Shown one piece after another: positions 1-50,226 of a stretch of DNA of 50,226 nt (positions are counted from its first letter, which is position 1; each line of letters starts with the position of its first letter). The stretch covers positions 14,217-64,442 of the forward strand of contig MHKD01000013.1 in the NCBI GenBank assembly GCA_001818775.1, in the 5' to 3' direction. The position numbers and the translations under genes are program-made. The notes below the pieces were generated by a model. That model worked only from the letters and a program-made list of their open reading frames with translations. It was not told the DNA's origin and did no database searches. The DNA comes from Candidatus Kerfeldbacteria bacterium RIFCSPHIGHO2_12_FULL_48_17. Its GTDB lineage: Bacteria > Patescibacteriota > Patescibacteriia > HO2-48-17.

Positions 1-2
1 AA

Positions 3-1172
3 GGCGCCGGCATTGCGCATTACACCTACAACCTCGTCAAAAATCTGCTTGCCATTGATCACGACAATCAGTACGTGCTGTTTTTTGACAGTAACGTTCA
101 CGAAGTGCTCGACTTCATTGAAGAAAATAATCGTATTGTGCAGTTTCCCTTTGCGCAGTATCGCCGCTTCATGCCGTTTGGGTATTCGCATCTGTTGCTG
201 AGCGCCATTATTAAAAAAGCCAAGCTCGATTTATTTCATGCGCCCACTGCCTGGCGACCACTGGCCTACAATGGCCCAACCGTCGTCACCGCGCACGACA
301 TGGCTATTTATGAACACCCGGAATGGTTTCCCAAGAAGCAGGGTTTTTCCAAGCGCGTGGTGGTGCCGCAAACCATAAAAACCGCCAAGCATATTATCGC
401 CGTCTCGGAAGAAACATCGCGGGCCGTGCGGACGTTGTTTGCCGTACCCCCGCAGAAGGTGAGTGTGATTTATGAAGGCGCACCGGAAGTTCCGGCCGTG
501 AGCGCGCAACAGATGCAGGATGTGCGCGACAAGTTTGATATCGGCAAGCGTTTTATATTATTTGTGGGAACATTGGAGCCGCGGAAAAATGTGGCGCGTT
601 TGGTGCGGGCCTTTGATGAGTTGGTGGAGCGCGACAGTAAAGAGTTTATGGATGTGGAGTTGGTGCTCGCTGGTGGGCAGGGTTGGAATGATGATGAAAT
701 TAAAGCGGCGCTTAGGGCGGCCAAATCGCGAGCCCGGATAAAGGCGGTCGGTTATGTGAGTGAAGATGAGAAGTGGGCATTGTTGCGTGGGGCGCAGGTG
801 TTTGCGTTTCCGACGTTGTATGAAGGTTTTGGTTTAGGGAATTTGGAAGCCATGGCGGCCGGGACGCCGGTTGTGACGTCGCGTCTGCCGATCATGCGTG
901 AAGTGCTCGATAAGGCGGCCTATCTGGTTGAGCCGACGAGTGTGCACGATATTGCGCTGGGTTTGGAAGCGTTGCTGCGGTCGGAATCGCTGCGGCGGGA
1001 TTATGCGGCGCGTGGGCGGGAACAGGCCCGGCAGTACAGCTGGCGGACGTGCGCCGAGCAGACATTGGCGGTGTATCAGAGTATTTATAAACAGGGATTG
1101 CGGGAAAAAGGCAGTCAGGTGATTAAGGGTGGGCTGACGGGGCGGAGTATCAGTGGTGGGGAGAAAAGGTAA
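3..1172 (+). CDS. GT4-family glycosyltransferase, 5' end cut by window edge
   Basis: The frame is open from the window edge (GAGIAHYTYNLVKNLLAIDHDNQYVLFFD lies upstream of the first Met at 75). The C-terminal EGFGLGNLEAMAAGTPVV is typical of GT-B/GT4 enzymes. It is a clear paralog of 24357..25511(-). Confidence 0.85.
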   Translation, partial: GAGIAHYTYNLVKNLLAIDHDNQYVLFFDSNVHEVLDFIEENNRIVQFPFAQYRRFMPFGYSHLLLSAIIKKAKLDLFHAPTAWRPLAYNGPTVVTAHDMAIYEHPEWFPKKQGFSKRVVVPQTIKTAKHIIAVSEETSRAVRTLFAVPPQKVSVIYEGAPEVPAVSAQQMQDVRDKFDIGKRFILFVGTLEPRKNVARLVRAFDELVERDSKEFMDVELVLAGGQGWNDDEIKAALRAAKSRARIKAVGYVSEDEKWALLRGAQVFAFPTLYEGFGLGNLEAMAAGTPVVTSRLPIMREVLDKAAYLVEPTSVHDIALGLEALLRSESLRRDYAARGREQARQYSWRTCAEQTLAVYQSIYKQGLREKGSQVIKGGLTGRSISGGEKR

Positions 1173-1344
1173 AAAAAGTCCAAAAAATAGATAAAAAAAA
1201 CCTGCGCAATAAAAGAGTGAAACGAACAACAATTGCGCAGAGCCCAAAGGTGCTATTAAGTGATTAAGGTAGTCTGTTATTGGAAGAATACAGGTTTTTA
1301 GCGTCGAAGTCAACGCGTGTCTTGAGCTTGAATCGAGCTGCAGT

Positions 1345-1373
1345 TTGACTCTTTTTTGTTTTCCGGGTATAAC
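1345..1373 (+). promoter_or_regulatory. candidate sigma70-type promoter (TTGACT-N17-TATAAC)
   Basis: The hexamers were read directly from the sequence. It lies about 60 nt upstream of the 1436 start. Confidence 0.4.
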
Positions 1374-1435
1374 TTGGCCATTGTTGAAGGTGAAAGAACA
1401 TGAAAAATTTAGATACTTCAAGGAGGGCAAAGACA

Positions 1436-2077
1436 ATGAAAAAATCGGCAATGTACCTCAATCTCGCTTGCTTTCGGAAAGCAAAGGAAGGTGATTTATT
1501 GTGTGAAGGCGAGGTTGTTCTCGATGAGGGCACGGTTATTCTCGTGACGACCACTGGCAGCCGTTTCATTGAAGTGCAGCGGATTCGGCAACCGTTGGTG
1601 GGCGCACAGGTGAAGGTCTGGCTGCGACAGGGAGAAGTCGCGGTGGAACGGGCCGATGTGACGGCGGAAGAAAAAAAGAAAAAGATAAATTTCGGCGCCT
1701 GGGAATTCAAAAAACCGGAAGGATACGGGGAGTTATTCACCGCAGACTGGGTCGTGCTGGAAATCATTGATTACGATATGGCAGGTCTGATGGGTCTGAA
1801 CGGTTTCCGCGACGGCGCCGGTAAAGGTCTGCGCGTGGTGTGGGCAGGAGTAAAGCCGGGGGGATTTGCCATGGTTATCAGTGGTAATTTTCCTGCACAG
1901 AAACCGGCATTGCGTTACGCGACCCTTTTTTATGAATTTGAACTGGGTCGTGAAATAATGCAGTCAATGATCGGTTCGCTGATCAGGTTCAGGGTTCTGA
2001 AATATGAAACCCAGGAAAAACAAACAATCGCTGCCGATGTTTGGAAAAAAATGGTGTCCAAACCTTCCAAAAATTAA
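1436..2077 (+). CDS. hypothetical protein, no recognisable domain
   Basis: This is an in-frame ATG within ORF 1400..2077, preceded by AGGAGG (1421-1426) with a 9-nt spacer. I recognise no motif. Confidence 0.6.
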   Translation: MKKSAMYLNLACFRKAKEGDLLCEGEVVLDEGTVILVTTTGSRFIEVQRIRQPLVGAQVKVWLRQGEVAVERADVTAEEKKKKINFGAWEFKKPEGYGELFTADWVVLEIIDYDMAGLMGLNGFRDGAGKGLRVVWAGVKPGGFAMVISGNFPAQKPALRYATLFYEFELGREIMQSMIGSLIRFRVLKYETQEKQTIAADVWKKMVSKPSKN

Positions 2078-2120
2078 GCGGCGAATACAATAAAAAAACA
2101 AAGAAAGGCAGGCAAGGAAA

Positions 2121-3035
2121 ATGGAAGTATACACTTGGGAATTCCCAGAAACAAAAGAGGCAGAAAGGTACGGTGCGAGAAATCAAACCTTAAGCCTTAT
2201 CTTAAACCTTTTTCCAACGGCGTGGACGATAGCATTTGCCGATGCTGTGGATCAGGCGGCTACAACGGCCAGCTTGAATGAATTCATCATTCTTGCAAAT
2301 GAGAAGATTACAAATCTTCCAACTTTGCGGCAGTGCGAGTATGGCGCTGTTCTTTTTCCACCAGGAATGGATACCTGGGTGCAAGAAGGCTGGCGACCAA
2401 AACATGTTTATGACGCTGAAGACAAGGGCTTTATGGTAAGTATTTGGTCGATAATAAAGCACGGACAGTTCTGGAGGGTCGTTATTGTTGCCGGCGACAG
2501 ATGTTTTGGATTAAAACCAACCTTCATTCGGGAAGTGGATAAAATTGACCCGGAACATCGCCTGAAAGAACGTACTCAGCCGGAAGACAAACATCAGGAC
2601 CCTTCGGAAGCAATAAGTGAACTCCTTGCCGATATTGCCAAGAGAAATCTCGGCATTATCGGTGATATCACAGAGGCGCACGCGGCCGCTTTTTTGGAGG
2701 AAATGAGCAGTCTTCGGGGGATCACCGCTAAGCAGAAAGCTTTAGACTTGGCAAAAATATCCGGGAAAAGCACCAAAGAAGATAAAAGCTACTGGTTCAT
2801 TTTTTTTGTGACATCAGACGAGGGTCCACCATCGAAGGAGATGTATGGAAATTTCATGATGATAGTAGATGGGAGGGATTTTCTGTATGATGTCGCGATG
2901 GGGGAAGCAGAGAAATTTGCAAGAGAAAAGGAAATGAAGGGGAAGGTAGTAATCCAAAATTATAAACAAAGCACAAAAGTGACATTCGAATCTTTCAGGT
3001 ACTACATGGAGGCCGAAAGATCCATATTAAAATAA
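2121..3035 (+). CDS. hypothetical protein, no recognisable domain
   Basis: A 304-aa ORF with AAGGA 5 nt upstream of the ATG. An intrinsic terminator follows it. Confidence 0.6.
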   Translation: MEVYTWEFPETKEAERYGARNQTLSLILNLFPTAWTIAFADAVDQAATTASLNEFIILANEKITNLPTLRQCEYGAVLFPPGMDTWVQEGWRPKHVYDAEDKGFMVSIWSIIKHGQFWRVVIVAGDRCFGLKPTFIREVDKIDPEHRLKERTQPEDKHQDPSEAISELLADIAKRNLGIIGDITEAHAAAFLEEMSSLRGITAKQKALDLAKISGKSTKEDKSYWFIFFVTSDEGPPSKEMYGNFMMIVDGRDFLYDVAMGEAEKFAREKEMKGKVVIQNYKQSTKVTFESFRYYMEAERSILK

Positions 3036-3045
3036 CGTTCATTTC

Positions 3046-3077
3046 AAAAAAGCATAAGCTCCGGTTTATGCTTTTTT
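3046..3077 (+). terminator. rho-independent terminator
   Basis: Stem GCATAA (3052-3057) pairs with TTATGC (3066-3071), with an 8-nt loop, an A-tract before it and a T6 run after it. Confidence 0.75.
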
Positions 3078-3181
3078 GTCATTTGGCGAAAAAATGGCTC
3101 ATTGGCGGCTACGTGATCCCTTGCCGCAAACGTCGAAAAATTGTAAAGTAAGAACATAATTTACGATAAGAAAGGCCGTCT

Positions 3182-6100
3182 ATGTCTCAACTCAACTTTC
3201 CCCAACTCGAAGAAGGGGTGCTGAAAAAATGGCGCGCCAAAAACATTTTCAAAAAAACCCTGGCCAAGGCGACGCCCGAAGGTGATTTTGTATTTTTTGA
3301 AGGTCCACCGACGGCCAACGGCAAGCCCGGTATCCATCATGTCATCGGTCGCGCCTACAAAGACGTCATCCCGCGTTTCAAAACGATGCAGGGTTACCGG
3401 GTCGTGCGTAAAGGTGGTTGGGACACGCATGGTCTGCCGGTGGAATTGCAGGTCGAAAAGGCGCTGGGGATTTCGGGGAAGAAGCAGATTGAGACGCTGA
3501 AGGGCGCGGGCAAAACTTTCGAGAGCATTCGGCATTTTAACGAGCTGTGTAAAAAATCCGTCTGGGAATTCAAGGAAGAATGGGAGAAGTTGACCGAGCG
3601 CATGGGTTTTTGGGTGGACATGGAGAAGCCATACATCACCTATGATAATGATTATATTGAGAGCGTGTGGTGGGTGCTGGGAGAAGCGTGGAAGAAAAAA
3701 ATTGGCGGTGCTGTTGCGGGTGACACGGCGACGGCCAAAGGCGGTAAAAAAAGCAAAAAGAAAGACGAAACGCGTTTGCTGTTTCAGGGACACAAAGTTG
3801 TGCCATTTTGTACACGCTGCGGCACCGCGCTCAGTTCTCACGAACTCGCACAAGGGTACAAAACCGTCAAGGACAATTCCGTTTACATCAAATTCGCGCT
3901 GCAAGAAGATGGTGAAATCGCGTACAAAGATGAAAAAACATTCATCCTTTCCTGGACAACCACACCCTGGACTTTGCCAGGCAACGTTGCTCTGGCCGTC
4001 GGCACCAAAATGCTTTACGCCAAAGTCAAACAAAACGACGAATACTACATCCTCAGCAAAAATCGTCTCAACATCCTCGAAGGCGAATACGAAACCATCG
4101 AAGAATACACCAGCTCTGAACTCATCGGCCGCAAATACACGCCACTCTTCACGGTCGCGGGCCTGCAGGATCAACTGAAAACCGGCGCGCGCGCCTACGA
4201 AATCGTTGAAGCGGATTTTGTAACCGACGCTGATGGCACGGGTGTTGTGCACACCGCCGTCATGTATGGTGAAGATGATTACAATCTCGGCGTTAAACTC
4301 GGTTTGCCGCAATTCCACACGGTAGAGCAGGATGGTCGCTTTGTCGCCGACATCACCGACGTACATGGCAAACCCATAACGACGCACGTCAAATCCAAAG
4401 ACACCGACGAAAAAATCATCGCCGTTCTGCAAAAGCACGGGAATTTTTACAAAGAAGAACTCTATGAGCACGAATATCCGTTTTGCTGGCGTTGTGACAC
4501 GCCGCTGATTTATTATGCGCGCGATTCCTGGTTTATTGGCATGAGCGCGTTGAAGGATGAGCTCAAAGTGCGCAACCAGACGGTGAACTGGATTCCGGCG
4601 AATGTGAAGGAAGGGCGTTTTGGCGAGTGGTTGGAAGGTGTGAAAGATTGGGCATTGTCACGCGATCGTTATTGGGGTACACCCCTTCCCATGTGGAAAT
4701 GTGCCGAGACGGAGTGCGGCGAGTTTCAGTTTTTGGATGGCGGCGCGGATTTGAACGCGGGCTTGGCGGCGGTGAAAGTGGCCTTGAAAAAACAGGGGAT
4801 GCCGGAAGATTATCATCGTCCCTTTATTGATGAAGTTGAGTTTGCCTGCGTCGCGTGCGGTGGTGTGTCGCGGCGTGTACCTGAAGTGATCGATGTCTGG
4901 TTTGATTCGGGTGCGATGCCGTTTGCGCAGTGGCATTATCCGTTTGAAAACAAGGCGTTGGTTGATGGTGGTGGCGCGAGCGGGGAGGGCGGCCAGGCCA
5001 AAGGCGGCGCGGGTGCGAAACCCGTGCAGGCGCAGTTCCCGGCCGATTATATTGCCGAAGCGATCGACCAAACCCGCGGCTGGTTTTATACCTTGCTGGC
5101 TGTGTCAACGTTTTTGGATCGCCCGGCGCCGTACAAAAACGTTATCTGCTACGCCCACGTTCTCGACAAAAAAGGCAAAAAAATGTCCAAGTCCAAAGGC
5201 AATATCGTCAATCCGTGGGACGTGATTCGCGATTACGGCATCGATGCTCTGCGTTTTCATCTGTTCGCGATGTCGCAGCCCGGTGAGCCCAAGCGGTTTG
5301 ATGTGTTGGATGTGAAAAAAGTTGTGCAGCAGCGCTGGTTGATTCTGTGGAATGTATTGACGTTTTACAAAATGTTTGCGGGCGGGAGTGCTGCGGGTGA
5401 GGGTGCGGCGGCCGGCGACGTGCAAGGAAAAATTGGCTCGCATCTCATGGACGCCTGGCTCGGAGCCCGGGTGCATGCGCTGCGCAATCAGGTAACCGAA
5501 GATCTCGAAGCGTTCCGCATCACCGAGGCCACGCGCGCGTTGGGTGAGTTTATTACCGAATTGTCGACCTGGTATATTCGCCGCAGTCGGGTGCGGTTTA
5601 AGTCGGATGATGCCGCTGTGCGCGGTGAAGCCGTGGCGACATTGAAATATGCTTTGGACATGGTGGCTCGTTTGTTGGCGCCGTTTACGCCATTTGTGGC
5701 GGATGCGTTGTATGCGGAATTGGGTGGTGCGAAAGATTCCGTGCATCTGGAAGCCTGGCCGAAGACGGGCAAGGTGGATGCCAAGATTCTCAAAGATATG
5801 GATAAGGCGCGAAAAATCATCGAAGCAGGCCTTTCTATAAGAGAAAAGGCAGGGATAAAAATTCGTCAGCCCTTAGGCAAAGCTAGCGTTACAGATATCG
5901 ACGAGGCATATCTCGAAATTATTGGTGAGGAGTTAAATATTGAAGTAGTAAAAGTCAGATATATCAAAGGAAGTGATACAGATAAATTGCAATCTTCAGA
6001 ACATGGGCTGATTGATATTGATCTGCAAATGACGCCCGAACTCGAGAAAAAAGGTTTGGTGCGCGAGTTGACGCGAACGGCGAATGCCATGCGCAAAAAA

Positions 6101-6292
6101 GCGGGTTTGACAATTCAGGATGTAGTTATTGTGGAATATGCAACGGATGATGCTGTTTTGCGTGCGGCGATTGAGGAGAATAAAGAAATGCTGGCGAAAG
6201 CGACGATCAGTAAGGAGTGGATTGAAGGTGCGAAGGATGGGGAAGAGGTAAAGGTGAATGGGAAGGGGATAAAAATTGATCTTATAAGATAA
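3182..6292 (+). CDS. ileS: isoleucine--tRNA ligase
   Basis: A 1036-aa ORF with a HIGH-type motif (PTANGKPGIHHVIGR), KMSKS (KKMSKSKGN), editing-domain WTTTPWTLPGN, and IDQTRGWFY. It carries three Gly/Ala/Lys-rich inserts. Confidence 0.95.
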   Translation: MSQLNFPQLEEGVLKKWRAKNIFKKTLAKATPEGDFVFFEGPPTANGKPGIHHVIGRAYKDVIPRFKTMQGYRVVRKGGWDTHGLPVELQVEKALGISGKKQIETLKGAGKTFESIRHFNELCKKSVWEFKEEWEKLTERMGFWVDMEKPYITYDNDYIESVWWVLGEAWKKKIGGAVAGDTATAKGGKKSKKKDETRLLFQGHKVVPFCTRCGTALSSHELAQGYKTVKDNSVYIKFALQEDGEIAYKDEKTFILSWTTTPWTLPGNVALAVGTKMLYAKVKQNDEYYILSKNRLNILEGEYETIEEYTSSELIGRKYTPLFTVAGLQDQLKTGARAYEIVEADFVTDADGTGVVHTAVMYGEDDYNLGVKLGLPQFHTVEQDGRFVADITDVHGKPITTHVKSKDTDEKIIAVLQKHGNFYKEELYEHEYPFCWRCDTPLIYYARDSWFIGMSALKDELKVRNQTVNWIPANVKEGRFGEWLEGVKDWALSRDRYWGTPLPMWKCAETECGEFQFLDGGADLNAGLAAVKVALKKQGMPEDYHRPFIDEVEFACVACGGVSRRVPEVIDVWFDSGAMPFAQWHYPFENKALVDGGGASGEGGQAKGGAGAKPVQAQFPADYIAEAIDQTRGWFYTLLAVSTFLDRPAPYKNVICYAHVLDKKGKKMSKSKGNIVNPWDVIRDYGIDALRFHLFAMSQPGEPKRFDVLDVKKVVQQRWLILWNVLTFYKMFAGGSAAGEGAAAGDVQGKIGSHLMDAWLGARVHALRNQVTEDLEAFRITEATRALGEFITELSTWYIRRSRVRFKSDDAAVRGEAVATLKYALDMVARLLAPFTPFVADALYAELGGAKDSVHLEAWPKTGKVDAKILKDMDKARKIIEAGLSIREKAGIKIRQPLGKASVTDIDEAYLEIIGEELNIEVVKVRYIKGSDTDKLQSSEHGLIDIDLQMTPELEKKGLVRELTRTANAMRKKAGLTIQDVVIVEYATDDAVLRAAIEENKEMLAKATISKEWIEGAKDGEEVKVNGKGIKIDLIR

Positions 6293-6323
6293 GCTGTTAA
6301 ATTTTTGAGAATATTTTTAAAAT

Positions 6324-7166
6324 ATGCAAGAAAAAACTCGAAAAAAAGTAGAATGGCTTATTGAGAATCATAAACAAGCCATAAAAAATAATGGCGCAAA
6401 AATTGCCTTGGCAAGAAATCCGAACCTCCCGCGAATGATGCAAGAACGTGAGAAGTTTGAGATTCAATATCTGCTTAATAGACTACGCGACCAACGCACT
6501 GAACTTTTACCTTTTGTGAAGGGAATTAAAAAGCATGTTAAAGGTATCACAGAGAATACCCATGTATGTGCCGTATATATTCTTTTATCACGTATATTTC
6601 AAAATTGGGATGCCTTATTTTTGTTGGCCGAACATGGAAAAAATTCACCTTCACAAAATCTTATGAGAATGATTAAAGAAGGTTGTATGTTGGTTAAGCT
6701 ATTTACTGTGGACTCTGACTCAGGGGAGCGAAAAAATTTAGATAAGTGGTTCTCTGGTGATATCGTATCTCATGGCATAGGTCGTGACACAACAAGTGAA
6801 TATTTCGATGAACATTCCCCGTATCCAGAGATCGATACAAAAAAGTTAGAGTCACACATTTATCAGATGGAATCTCAAGCTTCTCACAACGCTTACGCAT
6901 CAATACTGGAATCCGTCAGCCCATTTACAGAGGATTTTGATTTTGATGGCCATGCTGATTTTCACCATACAAAAGCTGTCATAGCAGAAGGCTCTATGAC
7001 AGATACAGCTATAACTTTAAAGGCAGTGTACTCGATTTTACTTAAAGACATAGATGGGTTTGAAAAAATCAGTGAGATTTTAATAAAATATAATCCAGAT
7101 ATTAATGACCCTACGAATAAAGAAGACATAAAAGAATTTATCAAAAGTGATTTCGAACCTAGTTAA
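6324..7166 (+). CDS. hypothetical protein in AT-rich island
   Basis: A 280-aa ORF in a region of visibly low GC. It has no firm motif. A helical segment, WDALFLLAEHGKNSPSQNLMRMIKEG, is loosely reminiscent of HEPN/AbiV-type helices; this is unverified. Confidence 0.55.
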   Translation: MQEKTRKKVEWLIENHKQAIKNNGAKIALARNPNLPRMMQEREKFEIQYLLNRLRDQRTELLPFVKGIKKHVKGITENTHVCAVYILLSRIFQNWDALFLLAEHGKNSPSQNLMRMIKEGCMLVKLFTVDSDSGERKNLDKWFSGDIVSHGIGRDTTSEYFDEHSPYPEIDTKKLESHIYQMESQASHNAYASILESVSPFTEDFDFDGHADFHHTKAVIAEGSMTDTAITLKAVYSILLKDIDGFEKISEILIKYNPDINDPTNKEDIKEFIKSDFEPS

Positions 7167-7236
7167 TACATTCTATTTAAAATGAAAGAGATAAACCTTG
7201 CGAATAAATGATCAAAACCCTCGTCTCCAAACTCAT

Positions 7237-7686
7237 ATGATCAAAACAATAAAAATAGCGCTCCTCATAATAGCATCAATCTGTTCGTTGATAATTTTTG
7301 GTATTATGCTTCCGAGGTGGAGAATACCAGAGTTTACCAATGTGCCTGAGGAGTATCAAAAATGCTCACAAGGCACAGCCTACTATTATTATGATGAGCC
7401 AACCTGGATTTTCATTGCCGATATAAACATAAAAGGAAAGGTAAAAAACGGCAAAGAAGTATTCATCGCAACGGCTTATACAATTTTAGGTATCCCCATA
7501 AGTCAGGTGGAAGTGACATGCGCTTTAGACGTCAGTCCTAACGCGCTTGGGGATTATTATCATATGTGGTCATTGCTTCCTTTCTTTGGTTTAATAGCTT
7601 TGTACAGCGTAGCAGCTTCATTTTTTCTGTTAATGCTTTCGCCAATTATATTGCTGATATATTTCATTCGAAAAATAAAGAGGTAG
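7237..7686 (+). CDS. hypothetical membrane protein with N- and C-terminal TM segments
   Basis: In-frame ATG inside the TTG-initiated ORF 7198..7686. Hydrophobic segments are IKIALLIIASICSLIIFGIML and LLPFFGLIALYSVAASFFLLMLSPIILLIYF. Confidence 0.55.
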   Translation: MIKTIKIALLIIASICSLIIFGIMLPRWRIPEFTNVPEEYQKCSQGTAYYYYDEPTWIFIADINIKGKVKNGKEVFIATAYTILGIPISQVEVTCALDVSPNALGDYYHMWSLLPFFGLIALYSVAASFFLLMLSPIILLIYFIRKIKR

Positions 7687-7744
7687 TGTAAAATTATTTT
7701 ATTCTGTGCAACGCATCACAAATAACAGCTTATTTTAAACAACT

Positions 7745-8257
7745 ATGAAACTCATCAGCGCCGACAGACATAATTCCCTCATAAATCTTGCCTTGCCAGT
7801 ATGGATAGGAATAGCTTTCTTTGTTCTGTTTGCGTTTGTATTCGGCCTCGCCAGTAAGCAGACCAGCACACTCGATGTATTTATCATCGTACTGTTTATG
7901 TGGCCCGTTATAGTCATATTGGCGCAAAATTCATTTTCAAAAAGAACCCACCGTCTTTATGTTGATGACGCGGGCGAACTCTATGTTGATCAAAAATTTC
8001 ACATAGCAAAAAATAATATCAAAGATATTCTTTCTTTCCGCTCTTGGCAGAAATATGAATACCTTATGCTGTTTCTCAAAAGTGATATCGAAGGGTTGAA
8101 AGACAAAGAAATAAAATTCATTATCCGAAAAAATATTTGGGCGGTAATTTTCAAGAGGCCATACATTGACACCTGGCAGGAGCTGGGCAAAATCGGTTGG
8201 CCACAGTCGCAGGTCACGCGCCATGGCTGGCCAACTGACAGCTCACACAAACTTTAA
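7745..8257 (+). CDS. hypothetical membrane protein, two N-terminal TM segments plus a soluble domain
   Basis: A 170-aa ORF with two hydrophobic helices followed by a ~100-aa domain. The layout resembles bacterial PH-like (2TM+bPH) proteins; this is unverified. Confidence 0.5.
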   Translation: MKLISADRHNSLINLALPVWIGIAFFVLFAFVFGLASKQTSTLDVFIIVLFMWPVIVILAQNSFSKRTHRLYVDDAGELYVDQKFHIAKNNIKDILSFRSWQKYEYLMLFLKSDIEGLKDKEIKFIIRKNIWAVIFKRPYIDTWQELGKIGWPQSQVTRHGWPTDSSHKL

Positions 8258-8881
8258 ATGACACAAAATAATTTATTACAAATCAAAACCCTCATCTTCG
8301 ACCTCGGTGGTGTCTACTTCACTGACGGCGCAGCCACGGCCATCAAATCCATAGCCGCCACATATTCCCTCACCGAAGCGCAGGTCACCGAAGTCATCAA
8401 AGGCGATCTCGGCACGCAGTACCGCATCGGCGCCATCACCCCCGACGAATTTTGGCAGCGGGCCACAGCCGCCTGGAACATCACCGCACCAACCGCCGAA
8501 ATCGCCGCCATCTGGCTGCAGGCCTACGTGCCCATTCCCGCCACCATCGCCCTCATCGACCGCCTGCAAACCGCCGGCTACGAACTCCTGTTTCTTTCCG
8601 ACAACGCTCCCGACCGCATCGACTATCTGGAAAAAACCTATCACTTTTTGCAGCATTTCCAGGACGGCGTCTTTTCCCACATCGCCGGCGTGCGCAAACC
8701 CGATCCCAAAATGTATCAACTCGTCCTGCAAAAAACCACCACGCCAGCCGCGCAGTGCCTATTCATCGACGACAAACCGGCAATGCTCGAACCCGCCCGG
8801 AAATTAGGTATGCACGTCATCCACTTCACGGGTCCGGAGCAACTGGAAAAAGATCTGCAATCACTCGGCCTCAAATTTTGA
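8258..8881 (+). CDS. HAD-superfamily hydrolase
   Basis: N-terminal LIFDLGGVYF (HAD motif I variant), LSDN, and a late FIDDKP motif. GC rises abruptly exactly at this start codon. Confidence 0.75.
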   Translation: MTQNNLLQIKTLIFDLGGVYFTDGAATAIKSIAATYSLTEAQVTEVIKGDLGTQYRIGAITPDEFWQRATAAWNITAPTAEIAAIWLQAYVPIPATIALIDRLQTAGYELLFLSDNAPDRIDYLEKTYHFLQHFQDGVFSHIAGVRKPDPKMYQLVLQKTTTPAAQCLFIDDKPAMLEPARKLGMHVIHFTGPEQLEKDLQSLGLKF

Positions 8882-8902
8882 AAAAGCCATTACTCAAACG
8901 TA

Positions 8903-8996
8903 GAGCCGTCGCGACGGCTGTGGACAACTTTGGCCTCGACAATCACTCAAAACAGCGATACAATACCGATACCTAAACCCATCAAAAATTACTGTC
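8903..8996 (+). repeat. promoter/leader module, copy 1 of 3
   Basis: Module is GAGCCGTCGCG..CTGTGGACAACTTT..CTCGACAAT..TACAATACCGATACCTAAACCCATCAAAA. This copy has GCCGTC-GC-GACGGC as an inverted pair. Confidence 0.9.
8936..8964 (+). promoter_or_regulatory. sigma70-type promoter TCGACA-N17-TACAAT (copy 1)
   Basis: Hexamers and the 17-nt spacer were counted directly. The same architecture appears in all three module copies. Confidence 0.6.
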
Positions 8997-9410
8997 ATGA
9001 GTAAAGAGCATGTCCTTACCAAGGAATACTTTGACCAAGCCATTCAAACTTTGGCGTCGAAGGAATATGTCGATAAAGCTGTTCAAAACGTAGCCACAAA
9101 GGAATACGTTCATCAGACTATTCAGGAAAGTTTCAAAGATTTCGGTCAGGTCCTGATGAAAATTTTTGCAACCAAGGAAGAATTAAATGTGTTAAAGATA
9201 GAGCTAAAAGCAGAAATACAATCAAACAAGGAAGAGATTTTAGAGGAAATGCGTGATATGAAAGATGAAATACTCACCAGTAATGACAAGACTGTTCAAA
9301 AGATGATAAAGATAGAACAGGAACAAACGGTTACCACCCACCGCATGGATCGCATCGAAACCGAACACGGTGCGCGAATCACGACGCTGGAAGAATATGA
9401 TCGGGCATGA
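8997..9410 (+). CDS. coiled-coil protein, paralog 1
   Basis: 137 aa. It has N-terminal 11-residue (S/T)KEY repeats followed by SFKDFGQVLMKIFATKEEL, a heptad-rich middle, and the conserved C-terminus TTHRMDRIETEHGARITTLEE. Confidence 0.75.
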   Translation: MSKEHVLTKEYFDQAIQTLASKEYVDKAVQNVATKEYVHQTIQESFKDFGQVLMKIFATKEELNVLKIELKAEIQSNKEEILEEMRDMKDEILTSNDKTVQKMIKIEQEQTVTTHRMDRIETEHGARITTLEEYDRA

Positions 9411-9494
9411 CATGACCTTCAATGATTTGACATTCCTTTTGCCGTGCCAGGGCATGGAATATCTTGCCGGTGGAAGGCAGTTAGATAAACTCAT

Positions 9495-9644
9495 ATGAAA
9501 ATGTTAAATTTTTTCAAGAAAAGAAAGAATTCCAAAGGGGGATTTACTGACTTTTTCCTCAATGCCACTCCTGCAGAAAGGGCTAATAAAGATCAACAGG
9601 ACTTGGTGAAGAGGGTAAAAGAAATGAAACACGGAGTCTTATAA
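9495..9644 (+). CDS. small ORF (49 aa), hypothetical
   Basis: It encodes MKMLNFFKKRKNSKGGFTDFFLNATPAERANKDQQDLVKRVKEMKHGVL and is followed about 20 nt later by a terminator hairpin. No clear SD sequence. It is below the ORF-track length cutoff. Confidence 0.35.
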   Translation: MKMLNFFKKRKNSKGGFTDFFLNATPAERANKDQQDLVKRVKEMKHGVL

Positions 9645-9664
9645 AACATAACTTCAAGTACAAA

Positions 9665-9697
9665 AAACAACTCCAATAAGGGGGTTGTTTTAGTTTG
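9665..9697 (+). terminator. candidate rho-independent terminator
   Basis: Stem AAACAACTCC pairs with GGGGTTGTTT (one G:U), with a 6-nt loop and a T-rich tail. Confidence 0.55.
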
Positions 9698-9931
9698 TCT
9701 TGATAATCAAACCCGCTATAAAAGCGGGCCTTGAAGTGCCTTTTGGGAATGTCTTTGCTTCACTGGGATGTTCCGAGAGAGAACGCCCTCCACAAGGCTT
9801 TACCCGAAGGACTTACCTCGGTTTATAATAGCAGAGAAGTATGTAAATGAAAAAGACTCCCCGCTAAGTTGTGGTATATAAACCACGGCCGAAAGTCCTT
9901 TTCACTAGGAATTATAACATGTCGCACAAAT

Positions 9932-10023
9932 GAGCCGTCGCGCCGTCTGTGGACAACTTTGGTCTCGACAATGACCTAAAACGGCGCTACAATACCGATA
10001 CCTAAACCCATCAAAATTTTTTT
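9932..10023 (+). repeat. promoter/leader module, copy 2 of 3
   Basis: Same module as 8903-8996. Here GCCGTC-GC-GCCGTC is a direct pair. TCGACA is at 9965-9970, then N17, then TACAAT at 9988-9993. Confidence 0.9.
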
Positions 10024-10419
10024 ATGAATGAAAATCAAGACCTCGTAACCAAAAAATATCTGCAGGAAAGTTTCAAGGACTTCGGCGAGACCCTGATGAA
10101 AATATTTGTCACAAAAGGAGAACTCAGGGATGAAATGAACAAAGTCCGCCAGGAGATGAAAAACATGAAGCAGGAATTAAAAACGGATATCTCAGTATTA
10201 GAGATAAAGCTGAGTGCTGAAATCAAATCAAGTAAGGAAAGTGTATTAAAAGATATGCATGAGATGAAAAATGAAATTCTGAACAGCAGTGATACAATAG
10301 TCAAAAAGCTGGTAACAAGAGAGGCAGAAGAAGCAGCTACCACAAACCGCATGGATCGCATCGAAACTGAACACGGTGCGCGAATCACGACGCTGGAAGA
10401 AAAAGTCTTCGAAAATTAA
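10024..10419 (+). CDS. coiled-coil protein, paralog 2
   Basis: 131 aa. N-terminus LVTKKYLQESFKDFGETLMKIFVTKGEL and C-terminus TTNRMDRIETEHGARITTLEE. Confidence 0.75.
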   Translation: MNENQDLVTKKYLQESFKDFGETLMKIFVTKGELRDEMNKVRQEMKNMKQELKTDISVLEIKLSAEIKSSKESVLKDMHEMKNEILNSSDTIVKKLVTREAEEAATTNRMDRIETEHGARITTLEEKVFEN

Positions 10420-10457
10420 TCAGTCACGGCTTCCGCATGCTGCAAACAAAGCAGGTA

Positions 10458-10486
10458 TTGACAGTACCTGTAATTTTATGTATATT
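10458..10486 (+). promoter_or_regulatory. sigma70-type promoter TTGACA-N17-TATATT
   Basis: Hexamers were counted directly. It lies upstream of the methyltransferase gene. Confidence 0.55.
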
Positions 10487-10564
10487 TTCGTCGCCGCAAA
10501 TAGGCAACTACATTAACAAAACGCGCCCCAAAAAGTGGCCGTCAAAAAAGAAGGAGAAAAGCGT

Positions 10565-11347
10565 ATGCTTTTTTCAATCCCACAGGCACTGGAAGAGTAT
10601 AAAGAATTTTGGTTGAAGTTTTTTCCGGAAAGCGCATCCATGACAAAGCAGGAGGCCCACGGCAGGGTGAATGACGCGATTTCAGGTTCCGGAAGCAAGC
10701 TACCAGATCCCCAGCTGGTAGGGTACCAAGACCAGGTGGCCGAAATTTACGGCGCTTATGAGCAACTTGGGCCGCAGTTAGAGGGTATGAAAAGACTTCT
10801 GGAGGAGATCTTTGTGAGGGACGTGGAAGTAAAATATCCAAATCTCGTCTCCCTCGGTTGCGGGCCTGGAAGCTATGAACTGTGGCTGCTTTCGAAGGGA
10901 TTTATCGAACAGGTGACCCTCGTTGACCAGAGTCCGGCTATGCTGGAGCGAGCATGCACCATTGCTGAAGCCTTGGGTCTCGCCGCCCGGGTGGTAATCG
11001 TAAACCTGGAGGCTCAAAATACCAGGTTACCGAGCAAGTGTGCTGACGTAGTTCTTTGCATTAACGCCATGCACTGGTCCCGCAAGTGGCAGGAATGGAT
11101 CAGGGAAGCCGCACGTTTGACTAAGCCGGGTGCGCCCGCATTCATCTCGTTTACCGCTGATCACGCTCGGAGCAAGATCCAGCCTCAAAACTTTGCACGG
11201 GAAATGAGGCAATATTTTCAGATGCAGTCCGCGGGATTTATGCAGGATGTGGAGGCTTTGCGACAGACAGCAACCCATAACCCCACTGCGTTTGTGGCAG
11301 TTTCCATGCGCATGTTTGGTTGCGGGAAACGGTTAAGGCATTTTTGA
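10565..11347 (+). CDS. class I SAM-dependent methyltransferase
   Basis: ATG preceded by AGGAG within the GTG-initiated ORF 10535..11347. Motif I is VSLGCGPG, followed by an acidic post-I residue (LVDQS) and LCINAMHW. Confidence 0.8.
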   Translation: MLFSIPQALEEYKEFWLKFFPESASMTKQEAHGRVNDAISGSGSKLPDPQLVGYQDQVAEIYGAYEQLGPQLEGMKRLLEEIFVRDVEVKYPNLVSLGCGPGSYELWLLSKGFIEQVTLVDQSPAMLERACTIAEALGLAARVVIVNLEAQNTRLPSKCADVVLCINAMHWSRKWQEWIREAARLTKPGAPAFISFTADHARSKIQPQNFAREMRQYFQMQSAGFMQDVEALRQTATHNPTAFVAVSMRMFGCGKRLRHF

Positions 11348-11392
11348 AGAAGGAAAAATCCGCAAAAAAAGAAAAACAAAAAGGAGGTACCT

Positions 11393-11425
11393 ATGAAGTG
11401 GCACAATGGCCGTGATGGCCCCTGA
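11393..11425 (+). CDS. candidate 10-codon micro-ORF (MKWHNGRDGP)
   Basis: AAGGAGGT lies 5 nt upstream of the ATG. The ORF sits between the methyltransferase stop and a terminator. Confidence 0.25.
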   Translation: MKWHNGRDGP

Positions 11426-11466
11426 CTCACAAAGAAGATTCGCATAATCTTTGTGGGTCTTTTTTA
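11426..11466 (+). terminator. rho-independent terminator
   Basis: A 10-bp stem pairs CTCACAAAGA with TCTTTGTGGG (one G:U), with a 12-nt loop and a following T-run. Confidence 0.75.
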
Positions 11467-11480
11467 TTACCCTCCTTGCA

Positions 11481-11589
11481 GAGCCGTCGCGCCGTCATCG
11501 TCCTCTGTGAGGGCTGTGGACAACTTTAACCTCGACAATGACGCAAAACAGCGATACAATACCGATACCTAAACCCATCAAAATATTTT
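11481..11589 (+). repeat. promoter/leader module, copy 3 of 3
   Basis: Same module, with an extra stretch of about 20 nt after the GCCGTC pair. TCGACA is at 11532-11537, then N17, then TACAAT at 11555-11560. Confidence 0.9.
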
Positions 11590-11994
11590 ATGAACGAAAG
11601 CCAAGATCTGGTAACCAAAAAATATCTGCAGGAAAGTTTCAAGGACTTCGGCGAGACGCTGATGAAAATTTTTGTTACGAAAGACGAACTCAAGGAAACA
11701 CGTCAAGAATTAAAGAAAGAAATTCGAGCCAATAAGAAAGATGTAAACATAGTAAAAGCTGATCTGAATATCGTAAAATTAGAAATTCAGGAGATGAGGC
11801 AAGAAAATCGGTCGGCGAAAGATGAAATTCTTAGAAGCAACGCGAAGCTCTTAAAGAGTAATGATAATATCACAAAATTGATATTGAGGGGCGAAGCTGA
11901 GCGGGCCGCAACGACGCACCGTATGGATCGCATCGAATCGGATTTTGGTCCGCGCATCACCGTGCTCGAAGAAGCGCATAAGCAGTGCAACTAA
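11590..11994 (+). CDS. coiled-coil protein, paralog 3
   Basis: 134 aa. The N-terminus matches paralog 2 from LVTKKYLQ through IFVTK, and the C-terminus is TTHRMDRIESDFGPRITVLEE. Confidence 0.75.
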   Translation: MNESQDLVTKKYLQESFKDFGETLMKIFVTKDELKETRQELKKEIRANKKDVNIVKADLNIVKLEIQEMRQENRSAKDEILRSNAKLLKSNDNITKLILRGEAERAATTHRMDRIESDFGPRITVLEEAHKQCN

Positions 11995-11996
11995 CT

Positions 11997-12431
11997 ATGG
12001 GGTGCGCATTTTGCAACGAGACGAGTATTCAAGCCCGCACGATTCTCAAGAACGCGCAGGCTTTTGTTTTTCCGACGAATATTCCGATTGTCCCGGGGCA
12101 CGTGTTGATTGTGCCTACGCGTCATGTTGCCACCATGGACGAACTTACCCCAGCCGAATGGCAAGCTATCCATGTAATCATGAAAAAAATGAAGGCCGCG
12201 CTGCGAAAGGCTTTTCAGGCCGAAGGGTTTAATTATGCTATGAATGAAGGATCAGTGGCCGGCCAATCGGTGCCGCATCTTCACATCCATTTGCTCCCAC
12301 GCAAAACTGGCGACAGCGGTATCACCGAATATGAACCGCGTCAATTTCTTTATCGTCCCGGTTCACGCAAAACTTCGCCCGACGCTGAACTCAACGTCGT
12401 CACTAAAATTATCCGCGCCGCGCTCAAATAA
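11997..12431 (+). CDS. HIT-family (histidine triad) protein
   Basis: ATG lies 2 nt after the upstream stop. The histidine triad is VPHLHIHLLPR. Confidence 0.85.
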   Translation: MGCAFCNETSIQARTILKNAQAFVFPTNIPIVPGHVLIVPTRHVATMDELTPAEWQAIHVIMKKMKAALRKAFQAEGFNYAMNEGSVAGQSVPHLHIHLLPRKTGDSGITEYEPRQFLYRPGSRKTSPDAELNVVTKIIRAALK

Positions 12432-12434
12432 AAC

Positions 12435-13187
12435 ATGACCCAACTTAACGATCTCAAACGCGATTTGCAAAAACTCGCCACACCGGCGCGGGCCAAAGCC
12501 AGTATGTGGTTTTTTAAAACGGACGAAGGCCAGTACGGCGCCCATGACACATTCATCGGCGTAAAAGTTCCCGACCAGCGTAAAATCGCCAAACAGTACC
12601 GCACCCTACCGCTACCACAGGTCGGAAAACTTCTGCACAGCCCGATTCACGAACACCGTCTGACGGCGTTGTTTATTCTTGTGCACCAGTTTGAAAAAGG
12701 GGATGAAGCTGTGCGAAAAATGATAAAAAACATGTATCTGAAAAATACCGCCCACGTCAACAACTGGGATCTGGTCGACAGTTCAGCTGGATATATTTTG
12801 GGCAGTTTCCTCGCCGCGCAAAAAGACAGAAAGATTCTCTATAGCCTGGCGCGCTCCCAGGATCTCTGGAAAAAACGCATCGCCATTATTGCCACGCAGG
12901 CCTTTATCCGCGATGGTCAATTTGCTGATACTCTCGCCATTGCGCAAATCCTTTTGCACGACACACACGACTTGATTCACAAAGCCGTGGGTTGGATGCT
13001 GCGTGAAGTCGGCAACCGCGACCAACGCGCTGAAGAAATATTTTTGCAAAAACACGCGCACATAATGCCACGCACGATGCTGCGCTATGCTATCGAAAAA
13101 TTTCCATCCGCGGCCAAGCAAAAATATATGCAAATGGCTGCAAAAAAATGGCGGAAAAAAGGAAAAACCCGGCCAGGTAGCCGGTAG
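12435..13187 (+). CDS. DNA alkylation repair protein (AlkC/AlkD-like HEAT-repeat family)
   Basis: 250 aa. NNWDLVDSSA and GWMLREVG are motifs I recall as typical of the DNA_alkylation family. Confidence 0.7.
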   Translation: MTQLNDLKRDLQKLATPARAKASMWFFKTDEGQYGAHDTFIGVKVPDQRKIAKQYRTLPLPQVGKLLHSPIHEHRLTALFILVHQFEKGDEAVRKMIKNMYLKNTAHVNNWDLVDSSAGYILGSFLAAQKDRKILYSLARSQDLWKKRIAIIATQAFIRDGQFADTLAIAQILLHDTHDLIHKAVGWMLREVGNRDQRAEEIFLQKHAHIMPRTMLRYAIEKFPSAAKQKYMQMAAKKWRKKGKTRPGSR

Positions 13188-13284
13188 CAACCTTGGCCTC
13201 AGGCAGCGGCGGGTGTATAATATCAAGCGTAAAGTCCGGGGCCGCACGCGCAGGCATAAACGGCCGAAAAATAAGTACACCACT

Positions 13285-13821
13285 ATGAAGGGAATTGCGT
13301 GTACCACTCTCTACGGTGAGAAAAAAATTATTCCCGAAAATGAACTCAGCTTTAGGCCGGCTGCGTACGGATTTATAACGCGCGGCAACAGCATACTCGT
13401 CCTGACCACCGTTCACACGAAAAAGTTTTGCCTACCCGGCGGCGGTCTGGATATCGGTGAAACCATCGAGCAATCACTGCGTCGTGAAATCAAGGAAGAA
13501 ACCGGTATTGAAGTCACGATCAAAAAGTTTATCGGCTTCCGCGAAAACTTTTTTTATTTTGATCCGACGCGCAGGGCCTGGCACGGCATTGCCTTTTTTT
13601 ATGCCTGCGAGCCGGCATCATCGAATTTATTGAAAAAGGGAGAGAGCCGCGATGAAGATGTATTAAAACCGGAATGGCTTGATATAGCCGAGCTGAGTAA
13701 AAAAGATTTTCAGGGCATTGAAGCGGCGATGTTTGAGGATTGGAAAAAAATGCGACAACGGGAAAAGGTGGGAGCACCGACGTTTCGGCGGCACGAAATC
13801 GGAAAACAGACCCAAAAATAA
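13285..13821 (+). CDS. NUDIX hydrolase
   Basis: The Nudix box GGGLDIGETIEQSLRREIKEETGI is present. The ATG at 13285 avoids an overlap with the upstream gene. A TGTATAAT extended -10 element sits at 13214-13221. Confidence 0.85.
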   Translation: MKGIACTTLYGEKKIIPENELSFRPAAYGFITRGNSILVLTTVHTKKFCLPGGGLDIGETIEQSLRREIKEETGIEVTIKKFIGFRENFFYFDPTRRAWHGIAFFYACEPASSNLLKKGESRDEDVLKPEWLDIAELSKKDFQGIEAAMFEDWKKMRQREKVGAPTFRRHEIGKQTQK

Positions 13822-13915
13822 AAATTTCTCGAATATGCCGGAAGATCGGATTTTTTAGTTTACGAAAAGCGAGCCGCAGTATAAAATAACGGTTGTCATC
13901 CGTCAATTATTATCT

Positions 13916-14533
13916 ATGCCCCAAAAAACCAAAAAACCCCGCCCAACCCCTAAACCCCGTCAGGCTTTCATCATTCCCGGTTTTGGGGAATCCAGCCGCA
14001 CCCAACCCTACCGCCGCATTGCGCGCGCCTTTCAGCAACAGAGTATTAAACCCTATATCATCGACATTCACTGGCCGCGCCGTGTCATGAGCGATCACAT
14101 CGCCGAATTCATGAACATCTACGAAACCAAAGTCGAACCCGATGCCCAAACGTATTTCCTGGGTTTTTCCTTTGGCGCCATGGTCGCCCTCCTGGCATCG
14201 GTATACACCAATCCGCACACCCAAATACTGTGCTCGCTGTCACCATTTTTCCAGGAAGATTTACCGACGACACGCAGCTGGTGGAAAACCGCGCTCGGTC
14301 ACAAGCGTATCGACGATTTTCAAACCTTATCACTTGACGTCGTTGCACCGCGTGTCACTGCCAAAACATTCATACTTGCCGGCGACAAAGAGGGTCAGGA
14401 AGTCGCCCGAACCGCCGCCCGCGCCCACCGCCAGCTGTCTGACAGTCAACTCATTATCATCCCCGGCGCCAAACACGATATCCGACAGCCACACTATCTC
14501 GCCGCCATCAAAAAAGTCATCAGCACCATATAA
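13916..14533 (+). CDS. alpha/beta-fold hydrolase
   Basis: 205 aa with the nucleophile-elbow motif GFSFG and a late GAKHD. Confidence 0.7.
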   Translation: MPQKTKKPRPTPKPRQAFIIPGFGESSRTQPYRRIARAFQQQSIKPYIIDIHWPRRVMSDHIAEFMNIYETKVEPDAQTYFLGFSFGAMVALLASVYTNPHTQILCSLSPFFQEDLPTTRSWWKTALGHKRIDDFQTLSLDVVAPRVTAKTFILAGDKEGQEVARTAARAHRQLSDSQLIIIPGAKHDIRQPHYLAAIKKVISTI

Positions 14534-14570
14534 GATAAACCCTCAAAAACCCTCCCAACGAGCCAAACAT

Positions 14571-15272
14571 ATGATATACACACCCAAACAACTCAAAACC
14601 GCCCTCGCCGAAAAAAATATTCACGGCCTTGCCCTCGATATTGATGACACCCTGGCCGGCACCACCAAACTCTGGATGAAACTCTTTCAGGAAAAGTTCG
14701 GTAATCCGGAAAATTTGACCCACACTGAAATGTACGAAAAATATCGGTACACCGACAGCGTCCCGTACTGGGAAAGCAAATCGGGTTTTTACGAACTGGC
14801 CGCCGAACTGGCAGAATCTGATGCATTTCAGGAATCAATTCCCCTCATAGCCAACGCCAATCACATGGTTGAAAAAGTCGGCCTCATCATACCCATCGTA
14901 GCCTACCTTACAGCCAGAACAGCCAGTACGTTCAACAGCACGAGCAACTGGCTCAAAAAACATGGCTTTCCCAACGAGCCCATCATCACTCGACCCGAAG
15001 ATCATCACGTTAAAGATCGCAATATCTGGAAAGCAAAAGTCCTGGAACAACTCTATCCCCAGGTAATTGGCATCGTTGATGATAACGCCGGCCTCCTGAA
15101 AGAATTGTCGCCACAATATAAGGGCACCGTTTACCTTTATGATCATAAGCACGTGCCCGAGATGCCGCGATCGCCAAAATCGCCGGAATCAACACTCAAA
15201 GTCTTTGCCTGCCGCGATTGGCAATACCTCTACGAAACCATACAAAAACACCCGCCGCGCACCACGGGCTAA
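14571..15272 (+). CDS. HAD-like hydrolase
   Basis: DIDDTLAG (the DxDxT motif) is near the N-terminus and VDDN comes later. The longer ORF from 14142 overlaps the upstream gene. Confidence 0.65.
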   Translation: MIYTPKQLKTALAEKNIHGLALDIDDTLAGTTKLWMKLFQEKFGNPENLTHTEMYEKYRYTDSVPYWESKSGFYELAAELAESDAFQESIPLIANANHMVEKVGLIIPIVAYLTARTASTFNSTSNWLKKHGFPNEPIITRPEDHHVKDRNIWKAKVLEQLYPQVIGIVDDNAGLLKELSPQYKGTVYLYDHKHVPEMPRSPKSPESTLKVFACRDWQYLYETIQKHPPRTTG

Positions 15273-15294
15273 AATTGCGATAATCAGACTAACC

Positions 15295-16062
15295 ATGGCC
15301 TACACCTGGAAAACCGAAGGCTTCATCCTCAAGCGCACAGCGTTCAAAGAAGCTGATCGCATTGTCACCCTGTACACCAAAGACAGCGGCAAAATCAGCG
15401 TGCAAGCGACCGGTATCCGCAAAATCACCAGCAAACTCGCCGGACACTGCGAGCCATTTATGTATTCCCGTTTTTTCATCGCGCGCGGCAAAACATTCGA
15501 TCGCCTCGCCGGCAGTCTCACGCACAAAGCATATCCGCTCCTGCGCTCGAGCTACGAACATATCAGCGTTGCCAAAAAGATGACGCACAGCATTGATATG
15601 TTCACCAAAGAGGGCCAACACGATGACGCTGTGTTTCAGGCACTCGAAAACGGGTTTGATTTTCTCAATCAGATCCAGCAATCGCGCGGCCGACTCTGGT
15701 TGTATTTTCACGCCTGGCAGTGGAAGCTGTTCGACATACTCGGCATCAAACCACAGCTCGATGAATGCGTGGTCGGTCGCCACGCCATCACCGGCACCGT
15801 ATTTTTCGATGTACACAATGGCGGCACGGCCTGTCAGGAGCATCACCATCCGGCTTTTTCCCTCACTCTCAATCCCACCAGCTTCGAACTCCTTAAAAAA
15901 TCCCTTCAGTTCGACTTCCAAGCCCTCAGCCAGGAAGCCGCCACGAAAACCGAATGGCAAACCTATGCTTCGGTTATCCGTGCTTTCTATGACTATCATG
16001 CGCCCAGGCGGAGCGCGCCGCAGGCAACACACACCACAATTACCGTCGGCGCAAAAAAATAG
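15295..16062 (+). CDS. recO: DNA repair protein RecO
   Basis: The N-terminal OB-fold signature EGFILKRTAFKEADRIVTLYTKDSGKISVQATGIRK is present, and the size is right at about 255 aa. Confidence 0.8.
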   Translation: MAYTWKTEGFILKRTAFKEADRIVTLYTKDSGKISVQATGIRKITSKLAGHCEPFMYSRFFIARGKTFDRLAGSLTHKAYPLLRSSYEHISVAKKMTHSIDMFTKEGQHDDAVFQALENGFDFLNQIQQSRGRLWLYFHAWQWKLFDILGIKPQLDECVVGRHAITGTVFFDVHNGGTACQEHHHPAFSLTLNPTSFELLKKSLQFDFQALSQEAATKTEWQTYASVIRAFYDYHAPRRSAPQATHTTITVGAKK

Positions 16063-16110
16063 AAAAAAGTACGAAAATGTGCTATAGTAAAGAAAATATT
16101 TTCTTTCATT

Positions 16111-18135
16111 ATGAACAACAAAAGCGGCGAAAAGAGCGAAAAGAAACGAAAATTCGTGGAAAGCGCCCAGGATCAGGACGAAGAGGAGATGAAAAAAAAC
16201 ACCCAATCGGCTTTGTCGGCAATATATCATGACGAAGACGATGAAGATCAGGTTGACATGACGAAGTTTGAGACCAGGTCAAAATACCATTATCTTAAAG
16301 TTGGTGTATTTATTTTTCTGGGAATAGCCGTAATCGCGACGGTTTTTTTGGGAATATACACCTTTCGCGGCAACAGTTTTTTCCGGGGCGCTTCAGCCGA
16401 TAAAAAAGCAACCGATATCGAAATTATTGGTCCGAAATCAGTGGCTTCGGGCGATGAAGTCAGTTTTGATATTGTTGTGCATAATCGGGATACCGTTGCC
16501 ATCAGCAAAGGGCAGCTGGAAATGCGCTATCCAACCGGGTTTCGCTTGGCGCGCACCAGCCCCCAGGGCACCAATGCCGAGCAGACCATCTGGCAGGTGC
16601 CGGACATTCAGGCCGGAGCAGCGTATAAAGTCACCATCGCCGGTCAGATTCTCGGTGAAGTGCACACGGCAAAAGATTTCCGGGCGACATTTCATTATCA
16701 ACCATCAAATTTTTCCTCCACATTTGAAGTAACGCAAACGCATACCGTCAACATTGATTCTTCCATCATTGAAGCCGAAGTGAAAATCCCGCAACAGGCG
16801 ATCCCTGAGCAGGAACTCCCCCTTGAAATCAAAATAAAAAACACCTCCGACAAACCCATTGATCAGATAAAAGTAGAGATCAAGTATCCGGCCGAATTCA
16901 CGTTTGTTTCCAGTAAACCGGACAGCGAAACCAAGAATGATACCTGGATACTCAAGAATGTCGCCGCTAAAGAGGACACCGCCCTCGCGGTAAAGGGTAA
17001 GCTCAAAGCCAAGGCCAGCGATGAGCTCACGTTCACGACAACGCTGAGCATTCAAAATCCCGAAGGCAACTTCACCATCCAACAGGAGAAAGAAAACAAG
17101 ATAAAAGTGATTAACCCCAAGGTTGATGTTTCTTTCAAAGTGAACGGGACATCAGATGATTCTGCCTTTTCGCTGGGAGATGATATTGCTTTTGAACTCA
17201 GCTACAGCAACACCAGCGATGTGACCCTGCACAATGCAGTTTTGGAAATGACGATCGCCGATGATTTCGAGGCGTACGATCTGAAAAGTCTTGATTTTAA
17301 GGAGGGGAAAACACCGCAGATAGATAACAACATCATACGCTGGACAAACGAGCAGATTAAAAATTTCACCGAAATAAAACCGGGGGATAAGAGTACTATC
17401 AAATGGACCATTCCCACGGCCAAAGAAGCATCCGTGTTTCCCGATCCGCCGACCGAAATAGCAGTGCAGAACAAAATGTCTTTCCGGTTTGAACTCGAAG
17501 GCACCGACATCAAGAAAGAAGGGCTTCCCGACGTGTCTGATACGATCACGACGCGTTTGAAAAGCGCCACCAAGCTGACGGCGTTTGCCCGCTACTATGA
17601 CGACAATCGCACCAAAGTCGGCGCCGGGCCGCTGCCACCCGAAGCCAACCAGGAAACATCTTTCCGTGTCTACTGGCAATTCGAAAACACCTACAATGAT
17701 CTGAAAGATCTTACCGTTACCACAAAACTCCCGGATGACGTTACCTGGGATGAAAAGTTCAAGGCGCAGCAGGGCAACCTGACCTACAGTATTGAAAACA
17801 GAACCGTAACGTGGTATTTTGATAAGGTAAAAGCCTATGCCGGGGCAGATGAGTCATTTCAGGCGTATTTCGACGTAACCATCCACCCGACGCAGGATGA
17901 TATGGGCAAGGTCATGATCATCAACAACGAAACACAACTCGCGGCCACTGATGCCTTCGCGCAAACCAAACTCAGTAACACCGCCGCTCTGCTGACGAGT
18001 GATATTCAGACCGACCCCATAGGCAAAGGAGAGGGGGCGGTTGTGGCGGAAACATCGGCAGATCCATCCGGTGGTGCAAAAAACAGCAATAGTAACAGTA
18101 ATACGAATTCATCGAATAAAAATATTAATAAGTAA
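16111..18135 (+). CDS. membrane-anchored surface protein with repeated beta-sandwich (CARDB/DUF11-like) modules
   Basis: 674 aa. It has an acidic N-terminus, one TM (VGVFIFLGIAVIATVFLGIY), and at least three segments matching the pattern 'xFxIxxxNxSDxxxxxxxxExxxPxxF'. The tail is Asn/Ser-rich. Confidence 0.6.
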   Translation: MNNKSGEKSEKKRKFVESAQDQDEEEMKKNTQSALSAIYHDEDDEDQVDMTKFETRSKYHYLKVGVFIFLGIAVIATVFLGIYTFRGNSFFRGASADKKATDIEIIGPKSVASGDEVSFDIVVHNRDTVAISKGQLEMRYPTGFRLARTSPQGTNAEQTIWQVPDIQAGAAYKVTIAGQILGEVHTAKDFRATFHYQPSNFSSTFEVTQTHTVNIDSSIIEAEVKIPQQAIPEQELPLEIKIKNTSDKPIDQIKVEIKYPAEFTFVSSKPDSETKNDTWILKNVAAKEDTALAVKGKLKAKASDELTFTTTLSIQNPEGNFTIQQEKENKIKVINPKVDVSFKVNGTSDDSAFSLGDDIAFELSYSNTSDVTLHNAVLEMTIADDFEAYDLKSLDFKEGKTPQIDNNIIRWTNEQIKNFTEIKPGDKSTIKWTIPTAKEASVFPDPPTEIAVQNKMSFRFELEGTDIKKEGLPDVSDTITTRLKSATKLTAFARYYDDNRTKVGAGPLPPEANQETSFRVYWQFENTYNDLKDLTVTTKLPDDVTWDEKFKAQQGNLTYSIENRTVTWYFDKVKAYAGADESFQAYFDVTIHPTQDDMGKVMIINNETQLAATDAFAQTKLSNTAALLTSDIQTDPIGKGEGAVVAETSADPSGGAKNSNSNSNTNSSNKNINK

Positions 18136-18140
18136 CAACC

Positions 18141-19064
18141 ATGGCCAGGAAAAAAACCGGTGCGGAATCTACTGATGGAGCATCACCAAAGAAAAATGGA
18201 GGGAAGAAGAAAACGAACAGCAGTGTCGTCTGGGTCATCGCCTCCACTATTTTTGTTGGCGCACTGCTCGTATTGATAGCGATTTACGTTGTGCAATCAA
18301 CGGCGAGCAAAGAGGATATTTCCAGCTCAGCTCAGGATGCCGCGGGGCAGGTGAAGGAAGATCTCGAAAAGGAGCTCAACACCATAAAGGAACAGGTGAC
18401 CAATTTGGAAGGTGAGGTGGATAAAACGGCGGAGAGCATTGAGAATACGGAAAAAAAGTTGGGGCAAACCAGCTATACCAGCGATGCCCTGGGAATTTCC
18501 TTTGCCTATCCAAAGACATGGGGCGAAGTCCGGGCAGCGGAAAAAGGCTTCACGGCCGAAGATCTGGAAACAAACCCGGATGCCAAGGGCACCAGGATAG
18601 AGATAACATTTTCCGGCAACAGTAATGTACGCATGGATGGCTACAGCGCTGATTATGCTGCCTACGCCTCAACGGCGTACCGTGGTGATAAGGATCTCAA
18701 GGGATTGTGCCGCGATCCGTTGAAAATCGAAACAGCCGAAGGCGATGTAAAAACCTGCTATATCAATCCCAGCAAGGTGGAGCAGCTCTATTACATAACC
18801 CGCGCCGGCACGCTTCCCGAGGGCGACGCAACGTACCATCTGCAAAATATTACGCAGATAAATTTGAAGGATGATGTCTACACGGGATTTGAATTTATTC
18901 AGAATATTCCCGAAGCCACGGCGCAGGTAAACGCCACCGAAGACGTCGCCAAAACAGCGGAAAATTACGTGAAGAATATGACAGAAGGTGATGTTTCGGA
19001 AAGTGTGAAAAAAAACATCGATGAATATAAACAGGTGGTGGAAAGTTTTACATTAGTGAACTGA
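18141..19064 (+). CDS. membrane-anchored hypothetical protein
   Basis: 307 aa. A basic N-terminus is followed by a TM (VVWVIASTIFVGALLVLIAIYVV), a short coiled-coil and a globular domain. Confidence 0.6.
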   Translation: MARKKTGAESTDGASPKKNGGKKKTNSSVVWVIASTIFVGALLVLIAIYVVQSTASKEDISSSAQDAAGQVKEDLEKELNTIKEQVTNLEGEVDKTAESIENTEKKLGQTSYTSDALGISFAYPKTWGEVRAAEKGFTAEDLETNPDAKGTRIEITFSGNSNVRMDGYSADYAAYASTAYRGDKDLKGLCRDPLKIETAEGDVKTCYINPSKVEQLYYITRAGTLPEGDATYHLQNITQINLKDDVYTGFEFIQNIPEATAQVNATEDVAKTAENYVKNMTEGDVSESVKKNIDEYKQVVESFTLVN

Positions 19065-19065
19065 G

Positions 19066-19716
19066 ATGTCGGATGAGCGGCAGGGATTTTACGCGACCAA
19101 AGACAGTCCCTATTTTTTCGATAGATTTGTGTTCTGGTTCCGCACGAATTTTGATGTGGTGAAAGAGGCGTTGTTATTGCCCCCCGTGAAAATTTTGTAC
19201 CGTGTGGGGCTGCGGCCGAATCATCTGTCGGTACTGGGGTTCGTGTGCGGAGTCAGTGCACCACTGTGGCTGTACTTTACCGAGGCGACATGGCCGACAT
19301 CTCTGGCTATTGTGTTGTTTTTTGTGTTTGATGGGATGGATGGCACCATGGCGCGGCACTATAAACTGACGCGACCGGCGGGGAAGTGGGTGGATATTTT
19401 GATTGATCTTACGACCAGCGCGATTCTGCTTTTCGGCATTGGTGTGGTCACGGGACATGGAATGCTTGGGGGTTTGGCGACGGCGGAATTCGTCATTATG
19501 GAAGCATTGTATTTCTGGTTGCTGCGGCGGGGGGTGCTGCGCGCGCCGATGCATGGGCACCTCGCCGCCAACGTGGCATTTATACTGACGTGGTACACGT
19601 TCGGTATTTGGCTGCATATTTTTCTGAATACCCTGAGTCTGATTTTTGGTTTATATTTTGCGGCACAGGTCTTGCGCAAACAAAACTTGCACCGACGCGG
19701 AAAATCCGTAAAATAA
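19066..19716 (+). CDS. CDP-alcohol phosphatidyltransferase family protein
   Basis: DGMDGTMARHYKLTRPAGKWVDILIDLTT fits the DGx2ARx8Gx3Dx3D motif. It is a multi-TM protein. Confidence 0.8.
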   Translation: MSDERQGFYATKDSPYFFDRFVFWFRTNFDVVKEALLLPPVKILYRVGLRPNHLSVLGFVCGVSAPLWLYFTEATWPTSLAIVLFFVFDGMDGTMARHYKLTRPAGKWVDILIDLTTSAILLFGIGVVTGHGMLGGLATAEFVIMEALYFWLLRRGVLRAPMHGHLAANVAFILTWYTFGIWLHIFLNTLSLIFGLYFAAQVLRKQNLHRRGKSVK

Positions 19717-19720
19717 TGCT

Positions 19721-20866
19721 ATGACATTTACGCTTCATAGATCACAGAGTTCAGGCTCCTCGCCCCGGCGCGGCAGTCTGAAAACAGCCCATGGCGCCAT
19801 AGAAACGCCATTTTTTATGCCCATCGCCACCAAAGGTGCGGTGAAGACGCTGTCATCGGCTGATATGGCGGGGCTTGGCGCGGGTATTCTGCTGTCCAAC
19901 ACCTATCATCTGTATATGCGGCCGGGTTTGGAAATCATGCAAAAGGCCGGCGGGTTGCACCGCTTCATGAACTGGTCCGGCCCCATACTCACGGATTCCG
20001 GCGGTTATCAGGTGTTCAGTCTCAGTAAGATGCGCACACTGAGCGAACAAGGTGTCGAGTTTCAGTCACCCTGGGACGGGTCAAAGCACATGCTGACTCC
20101 GGAAAAATCCATTGCCATTCAGCAGACGCTGGGTTCGGATATTGTGATGGCATTTGACGAGTGTCCACCGTATCCCTGTGAAAAAAAATACGCGCACGAA
20201 GCCGTGGAGCGCACCACGCGCTGGGCGCAGCGCAGCCAGGAACAGTTTCAGCAAAAGATCGCCGACCAGCCCAACCGCGGGCAACTGCTTTTTGGCATCG
20301 TGCAGGGGTCAGTTTACGCGGACTTGCGTGCACAGAGCGCTCGCGAGCTGCAAGCCATAGGGTTTGATGGATATGCGATCGGTGGACTGGCCGTTGGTGA
20401 GCCGACGGAAAGTATGTACGAAACTTTGGCCAGTACGCTCGAGGAGTTGCCGGCAGATAAACCGCGCTACCTCATGGGCGTCGGTAAGCCGGAAAATATT
20501 GTTCAGGCTGTTCGTTTAGGTGTTGATATGTTTGATTGTGTTATCCCATCACGTAATGCCCGTCATGGGCTGGCCTATGTGTGGCGCGAAAAAAACGCGG
20601 CCTCAGATAGCGCTGCTGCGCCGAAAAGCGCGCCACTGAGCGGCGCAGCATTTTATGAAACCGTACACATCACCAACGAAAAAAATAAAACAGCCTTTAC
20701 GGTTTTGGATTCCGCATGCGGCTGTCTGGCTTGCGGTGGCGGGTACACGCGTGCTTACCTGCATCATCTGTTTCGCGTCGGCGAAGCGCTCGGACAACGC
20801 CTCCTGACGGCACATAACATAAAATTTTACCTTGATCTCATGACGCGGTTGAAAGGTGCTATATAA
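19721..20866 (+). CDS. tgt: tRNA-guanine transglycosylase (queuine tRNA-ribosyltransferase)
   Basis: Motifs TPFFMPIATKGAVK, LSNTYHL, TDSGGYQVFSL and GYAIGGLAVGE, plus the zinc site CGCLAC...H. There is an Ala/Ser-rich insert before the zinc site. Confidence 0.95.
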   Translation: MTFTLHRSQSSGSSPRRGSLKTAHGAIETPFFMPIATKGAVKTLSSADMAGLGAGILLSNTYHLYMRPGLEIMQKAGGLHRFMNWSGPILTDSGGYQVFSLSKMRTLSEQGVEFQSPWDGSKHMLTPEKSIAIQQTLGSDIVMAFDECPPYPCEKKYAHEAVERTTRWAQRSQEQFQQKIADQPNRGQLLFGIVQGSVYADLRAQSARELQAIGFDGYAIGGLAVGEPTESMYETLASTLEELPADKPRYLMGVGKPENIVQAVRLGVDMFDCVIPSRNARHGLAYVWREKNAASDSAAAPKSAPLSGAAFYETVHITNEKNKTAFTVLDSACGCLACGGGYTRAYLHHLFRVGEALGQRLLTAHNIKFYLDLMTRLKGAI

Positions 20867-20887
20867 ATTTCGTAACACACGCTTTCG

Positions 20888-20896
20888 TGGTATAAT
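20888..20896 (+). promoter_or_regulatory. extended -10 element TGGTATAAT
   Basis: Read directly from the sequence, 14 nt upstream of the ATG at 20910. Confidence 0.45.
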
Positions 20897-20909
20897 ATAA
20901 ACACAAAAC

Positions 20910-21326
20910 ATGGCAGAAAAAATCAATACAACAACTGAAAGCATCAAAGTTGCGGCCAAGCATATTTTCCGGGGTTTTGTCTGGGATATTTTGTATTTCC
21001 CGGTGTGGTTGGTCACATCCGGCGGCAAACGCATCGTCATGAACGCCAAATCATGGATTCAGGACTATGCGCACCGTTTTGCCCTCTCTTTGCTGGCAAA
21101 AAGTCTGCTCAAGCCCATGTTTGGTCAAAGGGACTGGCAGGGCAGAATCATCAGCTTTTTTGTGCGCCTCGTCCACCTCATCATTCTCAGCACGGGTTGG
21201 CTGGTCTGGAGCAGCATCGTTATCGCCATTACCGGCGTTATTTTGTTGTTTCCGGTTTTTGCACTGTGGGCGATGCTCTACCAATTCGGCGTCATCAGTA
21301 ACGCGCCTTTTTACTGGTTTTTATAA
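20910..21326 (+). CDS. hypothetical membrane protein
   Basis: 138 aa with several hydrophobic segments. Its stop is 3 nt before the Clp-like gene. Confidence 0.55.
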   Translation: MAEKINTTTESIKVAAKHIFRGFVWDILYFPVWLVTSGGKRIVMNAKSWIQDYAHRFALSLLAKSLLKPMFGQRDWQGRIISFFVRLVHLIILSTGWLVWSSIVIAITGVILLFPVFALWAMLYQFGVISNAPFYWFL

Positions 21327-21329
21327 TCC

Positions 21330-24125
21330 ATGTCGGGTACCAACATTCTTGATCCCAAACAAAATCACAATCCCGTATTTCATGAATGTAAAACATGCAA
21401 TGGGTATGGTTTTTTGCTGTACGGAAGCGGAAAAACCACAATCTGCACGCGCTGCGGCGGGAAAAAAAGTTTACTCGGCGTTTACGGCGGCAGAGTTTTG
21501 TACTGGGGCCGTCTCTTGAGCGACACGACACTTTTCGAAGAAAAAATCGTACGCGGAATAAAACGGATCCGTATCGGTATTCTCATCAGTTTTGCCGCGC
21601 TCGGCGTTATTATGGCGGTGAGTGAATTTTGGCGCATCAGCAAAACCAGTTTTGATCTGACCGAACTCCTGACCAACCGAAGTTTTGAACTCGCGATTTT
21701 TTACACGTCACTTCTGGCCGATATTTATGTCTGGTACCTGCTCAACCTCACGAGGATTATCCGCCACCCGCTGCCATGGCGGAGTCACCGACCCGAAGAC
21801 GTCCTGCAGCTGGGCGGCATTCGCACGTGGGAAGAAGCCATGAGCGCACCAGAAAAAACACAGGCCGATGTTTCACAGTATCTCAACCAGGAAGCGGAAC
21901 GCATCATTGATGCTTCCTACGATATAGCCAAACAATACCACCATGTTGCTCTGGAACCGGCGCATCTGCTGGTGGTGTTGCTGCCAACCAAAGAAGTGCG
22001 TCTCATTTTCGGCCGGCTGGGTCTGCCGGCAAAACCCTTTATTGATCGTTTACAGCGCGTTCTCGCCCGAATGATAAGTGGCCAGGGAAACCCGCACATC
22101 AGTCATGCGTGGCAGCAAGCAATGATTACGGCGTACCAGGAAGCGTTCGAAGCGCAGCGCGATCAGATTACCCTGCTTGATGTGCTTATTGGCGCCGTGA
22201 AATCGGATCGAATGCTCTACGAAATATTTTTCGATCTGGAAGTTGATATCGCCAAACTCAAGCACGTTGCTGAATGGATTCAGACGCAGCGGAAAATGGT
22301 GGAGCGGTTGCAAAAGTGGCAGGCCGAAGCATCGCTCAAACCGAAAAAAACCATGAACCGTGCCCTGACGGCAAAACTCACCCCGGCACTGGACAGCATG
22401 AGTCAGGACTGGACGATCATGGCCCGCGGCAGTAATTTTTATCCTTTGATCGGGCGCAAAAAAGAAATGGAAGAATTGCTGCGCGCATTGCAGGAGGAAG
22501 GTGGGAGCGCGCTGATTGTCGGGCCATCCGGAAGCGGGAAGTCGGCGTTGATTCAGGGGTTGTCGGAAAAAATGGCGGCTGAGTTTGTGCCGTCAAGCCT
22601 GCAGGATAAGCGCCTGGTCGCCATGGATGTGGGCTCGATGGTGGCCAGCGCCGGTGGGGTGGGTGCGGCCGAAGGGAGACTGCTTCAGGCTATGAATGAA
22701 ATTAACGCAGCCGGGAATATTATTTTGGTGATAGAAGATATTGATTCCATGTTCACGGCGGTTGGGGGAGCGGCCCGTGAAACGGCGAACATGCTGCTCA
22801 AATATATTTCCCAGGGTTTTATCAAAGTGATCGCCACGGCTACGACGGAAAATTACCAGCGCTATTTGCAAAACAATACCAGCCTGGTGCGGCGTTTCAA
22901 ACGCGTTGTGCTCGAAGAAACTGATTTTGACGAATCCATGCGCGTGTTGCAATCACGAACCGGCATTTTCGAATACCGACACAAGGCGTATTTTTCCTAT
23001 GATGCTCTCGAAAAAGCCATTCATTTGACGGCCAAATATATTCATGATCGTTACCTGCCGGAAAAAGCCATTGATGTGCTGGAGCAGGCCTGTATTTATG
23101 CCAGTGAAACGCGCGGTGAAAATACGATTGTGAGCGGTGAAGATATTGCTCAGATTATCGCCCAGCGCACCAATATTCCGGTCACCAAAATCACGGAAGA
23201 AGAAAGTCATAAGTTGCTCAACCTTGAGGATCAGATTCATGAGCGCATGATTGATCAGGTCGAAGCGGTGCAGGCCGTGGCGTCAGCTTTGCGCCGGGCC
23301 CGCGGTGAACTGCGCGATGAAACCAAACCAATCGCCAACTTTCTGTTTCTGGGTCCAACCGGTGTTGGTAAAACCGAATTAGCCAAAACCGTGGCCGAAA
23401 GTTATTTTGGCGATGAGCGCAGTATGGTGCGTATTGATATGTCCGAATACCAGGATAAGGCCAGCATTTACCGGTTGATCGGCGCTCCGGCCGGGTCTGG
23501 TGGAGAATCAGGTGGTTATCTGACCGAGGCGATCAGGCAGACACCGTTTACGTTGTTGCTGCTTGATGAACTGGAAAAAGCACACCCAGATATTTTGAAT
23601 ATATTTTTGCAGGTTATGGACGATGGCCGTTTGACGGACGCATTGGGTCGCACGATTGATTTTACGCAGACGATTATTGTGGCTACATCAAATGCCGGCT
23701 CACAGATGATTCAGGAAGGTATGCGAAAAGGGGCAACCGTAGAGCGGATAAAAGAACAGCTCATGGAAGAGGAGCTGCAGAAATACTATCGTCCGGAATT
23801 TTTGAACCGTTTTGATGCGATTGTGGTGTTTAAGCCGTTGTCGCCGGATGATATTTTCGAAATTGCGAAGTTGATGCTCAAGCGCATTAGCAAATCACTG
23901 GAAAAGAAAGGTATGCAGTTTCGGGCTGCTGATGAAGCCGTTCGGGAGCTAGCGAAGATTGGGTATGATCCCAAGTTTGGCGCACGGCCGATGCGGCGCG
24001 TGATTCAAAATTCGGTGGAAGATGCGTTGGCGAAATTGTTACTGACACAAAAAATCGGCAGGCGCGATACGGTGCTGCTGGAAGCCGGCGGGAAATTGCG
24101 AATTGAAAAGGCGGAAGTGTTATAA
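21330..24125 (+). CDS. Clp/Hsp100-family AAA+ ATPase with N-terminal zinc finger and TM anchor
   Basis: Two CxxCxGxG-type motifs (CKTCNGYG, CTRCGGKK) and two hydrophobic helices precede Clp_N-like repeats. D1 has Walker A GPSGSGKS. D2 has GPTGVGKTELAK, LLLLDELEKAH and GARPMRR. Confidence 0.85.
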   Translation: MSGTNILDPKQNHNPVFHECKTCNGYGFLLYGSGKTTICTRCGGKKSLLGVYGGRVLYWGRLLSDTTLFEEKIVRGIKRIRIGILISFAALGVIMAVSEFWRISKTSFDLTELLTNRSFELAIFYTSLLADIYVWYLLNLTRIIRHPLPWRSHRPEDVLQLGGIRTWEEAMSAPEKTQADVSQYLNQEAERIIDASYDIAKQYHHVALEPAHLLVVLLPTKEVRLIFGRLGLPAKPFIDRLQRVLARMISGQGNPHISHAWQQAMITAYQEAFEAQRDQITLLDVLIGAVKSDRMLYEIFFDLEVDIAKLKHVAEWIQTQRKMVERLQKWQAEASLKPKKTMNRALTAKLTPALDSMSQDWTIMARGSNFYPLIGRKKEMEELLRALQEEGGSALIVGPSGSGKSALIQGLSEKMAAEFVPSSLQDKRLVAMDVGSMVASAGGVGAAEGRLLQAMNEINAAGNIILVIEDIDSMFTAVGGAARETANMLLKYISQGFIKVIATATTENYQRYLQNNTSLVRRFKRVVLEETDFDESMRVLQSRTGIFEYRHKAYFSYDALEKAIHLTAKYIHDRYLPEKAIDVLEQACIYASETRGENTIVSGEDIAQIIAQRTNIPVTKITEEESHKLLNLEDQIHERMIDQVEAVQAVASALRRARGELRDETKPIANFLFLGPTGVGKTELAKTVAESYFGDERSMVRIDMSEYQDKASIYRLIGAPAGSGGESGGYLTEAIRQTPFTLLLLDELEKAHPDILNIFLQVMDDGRLTDALGRTIDFTQTIIVATSNAGSQMIQEGMRKGATVERIKEQLMEEELQKYYRPEFLNRFDAIVVFKPLSPDDIFEIAKLMLKRISKSLEKKGMQFRAADEAVRELAKIGYDPKFGARPMRRVIQNSVEDALAKLLLTQKIGRRDTVLLEAGGKLRIEKAEVL

Positions 24126-24205
24126 AAGTGTGGGGTACGAAATTTTGTCTCGTCTTGCGTATGCCACACGCGTTCGACAAAATTTGTCCCACACACTTTT
24201 TTTTA
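24124..24205 (+). terminator. long-stem rho-independent terminator
   Basis: An imperfect stem of about 22 bp pairs AAAAGTGTGGGGTACGAAATTTTGTC with GACAAAATTTGTCCCACACACTTTT, followed by a T8 run. Confidence 0.7.
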
Positions 24206-24223
24206 TTGACGCTGCGCAAGCAC

Positions 24224-24307
24224 GCAGCCTCATCTGCGCAATTCGCATGTCAGCATCCCGACGTCCGTCGGTCTAGCCGAGCCTAGCAAGTCAAGTGAGC
24301 TTCCTCA
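24224..24307. repeat. 84-bp inverted repeat, left copy
   Basis: It is the reverse complement of 32680-32763, with 72/84 identical positions and no gaps by hand alignment. The central palindrome is CCGACGTCCGTCGG. Confidence 0.9.
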
Positions 24308-24356
24308 GAAACATATAAACAAACCCCACGTAAATCTTTCCGAAAAGGTACTACTT

Positions 24357-25511
24357 TCAAACTTTTATTTTCTGCAATTTTTCATACTCCGCCAGCGTCT
24401 GCTGGGCGCAGAGTTTCCAGGAAAAAAGCGAGACGCGTCGGTAACCAGCCTGGTGCAGGCGTTCACGCATTTCCTTATTCGTCACCATACTGCGCATACG
24501 TTTTGACCAGGAAAAAATATCTTCCGGGTGCACGAGGGTTGCCGCACCGCCCGTAATTTCCCTCACTACCGGAATGTCCGATGCAATTACCGGCGTACCC
24601 ACCGCCATCGCTTCGAGATTGCCAAGCCCAAAACCTTCCCACAAAGACGGAAAAACAAATGCCGCCGCTTCACGCAACAAAATATTTTTTTCCTGCGCTG
24701 AAATATAGCCGGGCAAAATAATAAAACGCGCATAACGACTGTGACGGGCGGCTGCTACAATTTCCGCGGAACGATAACCGGGTCGACCGGCCAGCACGAG
24801 TTTCAGTTCACGCCAGGCCGATGGGGTATCATCCATAGCTTTCTCGAAGGCGGCGATCAGGCGCAGTAAATTTTTTCGCGGCTCCAGTGTTCCAATGAAG
24901 AGAAAAAATTTTTCCCGGCGCAGCTGAAATTTTTCCATAACAGCATCGGTTTCAGCAACCGTCGGAGTTTCGCGAACGGGCGACACACCTTCTTGGATGG
25001 CAGTGAGTTTGTGTCGGTACTCAGGAAAAAGATGATTCATATCATCGGCGAGCAACCACGAAACCAAAATAATTTTCGCAGCCCGGCGGAAAGAATGTGG
25101 AAAAATCAACCGCGTGCCCAGACGCTGACCCCAGGAAAAAAATTCCGGCCTCAGGTAAACACCGAGATCATGCACCGTGGTGATACTACGGCCGCGATAA
25201 AAATAGGGAATCCCCGTATTGGTCGCGTGAAAAATATCGAGCTTGAAGCGGCGCAAGACCCAGGCATAGACAAGCTGCGAATAGACCAGCGGCAAAAACC
25301 GCCTAAAGCGCGCACCGGAAATCAACACGCAGTGAACGTTGGGCGCCTTAAATTCGTCCCACACCGCACTCTTCTCATCAAAAAACAAAAAATATTCGTT
25401 CTGCCGGTCAATCGCCAGCAAATTTTTTGCCACATGAAAAATATAGTGGGGGACGCCGGCGCCGCCACTTTCCGGAGAGTACATAATTCGACAATCGATT
25501 CCGATACGCAT
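24357..25511 (-). CDS. GT4-family glycosyltransferase
   Basis: MRIGIDCR is a typical GT4 start; the longer ORF begins at a GTG at 25592. EGFGLGNLEAMAVGTPVI is present. It is a paralog of the gene at the window start. Confidence 0.85.
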   Translation of the reverse strand: MRIGIDCRIMYSPESGGAGVPHYIFHVAKNLLAIDRQNEYFLFFDEKSAVWDEFKAPNVHCVLISGARFRRFLPLVYSQLVYAWVLRRFKLDIFHATNTGIPYFYRGRSITTVHDLGVYLRPEFFSWGQRLGTRLIFPHSFRRAAKIILVSWLLADDMNHLFPEYRHKLTAIQEGVSPVRETPTVAETDAVMEKFQLRREKFFLFIGTLEPRKNLLRLIAAFEKAMDDTPSAWRELKLVLAGRPGYRSAEIVAAARHSRYARFIILPGYISAQEKNILLREAAAFVFPSLWEGFGLGNLEAMAVGTPVIASDIPVVREITGGAATLVHPEDIFSWSKRMRSMVTNKEMRERLHQAGYRRVSLFSWKLCAQQTLAEYEKLQKIKV

Positions 25512-25612
25512 ACCTTGAGAGTAAAATTCTGTAAGGCGTGAATAAAAACCTAACTCGCTATCAAAACATATTTTGCCAGATTTTGCAAGCACAAAACACT
25601 TTTTACTCTGTA

Positions 25613-25681
25613 GACCTGAGGATATATCTTTTTCTTGCTCCGGACTCCGCCGGGACTACGAAAAAGACATATCCTCAGGTC
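25613..25681. repeat. hairpin element H1 (22-bp stem, 25-nt loop)
   Basis: The stem (25613-25634 pairing with 25660-25681) has one A:C mismatch. The loop TTGCTCCGGACTCCGCCGGGACTAC is shared with H2. Confidence 0.9.
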
Positions 25682-25927
25682 GGCAAGCGTACAAGTTTGA
25701 CATACAAAGCCCAATATGGTTAAGTTGATGGTTATTTATTTAGGGTTTGTCGCCGAATACGCTTTCGTGACGAAATCATGGAATTTTGTGACAGAATTGC
25801 TGAATAAATTTTGAGGTTTATATGGAATATAAGCCGAAAAATTTTGAAGCGGTTCTGGCCAAAATTCAATGATTGCAGTAGAAATGGTATTCGGCGACAG
25901 ACCCATTTAACCGTCCTCCACGCAACT

Positions 25928-26839
25928 ATGACACAATTCCGCCGCATAACCGATATCATTGCTGACCACTGGAAAATGGTGATCCTGCTTATGATTCTCT
26001 TCATTGGCGGCAGCCTTGGCCTGACCTTCATTCATCCTTTTGAATACCAGTCCAGCGCGCGCATTCTCGTTGTGCCGGTGCAGGAGGAAACCTATGACCC
26101 ATTCACGGCTGAAAAGGCCAGCGAACGGCTCGGCAACACCTTTGGTCAGATTATTACGACTTCCAGTTTTCAGGAAAAGGTTTTGGCTTCCAGCGCACAG
26201 GATCTGAAAAACAACAAATTCAGCCAGGATCCACTCAAAAAACGCAAGCAGTGGCGTGACAAAATCAGCACCCAACTCGAGCGCGAAACCGGTGTTTTGA
26301 CGATTAATGTCTATGATGCCGACCCCAAATACGCCCAACGCCTGCTGGAATGGATTGTGTATAGCCTGAATAGCGATTCCGGCGAATACCATGGCGGCGG
26401 TGATAAGGTGTGGGTGGTGACGGTGGATTTTCCGGTGACGAGCGAAAGTCCGGTGCGCCCGAATATTATTTTGAATCTGACTTTGGGGGTTTTGAGCGCT
26501 TTGGCGGCGATTGCTTTGTTTATTACCTGGTACTATTTCCGGCCGGAATACCTGCCGGCTGCGGTGGGTGAGCAGGGGTCAATGGGTGAAACTGTCGGGC
26601 TTGGGGCTGAACCGGAACCGGTTGCTGCTGAGTCGGTCGTGGCGGCTGTCAAGGCTGGTGAAGGATTGGAGCAGATTGCTGATTTGGAGGTGGCGCCAGC
26701 TTCGGCACCGGCGTCGGTGGACAGCGATTACAACACTCCAGTCGAGAACAGTCAAGAAAATTACGGTCAACATCAGGCGCAATTTAATGACGATTACTAC
26801 GCGCAGGCCATTCAGCAGCTCAAACAGAAGCAGGTCTAG
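25928..26839 (+). CDS. Wzz-like polysaccharide chain-length determinant / co-polymerase family protein
   Basis: An N-terminal TM is followed by FEYQSSARILVVP, an extracytoplasmic region, and a second TM (ILNLTLGVLSALAAIALFITWYYF). The acidic tail is low-complexity. Confidence 0.55.
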   Translation: MTQFRRITDIIADHWKMVILLMILFIGGSLGLTFIHPFEYQSSARILVVPVQEETYDPFTAEKASERLGNTFGQIITTSSFQEKVLASSAQDLKNNKFSQDPLKKRKQWRDKISTQLERETGVLTINVYDADPKYAQRLLEWIVYSLNSDSGEYHGGGDKVWVVTVDFPVTSESPVRPNIILNLTLGVLSALAAIALFITWYYFRPEYLPAAVGEQGSMGETVGLGAEPEPVAAESVVAAVKAGEGLEQIADLEVAPASAPASVDSDYNTPVENSQENYGQHQAQFNDDYYAQAIQQLKQKQV

Positions 26840-27034
26840 GGTAGGTGAGCGGTGGTTGATGCAGGGTCCCGCGCAGGTTGACAGATGAAAATAAATATGG
26901 TCGCACACAAATCGGCGGCCATTTTTTATTGACAAACAGGTGTAGAATTGGTAAGACAGAGGGTTCGACGAAATCATTTCGCGAACAAAAAATTTTTGCA
27001 AATTGAAAATCTAAAATTAAGGAGGGCGAAGCCC

Positions 27035-28198
27035 ATGAAACACTTGAATTTGAAAAGCATTGCCGCTGCAGTCGTCCTCTTGCTCGTCGCCCTTTCCTGG
27101 GTGAACGAAGTAAGGGGACAGGATTTGGAAATTTCCGAGACGCCGGTAGAGGAGGTAAACAAAGAGTACATCCTTGTACTCAATATCATCATTACTTTCC
27201 GGCAGCCCGATGGAACGGACCTCTCAATTGAACCAGGTGCGGAAATTCAGGTCCGGATCGTTGAAGTTGATAACCTTGGTGTGACCTATGAATTAGAAAG
27301 GGCCAGCCAGGGTGGAATATTGCAGGAACCGGCTGAAAGGACTCGGCCATTTTTCCGGATCATGAATGCGGAGAGGGTGGAAAGAATATTTTCGCTTAAA
27401 CTGTTGCCTGATGCTGGGAATTGGTCAAAATACCAACCACTTCGCGACGAAACCACGCCCGAGATTGATCCAATCGACGTAATGTTTCTCTTCATATACG
27501 ATCATATTGCTTATTCAAAAAAGGCAAAGGAAGAGGGCAGAAACGTTGAAAATAACCCAGACTGGCTGGCTGTGGCAGCAAAGGTGCGCTTGAATATATG
27601 CGCCAGCTGCCGCTACAAAAAAAGTTTCAGCCCGAGTGTCCTATTCAAAGCAGGAAATTCCTGGCTAAACGTGGACCCTAATTATTTCGCAACAGGGGGT
27701 CCGGATTTTCAACTGGGGCTTGGGTTCAACTGGCAGAGATGGTTTTTCAACAGCATCTATGGTGACGTGACTGCTGGTCCAAAAATTCTCAGAAATAGTA
27801 CTTTGGATCAGGACATTACCTGGATGCTGGATGGTGACATCAGCTTCTCACTGTGGGGAATGTGGTTTGCTTACTATTTTTCCGGCGAAGGACTGGAAAG
27901 AGGTTTGCCGAACCGCTATATGGAAATTGATATAAAACATCAATTCCATCCGCAGTGGTTCGACTGGTTTGCCGCAAGCCTGGGTTTTGGGATCGGAAAA
28001 ACAGATTATGAGATAGGAGATGTGGCCTACGGGTATTGGAAGTTCATACCTTTTGTGGAGCTCAGTGCTTTCACAACTGGAGATGAGCTTGTGCCTAAGC
28101 AGCACAGTCTCCGATTCAATTTCAGCTTGTTGAAGGCAGGGAACATCGGCGGTCTGTATGGAAAAAGCTACACCGCCATCCTGGTTTTCAACTTCTGA
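27035..28198 (+). CDS. secreted hypothetical protein with beta-barrel-like C-terminal half
   Basis: AAGGAGGG lies upstream of the ATG. The signal peptide is MKHLNLKSIAAAVVLLLVALSWVNEVRG. The C-terminal ~200 aa are aromatic-rich with an alternating pattern, and the protein ends in ...TAILVFNF. Confidence 0.6.
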   Translation: MKHLNLKSIAAAVVLLLVALSWVNEVRGQDLEISETPVEEVNKEYILVLNIIITFRQPDGTDLSIEPGAEIQVRIVEVDNLGVTYELERASQGGILQEPAERTRPFFRIMNAERVERIFSLKLLPDAGNWSKYQPLRDETTPEIDPIDVMFLFIYDHIAYSKKAKEEGRNVENNPDWLAVAAKVRLNICASCRYKKSFSPSVLFKAGNSWLNVDPNYFATGGPDFQLGLGFNWQRWFFNSIYGDVTAGPKILRNSTLDQDITWMLDGDISFSLWGMWFAYYFSGEGLERGLPNRYMEIDIKHQFHPQWFDWFAASLGFGIGKTDYEIGDVAYGYWKFIPFVELSAFTTGDELVPKQHSLRFNFSLLKAGNIGGLYGKSYTAILVFNF

Positions 28199-28300
28199 AA
28201 ATGCCTCACAAGGGGGTACAAAAAAACCGGCATTGCACAAGCAGTGCCAACAACAACCAAACCAAGCGCCCTAACAGGCGCCAAAGAACTGGAGATTATC

Positions 28301-29560
28301 ATGAGAAAGATTTTTTTTGCAGTATTTATGATCTTGCTGACAGTGTGGGCGATAGGATGTACCGACCATGTGCCGATTAAAGAAGGTGTCACGCCAAATC
28401 CAAATGGAGGTGGTCTTGTTGACGTTCACCTTGGGTATTCCACAGCAAATTGTCAAACACTTCGCTATTACCACACCCTACTGCCGATGTCGGAACAAAA
28501 TGTCGGCACAAAAGGCCCGGAGAAATGGAAACTCGAAAGCATCGCGGTTTCGGCCCTCGGAACAACGGGCGAAATCCTATTTTCAGGACTTGAGGCCAAT
28601 GTTGAGGATCATGGATTCTGGCCAAATTGTCTTGTTGATGGCAGTTTTGACCATGTGCCAAGCACAAGTTCAGATGGGCAGGTCCTCGATCAATTCACTT
28701 GCGATACGGGTGCCTGTAAGTATAAATTTGATGTTCTCTCAGATAGCATTCGGCAGGAGAATGGACCAGAAACTATGTTTGTCGACAATGAAGTGGTTCT
28801 GGATCCACAGGGACAACTCCAGGCCCCCTATGCTGTCGTCTTGACACTGTCAATGCACGACATCATCAAGACCCCGGCGGATGGAAACACAGGCAGATAT
28901 AAACGCTCAATAAAGTTCCCAACCCGGTCAAAGGGTTATGCGTGGTGTGCCGGTAGTAATAGTTATAATAGCTTCCTCTGTCGGATAACTATAGGGGGCG
29001 TACTGCTAACAAAAAAAGTACCAAAACCAACGAACCCCTTGATTCCGAACGTGGGCCTGTTACCATTCGCACCCACAGAAGTTTACGAATATGAAATCGA
29101 TGCCACGGGAAAGCAGGTTTCAACTCAGGGAAGTCAAAATGTCACCTTAGTCTGGCGTCAGGACGCTGTAAATAAGTATGTACAAAGCGACGGTATTTAT
29201 TTTAAAAATAACTTAAATGCCAATAAAACGGATCAAAATACAGCGGCTGAGTTTCAGACAAGTGACAGTGGGAGTCTGAAAATAGGTGACTTCAAAAAAA
29301 CATTCTCCAATCTTCCTGATGGTGTGGGTTATAAACTCAGCACGGGAAAGTTGGTTAATAGCGTATTCTACGGGGTCAATGGCAGCGACTTACGTTTTGG
29401 GATGATAGGAACGTCGGGAGCTCTCATCCAGTTGACTTGCATAACTGGAACGAAAGAAAATTCCGATGGGAGCATCTATAGTGAGTTCGAGTTCGATGTT
29501 ATGAGCGGTGAAGTAATTTCACCATGTAATAATATCGGGGTAGATGCTAAATTAAAGTAA
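28301..29560 (+). CDS. putative lipoprotein, Cys-rich, no recognisable domain
   Basis: GGAG lies upstream. MRKIFFAVFMILLTVWAIGC resembles a lipobox. The mature part has multiple Cys residues. Confidence 0.6.
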   Translation: MRKIFFAVFMILLTVWAIGCTDHVPIKEGVTPNPNGGGLVDVHLGYSTANCQTLRYYHTLLPMSEQNVGTKGPEKWKLESIAVSALGTTGEILFSGLEANVEDHGFWPNCLVDGSFDHVPSTSSDGQVLDQFTCDTGACKYKFDVLSDSIRQENGPETMFVDNEVVLDPQGQLQAPYAVVLTLSMHDIIKTPADGNTGRYKRSIKFPTRSKGYAWCAGSNSYNSFLCRITIGGVLLTKKVPKPTNPLIPNVGLLPFAPTEVYEYEIDATGKQVSTQGSQNVTLVWRQDAVNKYVQSDGIYFKNNLNANKTDQNTAAEFQTSDSGSLKIGDFKKTFSNLPDGVGYKLSTGKLVNSVFYGVNGSDLRFGMIGTSGALIQLTCITGTKENSDGSIYSEFEFDVMSGEVISPCNNIGVDAKLK

Positions 29561-29647
29561 CATTGCGCGCAACTGCGCGCCATAGCTCATTGAATTGGAA
29601 CGCAGTTGCTCATGCAATTTCGTTCCTTTTCAATTCAGGAGAAAATC

Positions 29648-30814
29648 ATGAAAAAAGTAATGCTCGCAGTTGCGATAATGATAGGAACATTGATTCCTGC
29701 GTTGAAGGCACAGGCATTTGAATTGGATCAAGAGAAGTTTTTCCAGATGGTTGAAGATCCAAATTTCACTATCGAAAATTGTGTGCAAGTGGCGGCGAAC
29801 ACTGTTGCGGCTGGTGAAAATAACAATACGTCAGGGTTCACGTCAGAGGAAATAGTGGAAATTGAGAAAGAGTGTAAAAAGCTCAAAAATTTTCAGAAAG
29901 AGATTGTCGCAGAAAAGGCGCTCTTAAAAGAGGAGAATCCGGCGCTGTATGAGTCTATTCCTTGTATATACAACCGCTGGAAAGCCTTTACTGAGTATGG
30001 TATCGAAGATAAACACTGGGACCCTGAGGATGCAGTCAGGTTGGGTCCGGGAGCGGACAGGGTTTGGCGGATTATTGTGCTCAGGGAAAAATCAAACAGC
30101 ATATATCAAAAATTATTGAACCTCGATCCCGATGGTGAAATCTGCCGGTATATATTCACCTTTCAGCAGTCGGTAAGCTGTCCACCAACCAGACCACCGA
30201 CCTATGTCCGTCCGCCGGAACCGCCGCCACAACGGGTTTCAGAGCCAATACCTCGCCCCATGGAAATGGTCACGACATCGGCAGTGGAAACGCAGAGTGC
30301 TTTTTGTCCCTGTATGTGGGTGTTTGATGCCAATGGGACGAAACGTTCCAAGGAACAAAAATACATAGAATGCTACAACTGGAGTATATTACCCAGCGGG
30401 GTAACCCTTGCTGATATTGAGGATGTCTGGCTGGTGGGTGATTTCAATCACTGGGTGGATGCCAAAGATCGCAACCCACCAACATTGAAAAAACTCAAAA
30501 GCTGGCGCTTCCGAAAATACCGCATACCACGGATGAGTGAGGATGGGGTCGCGACTTTCAGCAGCGATAACAGGAAGGGGCGAAAATTTATAAAAGCCAT
30601 GACGCACATCAAAGAAAGCCGCTGGTTGTTTGTGTTCGAACTCAAGAATGGTACCACCCGATGGGCTTCGCTGGATAACTTCGCATTCGACGACGAACGA
30701 TCATGGGCGTGCGGTGTTTTTCAGCAGGAAAGTGGAGCGGTCATGTCCCTCTACACGAAGACATGGCAAACCACCAGCCGCCACCGCATCAGCGCCATGG
30801 AAATGGGCGAGTAA
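29648..30814 (+). CDS. secreted hypothetical protein with Pro-rich linker and possible carbohydrate-binding C-terminal module
   Basis: AGGAG lies upstream. The signal peptide is MKKVMLAVAIMIGTLIPALKAQA and the linker is PPTRPPTYVRPPEPPPQRVSEPIPRP. VWLVGDFNHW resembles the GxFNxW signature of CBM48/E-set modules; this is unverified. Confidence 0.6.
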   Translation: MKKVMLAVAIMIGTLIPALKAQAFELDQEKFFQMVEDPNFTIENCVQVAANTVAAGENNNTSGFTSEEIVEIEKECKKLKNFQKEIVAEKALLKEENPALYESIPCIYNRWKAFTEYGIEDKHWDPEDAVRLGPGADRVWRIIVLREKSNSIYQKLLNLDPDGEICRYIFTFQQSVSCPPTRPPTYVRPPEPPPQRVSEPIPRPMEMVTTSAVETQSAFCPCMWVFDANGTKRSKEQKYIECYNWSILPSGVTLADIEDVWLVGDFNHWVDAKDRNPPTLKKLKSWRFRKYRIPRMSEDGVATFSSDNRKGRKFIKAMTHIKESRWLFVFELKNGTTRWASLDNFAFDDERSWACGVFQQESGAVMSLYTKTWQTTSRHRISAMEMGE

Positions 30815-30985
30815 CGGCCCCAACGAAAAACCAAAACCGCGGCCCCTACCTACCAGGCGCCGCAACCGCGATAGAAAGGAGATTGAACCTTAAACAGACC
30901 GGGAAGCAGAATGTCGACAAGAACCCCAGCTTGACATTTTGCCCCCGGTTTGTTTTTTTATGGAAATCATGTAAGATGAGCAGTT

Positions 30986-32569
30986 ATGTCAAATTTGACC
31001 ACCCAAACGCTGTCCCAGACAGCCACAACCACCACCCCAATCCCATTTTTTCAGCAGAAAATAGGCCTTTTTTCGGCACTCGGTGCCATTGCCACCATCT
31101 TCGCCCTTGGCATCATCTTCTCACCAGCCCTGGCTTTTGGCCTGGTCGCCGCCATCGCCCTGGCCATAACCGCCTTCCGCAAGCCCCTCTGGCTCGTCAC
31201 CGGCCTGCTCTGGTACATGCCCCTTGAACCCTTCCTCCTCAAATTCATCCCCAGCGATTTTTACCTCTACATCCGCTTCGGCAGTGAAGCTGTTATTTAC
31301 CTCATCGTCATCGCCCTGCTCTGGAAATTCATCAGCCGCCAACTGAAATGGCAACTCACCGCCTTCGACATGATCTTCGCCGCATTGCTCGGCACCATGC
31401 TGGTAGGTACCCTCCTGCACTGGACCAGCCTCGAAGTCACCCTGCTTGGCTGGCGCGGCATCCTGCGTTTCATGGTTTTATATTATGTCATTCTTTATCT
31501 GCGTCCAACGCGTCAGCAAATACTTATCGCCATGAGCGGTCTGGCTCTGCTCCTGCTCGGCGAAAGCCTCCTCGGCTTGACGCAGTGGCTGAGTGGCGGT
31601 CGACTCGACGCCTTCCTCGCGCCCAGTCAGCAGCAATTTTTTGGCGACATCACCATCACTATCGGCACGACACTGGATTGGGGTGAAGGTCAGCGCGTAT
31701 TCGGCACCCTCGGAAAATATGAACAACTCGGCAGCTGGCTGATGATGGGATTATTTTTTGTCATCGCAACTTTATACGAATACCAAGGCCCGCGCAAACG
31801 CTGGTTGTGGGTTTTGTTCGCAGTCGGACTCGTTACACTTGTTCTGACCTATTCGCGCGCGGCCTGGTTTGGTTGGGTACTTGGCGCCATCATCATGAGC
31901 TTTATCATCAAGCGTCACAAAAAAGTTTTCTTTATCACCTTAGGTGCACTGGCCGCACTCTTCCTCTATAAAGAATTTAGTGGCCTGGTCGTTGACACGC
32001 TGCTGGCCCGACCGTATACCAATGTTGGTATTCTCGAACGTTTGTTTGAAGTTTTTTCTTACGAACGCTGGCGTGGTGAATATTTTGGATTGGGTCGTTT
32101 GTATTTTTTGGTCGAAGTGCCACGCAAAGTCATTCCTTTGAGTCCGATTTTTGGTTTTGGTCCGGGGCAGTTCGGCAGTGGTGCTGCAGCGGCATTGCAC
32201 AACACGGCCATTTACAACCTGGCCAATATTCCTTTTGGAATTTGGGGACAGTTCGGGTTTATTGATAATAACTGGCTGAGTTTGTGGGCGGAAGTGGGCA
32301 CGCTGGGATTGCTGTTATATGTGGCTTTGCTGGTCTGGCTGCTGCGTGTGACCGTGAAGGTGTACCGACAAACAAAATTCTTGGTGACACGCGTATTGGC
32401 ATTTGGATATATTGCGGTGATTTTTAGTGTGAGTTTTATTGCGTTGTTGGCGACGTATCTGGAAATGCGCACATTGGGTTTGTATTTCTGGATCCTGGGC
32501 GGCGTGATCGTGAGCCTGGCGCTGCAGGAAGGAATTATTAAACCCTTTAAAAAGGATAAAACCTCGTGA
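30986..32569 (+). CDS. O-antigen ligase / Wzy-like polymerase family membrane protein
   Basis: A 527-aa polytopic protein with an LTYSRAAWFGWVLG-type loop motif typical of the Wzy_C family. Confidence 0.65.
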   Translation: MSNLTTQTLSQTATTTTPIPFFQQKIGLFSALGAIATIFALGIIFSPALAFGLVAAIALAITAFRKPLWLVTGLLWYMPLEPFLLKFIPSDFYLYIRFGSEAVIYLIVIALLWKFISRQLKWQLTAFDMIFAALLGTMLVGTLLHWTSLEVTLLGWRGILRFMVLYYVILYLRPTRQQILIAMSGLALLLLGESLLGLTQWLSGGRLDAFLAPSQQQFFGDITITIGTTLDWGEGQRVFGTLGKYEQLGSWLMMGLFFVIATLYEYQGPRKRWLWVLFAVGLVTLVLTYSRAAWFGWVLGAIIMSFIIKRHKKVFFITLGALAALFLYKEFSGLVVDTLLARPYTNVGILERLFEVFSYERWRGEYFGLGRLYFLVEVPRKVIPLSPIFGFGPGQFGSGAAAALHNTAIYNLANIPFGIWGQFGFIDNNWLSLWAEVGTLGLLLYVALLVWLLRVTVKVYRQTKFLVTRVLAFGYIAVIFSVSFIALLATYLEMRTLGLYFWILGGVIVSLALQEGIIKPFKKDKTS

Positions 32570-32638
32570 GCCGAAGGAGGTATACTTTTTTGTGCTCCGG
32601 ACTCCGCCGGGACTACAAAAAAGCACACCTCCTCCGGC
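32570..32638. repeat. hairpin element H2 (22-bp stem, 25-nt loop)
   Basis: The stem (32570-32591 pairing with 32617-32638) has three A:C mismatches. The loop GTGCTCCGGACTCCGCCGGGACTAC shares 24 nt with H1. Confidence 0.9.
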
Positions 32639-32679
32639 TAAAATTAATGCAATCAGTAATGTTTATTTCGTTATGCCTT

Positions 32680-32763
32680 TGAGGAAGCTCACTTGGCTTG
32701 CCGGGCTTGGTCAGCCCGACGGACGTCGGGATGCTGGCATGACAAGTGCGCAGCTGAGGCTGC
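32680..32763. repeat. 84-bp inverted repeat, right copy
   Basis: It is the reverse complement of 24224-24307. It is nested inside a larger hairpin closed by GTTTATTTCGTTAT (32661-32674) and ATAACGAAATAAAC (32797-32810). Confidence 0.9.
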
Positions 32764-32815
32764 CGCTGGAGCAGCCGAAAGCGTTTCCGAAAAGGTATAA
32801 CGAAATAAACGGATT

Positions 32816-34087
32816 ATGAAAATCCTCAACATCAACAAATTTCATTTCCGCAATGGGGGAGCCGACAGCTACTATCTGGATCTCGGCTCTGCTTTACGCA
32901 AGAAAGGTCACACCGTGATCGATTTTGCCATGCACGATAAACGCAATGAACCCTCGGCCTACACAAAATATTTTGTTTCCCATATTGATTTACAAAATCT
33001 GCGCGGCCTTAAAGCTAAAGCCAAAGGAGCGGCCCGCATGATCCATTCCCGGGAAGCCGCGCGCCAGCTCGAGCAGCTCATCAAAGACATGCATCCTGAC
33101 ATTGCCCACATTCACAACATCTATCACCAAATATCCCCATCGATTTTTAGTATACTCAAAAAATATCACATCCCGACCGTCATGACGGTGCATGATTTTA
33201 AACTTATCTGCCCCACCTATAATCTTTTCGCCGCCGGCAGCATTTGCGAAAAATGTAAAAAACACCGCTACTACCAGGCCGCACTCACCAAGTGCAACCA
33301 AAATTCACGCGCCGCCAGCACGATGAGCGCCATCGAAATGTCTCTCCATAAAGCCACGCAGGTTTATGAGCGGGGAGTGGACAGATTTATCGCATCCACA
33401 CAATTCGTGAAAGATAAGTTGGTGGAGTTTGGTCAAAATGCTGATCAAATCACGGTAATTCCCATGGGTATCGCTGCGCAGAAAATCGCCGCAATTTCGG
33501 CAGCAACCACAGTTACCACGACAACCAAAGAACCATTCGTATTATTCGTTGGTCGCCTCCACGCCACCAAAGGCGTTGATATTCTGCTGCACGCGCTCAA
33601 AACATATAAGCAAACCAACGGCACAGAAATCCCCGCGAAAATTATTGGCAGCGGTGAACAAGAAAGCACACTCAAAGAACTCGCCACCACACTCGGCCTC
33701 ACGAAAGTCCAATTCCTCGGCCGTCAAAACCGCGAAACCGTCTACGCTCATATGCGCGCCGCCTCAGCCGTCATCGTGCCTTCAACCTATTACGAAACCT
33801 TTGGCCTTACGGCAGCCGAAGCTATGGCCGCCGGCAAACCCGTCATCGCCAGCAATCATGGCAGTCTGGCCGAACTCATTGAGCATGATAAAACCGGTCT
33901 CCTTTTTCCAGCTGGCAACTTTCAGGCCCTGGCCGAGAGCATTACACAGGTAATAAAAAATCCCGAACAGGCCACCATAATTGGCGCCAACGCTCAAGTC
34001 GAAATTCAGCAAAAACATGATATTGACAGTCATCTGAGAAAACTGGTGGAGTTGTACACAGAATATGTTCAGAACCGCACCAAATAA
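32816..34087 (+). CDS. GT4-family glycosyltransferase
   Basis: 423 aa with FVGRLHATKGVD and the ETFGLTAAEAMAAGKPVIAS signature. Confidence 0.85.
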   Translation: MKILNINKFHFRNGGADSYYLDLGSALRKKGHTVIDFAMHDKRNEPSAYTKYFVSHIDLQNLRGLKAKAKGAARMIHSREAARQLEQLIKDMHPDIAHIHNIYHQISPSIFSILKKYHIPTVMTVHDFKLICPTYNLFAAGSICEKCKKHRYYQAALTKCNQNSRAASTMSAIEMSLHKATQVYERGVDRFIASTQFVKDKLVEFGQNADQITVIPMGIAAQKIAAISAATTVTTTTKEPFVLFVGRLHATKGVDILLHALKTYKQTNGTEIPAKIIGSGEQESTLKELATTLGLTKVQFLGRQNRETVYAHMRAASAVIVPSTYYETFGLTAAEAMAAGKPVIASNHGSLAELIEHDKTGLLFPAGNFQALAESITQVIKNPEQATIIGANAQVEIQQKHDIDSHLRKLVELYTEYVQNRTK

Positions 34088-34160
34088 AACCAGCTGAAGT
34101 CTTAGCCAAGAAACATCTCAAAAATCCATTAAAAATAGCCAATTTCCGCCATTTTCTGTC

Positions 34161-34188
34161 TTGACAGAAAACAATATCATGCTAAGAT
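34161..34188 (+). promoter_or_regulatory. sigma70-type promoter TTGACA-N16-TAAGAT with TGn
   Basis: Hexamers were counted directly. The -35 element is embedded in the 9-bp palindrome TTTTCTGTC/GACAGAAAA. Confidence 0.5.
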
Positions 34189-34219
34189 ATCTCATTCACG
34201 TCAACAAGTAACACACACG

Positions 34220-35320
34220 ATGAAGATTGCGATGATCGGACAAAAAGGAATCCCGGCTCAGTACGGCGGAGTGGAGCGTATTGTTGAGCAACTCAGTTTG
34301 GCCCTTGCCAACAAAGGCCACGAGCTTTTTGTATACACGCGCAGTTACTACACACCAAAACAGCAAACGAGCTTCCATAACGTCCATCTCAAGAGTATTC
34401 CTTCGATTCACACCAAACACCTCGACACCATTTCTCACACTTTCCTCAGCACCATGCACGCCCTGACGCAGGACTTTGACGTCATTCATTATCACAGCGT
34501 CGGCCCGGCTTTGCTGTCCTGGATTCCACGCCTCCTCAAACCCCGAACAAAAATTGTGATCGACTTCCAATCCCAGGATAAATTGCACCAAAAGTGGGGT
34601 TGGCTGGCGCGCAAGGTTCTCAGTCTCGGCGAACGCGCATCACTCATGTTCGGCGATGTGGCAACCGTTCCCACCAAAGTCATGCAACAGTATGCCAAGA
34701 AAAAATTCGGCAAAGAACCCATCGTCGTTCCCAATGGTATTCCTACATTCCTCCCTGATACCGCCAAACATATTCGTAAGAAATTCGACCTTGAACCAAA
34801 GAGCTACTTTATAATTATTTCCCGCCTTGTTCCACATAAAGGTATTCATTATACTATCGAAGCCTATACACAACTGAAAACAGATAAGAAGTTGGTCATT
34901 GTTGGTGACGGCGTTTTCACCGACGAATATGTGCAGAAGCTGAAGAAGCTGGCTGCGGGCAACAAAAATATTATTTTCACCGGTTGGCAAAGCGGCAAAA
35001 TTCTCCAGGAACTGATCGACAGTGCTTATCTTTATATTCAACCTTCAGAAAGCGAAGGCATGTCTTTGTCATTGCTCGAGGCTGCTGCGTATGGCACCCC
35101 CATACTCGTGAGTGATATTCCGGAAAATACCGCCATCTTCAGCGCACCAACGCTTCATTTTAAAAATAAGAACAGCGCTGATCTTAAGGCGAAGATCGAA
35201 TATGCACTCGCCAACGAGGAGCAGCTCATGTCACTCGCCGCACAAACTAAAAAAGAAGTCGAAACGAAGTACCAGTGGGAAAAAATCGCCACCCAACTGG
35301 AGATGATTTATAAGCAGTAA
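34220..35320 (+). CDS. GT4-family glycosyltransferase (DUF1972-type N-terminus)
   Basis: MKIAMIGQKGIPAQYGGVERIVEQL at the N-terminus and SESEGMSLSLLEAAAYGTPILVSD near the C-terminus. Confidence 0.85.
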   Translation: MKIAMIGQKGIPAQYGGVERIVEQLSLALANKGHELFVYTRSYYTPKQQTSFHNVHLKSIPSIHTKHLDTISHTFLSTMHALTQDFDVIHYHSVGPALLSWIPRLLKPRTKIVIDFQSQDKLHQKWGWLARKVLSLGERASLMFGDVATVPTKVMQQYAKKKFGKEPIVVPNGIPTFLPDTAKHIRKKFDLEPKSYFIIISRLVPHKGIHYTIEAYTQLKTDKKLVIVGDGVFTDEYVQKLKKLAAGNKNIIFTGWQSGKILQELIDSAYLYIQPSESEGMSLSLLEAAAYGTPILVSDIPENTAIFSAPTLHFKNKNSADLKAKIEYALANEEQLMSLAAQTKKEVETKYQWEKIATQLEMIYKQ

Positions 35321-35324
35321 GGGT

Positions 35325-36329
35325 ATGGCGTCACAGAAAAAATATCCTCACATTCTCGTCACCGGCAGCAGTGGCATGATTGGTACGGCCTTGTGTGAAC
35401 GCCTTTTAGCAGAAGGTATTCCATTCACCGGCGTTGATTACAAGCATAATCTTTGGAACCAAGAAGTTGATACACACACGCTGCAGGTAGATTTGCGCGA
35501 CCGCAAAGCTGTTCTCAAAAAGCTGCCCGCACACATAGATATGGTTATCCACCTGGCAGCCAATGCCCGCGTTCATGATCTCGTGCAAGATCCGAGCCTG
35601 GCTTTTGATAACCTGCAAACGATTTTCAATACACTCGAATACGCCCACCGCAACGATATTAAAAAATTCATTTTCACCTCTTCCCGCGAAGTCTACGGCA
35701 ATCTCATCCGCGATCAATACACCGAAGACAGCGCCCGCATCGATACCTGTGAAAGTCCCTACACAGCCTCCAAGATTGGTGGTGAAGCGCTGGTGCAATC
35801 CTACACCCGCTGCTATGGCATTGAACACATTATTTTCCGCCTGTCTAATGTCTATGGCCGTTATGACGCCACCGACAGAATAGTGCCGCTCTTTATAGAA
35901 CGCCTGCGCGCCAACAAAAACGTAACCGTCTATGGCGCTGACAAAGTCCTCGATTTTACCTATATTGATGACGTCGTAAGTGGCATTATGGCTGGCATTG
36001 ACAATTTTGCCGCCGCGAAGGGCCAAACCCTCAACCTGGCATATGGCTCTGGCATAACCCTGACAGAATTCGCCGCTACGCTTAAAGAAACCCTCGGCAG
36101 CACCTCCCACATCAACATCCTCCCCAGCCGCACCGGTGAAGTGACTCACTACGTCGCCGACATCGCCAAAGCCCGACAGATTCTGAATTTCACGCCGACC
36201 ACCAACCTCGAGCAGGGTTTGCGCCAAGCCGCCAGCTGGTACCAGCGCCGCAACGCCGACACAGCCACAAGCACAACCAAAACCATCATACAGAAAATGG
36301 CCAGGGCTCTGCGCCTCAAACACGCCTAA
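35325..36329 (+). CDS. NAD-dependent epimerase/dehydratase (extended SDR)
   Basis: Rossmann motif VTGSSGMIGTAL and catalytic YTASK (YxxxK). Confidence 0.85.
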   Translation: MASQKKYPHILVTGSSGMIGTALCERLLAEGIPFTGVDYKHNLWNQEVDTHTLQVDLRDRKAVLKKLPAHIDMVIHLAANARVHDLVQDPSLAFDNLQTIFNTLEYAHRNDIKKFIFTSSREVYGNLIRDQYTEDSARIDTCESPYTASKIGGEALVQSYTRCYGIEHIIFRLSNVYGRYDATDRIVPLFIERLRANKNVTVYGADKVLDFTYIDDVVSGIMAGIDNFAAAKGQTLNLAYGSGITLTEFAATLKETLGSTSHINILPSRTGEVTHYVADIAKARQILNFTPTTNLEQGLRQAASWYQRRNADTATSTTKTIIQKMARALRLKHA

Positions 36330-36339
36330 GGAATAGCCG

Positions 36340-36379
36340 AAAAGACGACCGAATATATTTGTAAAAGGCGTCTTTTTTT
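36340..36379 (+). terminator. rho-independent terminator
   Basis: Stem AAAGACGACC pairs with GGCGTCTTT (one bulge), followed by a T7 run. A TGTTACAAT extended -10 element follows. Confidence 0.6.
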
Positions 36380-36450
36380 GTTACAATCAATTCAATATAA
36401 ACGAACGCGCCAACCCTAAACCCCTGCAAAAGCGTAATACCTCAAACACC

Positions 36451-37872
36451 ATGTCTGCCACTATCACCCTCGAAGAAGTCGTTAAACTGCTGAAAAACCG
36501 CGGTTTTATTTTTCCTTCATCAGAAATTTATGGCGGACTGTCAGCAGCCTACGATTACGGCCCGCTCGGTATTCAGCTGCGCCGCAACATCGAACGTTCC
36601 TGGTGGAAACATTTTGTCGAAAACCGACCGGATGTTTACGGTCTGGACACCGCTATTTTTATGAACCCCAAAGTCTGGCAGGCTTCCGGCCACACCGAAC
36701 ATTTCACCGACCCACTCATTGAATGCAAATCCTGCCATTTCCGTTTTCGTCCTGATAAGCTCGTTGATGAAGCCCTGCGCAAGACTGATAAAAAAGTTGG
36801 TTCAATCAGCCCAACCGATCACGCCGGTCTGGCCCAAGCACTCGATGATTACAAAATAAACTGCCCACAGTGCGCTAAACACGATTTCACCGATATTCGC
36901 GATTTCAACTCACTGTTTGAAACCAACCAGGGCGTTGTCAAAGAATCGGAAAGCATTATTTACCTGCGCGGCGAAATTGCTCAGGGCATGTTTGTGAATT
37001 TTAAAAATATTGAACAAAGCATGCGCGCCAAGCTGCCATTTGGTATCGCGCAGCAGGGGAAAGCGTTCCGCAACGAAGTCACCGTCAAACGTTTCATCTT
37101 CCGCACCCGCGAATTCAACCTCATGGAAATTGAATACTTTACCTGGCCGGCGCAAGCTGATAAAGATTTCGCCACCTGGAAAAACGCCGTACTGAACTGG
37201 TACACCCAGGAAATCGGCATCGACGCCAAACACCTGACCTGGCGCGAGCAAAACCCCGCTGAACGCGCCCATTACTCAGCTGGAACTTTTGACCTGGAAT
37301 ATGCCTTCCCCTGGGGTGACGACGAAATTGGCGCTATCGCCAACCGCACTGATTTTGATCTCAAAAATCATCAGAAACATTCCGGTGTGGATATGACCGT
37401 GACGAACCCCCAGACCAACGAGAAAATTATTCCCTATGTTATAGAACCAACCTTTGGTATTGACCGCGTTTTCCTGGCCGTGATTATGGATGCACTGGAA
37501 ATTATCGAAGGTGGACGCGCCGGCACCGATGCCAGTAAACACACACAGGAACTGGTGCTCCATCTGGCTCCGGCCCTGGCTCCGGTACAAATCGCCATAC
37601 TCCCACTCTCCAAAAAAGATGAACTGGTCGAGCCCGCACGCAAACTCCAAACCACGCTCTCAACCAAGTACCGCACCGAACTTGACATCACCCAGAGCAT
37701 CGGCAAGCGTTACCGCCGTCAGGACGAAATCGGCACGCCATTCTGCATCACCATTGATTTTGAAACGGCCAAGGATAAAAAGGTCACGGTTCGCGATCGC
37801 GATACTATGAAACAGGATCGCGTTGCGCTGGCAGAATTGGAGCCTTATTTTCAGAAAAAGTTTAAGCAATAA
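36451..37872 (+). CDS. glyQS: glycine--tRNA ligase (alpha2 type)
   Basis: 473 aa with SSEIYGGL, GKAFRNE and PTFGIDRV class II motifs. Confidence 0.93.
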   Translation: MSATITLEEVVKLLKNRGFIFPSSEIYGGLSAAYDYGPLGIQLRRNIERSWWKHFVENRPDVYGLDTAIFMNPKVWQASGHTEHFTDPLIECKSCHFRFRPDKLVDEALRKTDKKVGSISPTDHAGLAQALDDYKINCPQCAKHDFTDIRDFNSLFETNQGVVKESESIIYLRGEIAQGMFVNFKNIEQSMRAKLPFGIAQQGKAFRNEVTVKRFIFRTREFNLMEIEYFTWPAQADKDFATWKNAVLNWYTQEIGIDAKHLTWREQNPAERAHYSAGTFDLEYAFPWGDDEIGAIANRTDFDLKNHQKHSGVDMTVTNPQTNEKIIPYVIEPTFGIDRVFLAVIMDALEIIEGGRAGTDASKHTQELVLHLAPALAPVQIAILPLSKKDELVEPARKLQTTLSTKYRTELDITQSIGKRYRRQDEIGTPFCITIDFETAKDKKVTVRDRDTMKQDRVALAELEPYFQKKFKQ

Positions 37873-37881
37873 CCCATCACC

Positions 37882-39153
37882 ATGAAGTATCACCTGCAAA
37901 AACTCAAGAACGGCTTGAGAATCGTTACCGCACCCCTCCACGACACCAAGGTCGTAACGGTATTGATTATGTTCAAGGTCGGTTCCCGCTACGAAGCCAA
38001 AAATATCAACGGCGTCTCCCATTTTCTGGAGCACCTCTTTTTTAAGGGTACAAAAAATCGTCCCACCACGCTCGAAATTTCCCAAACCCTCGACAGTGTT
38101 GGTGCTGATTATAACGCCTTCACATCTAAAGAATGGACCGGCTACTACATAAAACTCGAACACCAAAAGCTGGAACTGGCCCTCGACATGCTGTCTGATA
38201 TGCTGTTCAACTCGCTGTTTGAGCCCAAGGAAATTGAACGCGAACGTGGCGTGATCATTGAGGAAATCAACATGTACGAAGACAATCCCATGGCCACGGT
38301 GGAAGAGCGCCTGGAACGCCTGCTGTATGGTAACAACCCATTGGGACGGGCGATTGCCGGTCCGAAACCCACCATAAAAAAAATCACCCGCCAGCAAATT
38401 TTGAAATACCGCCAGTCGCATTACCACGCCGGTAACACCGTTATTGCCGTCGCCGGAAAGCTCAATGCACAATCCACCGGACTGATAAAAAAATATTTTG
38501 GCGGCAATAAATTCAAAAAACAGCAGGAACAGGCTTACGAAAAAGTCAGCGTCAAACAAAGCGCGCCACAACTCAATCTGAAGTACAAAAAAACCGAGCA
38601 ATCACATCTTGCTTTTGGTTGGGCGGCATATCCCATCGGTCATGAAAAATTGGAAGCGCTCCAACTTGCCAGTGTTATACTCGGCGGCAACATGAGCTCG
38701 CGTCTCTTTATCTCGATTCGTGAGCGCAAGGGTCTGTGTTACCTTATCCGGAGTTCAATTACGCCGTATCAGGACATCGGTAATCTTGTCATTCAGGCTG
38801 GCATTGACAAAAAGCGCATTAAACCAGCGATCGAGGCCATACTCAAAGAAGTTGACCTGCTGCGCGACAAAGGCGTCAGCGAAGAAGAGCTGAGAAAAGC
38901 CAAAGATTTCATGAAAGGCAAGCTCGTGCTGCAGCTGGAAGATTCCGAGGAAATTGCCAACTGGCTGGTACAGCGCATCCTGTTCAATGAAAAAAATCTT
39001 ACACCTGAAGAAAAAATCAAACGCCTCGAAAAAATCACCACCCAGGATATTCTGCGCGTCGCCAACGAAGTGTTCCGCCCCGATACCATGAATCTGGCGA
39101 TCATCGGACCGTTTCGCGAGCACGCCGAATTCAAAAAACTTCTCCATTTTTGA
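37882..39153 (+). CDS. M16-family (pitrilysin-like) zinc peptidase
   Basis: The inverted zinc motif HFLEHLFFKGT (HxxEH) is present in a 423-aa protein. Confidence 0.85.
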   Translation: MKYHLQKLKNGLRIVTAPLHDTKVVTVLIMFKVGSRYEAKNINGVSHFLEHLFFKGTKNRPTTLEISQTLDSVGADYNAFTSKEWTGYYIKLEHQKLELALDMLSDMLFNSLFEPKEIERERGVIIEEINMYEDNPMATVEERLERLLYGNNPLGRAIAGPKPTIKKITRQQILKYRQSHYHAGNTVIAVAGKLNAQSTGLIKKYFGGNKFKKQQEQAYEKVSVKQSAPQLNLKYKKTEQSHLAFGWAAYPIGHEKLEALQLASVILGGNMSSRLFISIRERKGLCYLIRSSITPYQDIGNLVIQAGIDKKRIKPAIEAILKEVDLLRDKGVSEEELRKAKDFMKGKLVLQLEDSEEIANWLVQRILFNEKNLTPEEKIKRLEKITTQDILRVANEVFRPDTMNLAIIGPFREHAEFKKLLHF

Positions 39154-39198
39154 GAAACCGCAGCAATACCAGACGACCCACGCAGAAAAGAGGGCAGC

Positions 39199-39227
39199 TT
39201 GCTTAAAGTGCCATATTTTGTTATATT
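39199..39227 (+). promoter_or_regulatory. sigma70-type promoter TTGCTT-N17-TATATT
   Basis: Hexamers were counted directly. It lies upstream of the permease gene. Confidence 0.45.
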
Positions 39228-39265
39228 CAATGCATAAGAACTAAGTAACTGCCTAACATCCAGCC

Positions 39266-40327
39266 GTGAGCAACGAACCCAAAAAACAAACGCAGGTGAT
39301 CGATCTCTCTATGAAAACGATTATGAAATTTTTCCTCATAGTCGCTATTCTTATTTTTCTCTACAGCATAAAAAAAGTCGTCGGTATTCTTTTTATTTCT
39401 TTCGTTCTGGCCTCCGCCCTCGACCCATGGATTGACAAACTGCAAAAGAAAAGAATCCCCAGACCCATTGGTATTCTCTTTACCTACATTATCGCCCTCG
39501 GGATCGTCAGCCTGACTATTTTCCTCCTCATTCCGCCCATATCCGAAGAAGTCAAGGAAATCGCCAGGAATTTCCCGGCCTACTACGATCAAATCATCAG
39601 AGGTTACACCACCCTCAGCAGCACTTCCGAACAGATCGGTCTCAAAACCGCTCAGGACAGCATCAAATCACTCAGCAGCAGTCTCGACAACCTGACGAGC
39701 GGTCTGTTTTCCGGTTTAGCCAGTATCTTCGGTGGTTTCGTGACGTTCTTTGGTGTCATTGTCATTACGTTCTACATGACCATCGAAGAAGATGGCATGA
39801 AAAAATTCTTGCGCTCCATAGCGCCGGTGCAATACCAGCCCTACCTGATTCACAAGATAAACGAAATTCAGCGCAAGCTCGGTCAGTGGCTGCAGGGGCA
39901 GATCGTTCTCGGTATTATCATTGGTCTGCTGACGTATATTGGTTTATTGATTCTCGGGGTAAAGTATGCCCTGGTGCTGGCGCTGGTTTCGGCTATCACT
40001 GAACTTGTTCCATACCTTGGGCCCATCCTCGCCGCCATCCCGGCTGTATTCTTGGCGTTCGCTCAGTCTCCGCTCAAAGCCCTGTTGGTACTCATTCTTT
40101 ATATCGTAATACAGCAGCTCGAGAACCAGGTCATTCAACCAAAAATTATGCAAAAATCCGTTGGTCTCAATCCCATCGCCGTTATCACGGTCATGCTGAT
40201 TGGCGCTCAGGTCGCTGGTTTCATCGGTTTGCTCCTGGCTGTTCCGGCCGCAACCATTCTCTGGATTTTTCTGCACGATTTTATTATCGAGAAGAAAATG
40301 CGGGATAATAAACTTGATGAAGAATGA
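39266..40327 (+). CDS. AI-2E family transporter (PerM-like permease)
   Basis: A polytopic 353-aa protein with the ITELVPYLGPILAAIP motif typical of the family. A GTG start is assumed; ATG alternatives lie downstream. Confidence 0.8.
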   Translation: MSNEPKKQTQVIDLSMKTIMKFFLIVAILIFLYSIKKVVGILFISFVLASALDPWIDKLQKKRIPRPIGILFTYIIALGIVSLTIFLLIPPISEEVKEIARNFPAYYDQIIRGYTTLSSTSEQIGLKTAQDSIKSLSSSLDNLTSGLFSGLASIFGGFVTFFGVIVITFYMTIEEDGMKKFLRSIAPVQYQPYLIHKINEIQRKLGQWLQGQIVLGIIIGLLTYIGLLILGVKYALVLALVSAITELVPYLGPILAAIPAVFLAFAQSPLKALLVLILYIVIQQLENQVIQPKIMQKSVGLNPIAVITVMLIGAQVAGFIGLLLAVPAATILWIFLHDFIIEKKMRDNKLDEE

Positions 40328-41784
40328 AGCCTACATTTTACGTAACCACTCCGATCTACTACGTCAACGACAAGCCCCACATCGGCCACGCCTACTCAAC
40401 GCTCTTGGCCGATTGTTTGTCACGTTGGCACGGCGCGCAGGGTGAAGAAACATTTTTTTCCGTGGGAACGGATGAGCATGGCGCAAAAATCGCTGAGGCT
40501 GCCGCAAAGGCGGGTAAAAAGCCGGAAGTTTTTGTTGATGAAGTAAGCGCAGAATTCCAGACCGCCTGGAAAGCACTCAATATCGAAGCGAGCGATTTTA
40601 TCCGCACCACAGAAGAACGACACAAGACTGTGGTGGTTTCTTTTATGAACAAGCTCAAGGCCGACGGTCATGTGTATGAAGGTGAGTATGAAGGTATGTA
40701 CTGCGTAGGTTGCGAACGGTTTTATACGGAACGTGAACTCAATGAAAAAGGGGAATGTCCCGACCATAAACGTAAGCCCAAACTCATTAAAGAAAAAAAT
40801 TGGTTTTTCAAATTGCAGCCCTTTGTGTCGGAAATCATCCGCGATATTGAAAGCGGAAAAATGGAAATGTATCCGGAGAAACGCAAAAATGAAGTGCTGT
40901 CCGTGCTTCGGGGCGGTATTGAGGATTTTTCGGTATCACGACAGAACGTCGCCTGGGGGATTCCGTTGCCATTTGACACCAAGCAGAATATTTATGTCTG
41001 GGTCGAAGCGCTGCAAAATTATATTTCCGTGCTCGGCTATAACGCTGATGAGGCGCACCAAGGCGCCAATTTCAAAAAATTCTGGCCGGCGAATGTGCAG
41101 GTACTCGGAAAAGATATCAGCAAGTTTCATTGTATTTTTTGGCCGGCGTTATTGAAAGCGGCCGGTTTGCGCGTCAGCAAGCGTTTTTTGATTACCGGAT
41201 TTTTCACCGTTGATGGCCAGAAGATGAGCAAAACCCTGGGTAATGTTATTGATCCGAACGACCTGGTGGCGAAATTCGGCGCTGATGGTGCGCGCTATCT
41301 GATTCTGGCGCAGTTTGCGGTCGGAGAAGATGGTGACATCAAAGCCGAAAAGTTTGTGGAAAAATATAATGCTGATTTGGCGAACAATATTGGTAATTTG
41401 GTCAGTCGGGTGGCGACCATGGCGACAAAGTACTGCGCCGGCGTCGTTGCCGCAACGAAATTCAGGAAAAATATCGGGGAGTATAAAAAATCCTTTGCCA
41501 AGGCGATGGAGCAGGGGCAGGTGTATGACGCGATCGAAGCGGTGATTCAGTGCGCGGCCAGCGTCAATAAAGCAATTGAGGTATACAAGCCCTGGGAAAA
41601 AGCCAAAGACGAAGCACATAGCAGCGAATTGAAAAAAATGGTGAGCACATGGGTAGGTGAAGTCGCCGAAATCGGCACCATGCTGGCACCGTTCACGCCG
41701 GAAGCTGCCGCCAAAATCACTCAGGCCTTCGCCGATCCAAACCATATTCACAACCCCGGAATATTATTTCCAAAAATTAAATAA
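40324..41784 (+). CDS. metG: methionine--tRNA ligase (short form)
   Basis: HIGH motif is PHIGHAYS and KMSKS motif is KMSKTLGN. The start overlaps the upstream stop as ATGA. Confidence 0.93.
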   Translation: MKPTFYVTTPIYYVNDKPHIGHAYSTLLADCLSRWHGAQGEETFFSVGTDEHGAKIAEAAAKAGKKPEVFVDEVSAEFQTAWKALNIEASDFIRTTEERHKTVVVSFMNKLKADGHVYEGEYEGMYCVGCERFYTERELNEKGECPDHKRKPKLIKEKNWFFKLQPFVSEIIRDIESGKMEMYPEKRKNEVLSVLRGGIEDFSVSRQNVAWGIPLPFDTKQNIYVWVEALQNYISVLGYNADEAHQGANFKKFWPANVQVLGKDISKFHCIFWPALLKAAGLRVSKRFLITGFFTVDGQKMSKTLGNVIDPNDLVAKFGADGARYLILAQFAVGEDGDIKAEKFVEKYNADLANNIGNLVSRVATMATKYCAGVVAATKFRKNIGEYKKSFAKAMEQGQVYDAIEAVIQCAASVNKAIEVYKPWEKAKDEAHSSELKKMVSTWVGEVAEIGTMLAPFTPEAAAKITQAFADPNHIHNPGILFPKIK

Positions 41785-41789
41785 AAAAT

Positions 41790-42287
41790 ATGACACTTAT
41801 CGACTGGCTCCTTATCATTCTCCTTTTACTCGCCTTTGGTTCCGGCCTGAAGATGGGTTTTATTTACAAACTCGGCTCACTCATCGGTATCATCGTGGGT
41901 ATCATCATGGCGGGCCGGTACTATGACAGTATTGATGTCTTTTTCGGCGGCGGTGCCGGCGGCAAAGTCATTGCTTTTATCGTCATCATGACCATTGTCA
42001 GCAACCTCATCGGTCTGGTCTTCCGCATCATCAACAAGTTTTTCAATATCATCGCCATTATTCCGGGATTGAAAAGCATCAATCGCCTGCTCGGTGGTGT
42101 ACTCAGCGTGGTGCAGCGCGTCGCAGCGCTGAGCATCGTGGCTCTCTTTTTATCGAAGTTTCAGTCTATAGCCGAAATCGCAAAACTCTTCGAAACATCG
42201 GCACTCATCGGCTTTTTTGTGAAGATCGGTAATATTCTGTCACCACTGCTACCCGCTGCCATCAGTCAGGTACAATCCCTTATTTAG
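41790..42287 (+). CDS. cvpA: CvpA-family membrane protein
   Basis: N-terminus IDWLLIILLLLAFGSGLKMGFI and four hydrophobic segments, typical of CvpA. Confidence 0.75.
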   Translation: MTLIDWLLIILLLLAFGSGLKMGFIYKLGSLIGIIVGIIMAGRYYDSIDVFFGGGAGGKVIAFIVIMTIVSNLIGLVFRIINKFFNIIAIIPGLKSINRLLGGVLSVVQRVAALSIVALFLSKFQSIAEIAKLFETSALIGFFVKIGNILSPLLPAAISQVQSLI

Positions 42288-42315
42288 TTTCTTCTGCGCA
42301 CCTAACGCCTCAATC

Positions 42316-43092
42316 ATGTCAGAACCCCTCTTCTTTGATGCCCACGCCCACGTCACCTTTGCCGCTTTTGAGGCGGATGCTGCCGAAGTGATCGAGCGGA
42401 CCCTGGCCGGAGAAACCTGGCTGGTGAACGTCAGTACCCAGCTACCAACCAGTCAGCGCGCCGTGAAATTCGCTCACGAATATGATGAGGGTGTGTACGC
42501 GGCCGTGGGTTTGCACCCGACGCACGTGCTCGATCACTCCTTTGACCGCAGCGCTTACCTCAAGCTGGCGCAGGATGAAAAAGTTGTGGCCATCGGCGAA
42601 GTCGGTATGGATTATTACCGCATGGATAAGCAGGTCAGCGGCGCCAAGCAGGAAGAAATTTTTCGCGCATTTATCGAGATAGCGATCGAAGTCGGTAAGC
42701 CGCTTATCGTGCACTGCCGCGATGCCTACGATGATCTGTACCGAATTCTGTCTGACTACAACGGCCAGGTCAACGCGATTATTCACTGTTTTGTTGGCAA
42801 CGACGTAATTGCGCAGAAATTTCTCGACCTGGGGTTTACGATTTCTTTCACCGGTATTATCACGTTTACCGATAACGAAGGTTTACTGCGCGCTGTGAAA
42901 CAGGTGCCGATGGACCGGTTCACCATAGAAACCGATTGTCCCTATTTAGCGCCGCTGCCACACCGCGGCCAACGCAACGAGCCGCTCTATGTGAAGTACA
43001 TTGCTGATAAAGTCGCTGAACTCAAAGGTATGTCGCCGGAAGACATCGCCGCTGCCGCCACCCGAAACGCCCGTAAATTTTTTAAGGTATAA
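42316..43092 (+). CDS. tatD: TatD-family metal-dependent hydrolase
   Basis: FDAHAHV at the N-terminus, IGEVGMDY, VHCRDA and ETDCPYLAP. Confidence 0.88.
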   Translation: MSEPLFFDAHAHVTFAAFEADAAEVIERTLAGETWLVNVSTQLPTSQRAVKFAHEYDEGVYAAVGLHPTHVLDHSFDRSAYLKLAQDEKVVAIGEVGMDYYRMDKQVSGAKQEEIFRAFIEIAIEVGKPLIVHCRDAYDDLYRILSDYNGQVNAIIHCFVGNDVIAQKFLDLGFTISFTGIITFTDNEGLLRAVKQVPMDRFTIETDCPYLAPLPHRGQRNEPLYVKYIADKVAELKGMSPEDIAAAATRNARKFFKV

Positions 43093-43093
43093 C

Positions 43094-44215
43094 ATGGAAA
43101 CACTTCTTATCATTCTCGCCATAGCTCTTCTCATCGGCATCATCGCCGTGATTTTTCTGCTGCAAAGAAATCACAAAGCCGCGCAAACCCCGCCAGACGA
43201 TCAATCACAAAAACTTATGCTCGATCTGCTGGAAAACGTGCGCCGTGAAGTTCAGCAAACCAGCGGCCAGCACCGTCAGGAAACCCAGGCCCGTCTCGAT
43301 ACCATATCGCAGCAGGTGCAACAGGGTCTGACCAGCTCCAGCAAAGCCGTTGCCGAACAATTCCGTCAGAGCACGGAAATCATTAAAGATATTACCGGCC
43401 GCCTCAGTAAACTCGATTCCACCAATCAGCAGGTGCTTGGTTTTGCTCAGCAAATGCAGAACCTGGAAAATATTCTCAAAAATCCAAAACACCGCGGCAT
43501 CCTTGGCGAATATTTTCTGGAGAATATGTTGAATAATGTTTTACAGCCGCGGCAGTACAAAATGCAGTACGCTTTTAAAAACGGCGAAATTGTTGACGCG
43601 GCTATTTTTTATCGAGAGCAGATTATTCCGGTTGATTCCAAGTTTTCCCTGGAAAAATACAACCGCATCATTGAAACGCAGAATCCCGATGAGCGTGTGC
43701 GACTGGAAAAAGAATTTCACAACGATGTCAAACTGCGCATTGATGAAACGAGTAAATATATCCGGCCGCAGGAAGGGACGACTGATTTTGCGTTTATGTT
43801 TATTCCGGCCGAGGGGATTTACAACAGTTTACTGAGTCAGCGCGTGGGCACGGTGGCAGCCACGGCCCAGGATATGCGCGAATATGCGTTCAAGAAAAAG
43901 GTGATCATTGTTTCACCGACGACATTTTACGCCTATTTGCAAACGGTGCTGCAGGGGCTGAAGGGCGCGCAGACGGAAAAAAATATTCAGGTAATTGTGA
44001 AGCGTATTGATGATCTGGGTCGGCACCTGACACAGTATCAGGAATATTTTAATAAGCTCGGTGGGCATCTGGGAACAACGGTCAGCAGTTACAACCGCGC
44101 CGCCAAAGAACTGGGGAAGGTGGATAAAGATGTGGTGAAGATTACCGAAGGCGCATCCGGTGGCGAAATAGCCGTGCAGCTGCTTGATAAACCCGAGCTG
44201 TTGGACGAAGATTAG
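43094..44215 (+). CDS. rmuC: DNA recombination protein RmuC
   Basis: An N-terminal TM and coiled-coil precede a nuclease-like core with FMFIPAEGIY. The ATG at 43094 is 2 nt after the tatD stop. Confidence 0.85.
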   Translation: METLLIILAIALLIGIIAVIFLLQRNHKAAQTPPDDQSQKLMLDLLENVRREVQQTSGQHRQETQARLDTISQQVQQGLTSSSKAVAEQFRQSTEIIKDITGRLSKLDSTNQQVLGFAQQMQNLENILKNPKHRGILGEYFLENMLNNVLQPRQYKMQYAFKNGEIVDAAIFYREQIIPVDSKFSLEKYNRIIETQNPDERVRLEKEFHNDVKLRIDETSKYIRPQEGTTDFAFMFIPAEGIYNSLLSQRVGTVAATAQDMREYAFKKKVIIVSPTTFYAYLQTVLQGLKGAQTEKNIQVIVKRIDDLGRHLTQYQEYFNKLGGHLGTTVSSYNRAAKELGKVDKDVVKITEGASGGEIAVQLLDKPELLDED

Positions 44216-44225
44216 AGCTTGAGGA

Positions 44226-44264
44226 TAAAAAAAGAGGCGAACACGGTAAAGTTTGTGTTGCCTC
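44226..44264 (-). terminator. rho-independent terminator (minus-strand U-run)
   Basis: Stem GAGGCGAACAC pairs with GTGTTGCCTC. An A8 tract on the plus strand gives a T-run on the minus strand. It sits between convergent genes. Confidence 0.6.
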
Positions 44265-44344
44265 GGGGGAAAGGGTGCGGTGGGGATTTGGTGCCTGCGG
44301 TGGAATGGGCGCTGCAGGCGGAACAGGCGGGTGCGAGGGGAAGC

Positions 44345-44632
44345 TCAGGGCATGGGCAGTGGAACTACTGGTGGGACGAGCTCATAGATTTGTCCAGAAT
44401 TTTCACGGTCCTGGACAAAGACACTTCGGGGGTGGGCCGCTTTATATTTTTCTATCCTTTCTTGACCGGCTGAAAGGATGGAGAACACAATCATGGTCGG
44501 CCCTCCTATGAGAATGGTGCATATCATAAGGGTATGCACCGTTTTTTCCTGCAGTTTCCCTGACAGAAGAATGAACGCCCACCCGCCTAAAAGCAGAACG
44601 AAAAGGACGATGGTAAGTAACGTGAAATCCAT
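44345..44632 (-). CDS. small hypothetical membrane protein
   Basis: 95 aa with two hydrophobic helices. GGGAGG lies 5 nt upstream of the ATG, and a consensus promoter lies upstream. Confidence 0.65.
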   Translation of the reverse strand: MDFTLLTIVLFVLLLGGWAFILLSGKLQEKTVHTLMICTILIGGPTMIVFSILSAGQERIEKYKAAHPRSVFVQDRENSGQIYELVPPVVPLPMP

Positions 44633-44697
44633 GAAAACCTCCCGGGCCGTGAAGCCCTGAAAAAAGTTGCGGTTTAGATTATCAAGAAACTGCCAAC

Positions 44698-44726
44698 ATT
44701 ATAGCATTTTTATATAATTTTGTCAA
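44698..44726 (-). promoter_or_regulatory. consensus sigma70 promoter TTGACA-N17-TATAAT (minus strand)
   Basis: Both hexamers are perfect and the 17-nt spacer was counted directly. Confidence 0.7.
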
Positions 44727-44756
44727 CTAAACACCGAAAATCAGCCAAAAAAGGCG

Positions 44757-44785
44757 TTGACAAAAACTCTAAATAACGCTACATT
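44757..44785 (+). promoter_or_regulatory. sigma70-type promoter TTGACA-N17-TACATT
   Basis: Counted directly. It is divergent from the minus-strand promoter. The expected TSS is at about 44792. Confidence 0.65.
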
Positions 44786-44795
44786 TAAGCCAGAT

Positions 44796-44962
44796 TTAGT
44801 AACTGTCTCATATCTCTCTTTCGTAGCGAAAAATTGAAATTTCGAGCGAAAGAAATGAAGATTGAGGAGGAATAGTGACTACTATGCTGACGAAATCTGA
44901 ATTTTTTGCAGCCGAAATTTCAATTTTGGAGCAGAATACGGAGATATGAGACAGTTACTTAG
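44796..44962 (+). repeat. ~166-nt rod-like imperfect inverted repeat (candidate structured RNA)
   Basis: A 19-bp perfect stem (44798-44816 / 44941-44959), a 15-bp perfect stem (44830-44844 / 44913-44927), internal loops, and an apical hairpin at 44872-44885. Confidence 0.85.
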
Positions 44963-44979
44963 CACATCACCTCACGTAC

Positions 44980-45321
44980 ATGAAATCATCCTGGAAGTAC
45001 CTCAACCTCGTCGGACAGATCGGACTCATTATCGCCATACCGGTTGTCATTCTCACACTCACGGGGCGTTATCTCGATAACCGTTTCGACACGCAACCCT
45101 GGTTTTTACTTGGTGGTGTTATTCTTTCTTTTATTATCTCTTCGCTGATTCTTTGGGGAGAAGTTATCAAAACAGCCAAACTTCTCAGTGAACAAACAGC
45201 TGAAGAGGAAAAAGACGAAACCAAAGAAACTTCCGAACTCGCTTCGGAAAAAGATGCCGAAGAAACCAAAAAAAGCATTGATTGGGACGACCTCGGTGAC
45301 CTAGACGACGAAGACGAATAA
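44980..45321 (+). CDS. AtpZ/AtpI-like small membrane protein of the ATP synthase operon
   Basis: Two TM helices (GLIIAIPVVILTLTGRYLDNRF.TQPWFLLGGVILSFIIS) match the pattern of the F0F1 gene-1 family. It is the first gene of the atp operon and has an acidic C-terminal tail. Confidence 0.65.
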   Translation: MKSSWKYLNLVGQIGLIIAIPVVILTLTGRYLDNRFDTQPWFLLGGVILSFIISSLILWGEVIKTAKLLSEQTAEEEKDETKETSELASEKDAEETKKSIDWDDLGDLDDEDE

Positions 45322-45347
45322 CCTAAGCTAAGTACAAGGAGACATCT

Positions 45348-46103
45348 ATGTCAGCAGCCATTTCACTCGCCGCCGAACCGATATTTCACGTAGGAAGTTG
45401 GGAAATCACCAACAGTTTGCTAACGACCTGGGTTGTCATGGCCGTTATTTTTATTGCCGTTGCCATTTTCCGCAGCAAACGACTCAAAAAATTTCCCAAA
45501 GGCGCGCAAAATCTTATCGAAACCATCGTTGACTTTCTGTTCAAGAACATGAACGAAGTCACGGGCAGCACCAAGAAAACCCTGACCTTTTTCCCGCTCG
45601 TTGCCGGTATATTTGGTTTCATCATACTCGTCAACTGGTTCGGTCTTATTCCCGGTGTTGGCAGTATCGGCCTGCATGAAATCCACGAAGGCAAAGCCAT
45701 TTTCGTACCGCTGTTCCGCGCCGGCACCGCTGACATCAACACCACCCTGGCCCTGGCCATTGTTGCTGTCGTTGCTACGCACATCTACGGCATGAAAGAA
45801 CTCGGCGTCGGCAAACACATCGGCAAATTCCTCGTCAATCCGTTCAAACATAGCCCCATACTCACCGGTGTTGGATTTCTGGAAATGTTCGGCGAAATTT
45901 CCAAAATCATTTCCTTCTCCTTTCGTTTATTCGGCAACATCTTTGCCGGTGAAGTGCTGCTTATCGTCGTTACCGGCCTCGTGGGCTATGTGGCGCCCGT
46001 TCCGTTTTATTTCCTCGAACTGTTCGTGGGTTTTGTGCAGGCCCTGGTATTTGCTATGCTTACGCTGGTATTCCTGACTATGTCCACGGCCGAACAGCAC
46101 TAA
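45348..46103 (+). CDS. atpB: F0F1 ATP synthase subunit a
   Basis: FSFRLFGNIFAGE, containing the essential Arg motif, in a polytopic 251-aa protein. Confidence 0.92.
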   Translation: MSAAISLAAEPIFHVGSWEITNSLLTTWVVMAVIFIAVAIFRSKRLKKFPKGAQNLIETIVDFLFKNMNEVTGSTKKTLTFFPLVAGIFGFIILVNWFGLIPGVGSIGLHEIHEGKAIFVPLFRAGTADINTTLALAIVAVVATHIYGMKELGVGKHIGKFLVNPFKHSPILTGVGFLEMFGEISKIISFSFRLFGNIFAGEVLLIVVTGLVGYVAPVPFYFLELFVGFVQALVFAMLTLVFLTMSTAEQH

Positions 46104-46246
46104 TGTTTGTGCCGCTCTGCTGCCCGACTGCCCACGCAGCCCATCAGCAGAGATGCATAATCTCAATCTAATTCGCAACATTTCATCCCCGACGCTAAAT
46201 AAACAACCAACAACGTCGTAGGGAAGAGAGATGTAACCATCTATAA

Positions 46247-46477
<231 letters not shown>

Positions 46478-46558
46478 AAGTCATTGACCAACTTCGAACT
46501 CTCGCGCGCGGGCTAAAAGCAGGCGGGCGGGAGCGGTAGTGAGTTAATAACAACACGT

Positions 46559-47065
46559 ATGGAATTACTCGAAAAATTTGGAATTGATTGGCGCACGCTC
46601 ATCGCTCAGGCGGTAAATTTTCTGATCGTCGTTGTGGTTTTGTGGAAGTTTGCGTATAAGCCGGTTTTGAAATTACTGCAGGATCGGAGCAAGCGCGTGG
46701 AAAAAAGCATCAAAGATGCGGAACACATAGAAAAACGTTTGCAGAAAATTGAAGCCACACAAAAGGAAATGATCAAGAAGGCCGAGGCTGAGGGTCAAAA
46801 CATACTGAAAGCCGCCGAAGTCCAGGCCCAGGAACAATCCGCCGCGGCCATGGAAAAAACCAGGGCCGAAGTAAAAACAGTAGTCACTAAAGCCAAAAAA
46901 GAAATTCAGGCAGCCAAAGACAGTTTACTCCAGGAAGCCAGGAAAGATATGGCACATCTTATGGTACAAGCGCTGGAAAAGGTGGTGCAGACCAAGGCTG
47001 GCAGCCAGGATCAGGAGCTGATAGAAAAGACGTTGCAGGAAGTCTATTCACATCGTAAGCAGTAG
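46559..47065 (+). CDS. atpF: F0F1 ATP synthase subunit b
   Basis: An N-terminal TM is followed by a long charged helix. Supported by operon position. Confidence 0.85.
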   Translation: MELLEKFGIDWRTLIAQAVNFLIVVVVLWKFAYKPVLKLLQDRSKRVEKSIKDAEHIEKRLQKIEATQKEMIKKAEAEGQNILKAAEVQAQEQSAAAMEKTRAEVKTVVTKAKKEIQAAKDSLLQEARKDMAHLMVQALEKVVQTKAGSQDQELIEKTLQEVYSHRKQ

Positions 47066-47067
47066 CT

Positions 47068-47466
47068 ATGAAAAGAATTACGGCCAGACAATACGGCGAA
47101 AGTTTATTCACGGAACTGCAAGCCAAACCTGATGCTGCTGAAAAGACCGTGGCCAATTTTATTGCGACGGTCGTCCAGTTTCACGATCGGAAAAAACTCC
47201 CCGATGTGTACCGGATTCTTGAAGAGCTGTATGCAGCCAGCGGAAAAGGTTTCACCATTACCCTGACGACGGCCAACGAACTCGATGGCACGGCCAAACA
47301 GCAGATAGCCAAGCGACTCAAAGCCAATCTCGAAGCTGACATCACTCTGGAAGCGCGCGCGGACAAAAGCATAATCGGTGGAGCTATCCTGAAAGTGAAC
47401 AACATGCAGTACGACGGCAGCATCAAAACGAAAATTCATAATCTGTATAAACAATTTACATCCTAG
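47068..47466 (+). CDS. atpH: F0F1 ATP synthase subunit delta (short, 132 aa)
   Basis: Supported by operon position. The C-terminal D.SIIGGAILKVNNMQYDGSIK motif is typical of OSCP/delta. Confidence 0.8.
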   Translation: MKRITARQYGESLFTELQAKPDAAEKTVANFIATVVQFHDRKKLPDVYRILEELYAASGKGFTITLTTANELDGTAKQQIAKRLKANLEADITLEARADKSIIGGAILKVNNMQYDGSIKTKIHNLYKQFTS

Positions 47467-47469
47467 CAT

Positions 47470-48987
47470 ATGCCAACGAAACCCCAGTCAAAAGATTACA
47501 TCATCAACCTCCTGAAAAAGAAGTTGGCTGATTTTGATGCCAAACTCGAAGCCAGTGAAGTCGGCAGTGTTACCGAAGTTGGTGACGGTGTGGCCCGCAT
47601 CAGCGGTTTGGCCAAAGCAGCTTCCCAGGAAATGGTTATTATTAAAACCGCCACCGGCGATGTTTCCGGCGTGGTTCTCAACCTGGAAACGGACAGCATC
47701 GGCGTCATGATTCTCGGCGATATCAGCGCCGTAGCTGAAGGTGATGAAGTTCGCCGCACCGAGCGCATTCTGGAGGTGCCGGTTGGGGAAGCCTTCCTGG
47801 GCCGTGTTATCAGTCCGCTGGGCGTTGCGCAAGACGGCAAAGGTGCCATCAAAACCAAGCAATCCTACCCGGTGGAAAAAATCGCTCCCGGCGTTATCAC
47901 CCGTCAAAGCGTCAGCCAGCCGGTGCAAACCGGTATCAAGGCCATTGATGCCATGATCCCGATCGGCCGCGGTCAGCGCGAGCTCATTATCGGTGACCGC
48001 CAGACCGGCAAAACCGCCATTGCGCTCGACACCATTATCAACCAAAAGGGCAAAGATATGTTTTGTATCTATGTCGCTATTGGTCAAAAAGATTCCAAAG
48101 TCGCCCGCATTGCTGCTGAACTCGAAAAACACGGCGCCATGGAATATACCATCATCGTCAATGCCTCAGCTTCCATGCCGGCTGCTTTGCAGTACATCGC
48201 TCCATACGCCGGCGCCAGTCTCGGTGAATATTTCATGGATCAGGGCAAAGATGCGCTGATCGTCTATGATGATCTCAGCAAACACGCTACGGCTTATCGT
48301 GCCATTTCACTCATTCTGCGGCGTCCGCCTGGCCGTGAAGCCTATCCTGGTGATGTATTCTACGCCCACTCACGCCTCCTCGAACGTGCCGCCCGCCGCA
48401 ACAAAGCCAGCGGTGGCGGCTCCATTACGGCGCTTCCCATTATCGAAACCCAGGCCGGTGACGTTTCCGCCTACATTCCCACGAACGTTATTTCCATTAC
48501 TGACGGGCAAATTTTTCTGGAATCCGACCTCTTCTATCAGGGTATCCGCCCGGCCCTCAACGTCGGAATTTCCGTATCCCGCGTCGGTTCTTCGGCCCAG
48601 CTCAAACCCATGAAAAAAGTCGCCGGCAAGCTCCGCCTCGACCTGGCCCAGTACCGCGAACTGGCCGCCTTTGCCCAGTTTGGTTCTGATCTCGACGAAG
48701 ACACCAAAAAGCAGCTCGAGCGCGGCAAGCGTTCCACCGAAGTCATGAAACAGAAGCAGTATGAACCTTTCGCTGTCGCTGATCAGGTGCTGAGCATCTA
48801 TGCCGTCACCAATGGTTTTATGGACGATGTTACTGTGGAAAACATCCAAACCTTTGAAAAGGAACTGATAGAATACGCGCACCGCAATAATCAGGAACTA
48901 ATGGACACGATTTCCGGTGGGGATTGGGAAGACAAAACCCAAGCCGCCGTCAAAAAGCTGATTGAGAAATGTAAACAATCTCAGTAA
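47470..48987 (+). CDS. atpA: F0F1 ATP synthase subunit alpha
   Basis: Walker A GDRQTGKT and the typical alpha-subunit motifs ([20 protein letters not shown]). Confidence 0.97.
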
Positions 48988-48993
48988 ACGTTT

Positions 48994-49935
48994 ATGCCAG
49001 GTGGTGGATTGCTCGATATAAGAAAACGCATCAAGTCCGTGAAAAATACCCGCCAGGTCACCAAGGCGATGGAGGCTGTGGCTGCATCCAAAATGCGCAA
49101 AGCCGTTGACCGGGCGCAGTCAGCCAAAGAATATGTCCGCCTGGCGACGGAAATGATCAGCAACATCGGTACCGCTACCAAGGCCCAAATGCACCGGTTC
49201 GTACAAAAAAAAGAAGGCAAAAAGTTGTTGCTTCTTCTGGTAACCTCTGACCGCGGGCTGTGCGGCAGTTACAATGCCAATGTAATCAAAGTGGCGCTGG
49301 CAAAAATGGAGGAAAAAGGTCAGGAAAATATTGATGTCGTGTGCATGGGAAAAAAGGGTCAGCAAGCCATGAGGCGCATCAGCAAAGAATTCACTGCCAG
49401 TTTCAGCCCGATTGATAAGCCCGACAGCCAAAACACCCTGGAAATCAGTCAATATTTGACCGATACCTACCTCAAAGGTGATTACCACAAGGCTTATATC
49501 GCTTTCACCGATTTTCAATCAACCATGAAGCAGGAGGCTGTTGTCAAACAAATTCTCCCCATAAGCGAAGACATAGAAGAAGTCGCCGGGCCGGAGGAAA
49601 ACGCAGTGGGAAAAGCGCAAAATCAGGCGGCGTCCGGGTCTGGCCCCGGTTCCGGCAGCGCCTATGTGGCAGAAACCGAATACCTGTTTGAACCCACGGA
49701 TAAAGCCATACTGGAAAAAATGATACCGCGTCTCATCGAAATTCAGGTCTACCAAACCATTCTCGAATCGCTGGCGTCAGAACACCTCTCACGGATGATG
49801 GCCATGCGCAACGCCACCGACAGCGCCTCAGATATGATTGACGAACTGACACTCACGTACAACCAGGCCAGACAAAGCGCTATCACCCAGGAAATTGCCG
49901 AAATATCCGCCGGAAAAGCAGCACTGGCGCAATAA
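48994..49935 (+). CDS. atpG: F0F1 ATP synthase subunit gamma
   Basis: N-terminus IRKRIKSVKNTRQVTKAMEAVAASKMRKA and C-terminus LTLTYNQARQSAITQEIAEI. It has a Gly/Ser-rich insert. Confidence 0.93.
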   Translation: MPGGGLLDIRKRIKSVKNTRQVTKAMEAVAASKMRKAVDRAQSAKEYVRLATEMISNIGTATKAQMHRFVQKKEGKKLLLLLVTSDRGLCGSYNANVIKVALAKMEEKGQENIDVVCMGKKGQQAMRRISKEFTASFSPIDKPDSQNTLEISQYLTDTYLKGDYHKAYIAFTDFQSTMKQEAVVKQILPISEDIEEVAGPEENAVGKAQNQAASGSGPGSGSAYVAETEYLFEPTDKAILEKMIPRLIEIQVYQTILESLASEHLSRMMAMRNATDSASDMIDELTLTYNQARQSAITQEIAEISAGKAALAQ

Positions 49936-49988
49936 GCGCGGCGCGCGCGTGAGGCGCACCCAACTTTATCAATTATTATTTGCAAACT

Positions 49989-50226
49989 ATGTCAACACAC
50001 AACGGAAAAATATCCCAGGTTATCGGTCCGGTAGTCGACGTGGCTTTCGAAGGCAAGGTGCCAGGGCTGTATCATGCGCTCAAAGTCAAGAACGGGGACG
50101 AGGAACTGGTCCTGGAAGTGCAGCAGCACACCGGCGCCAGCAGCGTGCGCTGTATCGCCCTTAATTCCACTGACGGTCTGCAGCGTGGCAGCGAAGTCGT
50201 CAACACCGGAGCGCCCATCAGCGTAC
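49989..50226 (+). CDS. atpD: F0F1 ATP synthase subunit beta, 3' end cut by window edge
   Basis: Hand translation gives [22 protein letters not shown]...[38 protein letters not shown], a typical beta N-terminal barrel. The frame is open to the window end. Confidence 0.9.

What the first reader, a model, noticed from the sequence alone, without database searches (positions are those of the whole stretch)
8903..11994. Three paralogous coiled-coil genes, each with its own copy of a ~95-bp promoter/leader module, showing mosaic (cassette-like) nucleotide conservation
Three small genes (8997-9410, 10024-10419, 11590-11994) encode 131-137-aa heptad-rich proteins with no signal peptide or TM. Their ends are conserved: N-terminus (L)VTKKYLQESFKDFGETLMKIF.TK.EL and C-terminus TT(H/N)RMDRIE(T/S)..G.RIT.LEE. 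Their middles are divergent. Each gene is preceded by the same non-coding module (8903-8996, 9932-10023, 11481-11589).

The module contains a GCCGTC half-site pair, CTGTGGACAACTTT, and a TCGACA-N17-TACAAT promoter. It also has a 29-nt stretch identical in all three copies (TACAATACCGATACCTAAACCCATCAAAA) that covers the -10 element and the whole leader. The leaders lack any AGGAGG-type SD, although most other genes in the window have one. The half-site pair is inverted in copy 1 (GCCGTC-GC-GACGGC) but direct in copies 2 and 3 (GCCGTC-GC-GCCGTC).

Nucleotide identity is mosaic. Paralogs 2 and 3 share a perfect 47-nt block at the 5' end of the CDS (10045-10091 = 11611-11657). Paralogs 1 and 2 share a 55-nt 3' block with one mismatch (9341-9395 vs 10347-10401). 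The sequence in between is far more diverged. This pattern suggests gene conversion or recombination between copies, or nucleic-acid-level function of the conserved ends.

The motif pair 'VTKKxF/L..F' near the N-terminus and 'R(L/M)..IE......G..I..LE' at the C-terminus recalls the multi-copy DUF16 coiled-coil family of Mycoplasma and XhlA-like proteins. That is memory-based resemblance only.
Basis: partly seen in the sequence, partly recalled or inferred. Interest (0 to 1): 0.78.

Follow-up and report, generated by a model that had tools for sequence, protein, structure and literature searches.

The report
Tandem beta-layer coiled-coil genes, shared promoter
Three neighbouring genes in an uncultured CPR (Patescibacteria) bacterium encode a rare, unannotated family of small rod-shaped coiled-coil proteins; each gene has its own copy of a conserved promoter module, the copies have exchanged segments by ordinary gene conversion, and the biological role is still unknown.

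Summary
There are three paralogs (8997-9410, 10024-10419, 11590-11994). Each follows a ~90-nt module with an identical 29-nt stretch covering the -10 element and leader.

The proteins match no Pfam, NCBIfam, PHROG or PADLOC family. Only about 12 clusters exist among 5.8 billion proteins. None is in GTDB species genomes or IMG/VR.

They carry the crystallographically defined beta-layer motif of trimeric alpha/beta coiled coils ([aliphatic]-A/V-T-K-x-D/E). AlphaFold breaks the helix at five of the six motifs modelled. One relative has five exact 9-residue "nonads".

The promoter module is conserved in relatives only ~28% identical in protein: hexamer pair, TGTGGAYRA box, 7-8 nt, -35, 17 nt, -10, then an unstructured leader without a Shine-Dalgarno. 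It occurs only before family genes. The box is within one mismatch of a DnaA box.

The mosaicism is significant (p<=1e-4): paralog 2 is a chimera of 3 (5' part) and 1 (3' part). Synonymous sites in the blocks diverge between lineages, so this is gene conversion, not a nucleic-acid function. The array is at least 99.7% identical in nine further contigs from seven public samples, so no active cassette shuffling is seen.

Verdict: a new member of a known structural kind, of moderate interest.

The parts
8905..8918 (+). Module 1 hexamer pair GCCGTC-GC-GACGGC (inverted), abutting the box
   Evidence: The same inverted pair with a 2-nt spacer is in the distant relative L100.
8919..8927 (+). Module 1 box TGTGGACAA (reverse complement TTGTCCACA, DnaA-box-like), 8 nt upstream of the -35
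   Evidence: Box variants in relatives are TGTGGATAA and TGTGGATGA. DnaA-box table in PMC4285127.
8936..8964 (+). Module 1 sigma-70-type promoter TCGACA-N17-TACAAT
   Evidence: 10 of 12 consensus positions. The architecture is conserved in 11 family loci.
8965..8996 (+). Module 1 leader: 32 nt between the -10 and the ATG, 2 G, no SD, contains CCATCA; unstructured
8997..9410 (+). Paralog 1 (137 aa): four beta-layer motifs (VLTKEYF, LASKEYV, VATKEYV, FATKEEL), conserved core QESFKDFGQVLMKIF, C-terminal HRMDRIETEHGARITTLEE
   Evidence: AlphaFold2 pLDDT 88.6, with helix breaks at residues <=8, 21, 31-34 and 57-59, which coincide with the four motifs.
9934..9947 (+). Module 2 hexamer pair GCCGTC-GC-GCCGTC (direct)
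9948..9956 (+). Module 2 box TGTGGACAA
9965..9993 (+). Module 2 promoter TCGACA-N17-TACAAT
9994..10023 (+). Module 2 leader (30 nt, 1 G, CCATCA, no SD)
10024..10419 (+). Paralog 2 (131 aa): a recombinant, p3-like at the 5' end (perfect 47 nt at 10045-10091) and p1-like from about 10195 to 10401
   Evidence: D1, D5; max chi2 39.7, p<=1e-4. AlphaFold2 pLDDT 87.7, with a single helix break at F28-V29-T30.
11483..11496 (+). Module 3 hexamer pair GCCGTC-GC-GCCGTC (direct), displaced 18 nt upstream relative to modules 1 and 2
11515..11523 (+). Module 3 box TGTGGACAA
11532..11560 (+). Module 3 promoter TCGACA-N17-TACAAT
11561..11589 (+). Module 3 leader (29 nt, 1 G, CCATCA, no SD)
11590..11994 (+). 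Paralog 3 (134 aa). The HIT-family gene's ATG follows 2 nt after its stop (a longer GTG-start ORF from 11985 would overlap it), so it probably heads an operon. This gene order is syntenic in L001

Best explanation
The three genes are tandem paralogs of a rare family of small cytoplasmic proteins found in CPR/Patescibacteria. The proteins are predicted to form rod-shaped, parallel trimeric alpha/beta coiled coils, meaning coiled coils interrupted by beta-layers.

PROTEIN. Each protein has three parts:
- a conserved N-terminal 'head', with two beta-layer motifs bracketing (Q)ESFKDFGExLMKIF;
- a variable-length coiled-coil spacer, which grows and shrinks by whole repeat units;
- a conserved C-terminal segment, SNDxI...HRMDRIE..G.RIT.LE.

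I infer that the conserved ends are docking or oligomerisation surfaces and that the middle is a length-setting spacer. On this reading the proteins act as structural scaffold rods. Homotrimers, and possibly mixed trimers, are plausible because the paralogs share their ends.

REGULATION. Each gene is its own transcription unit, driven by a module specific to this family. The module has, in order:
- a pair of G(C/A)CG(T/G)C hexamers;
- a 9-bp box TGTGGA(Y)(R)A;
- 7-8 nt;
- a near-consensus sigma-70 promoter, T(C/G/A)GACA-17-TA...T;
- a short, G-poor, unstructured leader without a Shine-Dalgarno.

I infer that the hexamers and the box (about -44 to -66 relative to the predicted transcription start) are the operator of one trans-acting regulator that co-regulates all copies. 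DnaA is one candidate, because the box is within one mismatch of a DnaA box. I also infer that translation starts without a Shine-Dalgarno on the open leader.

EVOLUTION. The mosaic nucleotide identity is the footprint of gene conversion or unequal recombination between the tandem copies. Paralog 2 has the 5' part of paralog 3 and the 3' part of paralog 1. This is not a programmed cassette mechanism or an RNA-level function.

SHOWN: the paralogy, the module architecture and its conservation, the motif content, the recombinant structure, and the lack of RNA structure.
INFERRED: the trimeric state, the scaffold role, the existence and identity of the regulator, and the mode of translation.
For: Family
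- No curated family matches.
- Only ~12 clusters exist in 5.8e9 proteins. None is in 185k GTDB genomes or IMG/VR.
- The host is a CPR bacterium: its IleRS is at most 49% identical to Patescibacteria MAGs.
- Broader relatives are 'hypothetical proteins' of Parcubacteria and Microgenomates.

Fold
- The beta-layer consensus and the crystal-structure registers come from PMC4786415.
- There are 8 motifs in 402 residues of the paralogs, against 0 in 14,288 background residues.
- L086 has five motifs at exact 9-residue (nonad) spacing. L001, L091 and p1 have 13-residue spacing.
- AlphaFold2 models (pLDDT 87.7 and 88.6) break the helix at FVT in p2 and at all four motifs in p1.
- The broad family profile hits Tcar0761 5apz (E 4e-6) and DUF16 2ba2 (E 5e-4).

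Module
- It is conserved in the window (three copies), L001, L086/L005, L089, L090 and L100, down to ~28% protein identity, with constant spacings.
- The box plus -35 pattern occurs only before family genes in the 91 loci held at that point. In the window it occurs 3 times vs 0.00 expected.
- The 29-nt block has 0 of 29 variable columns, against 8 of 41 upstream (P=0.010, post hoc).
- There is no Rfam hit, no consensus structure, and the leaders fold no better than shuffles.

Gene conversion
- Codon windows.
- 3SEQ-like test, p<=1e-4.
- Identical codons among same-amino-acid codons: 20/25 for p2-p3 in the N block and 15/17 for p1-p2 in the C block. The other within-genome pairs give 6/14 to 10/18. 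Between lineages p3-L001 gives 16/24 (N) and 8/15 (C), and p3-L086 gives 8/19 and 9/17.

Repeat-unit length variation
- L088 vs L091 differ by 15 aa, and L089 vs L090 by 40 aa.
Against: - There are no expression, oligomer or binding data. The trimeric state rests on motif analogy and monomer models only.
- The N-terminal motif of p2 and p3 (LVTKKY) has Y where the consensus has D/E, and AlphaFold did not break the helix there.
- The hexamers flip orientation between copies and lineages (inverted, direct-forward, direct-reverse). In module 3 they are displaced by 18 nt. That is awkward for a rigid dimeric operator.
- The distal module is absent from L088, L091, L087 and L099. CCATCA is absent from L001, L100 and L099.
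- The hexamer alone is common in the window (35 vs about 24 expected).
- Synteny gives no functional hint: the neighbours differ between loci.
- No regulator gene or dnaA was identified among the window genes that were scanned; genes from about 40.3 kb onward were not scanned.
Confidence: 0.6

Rival explanations
1. The box is a genuine DnaA box. On this view the family is a DnaA-controlled, replication- or cell-cycle-coupled set of genes. DnaA binds TTGTCCACA / TTATCCACA / TCATCCACA just upstream of the -35 and activates or represses all copies. This is a sub-hypothesis about the regulator and is compatible with the main explanation.
For: - All three box variants found in six lineages are within one mismatch of TTATCCACA.
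- TTGTCCACA is the high-affinity box of M. tuberculosis and S. coelicolor, and TTATCCACA that of E. coli and B. subtilis (PMC4285127).
- The substitutions between lineages fall at box positions 2 and 3, where the listed high-affinity boxes also differ (PMC4285127 Table 1).
- TTRTCCACA occurs in the 50-kb window only at these three sites (3 vs 0.61 expected).
Against: - There is a single box per promoter and no cluster.
- A 9-mer within one mismatch of a chosen consensus is expected somewhere in a ~60-nt conserved module with probability of about 1%, before correcting for the many motifs one could have recognised.
- The invariant part is only TGTGGA.
- The box also resembles a second -35-like hexamer (TGGACA).
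- No dnaA gene or oriC was seen in the parts of the window examined, and the DnaA-box preference of this lineage is unknown.
- Four family loci lack the box.
Confidence: 0.2
2. This is a programmed variation (contingency or cassette) system like the Mycoplasma RepMP/DUF16 or mgp repeats. On this view the conserved 5' and 3' blocks serve as recombination handles that shuffle variable middles to diversify an exposed protein.
For: - The identity is mosaic, with sharp block boundaries.
- A fourth chimeric protein, P0002, combines a p3-like head and middle with a p2-like tail.
- The DUF16/RepMP1 genes of M. pneumoniae recombine proximal and coiled-coil domains and vary in 21-nt repeats (PMC3472980).
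- Close relatives differ in repeat number.
Against: - All three copies are complete genes with full promoters, so there are no silent donor cassettes.
- There are only three copies.
- There is no signal peptide, transmembrane segment or lipobox, so no evidence that the proteins are exposed.
- The array is at least 99.7% identical and collinear in nine further contigs from seven public samples, with no alternative junction.
- No recombinase, invertase or reverse transcriptase was found among the window genes scanned.
Confidence: 0.08
3. The perfectly conserved blocks (29-nt leader, 47-nt 5' CDS block, 55-nt 3' block) function at the nucleic-acid level. They could be an sRNA or RNA-binding-protein target, a translational operator, or a structured element.
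For: - The 29-nt block has no variable column, while the adjacent promoter spacer has 8 of 41 (P=0.010).
- A CCATCA core recurs 10-23 nt before the ATG in the window, L086, L089, L090, L088 and L091.
Against: - Synonymous sites in the CDS blocks diverge between lineages.
- The leader differs in the syntenic ortholog L001.
- RNAalifold predicts no pairs.
- Single-sequence folds are no more stable than shuffles.
- There are no Rfam matches, even at E<=1.
- A short linear protein- or sRNA-binding site in the leader (CCAUCA) is not excluded.
Confidence: 0.07
4. The genes are phage-derived XhlA-like or holin-associated lysis accessory genes, or a defence module.
For: Three of 58 broad relatives hit Pfam XhlA at E<0.01 and one hits Phage_XkdX. 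The C-terminal H(E/D)xRIxxLE motif resembles small phage coiled-coil proteins (from memory only).
Against: - The window proteins do not hit XhlA, even at E<=10.
- No PHROG match is better than E 7.5e-4, and none of the best PHROG matches has an assigned function.
- No PADLOC match is better than E 0.006.
- No relative is found in 2.9 million viral contigs.
- There is no hydrophobic segment in the sequences.
- The neighbours are housekeeping genes: IleRS, HAD, methyltransferase, HIT, DNA-alkylation repair, NUDIX, TGT, ClpB.
Confidence: 0.03

Closest known systems
DUF16 / UPF0134 family of Mycoplasma pneumoniae (e.g. MPN010, PDB 2BA2) and its RepMP1-associated genes
   Same: - Small proteins without a signal peptide, in a reduced-genome bacterium, present in multiple copies.
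- An N-terminal beta-layer plus an internal 'FVTK..F' beta-layer, followed by a long coiled coil (PMC4786415).
- Conserved proximal part and variable coiled-coil part.
- Recombination between copies creates hybrid genes, and repeat-unit indels occur in the coiled coil (PMC3472980).
- Function unknown.
   Different: - No detectable family membership: Pfam DUF16 gives E 1.1-1.8 and about 10 bits against a cutoff of 40. The subfamily profile does not hit 2ba2.
- The conserved head (FGExLMKIF) and tail (HRMDRIE..RIT.LE) are different.
- There are only 3 copies and no RepMP1 core.
- A conserved promoter/operator module precedes each gene. I know of no such module described for DUF16.
- The host is CPR, not Mollicutes.
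Tcar0761 / DUF3782-type alpha/beta coiled coils (PDB 5APZ; Hartmann et al. 2016, eLife 5:e11861)
   Same: - The beta-layer consensus [aliphatic]-A-T-K-[polar]-[D/E].
- A relative (L086/P0007) has five consecutive 9-residue nonads (FATKEDLKK...), like the MATKDDIAN repeats.
- The broad profile hits 5apz at E 4e-6.
   Different: - The window paralogs have only 2-4 isolated beta-layers rather than a continuous nonad fibre.
- There is no PD-(D/E)XK endonuclease association.
- The tight subfamily profile does not hit 5apz.
- The flanking conserved segments are unrelated.
DUF1640 / CCDC90-like (MCUR1, CCDC90B) and XhlA
   Same: An ATK-type beta-layer at the start of a coiled-coil stalk (PMC4786415). 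There are weak sub-threshold hits: p2 vs PF07798 at E 0.062, and among broad relatives one hit to CCDC90-like at 2e-6 and three to XhlA.
   Different: Those families are membrane-anchored, and XhlA sits in phage lysis cassettes. The proteins here have no hydrophobic segment and no phage context, and they fail the HMM thresholds.
DnaA-box-containing promoters (DnaA as transcription factor)
   Same: A 9-mer within one mismatch of TTATCCACA lies immediately upstream of the -35 and is conserved across lineages.
   Different: There is a single box, flanked by an unrelated hexamer pair. No binding data exist and no link to replication genes was found. This is a resemblance only.

Membership tests
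Beta-layer (alpha/beta) trimeric coiled coils sensu Hartmann et al. 2016 | Sequence motif [aliphatic]-A-T-K-[polar]-[D/E] interrupting the heptad pattern | tested here: met
   3 strict and 8 relaxed matches in 402 residues of the paralogs, against 0 in 14,288 residues of the other 42 window proteins. Consensus from PMC4786415.
Beta-layer (alpha/beta) trimeric coiled coils sensu Hartmann et al. 2016 | Hexad or nonad arithmetic between successive beta-layers (9, or 6+7n / 9+7n residues) | tested here: met
   L086 has spacings of 9, 9 and then 18, with a degenerate FAIKGD motif midway, giving five nonads. L001 and p1 have 13 and 13; L091 has 17 then 13. For p2 and p3 there are only two motifs, 21 apart, and the register is not resolved.
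Beta-layer (alpha/beta) trimeric coiled coils sensu Hartmann et al. 2016 | Local loss of helix at the three beta residues | tested here: met
   AlphaFold2 monomer models: p2 breaks at F28-V29-T30 only; p1 breaks at <=8, 21, 31-34 and 57-59, which are its four motifs. These are predictions, not structures. The N-terminal LVT of p2 is modelled as helix.
Beta-layer (alpha/beta) trimeric coiled coils sensu Hartmann et al. 2016 | Parallel homotrimer | not testable with these tools
   Only monomer prediction was available. Foldseek found no hit for a bare helix.
DUF16 (PF01519) | Pfam HMM score at or above the gathering threshold (40 bits) | tested here: not met
   p2 scores 9.5 bits (E 1.8), p3 scores 10.3 bits (E 1.1), and p1 has no hit.
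DUF16 (PF01519) | Sequence similarity to the solved member MPN010 (2BA2) | tested here: inconclusive
   The broad 58-sequence profile gives E 4.8e-4. The 5- and 11-sequence subfamily profiles give no hit. The similarity is carried by the ATK repeats.
XhlA (PF10779) | HMM match, a C-terminal membrane segment, and a phage lysis-cassette context | tested here: not met
   No hit for the window proteins at E<=10. The sequences are uniformly hydrophilic (read directly). No viral relatives. No PHROG with a lysis annotation. Housekeeping neighbours.
DUF1640 / CCDC90-like (PF07798) | HMM score at or above 33.5 bits, and a C-terminal membrane anchor | tested here: not met
   Best is p2 at 13.6 bits, E 0.062. 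No hydrophobic segment.
DUF3782 (Tcar0761-type coiled coil) | Homology to the DUF3782 coiled coil or association with a PD-(D/E)XK nuclease | tested here: not met
   DUF3782 is not among the Pfam hits. 5apz is hit only by the broad profile and not by the subfamily profile. No nuclease neighbour.
DnaA-regulated promoter | 9-bp box within the accepted DnaA-box sequence space | tested here: met
   TTGTCCACA, TTATCCACA and TCATCCACA, compared with Table 1 of PMC4285127.
DnaA-regulated promoter | DnaA binding and DnaA-dependent transcription | not testable with these tools
   This needs an EMSA, a footprint or genetics.
Contingency / cassette variation locus | Silent donor copies plus one expression site, or segregating alternative arrangements in populations | tested here: not met
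   All three copies have a complete promoter and ORF. Nine further contigs from seven public samples are collinear and at least 99.7% identical to the window.
Cis-regulatory RNA (riboswitch, attenuator or thermometer) in the leader | Conserved secondary structure with covariation, or an Rfam match | tested here: not met
   0 Rfam hits at E<=1. RNAalifold predicts 0 pairs. z-scores range from -0.47 to +1.6.

The most novel reading that the evidence does not exclude
The conserved TGTGGA(Y)(R)A element is a functional DnaA box. On this reading the gene family is a CPR-specific, DnaA-controlled set of trimeric alpha/beta coiled-coil rods that couples chromosome replication to a structural process such as nucleoid tethering, division or attachment. 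CPR organisms lack much of the canonical cytoskeletal and divisome repertoire. The paired, orientation-flipping hexamers next to the box would then be the site of a second, unknown co-regulator.
Probability: 0.1. Interest if true: 0.7.

Novelty: new member of a known kind. Interest (0 to 1): 0.4.

Why it matters
CPR/Patescibacteria make up a large share of bacterial diversity, yet most of their lineage-specific proteins have no assigned function or structure. This work does four things.

1. It defines a previously unannotated family, with clear head and tail signatures.
2. It assigns the family to a specific, experimentally characterised structural class, the beta-layer trimeric coiled coils. 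That makes the family directly testable by SEC-MALS or crystallography.
3. It delivers a compact, conserved promoter/operator module. The module could serve as bait to identify a CPR transcription factor, and as a native strong promoter with an SD-independent leader for future CPR genetics.
4. It shows that DUF16-style evolution has arisen in a second, unrelated group of reduced-genome bacteria. That style combines multiple copies, conserved ends, a variable rod and recombination between copies.

It is not a new mechanism. The mosaic pattern that drew attention is ordinary gene conversion.

Tried and rejected
- Curated libraries gave nothing above threshold: Pfam, NCBIfam, PHROGs and PADLOC.
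- Rfam gave no match, either at gathering thresholds over the whole window or at E<=1 over 8850-12050. There are no tRNA or tmRNA genes.
- Pattern-plus-tblastn scans for relatives found none in GTDB genomes or IMG/VR, and only one in JGI metagenomes.
- Foldseek of the model against the PDB gave 0 hits, as expected for a single long helix.
- The leader-plus-CDS RNA structure hypothesis was rejected.
- A hairpin between the hexamers and the promoter spacer (GCGCCGT...ACGGCGC in module 2) was considered by eye. It was rejected because the pairing register is not kept in modules 1 and 3 or in L001.
- A sigma-54 reading (GG-N10-GC) and a CRP-like reading (TGTGA-N6-TCACA) of the box were considered by eye and rejected, because the second half-sites are absent.
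- Strain-level chimeras were sought by comparing nine additional contigs, and none was found.
- Synteny gave no consistent neighbour that could serve as a functional clue.
- A search of the window for dnaA or a nearby regulator found none among the genes scanned.
- P0002, the only extra chimera, has no contig on record, so its DNA could not be examined.

Full report
**1. Observation**

The region contains three ORFs on the + strand: 8997-9410 (137 aa), 10024-10419 (131 aa) and 11590-11994 (134 aa). Each follows a copy of a ~90-nt non-coding module, which forms repeat family D2 at 84-90% identity. All specific claims were verified.
- The 29-nt stretch TACAATACCGATACCTAAACCCATCAAAA is identical at 8959-8987, 9988-10016 and 11555-11583.
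- TCGACA-N17-TACAAT occurs three times.
- The hexamer pair is GCCGTCGCGACGGC in copy 1 and GCCGTCGCGCCGTC in copies 2 and 3.
- The 47-nt block 10045-10091 = 11611-11657 is perfect.
- The 55-nt block 9341-9395 vs 10347-10401 has one mismatch.

None of this is chance. CTGTGGACAACTTT occurs 3 times vs 0.39 expected. The leader occurs 3 times vs 0.00 expected. The box plus -35 pattern occurs 3 times vs 0.00 expected.

In module 3, 18 nt lie between the hexamer pair and the box, so the pair sits 18 nt further from the -35 than in the other two copies. Also, a missing Shine-Dalgarno is not exceptional here: by a crude count, only 22 of 45 window genes have even a 4-nt SD core.

**2. Host and rarity**

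The window's isoleucyl-tRNA synthetase is at most 48-49% identical to any of 185,579 species-representative genomes, and the best matches are Patescibacteria/Parcubacteria MAGs. The host is therefore a CPR bacterium with no close sequenced representative.

The neighbouring genes are housekeeping: IleRS, HAD hydrolase, SAM methyltransferase, HIT, DNA-alkylation repair, NUDIX, TGT and ClpB. A glycan-biosynthesis block lies further on.

The protein family is extremely rare.
- Word-indexed searches of 5.8 billion proteins returned 5, 12 and 8 proteins.
- A full HMMER scan of 1.84 billion representatives found 4 strong and about 50 weak relatives.
- None is in GTDB genomes or in IMG/VR viral contigs. 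One is in JGI metagenomes.
- The few named broad relatives are 'hypothetical protein' from Parcubacteria and Microgenomates.
- No Pfam, NCBIfam, PHROG or PADLOC model reaches significance.

**3. What the proteins are**

Aligning the subfamily (A4, 11 representatives) shows three conserved cores separated by a region of variable length: F-x-x-FGE-x-L-x-KIF-x-TK-x-E, then SND-x-I, then HRMDR-x-E...RI-x-x-LE. The broader relatives share a common architecture: repeats of (L/F)ATK(E/D)(E/D)L, then a coiled coil, then a C-terminal H(E/D)xRIxxLE.

A profile of all 58 sequences hits two solved structures best. These are 5APZ (Tcar0761 fused to GCN4, E 4e-6) and 2BA2 (Mycoplasma pneumoniae DUF16 protein MPN010, E 5e-4).

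Hartmann et al. 2016 (PMC4786415) showed that [aliphatic]-A-T-K-[polar]-[D/E] forms a 'beta-layer'. In a beta-layer, three residues leave the helix and form inter-chain backbone hydrogen bonds in a parallel trimer. They assigned the registers 'MAT|KDD' in Tcar0761 and 'FVT|KTEF' in MPN010.

The window proteins carry this motif.
- p1 has VLTKEYF, LASKEYV, VATKEYV and FATKEEL.
- p2 and p3 have LVTKKYL and FVTK(G/D)EL.
- That is 8 motifs in 402 residues, against 0 in 14,288 residues of the other window proteins.
- The relative L086 has five motifs at exact 9-residue spacing. These are the 'nonads' of the Tcar0761 alpha/beta coiled coil. L001, L091 and p1 show 13-residue (6+7) spacing.

AlphaFold2 monomer models are confident (pLDDT 87.7 and 88.6). 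They break the helix only at F28-V29-T30 in p2, and at residues <=8, 21, 31-34 and 57-59 in p1. Those positions are the predicted beta-layer triplets.

I therefore assign the proteins to the structural class of beta-layer trimeric coiled coils. The trimeric state itself is inferred, not shown.

Membership of DUF16, XhlA, DUF1640 or DUF3782 fails. The Pfam scores are about 10-14 bits against cutoffs of 33-40. The tight subfamily profiles no longer hit 2BA2 or 5APZ. The sequences contain no hydrophobic segment, signal peptide or lipobox.

**4. The promoter module is a conserved, family-specific element**

Several public protein calls (P0005, P0006, P0007, P0008) have false N-terminal extensions that translate the module ('...AVxxAVDNF...'). 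That observation led me to the DNA of the relatives.

Anchored on the promoter, ten loci share the same architecture:
- hexamer pair G(C/A)CG(T/G)C-NN-G(C/A)CG(T/G)C;
- box TGTGGA(C/T)(A/G)A;
- 7-8 nt;
- -35 element T(C/G/A)GACA;
- exactly 17 nt;
- a -10 element;
- a 21-43-nt leader with 0-3 G (5 in L001) and no SD.

The distal part (hexamers plus box) is present in the three window copies, L001, L086/L005, L089, L090 and L100. Those proteins are as little as ~28% identical to the window's. The distal part is missing in L088, L091, L087 and L099. L099 still has a -35/-10 pair at 17-nt spacing but none of the other module elements.

A CCATCA core lies 10-23 nt before the ATG in the window, L086 (twice), L089, L090, L088 and L091. 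It is absent from L001, L100 and L099.

The box plus -35 pattern occurs only in front of family genes in the 91 loci held at that point.

The hexamers change orientation. They are inverted in copy 1 and L100, direct GCCGTC in copies 2 and 3 and in L001, and direct GACGGC in L089 and L090. The hexamer alone is common in the window (35 vs about 24 expected). Only the paired arrangement is specific.

The box is within one mismatch of the DnaA box in all lineages. TTGTCCACA is the M. tuberculosis and S. coelicolor box. TTATCCACA is the E. coli and B. subtilis box. The third variant is TCATCCACA (PMC4285127). TTRTCCACA occurs nowhere else in the window. This is a lead, not a demonstration.

The position of the hexamers and box, about -44 to -66 from the predicted start, suits a trans-acting regulator. 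I infer that one factor co-regulates all copies.

The leader is not a structured RNA. There are no Rfam hits at E<=1, no consensus pairs, and folding energies are no better than shuffles. An open, G-poor leader fits SD-independent initiation; that is an inference.

Among the three window copies, the 29-nt block has 0 of 29 variable columns, against 8 of 41 between the box and the -10 (P=0.010, post hoc). This suggests some extra constraint, or a conversion tract. The syntenic ortholog L001 has a different leader, so the block is not a family invariant.

**5. The mosaic is gene conversion**

Codon-wise comparison shows that p2 equals p3 at the 5' end: 11 of 11 and 13 of 14 same-amino-acid codons are identical. 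It equals p1 at the 3' end, with 14 of 15 identical. A 3SEQ/max-chi2-type test with p2 as the child of p3 and p1 gives chi2 39.7 and permutation p<=1e-4.

The decisive control is the comparison between lineages. In the same blocks, p3 vs L001 has 16/24 (N block) and 8/15 (C block) identical synonymous codons. p3 vs L086 has 8/19 and 9/17. The within-genome pairs p2-p3 (N block) and p1-p2 (C block) have 20/25 and 15/17, while the other within-genome pairs sit at the between-lineage level.

So the blocks are conserved as protein, and the extra nucleotide identity is recent exchange between the tandem copies. It is not a nucleic-acid-level function.

The array is at least 99.7% identical and collinear in nine further contigs from seven public samples, so there is no sign of ongoing shuffling. 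One protein with no contig on record (P0002) is another chimera.

Close relatives differ by whole repeat units: L088 to L091 adds 15 aa, and L089 to L090 adds 40 aa. The rod length therefore evolves by repeat indels. The same happens in the DUF16 genes of M. pneumoniae, which also recombine proximal and coiled-coil parts (PMC3472980).

**6. Mechanism proposed**

Shown:
- a rare CPR family;
- beta-layer motif content;
- independent, conserved promoter modules;
- an unstructured leader without an SD;
- the recombinant origin of paralog 2.

Inferred:
- parallel trimers, with possible mixed trimers because the ends are shared;
- conserved head and tail acting as docking surfaces, with the variable middle as a spacer, so that the proteins are scaffold rods;
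- a single regulator acting on the hexamer and box element, with DnaA as a candidate at roughly 20%;
- high, coordinated expression from three gene copies.

The physiological role remains open, because synteny offers no clue. Paralog 3 probably heads an operon with HIT, DNA-alkylation-repair and NUDIX genes, and the p3-HIT-alkylation-repair order is conserved in L001.

**7. Comparison and verdict**

The closest known system, in terms of how it works, is the DUF16/RepMP1 family of M. pneumoniae. The closest structural class is the alpha/beta coiled coils of Hartmann et al. The family is not a member of DUF16, XhlA, DUF1640 or DUF3782 by any sequence test run here.

It is a new member of a known structural and evolutionary kind, with one additional new feature: the conserved promoter/operator module. 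The phage (XhlA), defence, RNA-element and programmed-cassette readings are each disfavoured by specific tests.

Interest is moderate. The finding is a useful entry point into CPR-specific biology and regulation. The feature that drew attention, the mosaic identity, has an ordinary explanation.

Noticed in passing
window 11385-11466; L001 313-395: A strong SD (AAAGGAGGT) precedes a 10-codon mini-ORF (11393-11425, MKWHNGRDGP*). An intrinsic-terminator hairpin with a T-run follows directly (11426-11466). The element lies between the methyltransferase gene and module 3. The SD, the start of the peptide (MKSYNARDGP...) and the hairpin are conserved in the ~71%-identical lineage L001. It could be a leader-peptide or attenuator-like element, or a micro-protein.
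   Followed up: partly
window 9411-9931: An unusually long (520-nt) spacer separates paralogs 1 and 2. It holds a 49-aa ORF (9495-9644, called as a 47-aa gene in a public assembly) and a terminator (9664-9691). About 240 nt follow with no ORF. That stretch folds better than shuffles on both strands (z -2.7 and -3.2), and there is a promoter-like site on the minus strand (9853-9825). There is no Rfam match. It could be an unknown ncRNA or a decayed gene copy.
   Followed up: partly
window 24224-24315 and 32672-32763; also 25628-25666 and 32585-32623: A 92-nt inverted repeat (84% complementary) brackets an ~8.4-kb block. The block holds a GT4 glycosyltransferase, a Wzz-like protein and four large proteins with no Pfam match (26948-32569). 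A 39-nt palindromic, terminator-like repeat occurs twice near the same boundaries. This could be a mobile or invertible glycan-biosynthesis segment.
   Followed up: no
window 7000-8900: There is a sharp composition change. GC is 29-41% across the three no-Pfam genes at 6324-8257, and 54-60% across the adjacent HAD hydrolase gene (8258-8881).
   Followed up: no
L090 2087-3739 and 4621-6273; L089 1206-2858; L099 2063-3715: In the distant lineages the family gene sits next to 550-aa proteins, two copies of which flank it in L090. The L090 copies have no Pfam hit. A 550-aa protein two genes upstream in L099 is DUF2079. This may be a recurrent neighbour.
   Followed up: partly
L094 and L005 (both from JGI sample 3300002460): One metagenome contains both a contig 100% identical to the window's array and a contig encoding the distant family member P0007/L086-type. 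Two family-bearing CPR lineages therefore co-occur in that sample.
   Followed up: no
P0005, P0006, P0007, P0008 (public gene calls): Automatic gene callers extend these ORFs upstream through the promoter module. This produces spurious N-termini such as '...SAVAAPSVDNFGLDN...'. The true starts are the internal Met just before the first (V/L)T(K/Q/R)-type motif (P0005-P0007: xxxLVTKKY / PLTKEY; P0008: MNTPVTQ).
   Followed up: yes

What the first reader, a model, noticed from the sequence alone, without database searches (positions are those of the whole stretch)
25613..32638. Two hairpin elements with an identical 24-nt loop and diverged but still-pairing stems; all mismatches become G:U on the minus strand
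H1 (25613-25681) and H2 (32570-32638) each form a 22-bp stem around a 25-nt loop. The loops share 24 nt, TGCTCCGGACTCCGCCGGGACTAC, which contains CTCCG twice and a CCGG/CCGG mini-stem. The stems differ in sequence (GACCTGAGGATATATCTTTTTC vs GCCGAAGGAGGTATACTTTTTT), yet both still pair with their own partner arm.

All four stem mismatches (one in H1, three in H2) have A on the 5' arm opposite C on the 3' arm of the plus strand. Read on the minus strand, these are G:U wobbles. This strand asymmetry is what a functional minus-strand RNA helix would show, and is not expected from a DNA palindrome alone.

H1 lies in the 5' region of the minus-strand GT4 gene (ATG at 25511). H2 lies just after the plus-strand Wzy-like gene and next to the right 84-bp repeat. 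In the minus sense, the 5' arm of each element carries an SD-like GGAGGAGG (H2) or GAGGA (H1) sequestered in the helix.
Basis: seen in the sequence. Interest (0 to 1): 0.66.

Follow-up and report, generated by a model that had tools for sequence, protein, structure and literature searches.

The report
Repeated hairpin with an invariant loop
The two hairpins are real and belong to a small family of about 70-nt palindromic repeats scattered between genes of one uncultivated groundwater (CPR) bacterium; they most likely are REP-like selfish or domesticated repeats that work as a single-stranded hairpin, not a regulator of the sugar-polymer genes beside them.

Summary
H1 (25613-25681) and H2 (32570-32638) are 22-bp hairpins with an identical 24-nt core, and all four stem mismatches are A:C on the plus strand.

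They belong to a family. Five more copies lie on other contigs of the same Ca. Kerfeldbacteria population, and metagenome contig ends show at least one more (rough estimate 10-30 per genome). None was found in 185,579 reference genomes or in IMG/VR.

Across copies the 25-nt apex is 97% identical, while the outer arms are about 40% identical, no better than the flanks. Every intact stem still pairs. 18 of 22 pairs show double changes, and all 13 mismatches in seven intact copies are G:U (G:T) on the minus strand only.

Copies sit beside unrelated housekeeping genes, usually between a stop codon and a separate canonical terminator. They occur in either orientation to transcription, with no U-tract, no target duplication and no Rfam match. 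The wobble polarity therefore belongs to the element, not to the transcribed strand.

Best reading (0.5): a REP-like non-autonomous repeat recognised or copied as a minus-polarity single strand, where the core reads GTAG plus a short imperfect palindrome. The SD-sequestering riboregulator idea is not supported. No transposase, empty site or RNA data could be obtained.

The parts
25613..25681 (-). H1: family member in the divergent gap between the GT4 gene (ATG 25511, minus) and Wzz (plus). It has a 22-bp stem and a 25-nt apex. Strand '-' marks the polarity on which all pairs are standard or wobble.
   Evidence: I3; 93.7 bits on minus vs 40.7 on plus
32570..32638 (-). H2: family member that starts at the base after the TGA stop (32567-32569) of the 527-aa membrane-protein gene. 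It lies 22 nt before repeat B.
   Evidence: I4; 84.6 bits on minus vs 32.3 on plus
25628..25666 (.). Invariant apex module of H1: inner helix CTTTTTC/GAAAAAG plus the 24-nt core TGCTCCGGACTCCGCCGGGACTAC. On minus the core reads GTAG-TCCCGG-CGGAGT-CCGGAG-CA, a mini-helix with a hexaloop.
   Evidence: D1; apex 0.97 pairwise identity
32585..32623 (.). Invariant apex module of H2 (inner helix CTTTTTT/AAAAAAG plus the same 24-nt core).
   Evidence: (D1)
25626..25626 (-). H1 position of the family-wide conserved wobble: A25626 opposite C25668 on plus, which is G.U on minus, 9 bp below the apex.
   Evidence: mismatch at inner-to-outer position 7-9 in all seven intact copies
32582..32584 (-). H2 wobble positions A32582 and A32584 (opposite C32626 and C32624). 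A third lies at A32574 opposite C32634.

Best explanation
H1 and H2 are two members of a lineage-restricted family of about 70-nt palindromic intergenic repeats in a Candidatus Kerfeldbacteria (CPR/Patescibacteria) genome.

Shown:
- Each copy is a 22-bp stem capped by an essentially invariant 39-nt apex.
- The outer arms have diverged about as far as the unrelated flanks, yet always pair.
- Every mismatch is a wobble on one fixed polarity, the window's minus strand.
- Copies lie in non-coding gaps beside unrelated genes, usually between a stop codon and a separate canonical terminator.
- They occur in both orientations to transcription and often abut other repeats (MITE C, element B).

Inferred:
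- The element is a REP-like, non-autonomous (selfish or domesticated) repeat whose active form is a single-stranded hairpin of minus polarity. ssDNA is the more likely form, as for HUH/Y1 enzymes such as RAYTs and IS200/IS605 TnpA. An RNA copy is not excluded.
- The invariant apex is the module that a trans-acting protein reads. On the minus strand it reads GTAG followed by a short imperfect palindrome with a C.A mismatch.
- The conserved G.T/G.U is a second determinant or a tolerated irregularity.
- The rest of the stem only has to pair, so it drifts by compensatory change, or by intrastrand templated correction.
- When read through by RNA polymerase in either orientation it also forms a very stable 3'-UTR hairpin (-35 to -50 kcal/mol). 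This probably protects or marks mRNA 3' ends as a side effect.
For: Family and restriction:
- The 20-mer core was found on five other contigs of one IMG sample. Their flanks occur in the same groundwater runs at the same depth as the window.
- It is absent from GTDB representative genomes apart from one chance archaeal hit and from IMG/VR.
- It is absent upstream of rpoB in relatives with 84% and 77% RpoB identity.
- 24 Logan contigs of run X1 touch the core.

Constraint pattern:
- Pairwise identity is 0.97 for the apex, 0.81-0.86 for the inner helix and 0.38-0.40 for the outer arms, against 0.41-0.45 for the flanks.
- 18 of 22 stem pairs carry double changes, 95.4% of cells pair (all failures come from the decayed L005 copy), and 0/500 shuffles reach the observed values.

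Polarity:
- 13 of 13 mismatches are A:C on plus.
- The minus fold is more stable in 6 of 6 copies by 4.7-12.6 kcal/mol.
- The covariance model scores minus 85-96 bits against 32-41 bits for plus.

Polarity is independent of transcription: stop codon, then H, then canonical terminator in plus sense at L003 and L004 and in minus sense at L006. Tandem genes give plus sense at H2 and minus sense at L002 and L005.

Repeat-like behaviour:
- Neighbouring genes are unrelated.
- The stop codon of the L003 gene lies inside the arm.
- H clusters with other repeats: H1 is 62 nt from MITE C, H2 is 22 nt from B, and the L005 copy is 43 nt from B.
- One copy (L005) is decayed.

Precedent: RAYTs and IS200/IS605 TnpA bind folded ssDNA strand-specifically, using GTAG, loop bases and conserved stem mismatches (PMC8266576). 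REPIN hairpins show compensatory changes (PMC3116915).
Against: - No transposase, RAYT or reverse transcriptase was seen in about 130 kb examined. The rest of the genome could not be searched.
- No empty site or excision joint was found in related strains (coverage was low).
- There is no target-site duplication.
- The architecture is the inverse of REP/REPIN/MITE, which have conserved arms and a variable centre.
- GTAG here lies inside the loop, and its last G is predicted to pair.
- Copy number is low for a REP family.
- Orientation relative to the majority gene direction (a weak proxy for replication) is mixed. Strict lagging-strand ssDNA transposition would not predict this.
- Only about 5 of the 13 wobbles are clearly independent events. 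Conservatively the polarity statistic is p about 0.06, rather than 2e-4.
Confidence: 0.5

Rival explanations
1. One reading: a functional minus-strand RNA helix, acting as a cis-regulator or sRNA that sequesters an SD-like sequence and controls the neighbouring glycosyltransferase and polysaccharide genes.
For: All mismatches are G:U on minus and the minus fold is more stable. There is a conserved wobble and strong covariation. H1 would lie in the 5' leader of the minus-strand GT4 gene. The minus-sense loop carries two CGGAG motifs.
Against: - H2 is antisense to its operon.
- L003 and L004 lie beyond a canonical bidirectional terminator for any minus-sense transcript.
- The SD-like arm sequence is absent in L004, L002 and L006.
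- Neighbouring genes are functionally unrelated.
- No promoter-like flank is conserved.
- There is no Rfam family.
- No RNA data exist to show minus-strand expression.
Confidence: 0.15
2. A host-beneficial RNA hairpin that works in either orientation. It would sit in 3' UTRs or operon gaps as an exonuclease block, an RNase III site, or a docking site for an RNA-binding protein that reads the apex. It would be analogous to what REP/BIME and ERIC do for mRNA stability.
For: Six of seven copies lie just downstream of a gene's stop codon, and three lie between the stop and the gene's own terminator. The hairpins are extremely stable on both strands (z -5.9 to -8.2). The invariant apex implies sequence-specific recognition. 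Canonical terminators are separate, so H is an additional element.
Against: An RNA acting in both orientations presents two different, complementary loop sequences, so one protein could not read both. It also does not explain why wobbles occur on one polarity only, irrespective of which strand is transcribed. H1 lies at no 3' end.
Confidence: 0.2
3. A duplex-DNA site for a recombinase or regulator. The core is a 6-bp asymmetric centre (ACTCCG) between imperfect 16-17-bp inverted arms, like a dif/lox-type site. H1 and H2 are direct repeats around the 6.9-kb Wzz...membrane-protein segment, so they could allow its deletion or exchange.
For: H1 and H2 have the same orientation and bracket five co-oriented polysaccharide genes. 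A XerA-type tyrosine recombinase gene ends 129 nt from the L002 copy. Related strains lack coverage of part of the bracketed segment (X4 depth 0 at about 31.5-32.4 kb).
Against: - A duplex site needs neither 15 extra base pairs of covarying arm nor a strand-specific wobble pattern.
- Ten or more active sites in both orientations would scramble a genome of about 1 Mb.
- No deletion or inversion joint between H1 and H2 was seen in four metagenomes.
- The recombinase scores as the housekeeping XerA type.
Confidence: 0.07
4. Inert, decaying palindromic debris. On this view the perfect pairing is kept by non-selective intrastrand template switching (quasipalindrome correction), and the one-sided wobble polarity is inherited from a common ancestor plus chance.
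For: Only about five wobble events are clearly independent, giving p about 0.06. One copy (L005) has lost an arm. The family is confined to one lineage.
Against: Neutral decay cannot keep 24-25 nt at 97-100% identity while the arms reach flank-level divergence. Nor can it keep one wobble at the same position in all seven intact copies while its neighbours covary.
Confidence: 0.08

Closest known systems
REP / BIME elements and REPINs with their RAYT (TnpA-REP) enzymes
   Same: - Short extragenic palindromes repeated within one genome, often between a stop codon and a terminator, in both orientations and clustered with other repeats.
- Hairpin kept by compensatory changes (PMC3116915).
- Recognition of one strand only as a folded single strand, using GTAG, loop bases and a conserved stem irregularity (PMC8266576).
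- H has GTAG at the 5' edge of its invariant core on the wobble-tolerant strand, and a conserved stem wobble.
   Different: - The conservation pattern is inverted. In REP/REPIN the arms are conserved and the spacer varies, whereas in H the apex is invariant and the arms vary.
- H is longer (69 nt, 22-bp stem).
- Copy number is tens, not hundreds.
- No RAYT gene was found in the DNA available.
- There is no sequence similarity to any described REP.
ERIC/IRU and Correia/NEMIS-type transcribed palindromic repeats
   Same: Imperfect palindromes in transcribed intergenic regions, inserted in either orientation. They form long RNA hairpins that affect mRNA processing or stability, and structure is maintained across copies.
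   Different: ERIC (about 127 bp) and Correia elements (about 100-150 bp) have conserved termini, and Correia elements have TA duplications. H has no terminal conservation and no duplication. Those families are known from Proteobacteria, not CPR (statement from general knowledge).
MITEs (for example element C beside H1)
   Same: Small, non-coding, repeated, palindromic and intergenic.
   Different: MITEs have conserved terminal inverted repeats and target-site duplications. C shows both (TIR GGGTYTGTCGCCGAATAC, 5-bp ATTTA duplication). H shows neither: its termini are its least conserved part.
Integron attC sites and other folded-ssDNA recombination sites
   Same: Structure is conserved rather than sequence in the stem. 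They function on one strand only, and they lie after genes.
   Different: attC conserves the outer R''/R' boxes (…AAC / GTT…) and extrahelical bases, and varies at the apex. H is the opposite and lacks these boxes. There is no integron integrase and no cassette array.
Intrinsic (Rho-independent) terminators
   Same: Stable hairpin just downstream of genes.
   Different: H has no U-tract on either strand. Canonical GC-stem plus T-run terminators lie separately next to H in L003, L004 and L006.

Membership tests
REP / REPIN (RAYT-associated) | Conserved GTAG/GTGG tetranucleotide immediately 5' of an imperfect palindrome, on the recognised strand (PMC8266576) | tested here: inconclusive
   On minus the invariant core starts GTAG and continues TCCCGG-CGGAGT-CCGGAG, six 'pairs' including U.G and a C.A mismatch. 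However, it sits inside a larger hairpin's loop, and the last G of GTAG is predicted to pair.
REP / REPIN (RAYT-associated) | Conserved palindrome arms, with the spacer or loop less conserved (PMC3116915) | tested here: not met
   Apex 0.97 identity against outer arms 0.38-0.40.
REP / REPIN (RAYT-associated) | A single-copy RAYT (Y1 HUH) gene in the same genome, usually flanked by the repeats | not testable with these tools
   None among the genes of about 130 kb examined.
REP / REPIN (RAYT-associated) | High extragenic copy number within one genome | tested here: inconclusive
   All copies are extragenic: 7 were sequenced, at least 1 more comes from contig ends, and 24 contigs touch the core in run X1. 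That is tens in a genome assumed to be about 1 Mb, as is typical for CPR (general knowledge, not measured here), not hundreds.
MITE | Conserved terminal inverted repeats | tested here: not met
   The termini are the most variable part.
MITE | Target-site duplication | tested here: not met
   No direct repeat flanks any of the 7 copies. The neighbouring element C does have one.
Integron attC | R''/R' core sites (RYYYAAC...GTTRRRY), extrahelical bases, variable apex | tested here: not met
   The arm ends are GACC/GGTC, GCCG/CGGC, GGGC/GCCC and similar. The stems have no bulges, and the apex is invariant.
Intrinsic terminator | GC-rich stem followed by a U-tract | tested here: not met
   No T-run follows H on either strand. 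Separate canonical terminators lie adjacent.
Any Rfam family | Score at or above the family's gathering threshold | tested here: not met
   There were 0 hits at gathering over the window. Only generic miRNA-precursor hairpin models appeared, far below threshold.
Structured cis-regulatory RNA on the minus strand | Consistent orientation relative to the regulated gene, and association with a gene class | tested here: not met
   Three copies are plus-sense, three are minus-sense and one is divergent. The neighbouring genes are unrelated.

The most novel reading that the evidence does not exclude
H is the substrate of an undescribed strand-specific single-strand system in CPR bacteria, either a mobilisation system or an RNA/ssDNA-binding system. 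In it, the protein-recognition module sits at the apex of a long hairpin (GTAG plus mini-palindrome, with a fixed G.T/G.U 7-9 bp below it). The arms are free to covary. This architecture is the inverse of REP, REPIN, MITE and attC. Element B, which has the same 'constant core, variable closing stem' design, may belong to the same system.
Probability: 0.2. Interest if true: 0.6.

Novelty: new variant of a known kind. Interest (0 to 1): 0.4.

Why it matters
CPR/Patescibacteria have small genomes, which are generally thought to carry few repeats (general knowledge). Here about 100 kb of one Kerfeldbacteria genome carries three different structured repeat families.

H shows a clean, quantifiable signature: an invariant apex, arms diverged to saturation that still pair perfectly, and one-sided wobbles that do not follow the transcribed strand. 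This signature separates 'selection on a single-stranded form of fixed polarity' from 'selection on the host mRNA'.

If the partner protein were found, it would extend REP/RAYT-type biology, or a new analogue of it, to the CPR. It would also give a natural example of apex-based hairpin recognition.

For annotating this locus, the practical message is that H1 and H2 are not regulators specific to the polysaccharide cluster.

Tried and rejected
- Rfam at gathering and at permissive E-values gave only generic hairpin models.
- The exact 20-mer scan of GTDB genomes gave one chance hit in a GC-rich archaeal contig with no similar stem. IMG/VR gave none.
- Covariance model R1 found no extra or diverged copies in the window, in the +/-10 kb extensions, or in two relatives' rpoB loci.
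- A fuzzy search for the loop with up to 6 edits found nothing new.
- RNA-seq or metatranscriptome runs for this organism: none listed.
- Empty sites or excision joints in related strains: none found, but coverage was only 2-5x and Logan contigs break at the repeat.
- The cassette idea (H-gene-B as a mobile unit, suggested by H1-GT4-B on minus) was rejected. L005 and L004 do not repeat that arrangement.
- The idea that the arms are target-derived inverted duplications was rejected. Arm starts recur (RGGSTRA...), arm length is constant, and L005, L006 and two contig-end copies share about 30 nt of extra flank on one side.
- SECIS or read-through at the H2 stop codon was rejected. Read-through would add only 23 codons before a TAA (read in frame from the sequence), and the other copies are 25-130 nt from stop codons.
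- K-turn and sarcin-ricin motifs in the internal loop were rejected, because the 3' side varies (AA, AC, GC).
- The terminator and promoter consensus scan was not above the shuffle expectation.

Full report
**1. The observation**

Reading the window confirms two hairpins at the stated coordinates.
- H1 (25613-25681) has arms GACCTGAGGATATATCTTTTTC and GAAAAAGACATATCCTCAGGTC.
- H2 (32570-32638) has arms GCCGAAGGAGGTATACTTTTTT and AAAAAAGCACACCTCCTCCGGC.
- Each caps the same 24-mer, TGCTCCGGACTCCGCCGGGACTAC.

The 24-mer occurs twice in the window, both times on plus, and never in 100 shuffles even with three mismatches allowed. The shared block is 39 nt, because the inner helix CTTTTTC/GAAAAAG is shared too (D1).

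Both elements fold far better than dinucleotide shuffles on either strand (z -5.9 to -8.2). The four mismatches are all A (5' arm) opposite C (3' arm) on plus. The minus-strand folds are continuous helices and are 4.7 and 12.0 kcal/mol more stable. The one exception is 'Wzy-like': that protein is a multi-pass membrane protein without any Pfam or NCBIfam match.

**2. It is a family**

A 20-nt core was scanned through three collections.
- GTDB species representatives gave one hit, in a GC-rich archaeal contig with no comparable stem. About one hit is expected by chance.
- IMG/VR gave none.
- JGI metagenomes gave five contigs, all from one sample, Ga0155625 (L002-L006).

RpoB on L002 is 100% identical to the protein named 'Candidatus Kerfeldbacteria bacterium RIFCSPHIGHO...'. 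The flanks of the L002, L003, L004 and L006 copies turn up in the same groundwater runs as the window, at the same depth of about 10x. The window is identical to an ENA groundwater contig. So all seven copies belong to one CPR population.

Laying Logan contigs on the apex gave 24 contigs in run X1. It also gave single-contig loose ends that define at least one further complete copy (AGGGTAAGAAATATATC...GACATATTTCTTACCCT) and several further arms. Because contigs break at the 39-nt repeat, I can only estimate roughly 10-30 copies per genome.

A covariance model built from the seven copies found:
- nothing more in the window;
- nothing in 10-kb extensions on both sides;
- nothing upstream of rpoB in relatives with 84% and 77% RpoB identity.

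**3. Anatomy and evolution**

In the model-based alignment of six intact copies, mean pairwise identity is as follows:

| Region | Mean pairwise identity |
|---|---|
| 25-nt apex | 0.97 |
| Inner helix | 0.81-0.86 |
| Outer 15-nt arms | 0.38-0.40 |
| Unrelated flanks | 0.41-0.45 |

The arms are still recognisably homologous. Their starts recur (GGGCT..., AGGGT..., AGGCT...) and their length is constant at 22-23 bp.

Despite this divergence, every intact stem pairs. On the minus sense, 95.4% of cells are standard pairs, and all failures come from the decayed L005 copy. Of 22 stem pairs, 18 show changes on both sides. No shuffle out of 500 reaches any of the five measures, and sliding the partner by 1-3 columns collapses pairing to 37-53%.

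In seven intact copies there are 13 stem mismatches, and all are A:C or C:A on the loop-plus strand. That makes them G.U on minus, with none of the other transition type and no transversion mismatch. One mismatch sits at the same place, 7-9 bp below the apex, in every copy.
- If all 13 were independent, p would be about 2e-4.
- Counting only clearly independent events (about 5), p is about 0.06.
- The conserved wobble amid covarying neighbours is itself a sign of constraint.

The minus fold is more stable in 6 of 6 copies. The apical mini-helix has one wobble and one mismatch on each strand, so it gives no polarity information.

**4. Context**

Neighbouring genes are unrelated:
- GT4 and Wzz;
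- a membrane protein and a GT4;
- a XerA-type recombinase and rpoB;
- an APH-like kinase;
- dnaX and a glutamine-synthetase-like gene;
- a trxB-like gene and gdh;
- a CofE-like gene.

H has no U-tract on either strand. Canonical terminators, with a GC stem and a T-run, lie next to it:
- after H in L003 (AACCGCC-ATTTACA-GGCGGTT-ATTTTTTTT) and in L004;
- before H in L006.

H therefore sits between a stop codon and that gene's own terminator. It is plus-sense in L003 and L004, and in H2, where it begins at the base after TGA. It is minus-sense in L006, L002 and L005. H1 lies between divergent genes. In L003 the stop codon lies inside the arm.

The wobble polarity is therefore a property of the element, not of the transcribed strand. 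It does not follow the majority gene direction either, although that is only a weak proxy for replication. H has no target-site duplication. Copies cluster with other repeats.

**5. Interpretation**

The specific model is not: H is not a minus-strand RNA that masks an SD and regulates GT4/Wzy. H2 would be antisense. L003 and L004 are shielded from minus-sense transcription by terminators. The SD-like arm sequence is not conserved, and there is no association with a gene class.

The behaviour matches REP/ERIC-type intergenic palindromes. The closest mechanistic precedent is strand-specific recognition of folded ssDNA by Y1 HUH enzymes (RAYT, IS200/IS605 TnpA). These enzymes read GTAG, loop bases and a conserved stem irregularity (PMC8266576). 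REPIN hairpins likewise show compensatory changes (PMC3116915).

On minus, the invariant core reads GTAG-TCCCGG-CGGAGT-CCGGAG-CA, which is GTAG plus a short imperfect palindrome. I treat this as a lead, not as membership. The conservation pattern is inverted relative to REP/REPIN, and no RAYT could be looked for outside about 130 kb.

My best explanation (0.5) is a REP-like non-autonomous repeat. Its apex would be read by a trans-acting protein on a single strand of fixed polarity, and stable 3'-UTR hairpins would be a by-product. The rivals are:
- an orientation-independent mRNA hairpin (0.2);
- the minus-strand riboregulator (0.15);
- inert debris (0.08);
- a duplex recombination site (0.07).

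**6. Novelty and limits**

There is no Rfam match, and no literature on such repeats in CPR was found. The kind, a small extragenic palindromic repeat, is known. The architecture is a new variant: invariant apex, free arms, and one-sided wobbles uncoupled from transcription.

Missing evidence:
- a genome-wide census;
- the partner enzyme;
- empty sites;
- RNA data, of which none were available.

Noticed in passing
window 32661-32810 (+); degenerate reverse copy 24224-24315; L004 8751-8897; L005 3983-4142: Element B is a repeat of about 150 nt. It has a conserved core (…GAGGAAGCTCA…GCGCAGCTGAGGCTGCCGCTGGAGCAGCCGAAAGCGTTTCCGAAAAGG) and a closing stem that is variable but self-complementary.

It folds as a three-way junction (-75 to -87 kcal/mol, z -7.4). 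The sense strand is 10-13 kcal/mol more stable than the antisense strand.

B is always sense-oriented after a co-directional gene. In three of three intact copies it lies just upstream of the next gene: a GT4 (6 nt before the ATG), CorA and gdh.

There is no Rfam family and no IMG/VR hit.
   Followed up: partly
window 25743-25904 (flanks 25738-25742 and 25905-25909); L005 1159-1231: Element C is a 162-nt MITE. Its terminal inverted repeats (GGGTYTGTCGCCGAATAC...) are conserved, its centre is variable, and it has a 5-bp ATTTA target duplication.

Metagenome depth is very high (130-500 against about 11), and contigs show shorter centre variants.

C lies 62 nt from H1 and contains the start codons called for the Wzz gene (TTG 25811, and 25844 in the ENA gene call). 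The true Wzz start is therefore probably the ATG at 25928.
   Followed up: partly
L003 664-696; L004 (reverse strand) just 3' of H; L006 (reverse strand) about 60-120 nt 5' of H: Canonical, partly bidirectional intrinsic terminators (A-run, GC stem, T-run) exist in this CPR genome and sit beside H copies. This shows that H is not the terminator.
   Followed up: yes
window 44798-44959: A further 162-nt palindromic element lies between rmuC and the atp operon. It has perfect 19-nt outer arms (AGTAACTGTCTCATATCTC) around an inner 47-nt imperfect palindrome. No copy of it occurs in the other loci.
   Followed up: no
window 8903-9395, 9947-10130, 11514-11696: These are direct repeats, 88.6% identical over 184 nt. 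They overlap the starts of three small ORFs of unknown function (about 131-137 aa), which appear to be a local paralogue family.
   Followed up: no
window about 30000-32700: Related populations in soil and groundwater runs (X4, and partly X2/X3) give no contig coverage over parts of the membrane-protein gene, while covering neighbouring genes at 90-99% identity. The polysaccharide locus therefore looks strain-variable.
   Followed up: no
window 24124-24200: A 22-bp imperfect hairpin (AAAAGTGTGGGGTACGAAATTT ... AAAATTTGTCCCACACACTTTT) overlaps the stop codon of the 931-aa ClpB-like AAA+ gene (its first two bases are the last two of that stop codon), next to the degenerate B copy.
   Followed up: no
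L005 4147-4226: This H copy has an intact apex and one intact arm, but its other arm no longer pairs. It lies 43 nt after a B copy and about 30 nt before the gdh start. It is evidence that family members decay.
   Followed up: yes
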